This document shows, piece after piece, positions 1 to 19,397 of a DNA stretch of 19,397 bases (the stretch's first letter is position 1; every line of letters begins with the position of its first letter). This stretch comes from a bacterium (GTDB lineage: Bacteria > Hydrothermota > Tepidihabitantia > Tepidihabitantales > Tepidihabitantaceae), in the NCBI GenBank assembly GCA_046485285.1, contig JAWOHE010000026.1:1-19397 (forward strand), read 5' to 3'. Made by a program: the position numbers and the translations under genes. The notes under the pieces were generated by a model. The model saw nothing but the letters and a program-made list of their open reading frames with translations, ran no database searches and was not told the origin of the DNA.

Positions 1-12
1 CGCCGGGCCGGG

Positions 13-41
13 TTGACGAGCCGGGCCGAAGGACATAGAAT
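13..41 (+). promoter_or_regulatory. sigma70-type promoter, TTGACG-17-TAGAAT, 8 nt upstream of ATG 50 (leaderless-type)
   Basis: Hexamers at 13-18 and 36-41; no Shine-Dalgarno between the -10 and the ATG. Confidence 0.7.
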
Positions 42-49
42 AGGTTCTT

Positions 50-1831
50 ATGCTGTCAACAATCCGTAAGCGCGTGCGCATCGTGATGATAATCGTCGCG
101 GTTGCCTTCGTGGCCGGTTTCCTGCTCGGCGAGCTCTGGACCGTGCTCCGCAGCCGGGGCCGGGGTGACGACCCCCGCGCCCGGGGAATCGTCGGCCGGG
201 TCGGCGACCACCAGGTGACCGAGACCGAGTACCGGGGCGCGGTCGCCTACGCGACCGACCGCTACAAGCAGGAAAACGGGCTCCGGGACCTCGCAAACCA
301 GGACTACGAGGCAATCGAGAACCGCGCCTGGCAGTGGCTGACCACCGAGCTGACATGGGCCGGGCTGATGGAGAAGACCGGGGTGACCATCACCGAGGAG
401 GAGGTGGTCCAGATAATGCGGGCGAACCCGCCTGAAGACATTCGCAACAACCCGGAGCTCCGCGACTCGGCCGGCAACTTCGACCACGAGCGTTATCTGG
501 CGGCGATGAACCAGCAGCAGAACCAGCCGTACTTTGCCCGTTACTTCCAGGAGCTCGCCGAGATGCTTCCCAAGGAGAAGCTCCGCATCGATATGGCCTC
601 GAGCTTCCGGATAACACCCGGCGAGCTGGAGCATGCCCGTCGCACCGACGGCCGGCGCGTGCAGGTTACCTCGCTCTACTTCGGCCAACGCCTGCTCGAC
701 CCACCGGTCGAGGTTACCGACGAGGAAGCGCGGCAGTACTTCGAAACTCACCGGGACGAGTTCAAGCCCAAGGCAACGCGCCAGCTCAACTACGTCAGCT
801 TCCCGCGTCAGGTTTCCGCCGCCGATTCGGCCGAGGCGGCGCAGGCGATTGGCCGCGCGGCGGCCCAGCTCGAGGCGGGCGAGAGCTTCAACCTGACGAT
901 GCTCGACTTCTCCGACCTTGTGCCCGATACCGCTGGCGTGCGCGCCGCCCGCTCGCGGCTTGACCCCGCGACCGACTCGGTCATCAGGACACTCAAGCCG
1001 GGCCAGCATTCTGGCCCGTTTCTCGCGCCCTACGGCTGGCAGATCGTCGCGCTCGACAGTATCACCGAGGATACCGCCGTACTGCGGAGAATCCTCGTCC
1101 GGGTCAAACTGAGCGGTGAGTCCTTCGGCCGGGTTCGGGACGAAGTCGAGAGCTTCCTGGAGTTCGTCGCTGACGCCGGGCTTGAATCACTCGCAGCAGC
1201 CCGCGGACTCCGAGTCAGCAGGCTTCGGCCGCTCGTTGGCGATGAACCTGAGGTCGGCGGGCTCGACCTCGTCAACCCGGCCGCAGTCGCCGACTGGGCG
1301 CTACGGGCGAAGCCCGGCGACGTGATGCCGACCCCGGCCCGCAGCGCGGCCGGTGGCTACTACGTGTTCCAGCTCGCCGAGTATCGGCCTGCGGTGGTGC
1401 CGGAGTTTGAGGAGGTCAAGCGTCAGGCTACCTGGCGGGCCCGTCAAGAGAAGGAGAAGGCGGTCTGGAACGCCCGGGCCCGCGAGGTGCTGGCCGAGAT
1501 CCGCGCCGGCCGGCCGCTCGAGCAGTTTGCGGGCGAGGAGTCGCGCATCGACATTTCGACCGAGCCCTTCGAGGGGATCCAGGACTGCCGGCGACGAAAG
1601 GGCCCGGAGTTCGCGGGCGCCGTGAAGGGGCTTGACCCCGGGCAGATTTCCGGGGTGGTCGAGACCGGCTGGGGCGCCTTCATCGTCCGACTCGATGCCG
1701 AGGGCGAAGTCGAGGGCTTCGACGTCGAGGAGATTGCCCGCCAGCGGCAGGAGGAGATTGCCCAGCAGGTGATGCGGGAACTGGTCGAGGCGCCGGAGGT
1801 CAAAGACTACCGGGACGTGCCGGCGTACTAG
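50..1831 (+). CDS. PpiD/SurA-like membrane-anchored periplasmic chaperone / peptidyl-prolyl isomerase (SurA N-terminal domain plus degenerate parvulin domains)
   Basis: 593 aa; N-terminal MLSTIRK plus TM helix; GRVGDHQVT; NFDHERY; parvulin-like LKPGQHSGPFLAPYGWQIV and LDPGQISGVVETGWGAFIV. Confidence 0.85.
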   Translation: MLSTIRKRVRIVMIIVAVAFVAGFLLGELWTVLRSRGRGDDPRARGIVGRVGDHQVTETEYRGAVAYATDRYKQENGLRDLANQDYEAIENRAWQWLTTELTWAGLMEKTGVTITEEEVVQIMRANPPEDIRNNPELRDSAGNFDHERYLAAMNQQQNQPYFARYFQELAEMLPKEKLRIDMASSFRITPGELEHARRTDGRRVQVTSLYFGQRLLDPPVEVTDEEARQYFETHRDEFKPKATRQLNYVSFPRQVSAADSAEAAQAIGRAAAQLEAGESFNLTMLDFSDLVPDTAGVRAARSRLDPATDSVIRTLKPGQHSGPFLAPYGWQIVALDSITEDTAVLRRILVRVKLSGESFGRVRDEVESFLEFVADAGLESLAAARGLRVSRLRPLVGDEPEVGGLDLVNPAAVADWALRAKPGDVMPTPARSAAGGYYVFQLAEYRPAVVPEFEEVKRQATWRARQEKEKAVWNARAREVLAEIRAGRPLEQFAGEESRIDISTEPFEGIQDCRRRKGPEFAGAVKGLDPGQISGVVETGWGAFIVRLDAEGEVEGFDVEEIARQRQEEIAQQVMRELVEAPEVKDYRDVPAY

Positions 1832-1838
1832 CGCTTCG

Positions 1839-1866
1839 TTGACAACCGGGCCGGTCGCGGTAGATT
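1839..1866 (+). promoter_or_regulatory. tRNA operon promoter, TTGACA-16-TAGATT
   Basis: Consensus -35 at 1839-1844 and -10 at 1861-1866, just upstream of tRNA-Glu. Confidence 0.7.
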
Positions 1867-1879
1867 TAGCCGGAGTGAT

Positions 1880-1952
1880 GGCCCCATCGTCTAGCGGTTC
1901 AGGACATCACTCTTTCAAGGTGAAGACACGGGTTCGACTCCCGTTGGGGCCG
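1880..1952 (+). tRNA. tRNA-Glu(TTC)
   Basis: Acceptor GGCCCCA/TGGGGCC; anticodon TTC at 1914-1916; T-loop TTCGACT; CCA not encoded. Confidence 0.95.
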
Positions 1953-1958
1953 GACTTT

Positions 1959-2031
<73 letters not shown>

Positions 2032-2043
2032 CTCGAGGACAGG

Positions 2044-2077
2044 CGAAGGGCCGACCGTCACGCGGTCGCGCCCTTCG
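2044..2077 (+). other. Inter-tRNA GC-rich hairpin
   Basis: CGAAGGGC-CGACCG / CGGTCG-C-GCCCTTCG; no U-tract, so more likely a processing spacer than a terminator. Confidence 0.5.
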
Positions 2078-2090
2078 ACCGTCCGCGCGC

Positions 2091-2162
2091 GGCGGCATAG
2101 CCAAGCAGTAAGGCGGCGGTCTGCAAAACCGCTATACCCGGGTGCAAATCCCGGTGCCGCCT
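2091..2162 (+). tRNA. tRNA-Cys(GCA) with atypical D- and T-loops
   Basis: Acceptor GGCGGCA/TGCCGCC, discriminator U; anticodon arm GCGGT-CTGCAAA-ACCGC; T-loop TGCAAAT. Confidence 0.92.
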
Positions 2163-2218
2163 CTCCGACCGGCGCCGGCTCCCTTGTCATCGGCCGGCTT
2201 TCTGTTAACCTGATTCGC

Positions 2219-2304
2219 GCCGGGGTGGCGGAATTGGCAGACGCAGGGGACTTAAAATCCCCTGGCCCCTCCGGGCCGTGCCGGTTCAACCCCGGCCCCC
2301 GGCA
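2219..2304 (+). tRNA. tRNA-Leu(TAA)
   Basis: Acceptor GCCGGGG/CCCCGGC, discriminator A; GGGGA-CTTAAAA-TCCCC; long variable arm. Confidence 0.95.
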
Positions 2305-2352
2305 TCGTCGCGCGACCGGCCGCGGGTCGGTCGCTGTCGAACCGGGTCCTGC

Positions 2353-2425
2353 GGGCCGTTAGCTCAGCTGGCAGAGCACCTGATTTTTAATCCGGTGGCC
2401 GCAGGTTCGAATCCTGCACGGCCCA
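2353..2425 (+). tRNA. tRNA-Lys(TTT), with one anticodon-stem mismatch
   Basis: Acceptor GGGCCGT/ACGGCCC; CCTGA-TTTTTAA-TCCGG; T-arm GCAGG-TTCGAAT-CCTGC. Confidence 0.88.
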
Positions 2426-2433
2426 GTCAGGCA

Positions 2434-2468
2434 GATTGCAGATTGCGGATTGCTGATTGAAGATTGAG
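2434..2468 (+). repeat. Tandem heptamer array (GATTGnn) x5
   Basis: GATTGCA GATTGCG GATTGCT GATTGAA GATTGAG, running into the RBS GAGGAG. Confidence 0.9.
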
Positions 2469-2479
2469 GAGCGTGTCGG

Positions 2480-2860
2480 ATGACGCGGGATGAGTTCCGA
2501 CGAAGGACGAAGACGCTGGCGCTGGAGGTCATCAGGCTGACCGACACCCTGCCGCGCGGCCGGGCGACAGACGTGATTGCCCGGCAGTTGTTGCGCTCGG
2601 CGACGTCGGTCGGCGCGAACTACTGCGCCGCCTGCCGGTACCGGTCTGCGGCGGATATGGTCGCCAAGTTGAGCATAGTGCTGGAAGAGGCCGACGAAAC
2701 ACACTTCTGGCTTGAGCTCCTCCGTGACGGTGGCTTCGTACCAGCCCGGGTTGTCACCCCGCTTCTCGCCGAGACGAACGAGATTGTAGCGATGACGGTC
2801 GCGTCGATCAAGACCCTTCGCGAGCGTCTGCGCCGGCAATCGCAACTCGGCAATCAGTAA
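2480..2860 (+). CDS. Four-helix-bundle protein (23S rRNA IVS protein / Avd-like family)
   Basis: 126 aa; family motif QLLRSATSVGANY...A.R.RS..D...KL.IVLEEADET.FWLELL; RBS GAGGAG. Confidence 0.93.
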   Translation: MTRDEFRRRTKTLALEVIRLTDTLPRGRATDVIARQLLRSATSVGANYCAACRYRSAADMVAKLSIVLEEADETHFWLELLRDGGFVPARVVTPLLAETNEIVAMTVASIKTLRERLRRQSQLGNQ

Positions 2861-2862
2861 TC
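2835..2862 (-). repeat. Inverted, degenerate copy of the heptamer array overlapping the end of the gene
   Basis: GGCAATC GCAACTC GGCAATC AGTAATC, the reverse complement of GATTGnn units. Confidence 0.7.
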
Positions 2863-2907
2863 GACGATTACCCTCCCCGGTCGCAGGTAGAGCCGCGGAC
2901 GGCAGAG

Positions 2908-2923
2908 CGAATCCTGCACGGCC
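2908..2923 (+). repeat. 16-bp direct repeat of the tRNA-Lys 3' end (att-like)
   Basis: CGAATCCTGCACGGCC, identical at 2408-2423 and 2908-2923. Confidence 0.85.
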
Positions 2924-3036
2924 GACTTCATCCAGCTCGCGCTGACGCGGACCTGCTCTCGCAGTCACAAGGCCCCGGTTCTCCCGCACCGACCGACGGC
3001 CGCAGGACCCCCCCCGGTCATCTCGAACTACACCCC

Positions 3037-3098
3037 GCAGGCCCGCCTGCACGCGACGCGCGGGCAGGCCCGCCTGCGCGACGCGCGGGAAGGCCCGC
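3037..3098. repeat. Two degenerate tandem copies of the CCCGCCTGC...GGGCAGG hairpin element
   Basis: GCAGGCCCGCCTGC(AC)GCGACGCGCGGG(C/A)AGGCCC, twice. Confidence 0.75.
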
Positions 3099-3289
3099 AG
3101 GTAATCGGCAATCAGCCCCAGCGCCGGGCACCCCACCCGGCCGCGCTCAAGCCGGCTGAGGTGCGGGTAGAAGCCAGGCTCGCGACCCATCTGCTGCGCC
3201 AGCTCGACCAGACTCAGCCCGGCCCGAAGCCGCAACCCGCGTAACGCCGCACCCGGCGCAACCGTCTCGCCCGGGCAGAAACCAGCCAC
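3092..3289 (-). pseudogene. Truncated XRE/Cro-C1 family helix-turn-helix regulator
   Basis: GAALRGLRLRAGLSLVELAQQMG...HLSRLERGRVGCPALGLIADYLRA is a typical XRE HTH; recognisable sequence stops at the repeat insertion, and the rest of the 300-aa ORF is antisense read-through. Confidence 0.7.
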
Positions 3290-3635
3290 CTTCGCATTAC
3301 TATCCGTAACCTATGTTAGTAGAAGCTAACGGCCCGGCCAATCGCGAAATCGCCGCAATCGATTGAAAAATCAGCACTTCATTCATCTCCGAATTTACCC
3401 CCTCCCCCATACCCCCTACCGTACCCCCTACCGTAGGGGGTACGGTAGGGGGTATGGGGGAGGGGGTAAATTCAGAGGCGAATGAAGTTCTGGCTTTTCA
3501 ATCGATTATGACGATTTAGCGATTGACCGGGCCGTTAGTTTCTACTTACATAGGCTACGGGTAGTGATGCGAAGGTGGCTGGCTTCAGGCCGGGATAGAC
3601 GGTTGCGCCGGGTGCGGCGTCACGCGGGTTGCGGC
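3229..3635. repeat. Giant inverted repeat, 203-bp ungapped arms centred on base 3432
   Basis: Position p pairs with 6864-p; 3391-3431/3433-3473 is perfect; 22 mismatches over the 203 pairs by manual count. Confidence 0.97.
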
Positions 3636-3749
3636 GGCGGGTCCGGGAGCGGAGCCGAGGAGGAAGGCGCAAAGGGCGCGAGGAAGGAAGGGGAGGAGGG
3701 AAGGGACGAAGGCAGAGCGCGGAAGCTAGAAGGGCGGAAGTGGCGGAGA

Positions 3750-3797
3750 GGGATTTCTCCACTCCGGCCTCGAAGGCCGTCGGTCGAAATGACCGGG
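3750..3797. repeat. REP/MITE-like half element, GGATTTCTCC...CGGTCGAAATGAC
   Basis: Resembles GTCATT-tagged palindromic repeats; internal hairpin CGGCCT-CGA-AGGCCG; its end matches 3013-3026 in inverted orientation. Confidence 0.5.
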
Positions 3798-3883
3798 CGG
3801 GGCCCAGGTCGCCGCTGGGCGAGGTGACGGGCACGCTTGGTGCCCAGTGTGTCCGGCCCGGCCGCGCGTCTGCCCCGGTCGGG

Positions 3884-5050
3884 CTAGAAATTCGAGTGCG
3901 CGAAGAACTCGCGGGTGAGCGCCGCGAGCATCTCGCCGCGGCGGTCGTAGAGCCGGCGGAGCTTGCGACGCTTGTGCCGGGCGAGCGCGTAGTGGGTGAG
4001 CACCGGCAGGGCGATGGTCGAGTCGGCGTAGCAGACGACCGCGTCGGGCAGGCGGTCCGGGTCGACCTTGCCCCAGCTCACCGCCTCGCTCGGCGTCGCG
4101 CCGGAGAGGCCGCCGGTGTCGGGCCGGGCGTCGGTGACTTGGAAGAAGTAGTCCTGGCCGAGTTCCTTGATCATCAGCACTTCCTGGATCTGGGGCTCGG
4201 TCTGGAGCATGAAGTTCTTGGGGCTGCCGCCGCCGACGAGGACGACCGCGTGCTTCCCACCCGAGCGCTTGGCGGCGAGGACGTAGCTGGTCGTCTCGTT
4301 GACGTCGATTGACGGGTTGATGCGGAGCTTGAGGCCCTTGAGCTCGAGGCCGGCGATGTTCATCCCGATCGTCGAGTCGCCGGGCGATGAGGTGTGGACC
4401 GGCACGCCGGCGCGCCAGGCCGCGGCGAGGACCGAGACGTCGCGGTTGCCGCTCTTCTTCTCCCACTCGGCGGCATAGCGGCCGAGCAGCCAGTAGAACT
4501 CGGCGGTGCCCATCTCCCTCTGGAACTCGGGCCGGACGAGGATCGAGCGGAGAATCTTGTCGGTTTCCATCAGGCAGTCGGTGTAGCCGAGCAGGACGTC
4601 GTAGATCCGGACGACGTCGTTCTTCCGGAGGTCGGTGTCGTCGAGCAGCGGCGAGCCGACGTGGAGCGGCAGGTTGAAGGCGAAGTGGAGGTCGTGGTAC
4701 ATGTTCGCGCCGGTGGCGACGAGCCAGTCGACGAAGCCGGCCTTGATGAGCGGGACGACGCAGGAACAGCCGAGCCCGGCCGGCGTCAGCGCGCCGGCGA
4801 GGCTCATCCCGACCGTGACGTCGGGCTCGAGCATCTTCCCGGCGAAGAGCCGGCAGCCCTCGCGCAGGCGGGCGGCGTTGTAGGCGAGGAAGGTCTCGTC
4901 AACGAGCGCGGCGAGGCTCTCGCGGCCGGTGATTGCCCGCGGCCGGATGCGCCGGCCGGACAGGTAGGCGGACTTGCGCGGGCAGTTGCGCCGGCGGAGC
5001 CATTCCGGGACCTCGGAGAGGTCCTTGCGGGCGCGGCGGGTCTTCTTCAC
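3884..5050 (-). CDS. speY: Deoxyhypusine-synthase-like protein (SpeY-type, homospermidine biosynthesis)
   Basis: [39 protein letters not shown], and [16 protein letters not shown] retaining the catalytic Lys; GTG start with RBS GGAGG. Confidence 0.85.
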
Positions 5051-5059
5051 GCTGCCTCC

Positions 5060-6235
5060 TCAGGGGATGAGCACCGCCTTCGCGGGCGGGATGCCGTTGA
5101 AGCGGGTCGCGTGGGCGATCGAGTACGCGCCGATGTTGCGGGCATAGACGAGGTCGCCGATGCCGAGCTCGGGCATCTCCTCGGAGTTGGAGATGATGTC
5201 GAGCGAGTCGCAGGTCGGGCCGGCGAGGGTGGTCAGGAACGGCGGACCCTTGCGCAGGGTCTCGAACTGGTAGCGGGCGTGGTCAAAGATGATTCCGGAG
5301 AGGCAGCCGTAGACGCCGTCGTCGAGGTAGTACCAGTGTTTGTTGTTGCGGATCGACCGGCCGATGACCGAGGTGACGAGGATGGCCGACGGCCCGGCGA
5401 TGGCGCGACCGGGCTCGGCGATGATCCGGACCGGGGGCGGGAAGAGCCGGTCGAGCTCCATGTTCAGGACCGGCGCCATCGTCGCGAGCCAGTCTTCGTC
5501 GGTGTCGAAGTGGCGAATCGGGAAGCCGCCGCCGATGTCGACCATCGAGAGATCGAGGCCCTTCTGGGCGGCGTCGACGAGGATGAGCTTGGCTAGCTCG
5601 AAGGCCTCGAGGTAGTTGTCGCCGTGGGTGCACTGCGAGCCGACGTGGAAGCTGACGCCGACCGGGTTGAGCCCCATCCGCCGCGCCCGGACCAGCAGCG
5701 GCACGGCGTCGCCCGGGTCGGTGCCGAACTTGAGCGACAGCTCGACGACCGAGCCGACGTTGGGGACCTTGATGCGGACGAGGACGCTCGCGCCGGGCGC
5801 CCAGCGGGCGATTTTCTGGAGCTCGTACTCGGAGTCGAAGGTCGTCGTTGTCACGCCGGCCTTGCGGGCGCGGCGGATGGCGTCCGGCTTCTTCATCGTG
5901 TTGGCGTAGAGCAGGCGCTCGGGGTTCGCGCCGGCCTCGAGCAGCCACTCGATCTCCGGCATCGAGGCGACGTCGAAGCCGAGCCCGGCGCCGACCAGCA
6001 GCTTGAGGATGTGCGGGTTCGGGTTGGCCTTGACCGCGTACCACGGCTCGACGCGGGGCAGGAGCGCGCGGAAGCGCGCGACCTGGTCGAGCAGGATGGT
6101 CTTCGATATCACGAACAGCGGGGTGCCGTGCTTCCTCGTCAGCGCGGGCAGTGAGCCGACGAGCTGCTGCCGGTAGGCCTTGGTCGCGCGCGGGGCCGGC
6201 GGCCGCACGCGGATGTGGGCGGCGATGTTCTTCAT
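5060..6235 (-). CDS. PLP-dependent ornithine (or lysine/ornithine) decarboxylase, alanine-racemase fold
   Basis: YAVKANP (PLP Lys), GFDVAS, KFG, SFHVGSQC, DIGGGF, EPGR, DDGVYG, GPTCDSLD, GAYS; ATG 6235 preferred over TTG 6250. Confidence 0.92.
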   Translation of the reverse strand: MKNIAAHIRVRPPAPRATKAYRQQLVGSLPALTRKHGTPLFVISKTILLDQVARFRALLPRVEPWYAVKANPNPHILKLLVGAGLGFDVASMPEIEWLLEAGANPERLLYANTMKKPDAIRRARKAGVTTTTFDSEYELQKIARWAPGASVLVRIKVPNVGSVVELSLKFGTDPGDAVPLLVRARRMGLNPVGVSFHVGSQCTHGDNYLEAFELAKLILVDAAQKGLDLSMVDIGGGFPIRHFDTDEDWLATMAPVLNMELDRLFPPPVRIIAEPGRAIAGPSAILVTSVIGRSIRNNKHWYYLDDGVYGCLSGIIFDHARYQFETLRKGPPFLTTLAGPTCDSLDIISNSEEMPELGIGDLVYARNIGAYSIAHATRFNGIPPAKAVLIP

Positions 6236-6244
6236 TTCAGCGCC

Positions 6245-6348
6245 ATTCAAACAGAAGCGGGCGGGAAGTCAAGCGGAATCGGGCCGGTCGGAGCGGGAGG
6301 AGGCCCGGCTTCCCCCGCGCTTGACCGCCGGCAGGACCGGCCTACACT
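6245..6348. promoter_or_regulatory. Divergent promoters: minus strand TTGACT-16-TTGAAT (6272-6245, weak -10); plus strand TTGACC-16-TACACT (6321-6348)
   Basis: Hexamer matches upstream of the two divergent genes. Confidence 0.55.
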
Positions 6349-6364
6349 CGGGGCAGGCGGAACA

Positions 6365-7735
6365 ATGTCGAAGGTTGTCATCCTGGCCGTCCTCGCGCTC
6401 GCCGGTCCGGCCGTTGCCGGGTGGGAGCCGGACATCCGGCTGTCGGTGACCACGGACCCGAGCACGACGCCGCTCAGCGGCCGCGGCATCGCGGCTTCGG
6501 GCGACGGCGTCCACGTCGTCTGGCAGGAGGGCATCGACCCCTGGGACCACGAGTTCCCGGAAATCTACTACGCCCGGTCAACGAACGCGGGCGCGGCGTG
6601 GGAGCCCCAGCACCGGCTCACCGTCGACTCCGCGATTTCGGAGTCGCCCTGCGTCGCCGCGTGCGCGCCGTACGTCCACGTGGCCTGGCACGATTCGCGC
6701 GGGGGCGCGGTGAGCGTCTTCCACAAGCGCTCGAGCGACAACGGCGGCACGTGGTCGGCGGACGAGCCGGTGCCCGAAGCCACCGGGACGAACCCGGTCC
6801 TCTGCGCCGACGAGGATTTCCTGCACCTGGTCCACATCGACTGGCGGAACAGCCGGAGCGACGTCTTCTACCGCCGCTCGACCGACCGCGGGGGCAACTG
6901 GGAGCCCGAACGGCAACTGACCGATACGTCGCAGTCCTACTCGCCCGTCGTCGCCGCGGCCGGGGACCGGGTGTACGTCGCCTGGTATGACTACCGCGAC
7001 GGCAACGCCGAGGTCTACTTCCGGCGGTCGGACGACCGCGGCGGGTCGTGGGGACCGGAGGTCAGGCTGACCAACGACTCGACGGTCTCGCTCGAGCCGG
7101 CCATCGCCGCGTCCGGCCCTGACGTGCACGTCGTCTGGAACGACTACCGCCTCGGCGGCGGGTGGATCCAGCGGATTCTTCATCGCCGCTCGACCGACGG
7201 CGGCGAAACCTGGTCGGACCAGGCCCGGCTGACGCCGGACACGATCGAGTCCTACTACTTCTCACTGGCCGCGTCCGGCCCGGACGTCCACCTCGCGTGG
7301 ATGGGCCACCCGACGTCCAACCGCGAGTCGCACATCTACCACGCGCGGTCCCGCGACCGCGGGCAGACGTGGGGCGGGCACGCGCGGCTCACCGAGAGCG
7401 TTTCCGACTACGCCCTGCGGCCGTCGGTCGCGGTCCTCGGGCCGGGAGTCCACGTCGCGTGGTGCGAGCGGCGCGACACCGTCTCCTACGAGGAGGTCTA
7501 CTACCGGCGCGACCCGGACGGCAACGCGGCGATTGCCGAGCCCGGCGCTGCCGGGGCCGGGAGGCCGCGCCCGACCTTCGTCCGCGCGTCCGCCCGCCTC
7601 GGGGAGCTCGGCCTGCCGGACCGGTCGGCTGTCCATGACGCACAAGGCCGGAGGGTGGCCCTGTCCGCGCCGCTGCGGCCCGGCTGTTACTTCGTGCGCG
7701 GCGCGGGCCGGACCGCGAAGCTCGTCTGCTACTGA
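6365..7735 (+). CDS. Secreted BNR/Asp-box repeat beta-propeller protein (sialidase-like fold) with a degenerate T9SS-type C-terminal sorting domain
   Basis: Signal peptide MSKVVILAVLALAGPAVA; six Asp boxes (RSTNAGAAW, RSSDNGGTW, RSTDRGGNW, RSDDRGGSW, RSTDGGETW, RSRDRGQTW); tail DAQGRRV...LRPGCYFV...KLV. Confidence 0.85.
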   Translation: MSKVVILAVLALAGPAVAGWEPDIRLSVTTDPSTTPLSGRGIAASGDGVHVVWQEGIDPWDHEFPEIYYARSTNAGAAWEPQHRLTVDSAISESPCVAACAPYVHVAWHDSRGGAVSVFHKRSSDNGGTWSADEPVPEATGTNPVLCADEDFLHLVHIDWRNSRSDVFYRRSTDRGGNWEPERQLTDTSQSYSPVVAAAGDRVYVAWYDYRDGNAEVYFRRSDDRGGSWGPEVRLTNDSTVSLEPAIAASGPDVHVVWNDYRLGGGWIQRILHRRSTDGGETWSDQARLTPDTIESYYFSLAASGPDVHLAWMGHPTSNRESHIYHARSRDRGQTWGGHARLTESVSDYALRPSVAVLGPGVHVAWCERRDTVSYEEVYYRRDPDGNAAIAEPGAAGAGRPRPTFVRASARLGELGLPDRSAVHDAQGRRVALSAPLRPGCYFVRGAGRTAKLVCY

Positions 7736-7796
7736 GCGAGGGGTATGATGGAGCAGGCTGGAACCCGAGGGGCGGCCGAGACCCCGCAATCCGATA

Positions 7797-7825
7797 TTGA
7801 CAGGACGCAGGACCGACCGCAGAAT
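7797..7825 (+). promoter_or_regulatory. Promoter TTGACA-17-CAGAAT, 6 nt before the in-frame GTG at 7832
   Basis: Perfect -35 and near-consensus -10. Confidence 0.6.
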
Positions 7826-7831
7826 GTCGCC

Positions 7832-8314
7832 GTGGCGACACAGGAACCAGCCCCACCCGTTTCCCCGCACAACCCGGGGGTCCGGGTCCGCCGGCAAAGG
7901 CGGCGACGCTTCGAGATGCCGACAGCAAGGGAGATTGTCACCTGGGCACCGCGGGTCATCTGTCTCTTCGTTGCCGCCTGGCTGATGCTGTTCGTGATGG
8001 ACGTGTTCGTCGGGAGCCCGGGCTACTTCTTCTCGTCGCACGTCTTCAGCCTGCTCTTCAACGTGCTGCCGGTCGGCATCGTCCTGCTCCTGCTTGCGCT
8101 GTCCTGGCACCGGCCGTCGGTCGGCGCGGTCGCGTATCCGGTCTTCGCGGTGCTGTACTTCCTGTGGATGGTCGGCCGGTTCCGCTGGTCCGCACCGCTG
8201 GTCATCGCCGGCCTGCTTCTCGCGGCCGGCATTCTGTACCTGGTCGACTGGCGGGTGTTCCACCGGCATCGACACCACCGCGGGTCCGGCAATCCCCGGC
8301 CCCTGCCCGGCTAG
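7832..8314 (+). CDS. Small integral membrane protein (about 4 TM), function unknown
   Basis: Four hydrophobic segments following WAPRVICL; start uncertain (7745, 7832 or 7916). Confidence 0.75.
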   Translation: MATQEPAPPVSPHNPGVRVRRQRRRRFEMPTAREIVTWAPRVICLFVAAWLMLFVMDVFVGSPGYFFSSHVFSLLFNVLPVGIVLLLLALSWHRPSVGAVAYPVFAVLYFLWMVGRFRWSAPLVIAGLLLAAGILYLVDWRVFHRHRHHRGSGNPRPLPG

Positions 8315-8435
8315 CGCCGGGCGTCAAGCAGACACCGCACCCCGGCCGCACTTCCCCGGTGACCCGGCTGGTGCCCTGGATGACGGCCTGCGGGGCGGCC
8401 CGGAAGGCGGTCCCGATGGTCACGCCGCGGGCGGC

Positions 8436-8483
8436 TCAGGCCCACCTGCCTGGGCGCGGGCAGGCTTCGAGGCGGGCGCGGTC
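8436..8483 (+). repeat. 48-bp direct repeat, copy 1 (contains a 24-bp hairpin element); partner at 10117-10164
   Basis: 44/48 identical by manual alignment. Confidence 0.85.
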
Positions 8484-8489
8484 GGCCTG

Positions 8490-10004
8490 TCACTCGGGCT
8501 CCGGGGCGGCGTCCGGTTTCTCCACCGGCGCGTCGTCATCCGGCCGGTCGGCCAGCGCGGACAGGATCCGGTGAAGGCTCCTGAAGTCGTCTTCGTTCGC
8601 CAGCACCTGCAGGACGTCGCCGCCCTTGATGGTCGTGCTCCCGTGCGGGATGACGAACCGGCCGCCGCGGGCAATGAGCACGATGAGGCACTTGTCGGGT
8701 ACGCCGAGTTCGGCGAGTGCCTTGCCGACCGCGGCCGACCCCGGGGGGACGATCGTCTCGGTCAGTTCCGCGTCGATGGCCTCGGTCCGCTCGAACTCGA
8801 TCGGCGAGCGGGCGCGGTCGTCAACCGGGGTGTCGAGGTTCAGCCACCGGGCGACAAACGGCAGTGACGTACCCTGGACGAAGACCGAGGCGATGACGAC
8901 GAAGAATACGATGTTGAAGATCGTGTCGGCCTGCGCGACGCCGGCGACGAGCGGGAAGGTCGCGAGGATGATGGGCACCGACCCTCGGAGGCCGACCCAG
9001 GCGGCGAAGGCCTTGCGGCGCCGGTCGATCCTGAACGGGGCCAGGCACAGGAAGACACTGAGCGGCCGGGCGATGAACATCAGCAGGAAGGCGAGGAGCA
9101 GGCCGGCGCCGGCCAGCGGGATGATGCGCCCGGGAAACGCGAGCAGGCCGAGCGTCACGAACATCACGATCTGCATCAGCCAGGCCACGCCGTCGTGGAA
9201 GCGCAGGAGCATCTGCTTGTTGGGGAACGCGGACTGCCCGAGCACGAGCCCGGCCAGGTAGACCGCGAGGATGCCGTTGCCCCGGAGGAGACCCGCGGCC
9301 GCGTAGGTCAGCAGTACCAGGCCGATCATCGTCACCGGGTACAGCCCCTGGTACATCAGCTTCAGGCGCCGGACGATGACCGCCATCAGCCTGCCCATCA
9401 GCAGGCCGACCGCCGCGCCCGCGCCCATGTTCAGCGCCAGCCTCGGCAGGAGCGTGGCGAGGCTCGCCCGCTCGGCCGTCATCAGGCTGAGGAAGCCGAC
9501 GGTCAGGAAGATCGCCATCGGGTCGTTGCTGCCGGACTCGAACTCGAGCAGGGGCCGGAGCGGCGGGACCAGGCAGGTCCGGCGCGACCGAAGGACTCCG
9601 AACACCGCCGCCGCGTCGGTCGAGGAGACGATCGCGCCGAGCAGCATCCCTTCGAGCAGGGAGAGCTGCAGGACGAGGATGGCGAAGAACCCGGTCAGGA
9701 GTGCGGTCAGCAGGACGCCCAGCGTCGAGAGAACGATGCCGGGCAGGACCACCGGCCGGGTGTCCTGCCAGTTGGTGTCGAGCCCGCCGGAGAAGATGAT
9801 GAATACCAACGCGACGATGCCGATGGTTCGTGCCAGCCCGGCGTCGTCGAAGTAGATGCCGCCGACCCGGTCCCAGCTCGCGAGCATGCCGACCGCGAGG
9901 AAGAGCAGGAGCACCGGGACGGCGAACCGCTCGGACAGCTTGCTCGATACGACACTGGCGAGTATCAGTATCGCTATCCAGAGCAGGGCGTTCTCTATCA
10001 GCAT
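8490..10004 (-). CDS. cvrA: Potassium/proton antiporter (CvrA/NhaP2, CPA1 family) with C-terminal TrkA-C domain
   Basis: IIFSGGLDT, SSTDAAAVF, LEFESGSNDPMAI, WVGLRGSVPIILA, VQGTSL; TrkA-C segment VPPGSAAVGKALAEL...IPHGSTTIKGGDVL. Confidence 0.92.
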   Translation of the reverse strand: MLIENALLWIAILILASVVSSKLSERFAVPVLLLFLAVGMLASWDRVGGIYFDDAGLARTIGIVALVFIIFSGGLDTNWQDTRPVVLPGIVLSTLGVLLTALLTGFFAILVLQLSLLEGMLLGAIVSSTDAAAVFGVLRSRRTCLVPPLRPLLEFESGSNDPMAIFLTVGFLSLMTAERASLATLLPRLALNMGAGAAVGLLMGRLMAVIVRRLKLMYQGLYPVTMIGLVLLTYAAAGLLRGNGILAVYLAGLVLGQSAFPNKQMLLRFHDGVAWLMQIVMFVTLGLLAFPGRIIPLAGAGLLLAFLLMFIARPLSVFLCLAPFRIDRRRKAFAAWVGLRGSVPIILATFPLVAGVAQADTIFNIVFFVVIASVFVQGTSLPFVARWLNLDTPVDDRARSPIEFERTEAIDAELTETIVPPGSAAVGKALAELGVPDKCLIVLIARGGRFVIPHGSTTIKGGDVLQVLANEDDFRSLHRILSALADRPDDDAPVEKPDAAPEPE

Positions 10005-10049
10005 TTGCGGGTGTCCGTTCGTCAGCCGTCAGCGCGACGGTACGCGACG

Positions 10050-10078
10050 ACTATAGGCCGGTTCGGCCTCGGAATCAA
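10050..10078 (-). promoter_or_regulatory. Promoter TTGATT-17-TATAGT for the antiporter gene
   Basis: Hexamers at 10078-10073 and 10055-10050. Confidence 0.65.
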
Positions 10079-10090
10079 CCGCGTGGCCGG

Positions 10091-10146
10091 GGTCAGGCCC
10101 GCCTGCCTGGGCGCGGTCAGGCCCGCCTGCCTGGGCGCGGTCAGGC
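10091..10146. repeat. Two tandem 24-bp hairpin elements abutting the stop codon of the AIR-synthase-family gene
   Basis: (GGTCAGGCCCGCCTGCCTGGGCGC)x2 followed by GGTCAGGC. Confidence 0.9.
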
Positions 10147-11205
10147 TTCGAGCCGGGCGTGGTCCTTGAGCGCGGAGTAGAACGCCTGCCAGAACGGGTC
10201 GACGACCGGGTGGACGAGCGGTTTCTCGACCCCGGCCTCGACGAGGACCATCCCCTTCTTCGTGACCGCGCCGACATCCCGGGCCGGGATGCGCTTGCGC
10301 CTGAGCGCGGCGAGGACCGCCGCGGCCTTCGCGGGACGGCAGGTGGCGATGAGCGTGCCCTCGCTGATGGACTTGTAGGGGTCGATGCCGAAAAGGGCGC
10401 AGATTTCCGGGACGCAGGCGAGGACCGGGATGCGCTCCTTCTCGACCCTGACCCCGAAGCCGCCGGCCTGGGCCAGCTCGTAGAGCCCGCCCCAGACCCC
10501 GCACTCGGTCGCGTCGTGCAGCGAGGTTATGCCCTTCGCCCGGACGCCGACGCTGACCGCGGCGAGCGCGTCCTCGACGACCGACATCCGGTAGAAGAGC
10601 TTCTCGGCCCGCTTCGCGAAGGCCGGGCCGAAGCGCCGGGCGAGGGTCTTCGGGAACATCGTCGCGAAGATGCCGGCGGCTTCGACCGCCGGGCCCTTGG
10701 TGACGATGATGCGGTCGCCGGGCCGGGCGAAGCGCGGGGAGACGTATTCGCCGAGACTGCCCTCGGCGATGGCGGTCGCGCCGCCGACCATCGGCCAGTT
10801 GCAGTTGTCGTAGCGGGCGGTGTGGCCGGTGACGATGTTGACCCCGTAGCGGCGGCACTCGCGGTGGATGACCTTCCAGACCGTCTCGAGCTGGGCCTCG
10901 TTGATGCTCATCGGCAGGTTGAGGTCGATGGCGAGCCAGGCCGGTTTGAGGCCGCTGGTGACGACGTCGGAAAGCAGGATGTGGATGGCGAACCAGGCCG
11001 CGCGCTCCCAGCCGTACTCGGGGACGATGAAGACCGGGTCGGTCGTCAGGGCGAGGGCGCGGTTGCCGACCCGGATGATGCCGACGTCGACGCCGTGCAT
11101 CGGGCCGACGAGGACGTTGCGGCTCTTCGCGCCGAGCCGCGGGTAGATGAGCTCCTCGAAGACGCGCTGGGATATCTTGCCGATGTCGGGCAGTTTCTCT
11201 TTCAT
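10141..11205 (-). CDS. AIR synthase-related (PurM/HypE/ThiL superfamily) ATP-binding protein
   Basis: 354 aa from MKEKLPDIGKI; GPMHGVDVG, TTDPV, SDVVTSG, VTGHT, RPGDRIIVTKG, LHDATECGVWGGLYE, ISEGTL; RBS GGAGGT; ATGA overlap with thiN. Confidence 0.88.
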   Translation of the reverse strand: MKEKLPDIGKISQRVFEELIYPRLGAKSRNVLVGPMHGVDVGIIRVGNRALALTTDPVFIVPEYGWERAAWFAIHILLSDVVTSGLKPAWLAIDLNLPMSINEAQLETVWKVIHRECRRYGVNIVTGHTARYDNCNWPMVGGATAIAEGSLGEYVSPRFARPGDRIIVTKGPAVEAAGIFATMFPKTLARRFGPAFAKRAEKLFYRMSVVEDALAAVSVGVRAKGITSLHDATECGVWGGLYELAQAGGFGVRVEKERIPVLACVPEICALFGIDPYKSISEGTLIATCRPAKAAAVLAALRRKRIPARDVGAVTKKGMVLVEAGVEKPLVHPVVDPFWQAFYSALKDHARLEA

Positions 11206-11873
11206 CGTGAACCTCCGGGGTCGGGAACGGGCTGGGACCCGCCTGCCTCGGCGCGGGCAGGCCCGCCTGCCTCGGCGCGGGCAGGCCAGCGGGTGAGGTA
11301 CGCGTCGCCGGCCTCGGCGGACCAGGCGCGGGCGAGCGCGCAGGCCTCGTCGACGACGGTGACCGGGTCCGGGCCGACGAGGAAGCTGAGCGGCTCCTTG
11401 CCGACCGCGGCGGTCTCGCGGAGCAGTTTCGGGACCCGGCCGCCGCAGGCGCGGACGGCCTCCTCGACCTTCCACGGCGTCGAGGGCCGGTCCTCGCGTT
11501 CGAGGTCGCCGGGCTCGCGGGCGCGGTCGATGACCGCGAAGACCCAGCCCCGCGCCTCGGCGTAGGCGGCGAGCCAGCGGTCGAGGCGCGGGTTCGAGGC
11601 GAAGTTGACGCCGGCGCGGACCATCGGGTCGCGCCGGCCGAGCTCGACGACGAGCCGGGCCATGTGGTCGGACGCGCCGGGGGCGGGCGGTCCGGCGGGA
11701 CAGGGCCGGCCGGCGACGACGGTGATGCGGCCCTCGACCGCGATGACGTCGGCGGGTCCGCGCGCGCCGGGGAGCGCCCAGGCGAGGTTCGAGCGCACCT
11801 CGGGAATCAGCCGGGCGAACTCCGGGCAGGCCCGGAGCCGCTCGAGCGCGAGGTTGAACCCAGCGTCCAGCAT
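11202..11873 (-). CDS. thiN: Stand-alone ThiN-family thiamine-phosphate synthase domain protein
   Basis: LIPEVRSNLA, AVEGRI, GASDHMAR, RAGVN, DRAREP, TPW, GKEP motifs; the C-terminus carries the repeat-derived PARAEAGG twice. Confidence 0.82.
   Translation of the reverse strand: MLDAGFNLALERLRACPEFARLIPEVRSNLAWALPGARGPADVIAVEGRITVVAGRPCPAGPPAPGASDHMARLVVELGRRDPMVRAGVNFASNPRLDRWLAAYAEARGWVFAVIDRAREPGDLEREDRPSTPWKVEEAVRACGGRVPKLLRETAAVGKEPLSFLVGPDPVTVVDEACALARAWSAEAGDAYLTRWPARAEAGGPARAEAGGSQPVPDPGGSR
11238..11287. repeat. Two tandem 24-bp hairpin elements, in frame in the thiN 3' end
   Basis: (CCCGCCTGCCTCGGCGCGGGCAGG)x2. Confidence 0.9.
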
Positions 11874-11882
11874 ACCGGTTGA

Positions 11883-11910
11883 ATTGTAGGTGCGACAGGG
11901 GTCGGGTCAA
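11883..11910 (-). promoter_or_regulatory. Promoter TTGACC-16-TACAAT, 9 nt before the thiN ATG
   Basis: Near-consensus hexamers; no Shine-Dalgarno. Confidence 0.7.
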
Positions 11911-11948
11911 CCGTGGACCGGGCGGGTGACCATTTCGGCAGGCAGTGT

Positions 11949-11995
11949 CAGGCGGGAGGCTTCGGTCTCCCGCCTGCCTGGGCGCGGGCAGGCCC
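11949..11995. repeat. Hairpin with a C(TTCG)G loop (11949-11976) overlapping a 24-bp element (11969-11995), between divergent promoters
   Basis: CAGGCGGGAGGC-TTCG-GTCTCCCGCCTG. Confidence 0.7.
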
Positions 11996-12001
11996 GCCGG
12001 C

Positions 12002-12029
12002 TTGACGGCGGGCCGGCGCGCGGTAGTAT
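12002..12029 (+). promoter_or_regulatory. Promoter TTGACG-16-TAGTAT for the FTR/methyltransferase cluster
   Basis: Hexamers at 12002-12007 and 12024-12029. Confidence 0.65.
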
Positions 12030-12036
12030 GGACTCG

Positions 12037-12075
12037 ATGAACCGCGTGCTGACAGCCCTGAGGCGGCGGACTTGA
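12037..12075 (+). CDS. Possible leaderless leader peptide, MNRVLTALRRRT
   Basis: ATG 7 nt after the -10; the stop codon lies in the loop of hairpin GAGGCGGC/GCCGCCTC. Confidence 0.35.
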   Translation: MNRVLTALRRRT

Positions 12076-12140
12076 GCCGCCTCCCACCGGGCGGTCGCCC
12101 GGTCCTGACCCACCCGACCGATTCCCTTCCGACCATCCCG

Positions 12141-12166
12141 CCCGCCTGCCTGGGCGCGGGCAGGCC
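12141..12166. repeat. 24-bp hairpin element in the 5' leader
   Basis: CCCGCCTGCCTGGGCGCGGGCAGGCC. Confidence 0.9.
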
Positions 12167-12296
12167 GCGGGGGCACTGGTGAGCCGTCGCGCACGGGGCG
12201 GTCGCCCCACCAGACCAACGCTGACAACCGCGCCGTCGGGCGCCAATCCGGTCTTCTGGTCGCCGCGCCCCGAGCATTGCTCATCCCCGGAGGAAC

Positions 12297-12626
12297 ATGG
12301 AACTGACTGACAAGGACCGCGCGAACCTGGAACGTGCGCGCCGGGTCGGGCAGAAGCTCGGCTACGTGCTGAACCCGGACACCGAACGCGCGCTCAAGGT
12401 AGCCAACCTGCTCGCCCGCAACTCCGCGGAAGCAGGCAGGTACTACTGCCCGTGCAAGCAGTCGCACCCGCTCGACCCGGCGAATGACGTGCTCTGTCCC
12501 TGCCCGATCCTCAAGGAGGAAATCGCGGCGGACGGGCACTGCTTCTGCCGGCTGTTCTATACTACCGAGGCCGCGGCCTCGGCACGGACCGAGAAGGCCG
12601 AACCAGCAACATCAAAGGAGGCATGA
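12297..12626 (+). CDS. Ferredoxin-thioredoxin reductase catalytic-subunit-like [4Fe-4S] protein
   Basis: LNPD; YYCPCK, LCPCP and HCFCRLF (CPC-CPC-CxC); RBS GGAGG. Confidence 0.9.
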   Translation: MELTDKDRANLERARRVGQKLGYVLNPDTERALKVANLLARNSAEAGRYYCPCKQSHPLDPANDVLCPCPILKEEIAADGHCFCRLFYTTEAAASARTEKAEPATSKEA

Positions 12627-13423
12627 TGCCGCAGAGATACGACTACACCGGCAAGGACGTCCAGGACGTGTACGACGGCCCGGGCGGGCTCCTGTGGGAA
12701 GCGGTGATGTCCGAGCAGATTCACTCGGGCAAGGACGAAGTCACCGACCGGATGGCCGCCGCGGTCGGGCTCAAGCCCGGGATGCACGTGCTCGACGTCT
12801 GCTCGGCGCTCGGCGCGCCCGCACGCCAGCTCGCGAAGAACTACGGGGCCCGGGTCACCGGGCTCGACTTCACGAAGACGATGCTCGAGAAGGCGGTCCA
12901 GCGCACGAAGGAGGCCAAGCTCGACAGCCTCGTTGACTTCGTTAACGCCAACGCGATGGACATGCCGTTCAAGAAGGACACCTTCGACGTCGTCTGGGGC
13001 CAGGAGGCCTGGTGCTACGTCACCAACAAAGACCAGCTGATGTCCGAGGCGGCCCGGGTGCTCAAGCCCGGCGGCAAGCTCATCTTTACCGACTGGGTCA
13101 TCACCGGCAGGGTGGAAGAAGAACTGCTGGCGAAGCTCTACGAGTCGATGGCGTTCCCGTACATGGAAACGCTCGCGGGCTGGGCCGGGCTGATGAAGAA
13201 GCACGGGCTCAAGGTCATCGAGGTCAAGGACCAGGCCGACGAGTACGCGAAATGCTTCGACGAGTACAAGAAGATGGTCGAGGTCGACCTGAAGCCGGCC
13301 ATCGTAAAGAACTTCGGGGAGGAGCTGTTCGGGTTCGCGACCGGGCTGGTCAACCTCTGGCGCGACGCGGCCCACGCCCACAAAGTCGGCCGGGGCTGGT
13401 ACATCGGTGAAAAGCAGGCTTGA
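12626..13423 (+). CDS. Class I SAM-dependent methyltransferase (similar to sarcosine/dimethylglycine or phosphoethanolamine N-methyltransferases)
   Basis: LKPGMHVLDVCSALG, VTGLD, DMPFKKDTFDVVW, RVLKPGGKLIFTD; RBS AAGGAGG; TGATG overlap with the upstream gene. Confidence 0.9.
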   Translation: MPQRYDYTGKDVQDVYDGPGGLLWEAVMSEQIHSGKDEVTDRMAAAVGLKPGMHVLDVCSALGAPARQLAKNYGARVTGLDFTKTMLEKAVQRTKEAKLDSLVDFVNANAMDMPFKKDTFDVVWGQEAWCYVTNKDQLMSEAARVLKPGGKLIFTDWVITGRVEEELLAKLYESMAFPYMETLAGWAGLMKKHGLKVIEVKDQADEYAKCFDEYKKMVEVDLKPAIVKNFGEELFGFATGLVNLWRDAAHAHKVGRGWYIGEKQA

Positions 13424-13461
13424 GGCGGTCGGGCGTCGGACTGGAAATCCGGCGCCCGGCG

Positions 13462-13470
13462 TGCTACCAT
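13462..13470 (+). promoter_or_regulatory. Extended -10 TGCTACCAT, 7 nt before GTG 13478
   Basis: TGnTAnnnT match; weak -35 TGGAAA at 17-bp spacing. Confidence 0.5.
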
Positions 13471-13477
13471 TGCCGCT

Positions 13478-14131
13478 GTGACTGACCGGATGCCGGAGAC
13501 GCCCGAGAGCCTTCTCGCCGCGCTCGCCGAGGCGGTCGTCGCGCTCAAGCCCGACCGGGTGAACGCGCTCGCCCGCCGCGCGCTCGAACTCAAGGTCCCG
13601 CCCCGGCAGGCGATTACCGACGGGCTGGCACGGGGGATGAAGCTCGTCGGGGAGAAGTTCTCGGCCCACGAGTACTTCGTGCCCGAGGTCCTGCTCGCCT
13701 CGAAGGCGATGTACGCCGGGTTCGACATCCTCCGGGCCGAGCTATCCGGCCCGGCCGAGAGCCGGGGCCGTGTCGCGCTCGGGGTCGTGCGCGGCGACAT
13801 CCACGATATCGGCAAGAACATCGTCAAGGTGATGGTCGAGGCGGCCGGGTTCGAGGTCGTTGACCTCGGCCGAAATGTCGCCGACGAGGCGTTCGTCCGC
13901 GCGGCAGAAAGCGGCTGCCGGGTCGTTGGGATGTCGTCGCTGATGACGACGACGATGCCCCGGATGGGCCGCATCATCGCCGCCCTCGACAAGGCCGGGC
14001 TCCGGCCCGGGGTCCGGGCTATCGTCGGCGGCGCACCGGTGACCGACGGCTTCGCCCGCGACATCGGCGCCGACGGGTTTGCTGGTAACGCGCACGCCGC
14101 GGTCGAGCTCATCGGGCGGCTGGCGGGCTGA
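13478..14131 (+). CDS. Corrinoid (B12-binding) methyl-carrier protein, MtaC/MttC-like
   Basis: Cap domain GM..VG..F...EYFVPE; DIHDIGKNIV (DxHxxG); GMSSLMTTT; IVGGAP. Confidence 0.95.
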   Translation: MTDRMPETPESLLAALAEAVVALKPDRVNALARRALELKVPPRQAITDGLARGMKLVGEKFSAHEYFVPEVLLASKAMYAGFDILRAELSGPAESRGRVALGVVRGDIHDIGKNIVKVMVEAAGFEVVDLGRNVADEAFVRAAESGCRVVGMSSLMTTTMPRMGRIIAALDKAGLRPGVRAIVGGAPVTDGFARDIGADGFAGNAHAAVELIGRLAG

Positions 14132-14134
14132 TTG

Positions 14135-15127
14135 ATGGCGACCGCTCCCGCGGAGCGGCTGGCCGGCCTGCTTGCCGGCCGGGTGCCGAGCGAGCCGCTG
14201 GTCTTCCCGTTGGTCGTCGCGGACCACGCGGCCCGGATCGCCGGGGTCGAGGTCGGCCGGGCGGCCCGGGACCCGAGCGTGCTCACCCGAGTCCTCGCCG
14301 CGGCCCGGGAGCGCTACCGCTACGATTGCGTGCTCGTGTTCGCGGACACGGTCGTCGAGGCCGAGGCGATGGGCGCGGCCGTCGAGCTGCCCGAGGATGA
14401 CAACGCTTTCTTCGTCGCGGCACCGGATACGGTGCGGACCGCGGACCCGGAGCGCGACGGCCGGATGCCGGTCGTCCTCGAAGCAGTGCGTCGGCTCCGG
14501 GATGAGCTGGACGAGTCGGTGCCGGTTCTCGGCTCGCTCAAGGGCCCGTTCTCGCTCGCGTCGTTCCTGGCCGGCATCGAGGACCTGCTCGGCGCGGTCA
14601 TCGCCAGCCCGGCCCGGGCCGTCCGCTTCCTTGACCTCGCACTCGACAACCAGGCCCGGTTCGCGGCCGCGATCTGCCGGGCTGGCGGCGTCCCGTTCAT
14701 CGGCGACCCGGTCGCATCGGGTTCGCTCATCGGGCCGGGGGTGTTCCGCCGGTTCGCCGCGCCCTACCTGTGCCGGCTGATTGAGGCGGTGCACGCGCTC
14801 GGCTCTCCCTGCGGCCTGCACGTCTGCGGCCGCACCCTTGACCTGCTGCCCGACATTGTCGCGACCGGTGCCGACATCCTGAGCATCGAGGAACCGGACC
14901 TCGCCGCGGCCCGGGCCAAGGTCGGGCCGGGCGTCGTGCTGATGGGCAGCGTGCCGACCGAGCTGGTGCGGAGCGGGACTGCGGCCGCGGTCCGGAACGA
15001 GGCCGCGCGGTGCCTTGCCGTGGCTGGCCCGCGGCTCATCTTGTCCACGGCCTGCGACGTGCCGGCCGACTCACCGATGGAGAATGTCGCCGCCATCGTC
15101 GCCGCAGCACGGGAGGCGAAGCCGTGA
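14135..15127 (+). CDS. MtaA/CmuA-type (UroD superfamily) methylcobamide methyltransferase
   Basis: VEAEAMGA, GRMPVVLEA, GPFSLA, DPVASGSLI; Zn-ligand motifs LHVCG and STACD. Confidence 0.88.
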   Translation: MATAPAERLAGLLAGRVPSEPLVFPLVVADHAARIAGVEVGRAARDPSVLTRVLAAARERYRYDCVLVFADTVVEAEAMGAAVELPEDDNAFFVAAPDTVRTADPERDGRMPVVLEAVRRLRDELDESVPVLGSLKGPFSLASFLAGIEDLLGAVIASPARAVRFLDLALDNQARFAAAICRAGGVPFIGDPVASGSLIGPGVFRRFAAPYLCRLIEAVHALGSPCGLHVCGRTLDLLPDIVATGADILSIEEPDLAAARAKVGPGVVLMGSVPTELVRSGTAAAVRNEAARCLAVAGPRLILSTACDVPADSPMENVAAIVAAAREAKP

Positions 15128-16524
15128 GCCGCGCGGTGACGCTACGGCCGGCGCGGGGCCGGAGTCTGCTGGCGCTGTTGGCGGACGTCGGTATCGAGGT
15201 GGCTTCGGACTGCGGCGGCAACGGGACCTGCGGGAAGTGCCTGGTCCGGGTCCAGGAGGAGGCCGGGCCGCGCTGGGTGCTGGCCTGCCGTTTCGTCCCC
15301 GGCGCGCCGGTGCGGGTTGAATTCCCGGCCGTTCGCGCGCGGGGGGCGGGTGCCGCCGGCCGCCCGCGGCCGGCGCGGGGCCGGCTGACTCTGGCGCTTG
15401 ACCTCGGCACGACCGCGCTGTCCCTGGCCGCGGTTGAGGCCGACAGCGGTCGGGTCGTCCGCCGCCGGGAGATGCTCAACCCCCAGGTCGCGTTCGGCGC
15501 CGACGTGATGACCAGGATTGCCCGGGCCCGGGAAGTCCGATGCCTGGACCTGCTCGGCCCGGTCCGGGAGTTCGCCGCGGAAGCAGGCATCAGTCCCCGG
15601 CGCCGGGTCGTGGCGGTCGGCAACACGACGATGATGCACTTCCTGCTCGGAGCGAACCCGGCCGGGCTCGGCCGCTGGCCGTACCGCTCGCGCCTGCCGC
15701 TGGGCCGGGAGATACGCGGTCGGACGGTCGGCGAGCCGGCGCTGCCGGTGCTGGTGTTGCCGCTGCTTGGCGGGTTCGTCGGGGCGGACTGCACCGCCGC
15801 GATTGCGGCCGCGGGGATGCACCGTCGGCGCGGGCTCGGCCTGCTGGTCGACGCCGGCACCAATGGCGAGATCGTGCTGGGCGACCGGGACGGCATCCTC
15901 GTCTGTTCGACCGCGGCCGGACCGGCCTTCGAGGGCGCGGCGCTCGAGTGCGGAGGCCTCGCCCGGCCCGGTGCGGTCCGCGACGTCGCGCCAGCCGGCA
16001 ACGGCTTCTCGGTCCGGACCGTCGGCAACCGGCCGGCCCGGGCGATCTGCGGCTCGGGCGTGCTGGCCGCGGTCGCGGCTGCGCTCGCCAGCCAACGGCT
16101 CAGGCGGGACGGCCGCATCGCCCGGGGTCGCCGGCTCTTGCTGGCGGACGAGGTCTGGCTGTCCCAGGCCGACCTGCGCGCGGTCCAGCTCGCCAAGTCC
16201 GCCGTCGCCACCGGCATCCGGATCCTGCTGGCCGAGCGCGGCGCCCGGGTCACCGACATCAAGCGGGTGTTCCTTGCCGGCAGGTTCGGCTCGGCGATCA
16301 ACCCGGAGCACGCGGTCGCCATCGGCCTGCTGCCGGCCGGTCCGCCGGTGACGCGCGGCGGCAACCTCGCCCTGCGCGGCGCGGTCCGGGCCGCGGTCGA
16401 GCCCGCGTTCCGGCGCGAGCTGGCCGGGGTCGTGCGACTCTGCCGGGAGGTCGAGCTCAGCAGTCACCCGGACTTCGAGGACCGGTTTCTCAATGATTTC
16501 ACCCTCGCGCGATGGGAATCCTGA
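15124..16524 (+). CDS. ATP-dependent reductive activator of corrinoid proteins (RACo/DUF4445, ASKHA fold, N-terminal 2Fe-2S)
   Basis: CGGNGTCGKC...LAC; DLGTT; NPQVAFGADVMTRI; VGNTTM; GGFVGAD; DAGTNGEI; STAAGPAFEG; ICGSG; QLAKSA; GTGA overlap and RBS GGGAGG. Confidence 0.92.
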   Translation: MSRAVTLRPARGRSLLALLADVGIEVASDCGGNGTCGKCLVRVQEEAGPRWVLACRFVPGAPVRVEFPAVRARGAGAAGRPRPARGRLTLALDLGTTALSLAAVEADSGRVVRRREMLNPQVAFGADVMTRIARAREVRCLDLLGPVREFAAEAGISPRRRVVAVGNTTMMHFLLGANPAGLGRWPYRSRLPLGREIRGRTVGEPALPVLVLPLLGGFVGADCTAAIAAAGMHRRRGLGLLVDAGTNGEIVLGDRDGILVCSTAAGPAFEGAALECGGLARPGAVRDVAPAGNGFSVRTVGNRPARAICGSGVLAAVAAALASQRLRRDGRIARGRRLLLADEVWLSQADLRAVQLAKSAVATGIRILLAERGARVTDIKRVFLAGRFGSAINPEHAVAIGLLPAGPPVTRGGNLALRGAVRAAVEPAFRRELAGVVRLCREVELSSHPDFEDRFLNDFTLARWES

Positions 16525-17663
16525 GTCACGCCGCGTTCCTCGCCCGGCTCGAGGCCCGGGCGCATGAGCTTGCCGCGCTGCGCTCCCGGGGCCGGCGGGT
16601 TGTCGCCTGCGTGTCGGGCCACGCGCCGCACGAACTGGTCCGGGCGGCCGGCGCGATACCGGTCCGGCTGCTGGCCGGCGGGCAGCCGGCGGAGACCCGC
16701 GGCGAGCGCTGGCTTCGGTCCGACGCCTGCGCGGTCTGTCTGAGCACGGTCGCGAACCTCGACCCGGCCGGGCCGGCCGACACGTTCCACGCGCAGGTTG
16801 ACGCCTTCCTGTCGGTGAACGCCTGCGACCTGTTGCGTCGCATGCCCGAGTCGCTCAACCGTTACCTCCAGCTACCGGTATTCGAGCTCTACCTGCCGCG
16901 CGGGTCCGAGGCCCTGCCCAGCCGGCTGGCAGCCTTCCGGCGGGAGCTGGCCCGGGTCGCGGCTGAAGTAGCCGCTTTCGCGGGCACGGCCTTCGACCCG
17001 GAACGGCTGGGCCGGGAAATTGCGGCCGCGAACCAGGTCCGCCGCCGGTTGCGCGAGTTCGATGCGGGCCGCCGGGCTGACCGGCCCGAGGTCAGCCTCT
17101 CCGACATACTCAACCTCGTTGCGCTCGCCGGCGTGCTCGAGCCGGAGGCGATGTTCAAACTGCTCTCCGCAACCGGCGAGCGTCCTGAGCCGCGTACCGG
17201 AAGCCGCCCCCGTCCCCGGCTGATGCTCTGCGGCAGCGAAATCGCCTGGCAGGACCGCTGGCTGGTCGAGTTGCTGGAGGAGCGGGCTGACATCGTGACC
17301 GACCTGCTCGACACCGCCAGCCTCTGGTTCGCAGAGGACTGCGTGCCTAGGCGTTTCGAGGCGGACTGCCCGGAGCAGGGCGACCCGCTCGACGCGCTGG
17401 CCCGGCATTACTACTCGTTCCCGACCGCGGTCTGGCGACGGCCCAGCGATGCGGTTTTCGCGCTAGCCCGGCAGCGCGCGGCCGAGGCCAGGGTGGACGG
17501 GGTCGTGCTCAAGACGTTGCTCTACTGCGACCCGTGGAGCTTCGAGTCTGCCCGGCTCAAGGCCGCGCTCGAACGGCCCTTCCTGCACATTGACGGGACC
17601 TACTCGTCCGAGAACCGGGAGCAGCTTCGCACCCGGGTCGAGGCGTTCCTGGAGGAGCTGTGA
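16512..17663 (+). CDS. 2-hydroxyacyl-CoA dehydratase / benzoyl-CoA reductase (HgdB/FldB-C) family Fe-S subunit
   Basis: PHELVRAAGAIPVRL, DACAVC, NACDLLRR, VDGVV....YCDPW, EQLRTRVEAFLE. Confidence 0.88.
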   Translation: MGILSHAAFLARLEARAHELAALRSRGRRVVACVSGHAPHELVRAAGAIPVRLLAGGQPAETRGERWLRSDACAVCLSTVANLDPAGPADTFHAQVDAFLSVNACDLLRRMPESLNRYLQLPVFELYLPRGSEALPSRLAAFRRELARVAAEVAAFAGTAFDPERLGREIAAANQVRRRLREFDAGRRADRPEVSLSDILNLVALAGVLEPEAMFKLLSATGERPEPRTGSRPRPRLMLCGSEIAWQDRWLVELLEERADIVTDLLDTASLWFAEDCVPRRFEADCPEQGDPLDALARHYYSFPTAVWRRPSDAVFALARQRAAEARVDGVVLKTLLYCDPWSFESARLKAALERPFLHIDGTYSSENREQLRTRVEAFLEEL

Positions 17664-19168
17664 CCGGCCTGCCCGCGCCCAGGCAGGCGGGCCTGTCTGC
17701 GTGCGGACCCGCACCCGCAGGCTGGCAGGACCCGCCCGCGGCCCGGGTCGATTTCGATGAATGGGCCGGGCTGTTCGAGGCCGTGCCTGGCGAGCTGGTC
17801 GAGCGCTACCGCTACTACCGCCGCGACCAACTGGCGTCCGGCGGGCTCCGGCCGTGGTCGACCTACCTGTTCCCGCCCCAGTCCTTCGCGGTCTACGGCG
17901 CGCGCCACCTCGCCCGGCTCAGGTTCGACAATTCGCTGGCCGCGCTCCGGCTCTGGGGTTTCGTCCAGTCGGAGAGCGAGCGGCTGTTCCGCGCCCGCCA
18001 GCTCGGCCGCAGAGTGGTCGCGACGATGGGCGACCTCGGCGCGCTGCCGGTGCTGGTCAATTCGTTCCCGGAGCTGGTCGCGTTCTACCCGGACTGCACC
18101 TGGTGGACGCCGTTCGCGATGGAGAGCACGGTCCTGCTCGACGCCGCGGCCCGCGAGGGCATCGGCGAGGCGACCTGCTTTTCCCGCGCCGCGCTCGGCG
18201 CGTTCGCCAAGCACGCCTACTTCCCGGACCCGGACCTGGTCATCGCCTCATCAGGCGCGTCCTGCGACGACTTTGCCGGGGTCGAGCAGCTTGCCGCCGG
18301 CCATGCCCGTTCGGTGCTCTGGCTCGAGGAGCCGCTGCGCCGGGACTGCGGCGCGAGCTGTACGCAGGGGACTGCGCGCCCAGGCGTTTCGAGAACGGCC
18401 GGCGGCGTGCCTTACGAGCCCGCGGCCCGGGAGCTGTTGGTCCGCGAGTACGAGCGCGCGCTCGGCCGTCTCGAGGAGCGCGCCGGCCGGCGCATCGGCG
18501 AGGATGAGCTCCGCGCCGGCATCCGCCGGGCCAATACGGTCCGGGCGCTGGCCCGCCGGGTCCGGGAACTCGCCTACGCGGACGCGGCCCTGCCCGCGCT
18601 GGAGACGATGCTCGTCGAGTTCGGCTGCCTGCACGGCTACTCGGACTTCGAGGAGTGGCAGGACATACTCGAACAGCTCGTCGCGACCGGCGCGGCCCGG
18701 CGCGACCGGGGTGAGCGGGTACGGCCGCCGGACGCTCTGCGCGTCGGCTGGGTGTCGCCGCCCGCCGACCCGCTGTTCCTCGTCCACGTCGAAGACCGGG
18801 GCGCCCGGGTCGTCGCCAGCGAGTACGTCATCAACCAGGCGCTCGAGCCGATCGACGAGACGAAGCCGCCGCTCGAGGCGGTCGCCGAGTCGTTCCTCGC
18901 CGCCTCGCTCATCGGCAGTTCGCGCGCCCGGGCCGCGACGGTCATCGCCGAGGCGCGCCGGAACCGGGCCGAGGGATTTATCATCTCCGGGATTCTCGGC
19001 GGCTCGCACTGCGCGATGGAGACCCGGCTCATCGCCGATTCGGTCCGGGAGGAACTCGGCCTGCCGGTGCTGGACTTCGACGTGCCGCCCCCGGCCCGCG
19101 AGATCAACCGCCAGCTCGCGACGCGGATAGACGCCTTCCTCGAGGTCGTCCGGGAGCGCCGGGGATGA
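17660..19168 (+). CDS. Second, N-terminally extended HgdB/dehydratase-family Fe-S subunit
   Basis: FYPDC, EATCFSRA, GASCDD, EGFIISG...SHCAME, LGLPVLDFD, QLATRIDAFLE; GTGA overlap and RBS GGAGGAG. Confidence 0.82.
   Translation: MTGLPAPRQAGLSACGPAPAGWQDPPAARVDFDEWAGLFEAVPGELVERYRYYRRDQLASGGLRPWSTYLFPPQSFAVYGARHLARLRFDNSLAALRLWGFVQSESERLFRARQLGRRVVATMGDLGALPVLVNSFPELVAFYPDCTWWTPFAMESTVLLDAAAREGIGEATCFSRAALGAFAKHAYFPDPDLVIASSGASCDDFAGVEQLAAGHARSVLWLEEPLRRDCGASCTQGTARPGVSRTAGGVPYEPAARELLVREYERALGRLEERAGRRIGEDELRAGIRRANTVRALARRVRELAYADAALPALETMLVEFGCLHGYSDFEEWQDILEQLVATGAARRDRGERVRPPDALRVGWVSPPADPLFLVHVEDRGARVVASEYVINQALEPIDETKPPLEAVAESFLAASLIGSSRARAATVIAEARRNRAEGFIISGILGGSHCAMETRLIADSVREELGLPVLDFDVPPPAREINRQLATRIDAFLEVVRERRG
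17666..17695. repeat. 24-bp hairpin element in frame near the gene 5' end (GLPAPRQA)
   Basis: GGCCTG-CCCGCGCCCAGGCAGGCG-GGCCTG. Confidence 0.9.
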
Positions 19169-19397
19169 GTGCGGGCCTGCCCGCGCCCAGGCAGGCGGGC
19201 CTGCTCACGCCCCGCGAGCGGTTCGGCCTGCTGGTCATCGACGAGCCGCAGGACCGGGTGCCGGTCTACCCGCTGGTCACGGTCCACGCCTGCCGGGTCG
19301 CGGGCATCACGGTCCGCGAGTACGTCACCGACGGCGTCGCGCTCGCCCGGGCCCAGCTCGCGGCCCAGGAGCGCTACGGCCACGACTTCATCTCGGT
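19165..19397 (+). CDS. Second MtaA/UroD-family methyltransferase (5' portion; runs off the window; absent from the ORF track)
   Basis: Manual translation MSAGLPAPRQAGLLTPRERF...DRVPVYPLVTVHACRVAGITVREYVTDGVALARAQLAAQERYGHDFIS; ATGA overlap. Confidence 0.85.
   Translation, partial: MSAGLPAPRQAGLLTPRERFGLLVIDEPQDRVPVYPLVTVHACRVAGITVREYVTDGVALARAQLAAQERYGHDFIS
19171..19204. repeat. 24-bp hairpin element in frame near the gene 5' end
   Basis: GCGGGCCTGC-CCGCGCCCAGGCAG-GCGGGCCTGC. Confidence 0.9.

Follow-up and report, generated by a model that had tools for sequence, protein, structure and literature searches.

A WOR-3 operon joining a corrinoid methyl-transfer set to a predicted BzdNO-like reductase: a candidate system for selenium acquisition or salvage

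[quoted passage not shown] By the definition given there, the genes lie at most 2 kb apart, no homolog of a tetrahydrofolate methylase is present within 20 kb, and the two transferases belong to the Mlp2 and Mlp3 subfamilies, one each. The same preprint describes an H-x-C...C zinc site as the mark of S/Se transferases as opposed to O-demethylases, ties a non-selenium mlp clade to homologs of the ATP-driven, C-S-cleaving MarHDK, and reports methyl transfer by ClMlp2 between selenide and cobalamin (Km 80 uM), measured in reverse, starting from free methylcobalamin, at a kcat of 0.78 per min. In Methanococcus voltae and M. maripaludis, genetics, together with induction when selenium is depleted, links SdmABC to the acquisition of selenium from dimethylselenide (Niess & Klein 2004, as cited in PMC10418091 and PMC11097638), and the SdmABC-like genes of M. 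maripaludis are 5.6-7.8 log2-fold up on selenium depletion. The published methyl-selenide function is itself thinly supported, by a reverse-direction assay in a preprint and by Methanococcus genetics. As regards the reductase, BzdNO (with BzdPQ) constitutes the class I benzoyl-CoA reductase of PDB 8S02, with a six-Cys subunit for an [8Fe-9S] cluster and a three-Cys subunit for an open-site [4Fe-4S] cluster (Fuchs et al. 2025, PMC11971306), while SelD accompanies double-cubane proteins in 955/970 cases and a selenium-bridged cluster has been raised as a formal possibility (Haft & Gwadz 2022 preprint).

The window, i.e. the whole stretch of 19,397 nucleotides analyzed in this work, is one whole contig of an uncultured WOR-3 bacterium whose assembly amounts to 2.34 Mb (88% complete). 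ORFs and domain matches bear out the eight co-oriented genes that an initial annotation had listed, 8/8 on the + strand, and the operon continues on a second contig (C100, locus L009):

12002..12029, + strand: promoter-like site TTGACG-16-TAGTAT, a consensus match only, about 270 nt 5' of the first gene
12297-12626, + strand: FtrB-like small Fe-S protein (Pfam FeThRed_B, 1.2e-16)
12623-13423, + strand: class I SAM methyltransferase (SAM-MT), PMT/SDMT-like (Methyltransf_11, 9.6e-24)
13478-14131, + strand: corrinoid (B12-binding) methyl carrier protein, CorP (Pfam B12-binding, 8e-25; B12-binding_2, 8e-20)
14132-15127, + strand: MtaA/Mlp-type (UroD superfamily) corrinoid methyltransferase A, MtaA1 (URO-D, 1.3e-60)
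15124-16524, + strand: RACo/Ram-type ATP-dependent corrinoid reductive activase (Fer2, Raco_middle and RACo_C_ter, 2.9e-57)
16512-17663, + strand: HgdA-like, BzdN-like subunit, 383 aa (HGD-D, 2e-61)
17660-19168, + strand: HgdB-like, BzdO-like subunit, 502 aa (HGD-D, 6e-33)
17667..17688, no strand: GC-rich palindrome of 22 nt, GCCTGCC-N8-GGCAGGC, at the HgdA/HgdB junction
19165-19397, + strand: MtaA/Mlp-type methyltransferase B, MtaA2, N-terminal 77 residues (URO-D N-terminus, cut by the contig end)
L009 7530 down to 6472 (contig C100), - strand: remainder of MtaA2, overlapping the window's contig
L009 5707-6468 (contig C100), - strand: HgdC/BadF-type activase (TIGR00241, 233 bits; cut-off 125)

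Contig C100 shares the last 191 nt of the window at 100% identity and carries the full second URO-D gene, then the BcrAD_BadFG ATPase (1.9e-52) for which a downstream search had been proposed, and then unrelated genes; a 93%-identical relative (L010) continues in the same way. Homologs of MtaA2 are about 350 aa long, consistent with the ATG at 19165. The earlier impression of mostly overlapping or abutting stop and start codons holds for 6/7 junctions, with overlaps of 4 nt (12623/12626, 15124/15127, 17660/17663 and 19165/19168) or 13 nt (16512/16524), one abutting pair (14131/14132) and a single 54-nt gap (13423/13478). The promoter consensus has two matches between 11200 and 19397; shuffled sequences average 0.2. 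The palindrome recurs at 19175, 11972, 12144, 11241 and 11265; the genome holds 12 strict copies in its 2.34 Mb, 6/12 of them inside the window, and shuffled genomes hold 0-1. Looser copies are also present.

The corrinoid part of the operon matches the type 1 mlp clusters and SdmABC, so that the combination is not wholly undescribed, and the initial annotation's view that no characterised pathway contains it is outdated: the type 1 mlp clusters have already been described, on bioinformatic grounds, as bringing together a double-cubane-family reductase, the ATPase that serves it, two MtaA-like proteins, a corrinoid protein and an activase (PMC10418091). Like those clusters, the operon encodes two URO-D proteins, a B12-binding protein and RACo, is co-directional with no divergent gene in between, shows no tetrahydrofolate methylase among the scanned ORFs of the window and C100, and has a double-cubane-family protein with its ATPase, and selABD, as frequent company. 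It differs from them in that (i) the 2.64 kb from the end of RACo at 16524 to the second Mlp at 19165, filled by HgdA and HgdB, break the 2-kb rule, (ii) the reductase is a predicted BzdNO-like heterodimer scoring under the double-cubane family cut-off, (iii) a SAM methyltransferase is tightly coupled to that reductase, and (iv) the hosts are WOR-3 and Planctomycetota, whereas 73% of the genera in PMC10418091 are Firmicutes and the term WOR-3 has 0 occurrences in its main text. SdmABC likewise combines a corrinoid protein with UroD-type methyltransferases; it is, however, an archaeal system whose acceptor is presumed to be coenzyme M, and the passages citing it mention no HgdAB-like reductase, ATPase, SAM-MT or FtrB.

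CorP scores 177.5 bits against TIGR02370, under the cut-off of 215, and RACo has a 2Fe-2S, a middle and an ASKHA domain. Among solved structures, MtaA1 is closest to MtaA 4AY7 (1.1e-25). Among its best 120 matches, a word-based homolog search showed WOR-3-like proteins only. The zinc motif H-x-C...C that marks the type 1 Mlps is invariant in 19/19 MtaA-like sequences, covering both MtaA-like proteins, and H214, C216 and C295 (MtaA2 numbering) fall on the LHICG and GCG stretches in the alignment with 4AY7, whose residues at these positions we take to be its zinc ligands. The Pfam scan of the larger ORFs of the window showed no MttB/MtaB gene, an absence that the initial annotation had remarked on; it is not a gap, as UroD-type enzymes act as both the donor- and the acceptor-side methyltransferases in such systems. 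A Pterin_bind protein had no match anywhere in the 88%-complete genome, making a folate acceptor unlikely.

As for the reductase, the best solved relative of HgdA is the DCCP 6ENO (2e-20), with 76 bits for DCCP, 59 for MbdN, 50 for HadC and 47 for BzdN, the last a low similarity. DCCP is a homodimer. With DCCP and its reductase (PDB 6ENO, 7YYL; NF040772) the pair shares this kinship and activation by an HgdC-type ATPase, but HgdA and HgdB reach 146.7 and 61.1 bits, both under the cut-off of 350 set by NF040772 (double-cubane anaerobic reductase), and no canonical DCCP was found in the assembled 88% of the window's genome. The pair resembles BzdNO in being a heterodimer of two HGD-D subunits, in its BadF/HgdC-type ATPase drive and in the spacing of its cysteines: HgdA-family Cys 35, 73, 105, 267, 306 and 339 (window numbering) parallel BzdN Cys36/73/100/263/293/327, and HgdB Cys 173, 202 and 451 parallel BzdO Cys95/128/380. 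Of the latter, 173 and 202 are invariant and 451 is kept in 56/57 sequences. The window's own HgdA retains Cys73, 76, 105 and 339, four cysteines only for an N-like subunit; measured against the seven-Cys motif it has Cys only at 73, 105 and 339, with Ser at 35, Asp at 267 and Ala at 306, so that three of the six double-cubane cysteines are missing where relatives keep them in 45/61, 49/61 and 53/61 sequences, respectively. The O-like subunit departs from BzdO by an N-terminal extension of about 75 residues (the alignments of HgdB relatives begin at about residue 17-21, and translation may in fact start further downstream) and by an invariant Cys202-Asp203-Asp204 in the region of BzdO Cys128 and His131; the operon has one ATPase gene instead of two and no CoA-related genes nearby. 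Structure prediction, which had been suggested as a check, gave an HgdA-HgdB heterodimer with a score of 0.90 in 3/3 runs (best control 0.00), a mark reached by 58/80 solved complexes and 2/110 mismatched pairs, with contact agreement of at least 91% between runs, partner pLDDT of at least 87 and the conserved cysteines at the interface, although this pass may reflect likeness to similar complexes already solved (3O3M, 8S02, 9G87). What is new here is that the reductase is modelled as a BzdNO-like heterodimer, non-canonical as a double-cubane protein.

Two HGD-D subunits with a BadF/HgdC-type ATPase are the feature of class I benzoyl-CoA reductases and 2-hydroxyacyl-CoA dehydratases, and are found here. 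This BzdNO architecture, and the fact that bacterial O-demethylases, too, are built from an activase, a corrinoid protein and UroD-type transferases, would suit an O-demethylase for methoxylated aromatics coupled to an enzyme of either type acting on a CoA thioester. We consider this very improbable, considering the His-Cys-Cys zinc ligands in place of the carboxylate-containing sets of O-demethylases, the greater closeness of HgdA to DCCP, the Cys-Asp-Asp stretch of HgdB, and a CoA ligase or CoA transferase being seen neither in the window, nor in C100, nor in the conserved neighbour families scanned.

With the 502-aa HgdB-like protein as query, 43 related loci were found. CorP, MtaA1, HgdA, HgdB, MtaA2 and BadF follow in the window's order in 33/43 of them, and 6 of the other 10 are cut by contig ends, so the arrangement is not a matter of chance; RACo is present in 30/43 and absent from seven otherwise complete loci. 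SAM-MT and HgdB genes do accompany the corrinoid genes in other genomes, which the initial annotation had set as a check. The neighbour families of this core include SelD (303.7 bits, cut-off 125), YedF (179 bits, cut-off 110), SelA (1.6e-144) and SelB, at least one of which lies within 10 kb in 22/43 loci, in two kinds of arrangement: SelD directly 5' of CorP, or SelA-SelB directly 3' of the ATPase. Among 272 WOR-3 genomes, the HgdB-like gene occurs in 86 and SelD in 119, the latter in 81/86 genomes with the HgdB-like gene and 38/186 without it; four of the five HgdB-positive genomes lacking SelD are at most 84% complete, and in several genomes an additional SelD gene lies a few kb away from the cluster. 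Methylated selenium, one of the substrates listed at the outset, is therefore the candidate favored by genomic context. Several observations temper this. Related genomes are not independent, and the WOR-3 co-occurrence consequently overstates the selenium case. In the window's genome SelB and SelD lie on contig C37 and SelA on C3, none physically linked to the operon, and no match to YedF was found. Furthermore, TGA aligns with Cys in neighbour families f15/f20 and f21, and the sel genes near the operon may reflect secreted selenoprotein genes in the same island, in which case the operon need not handle selenium.

A rival reading gives the operon a methyl-sulfur substrate (dimethylsulfide, methanethiol, or methylthio-alkanes from methionine salvage), in parallel with the non-selenium mlp clade and with the reductase in the part of MarHDK. 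The His-Cys-Cys zinc site suits sulfur equally, the window's contig carries no sel gene, and a clade with MarHDK homologs has been described (PMC10418091); in MarHDK, too, an ATP-driven, low-potential reductase cleaving carbon-chalcogen bonds adjoins a corrinoid S/Se methyl-transfer set. The likeness is one of logic only, since MarHDK is nitrogenase-like and of a fold unrelated to HGD-D proteins, and no homolog of it is among the scanned neighbour families. Given the SelD distribution across WOR-3, the sel genes and second SelD copies beside the clusters, and the lack of sulfur-assimilation or methionine-salvage genes among the scanned conserved neighbour families, we regard methyl-sulfur as an unlikely substrate.

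In a Planctomycetota sample, 21/401 genomes carry the HgdB-like gene. At two of these loci, L161 and L163, the genes run SAM-MT-CorP-MtaA-RACo-HgdA-HgdB-MtaA-ATPase as in the window, whereas 18/21 hold the SAM-MT/HgdA/HgdB/ATPase module without corrinoid genes, the SAM-MT itself being found in 16/18 (two loci are cut by contig ends, one gave no match). This occurrence of SAM-MT, HgdA, HgdB and activase in Planctomycetota without corrinoid genes, often beside sel genes, is new; SelA, SelB or SelD is within reach at 7/21 loci. SelD is common in this phylum anyway (286/401 genomes overall, 20/21 with the HgdB-like gene and 266/380 others), which counts against the selenium reading. Also new is the restriction of the PMT-like SAM-MT to reductase-bearing genomes: its family is present in 80/272 WOR-3 genomes, HgdB accompanies it in 80/80, and it occurs in 0/186 HgdB-negative genomes. 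In related loci the same SAM-MT is adjoined by canonical DCCP genes (L053, 465.8 bits; L051, 417 bits). Its best solved relative is the phosphoethanolamine N-methyltransferase 5WP5 (8e-24), and across 25 aligned sequences drawn from two phyla, W130 and C131 never vary and C60 is kept in 24/25; in the PMT 'ILHI' stretch the position of Cys131 is taken by His, presumably the catalytic residue.

The exclusive pairing of SAM-MT with the reductase, the module without corrinoid genes and an invariant Cys that would suit a soft chalcogen substrate fit a biosynthetic or homeostatic direction, in which the reductase would make selenide from oxidised or elemental selenium while the SAM-MT, and possibly the corrinoid set, would methylate surplus to methylselenol or dimethylselenide for buffering, trafficking or detoxification; alternatively, selenium might be built into the reductase's own cluster, given the formal possibility of a selenium-bridged one (Haft & Gwadz). 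This direction seems doubtful to us. With the search for a folate methylase negative, the corrinoid protein would have no evident methyl donor; the closest systems studied by experiment act as demethylases under selenium starvation, and the conserved neighbours showed neither a selenite/selenate reductase nor an efflux gene.

The FtrB-like protein is an optional accessory confined to WOR-3: its gene is within reach at 10/43 WOR-3 HgdB loci versus 0/21 Planctomycetota loci, and some WOR-3 copies are truncated. The disulfide recycling that the initial annotation gave it as a central role is thus unsupported. Canonical FtrB catalytic subunits show the pattern CPC...CPC...CHC and work with a variable partner subunit on thioredoxin. 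Here all cysteines are kept (CPC 51-53, CPC 67-69, CFC 82-84) and align with the best solved relative, the single-chain M. acetivorans FTR-like protein 4TPU (1.9e-9), with Phe in place of His in the third motif. Against the NCBIfam FtrB double-selenoprotein it scores 48 bits (cut-off 160), and no TGA codon was seen in WOR-3 relatives of the gene.

While gene content and order, conservation, cofactor motifs and selenium gene context are direct observations of this work, we infer what the substrate is, which way methyl groups flow, and what the reductase, SAM-MT and FtrB do. On balance, we lean towards selenium acquisition or salvage as the function of the operon, most likely by freeing or handling selenium from methylated compounds. 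CorP, the two zinc (His-Cys-Cys) MtaA/Mlp-type transferases and RACo would form a methyl-selenide/methyl-selenol demethylase like SdmABC and the type 1 mlp systems, in which Co(I) would take the methyl group off selenium through one transferase and a thiol-type acceptor, not tetrahydrofolate, would receive it through the other; the released selenide would go to the selenophosphate synthetase SelD. The BzdNO-like heterodimer, energised by the HgdC-type ATPase, would make up with the SAM-MT a second module, one that also exists alone, and may prepare the selenium substrate at very low potential, with the three-Cys cluster of HgdB and its open iron site serving for reductive C-Se cleavage or for the conversion of Se(0) or Se-S species to selenide. 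Two facts sit uneasily with this proposal: the cluster cysteines missing from the window's HgdA but kept by most relatives count against it, and salvage does not readily explain why a demethylase should have a SAM-dependent methylase as its neighbour. Nothing points to the thiol-cofactor assembly or the dehydration put forward earlier. The initial interpretation is partly supported: it stands in its gene list, downstream ATPase, co-occurrence and selenium candidate, and is not borne out on the FTR role, these two proposals, the novelty of the combination and the need for MttB/MtaB.

A bolder reading, which we hold to be a long shot, is that SAM-MT, HgdA, HgdB and activase represent an unrecognised four-gene selenium-mobilising system of WOR-3 and Planctomycetota. 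The SAM-MT, with Cys where a catalytic His is usual, would make a selenonium from a seleno-ether, and the ATP-energised, BzdNO-like Fe-S pair would reductively cleave C-Se at its open-site cluster, in a manner that may be likened to radical-SAM sulfonium cleavage. The release of selenide for SelD would then be completed either by a canonical double-cubane protein or by the corrinoid set. If true, this system would provide the HGD-D / double-cubane family with its first natural non-CoA substrate, and would constitute a new route of organoselenium mineralisation.

From position 12297 to its end, contig C65, whose 19,397 nt make up the whole window and which belongs to a WOR-3 genome of 2.34 Mb (88% complete), carries eight genes on the same strand. 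Neighboring genes overlap by 4 nt at four junctions and by 13 nt at one; at another they abut, and at the remaining one they are 54 nt apart. The domain assignments matched the list drawn up for these genes in the initial annotation, and the observation of an eight-gene cluster is confirmed.

Genes of the operon in the window, all on the same strand
Genes 1-4, from 12297: FeThRed_B protein (FtrB, FTR-like small Fe-S protein); class I SAM methyltransferase (SAM-MT); B12-binding corrinoid protein (CorP); URO-D/MtaA-like transferase (MtaA1)
Genes 5-8, to the contig end: RACo, the corrinoid activase, with a 2Fe-2S domain; HGD-D protein of 383 aa (HgdA); HGD-D protein of 502 aa (HgdB); start of a second URO-D gene (MtaA2)

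The last 191 nt of the window overlap contig C100 with 100% identity. This contig holds the remainder of the second URO-D gene and then the gene for a BcrAD_BadFG/HgdC-type ATPase (TIGR00241, 233 bits; cut-off 125), so that the operon comprises nine genes, the last encoding the HgdC/BadF ATPase which the initial annotation had proposed to look for downstream. Beyond the ATPase lie genes for a papain-like peptidase, ThiD2, RecA and RecX, and the same continuation is seen at the related locus L010, whose 502-aa protein is 93% identical. Upstream of the operon, ThiN and ThiL-like genes are divergently transcribed. The AIR-synthase-like gene at 10141-11205 was considered as a SelD-like partner and rejected: it is ThiL-like and follows ThiN (1.1e-42), and thus belongs to a thiamine operon outside the system. 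The ThiL-like gene lies downstream at L010 (14396-15457) and L017, a difference in position that indicates local rearrangement. No known RNA or riboswitch was detected upstream of the operon, Rfam at gathering thresholds matching five tRNAs alone (1880-2425), and terminator scans gave no signal above shuffles. A GC-rich 22-nt palindrome, GCCTGCC-N8-GGCAGGC, occurs in 12 strict copies genome-wide (0-1 copies in shuffled genomes), six of them on the window contig. Ahead of the operon, copies lie on either side of a promoter-like site; others coincide with the HgdA/HgdB and HgdB/MtaA2 junctions and are read as GLPAPRQAG in the N-termini as annotated. The palindrome could be a REP-like element or an operator.

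Further features of the window
1880-2425, plus strand: five tRNA genes, after a PpiD/SurA-like rotamase gene
3884-6250, minus strand: deoxyhypusine-synthase-family gene adjoining an ornithine/DAP/arginine decarboxylase-family gene, which may be a polyamine (homospermidine-type) pair
10141-11873, minus strand: ThiN/ThiL-like pair (ThiL-like gene 10141-11205)
11241, 11265, 11972, 12144, 17667, 19175: strict palindrome copies, 22 nt each
3034-3099, 8437-8465, 10094-10126: looser palindrome copies

A neighborhood search with the 502-aa protein, as the initial annotation had envisaged, yielded 43 loci (one genome per species), 42 of them under WOR-3, Stahlbacteria, Planctomycetia MAG or unclassified-bacteria titles, and one, L051, from a Planctomycetaceae MAG. 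The core with its corrinoid genes is kept: CorP, MtaA1, HgdA, HgdB, MtaA2 and the ATPase follow in the window's order at 33/43 loci. Among the other ten, six end at contig ends, L022, L024 and L036 are without one or two genes, and the corrinoid genes are absent from L051. In L051 the HgdB-like gene (9755-11309) is split, one ORF having 260 aa and the other 265 aa, with one TAG within the genome-search match. RACo was found at 30 loci and SAM-MT at 23, in 14 cases immediately upstream of CorP; the generic search with SAM-MT alone returned close WOR-3 relatives first and unspecific methyltransferases after them. The overall interpretation initially proposed for the cluster is supported in part: its gene list and the ATPase stand, and FtrB, present at 10/43 loci, is an optional member. 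In the closest relative genome (L010/L073; HgdB 93% identical) SAM-MT (4493-5281) is just 56% identical and FtrB has no match, and the window's SAM-MT (12623-13423) is 89% identical to one from a genome with an HgdB of 66% identity; this discordance suggests an exchange between lineages at the operon's 5' end.

Selenium acquisition is the best-supported reading of the operon. In a profile of 272 WOR-3 genomes, the HgdB-like protein is carried by 86, SelD by 119 and, at E <= 1e-50, the SAM-MT family by 80, and SelD is present in 81 of the 86 genomes with HgdB versus 38 of the 186 without it, counts that are not independent trials because the genomes are mutually related. The five HgdB-bearing genomes without SelD are 67, 76, 81, 84 and 94% complete. 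SAM-MT is strictly tied to HgdB (all 80 SAM-MT genomes carry HgdB, and 0/186 genomes without HgdB carry SAM-MT), and in six genera of mixed presence both genes are kept or absent in the same genomes. Many WOR-3 genomes of the window's family (among them G206, G207, G208, G209, G210 and G220) have two SelD genes: one with a TGA, located elsewhere, and another, often TGA-free, that shares the cluster's contig at a distance of a few kb.

The physical neighborhood points in the same direction. When all ORFs of the 43 loci were clustered and family representatives scanned, the recurrent neighbors included SelD (303.7 bits; cut-off 125), YedF, a protein of selenium metabolism (179 bits; cut-off 110), SelA (1.6e-144) and SelB, together with an SsuA/NMT1-like ABC transporter and three families of secreted Omp28-like/type IX secretion (T9SS) proteins. 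At least one of SelD, YedF, SelA and SelB lies within 10 kb at 22/43 loci. Two layouts were recognized, one running SAM-MT, either a double-cubane cluster protein (DCCP) plus an ATPase or else the ABC transporter, FtrB, secreted proteins, YedF, SelD and core, and the other SelD, FtrB, SAM-MT, core, SelA and SelB; at L053, L054, L066 and L067 SAM-MT is off the core's contig, yet heads the same string ending in YedF-SelD. Of the window's genome, contig C37 holds SelB and SelD and contig C3 holds SelA, so that in this organism the selenium link is by family and not physical. Between SAM-MT and YedF-SelD sit genes for secreted Omp28-like/T9SS-tailed proteins with an in-frame TGA opposite Cys of relatives, in the neighbor families f15/f20 (L033, L037, L041) and f21 (L029, L044, L057); judged from this alignment they are likely selenoproteins, and the sel genes might gather here due to the secreted selenoprotein genes in the same island. 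Selenocysteine was also considered, and rejected, for two proteins of the operon: at the loci inspected, the "1 TGA" of many HgdB-like matches is either the gene's own stop codon (query position 499) or due to read-through 5' of the start, and FtrB relatives all have Cys, some copies being truncated.

Outside WOR-3, the HgdB-like protein was found in 21/401 sampled Planctomycetota genomes (34-47% identity). HgdA and the ATPase are present at 21/21 of these loci, SAM-MT at 18 (two of the three misses end at contig ends), the canonical double-cubane gene at 14, and SelA, SelB or SelD at seven; L161 and L163 have the gene order from SAM-MT to ATPase exactly as in the window, and a corrinoid-free form of the system also occurs. 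From this content, SAM-MT, HgdA, HgdB and the ATPase make up the constant reductase/SAM-MT module, to which the exchangeable corrinoid set and the canonical DCCP are alternative additions. SelD is found in 20/21 HgdB-bearing versus 266/380 other Planctomycetota genomes, the latter frequency being such that its co-occurrence adds little there. In the phylum of G673, a Desulfonatronospira record, 0/371 sampled genomes had a match at E <= 1e-30. ESM Atlas look-alikes, with leads in Thermoplasmatota, Fermentibacterota, Methanobacteriota and Chlorobiota, serve as leads only.

The proteins themselves bear on what is transferred and reduced. SAM-MT is nearest to small-molecule N-methyltransferases of the phosphoethanolamine and sarcosine type (5WP5, 8e-24), and has an invariant Trp-Cys at the position of their His, which we take to be catalytic; a methylating or homeostatic direction of the pathway is one rival to selenium acquisition. 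FtrB resembles 4TPU, a single-chain FTR-like protein. For both MtaA-like proteins the top solved-structure score was MtaA 4AY7, and both keep H-x-C...C in 19/19 sequences, the His-Cys-Cys set being a mark of S/Se transferases (PMC10418091); methyl-sulfur metabolism is a second rival. The best solved match of HgdA was the double-cubane protein 6ENO (76 bits), and its score against the DCCP family NF040772 (146.7 bits) is far under the cut-off of 350. In cysteine alignments (61 HgdA and 57 HgdB sequences, window numbering), Cys73, 105 and 339 of HgdA are kept in all or nearly all sequences and Cys35, 267 and 306 in 45, 49 and 53 of 61, and HgdB has Cys173 and Cys202 in 57/57 and Cys451 in 56/57. 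These patterns parallel those of the class I benzoyl-CoA reductase pair, in which, according to PMC11971306, BzdN has six Cys and an [8Fe-9S] cluster and BzdO three Cys and a [4Fe-4S] cluster with an open site; aromatic O-demethylation is a third rival. In the window, L010, L017, L044 and two Planctomycetota corrinoid-form loci, Cys35, 267 and 306 are gone and Cys76 is present instead, a pattern pointing to just one cubane, with four Cys, in the N-like subunit. The HgdA/HgdB heterodimer, whose prediction the initial annotation had proposed, scored 0.90 in three runs (best control 0.00; 0.90 was reached by 58/80 solved complexes and 2/110 mismatched pairs), with contact agreement of at least 91%, a partner pLDDT no lower than 87 and an interface that includes the conserved cysteines; since similar complexes are already solved, the model indicates likeness to them and is no proof of binding.

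The closest published counterparts are the type 1 mlp clusters, 367 of which were found, mainly in Firmicutes, many of them accompanied by selABD, Sao genes and DCCP together with its reductase; for ClMlp2, methyl transfer between cobalamin and selenide was demonstrated and methyl-selenide salvage proposed (PMC10418091). [quoted passage not shown] Three of the four operational criteria for type 1 mlp clusters (PMC10418091) apply to the window's cluster, as does the zinc motif, and it departs from the 2-kb spacing because HgdA and HgdB lie between the transferase genes. Homolog searches for Clostridium or Methanococcus mlp proteins gave WOR-3-like proteins only among the best 120, and our literature search found no published description of a heterodimeric reductase or a coupled SAM-MT in this context. 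The cluster is a variant form of a known kind of gene cluster, one whose function is still largely putative.

In selenium acquisition, the corrinoid set would remove methyl groups from methyl-selenium species and hand them to an acceptor that would be non-folate, because no Pterin_bind protein was found in the window's genome (88% complete), and the selenide so yielded would pass to SelD. The reductase and SAM-MT may perform either reductive C-Se cleavage or a very-low-potential reduction whose substrate would be Se(0) or a Se-S species. To our knowledge, no natural substrate has been assigned to double-cubane-type ATP-driven reductases, and little has been established about how anaerobes draw the selenide for their selenoproteins from methylated or reduced selenium. 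The operon family joins a BzdNO-like reductase, a dedicated SAM-MT and a B12 methyl-transfer set in one transcription unit; it offers defined proteins, and a few candidate substrates, with which the function of the reductase family can be probed, and carries the published mlp/Sdm idea into two more phyla.
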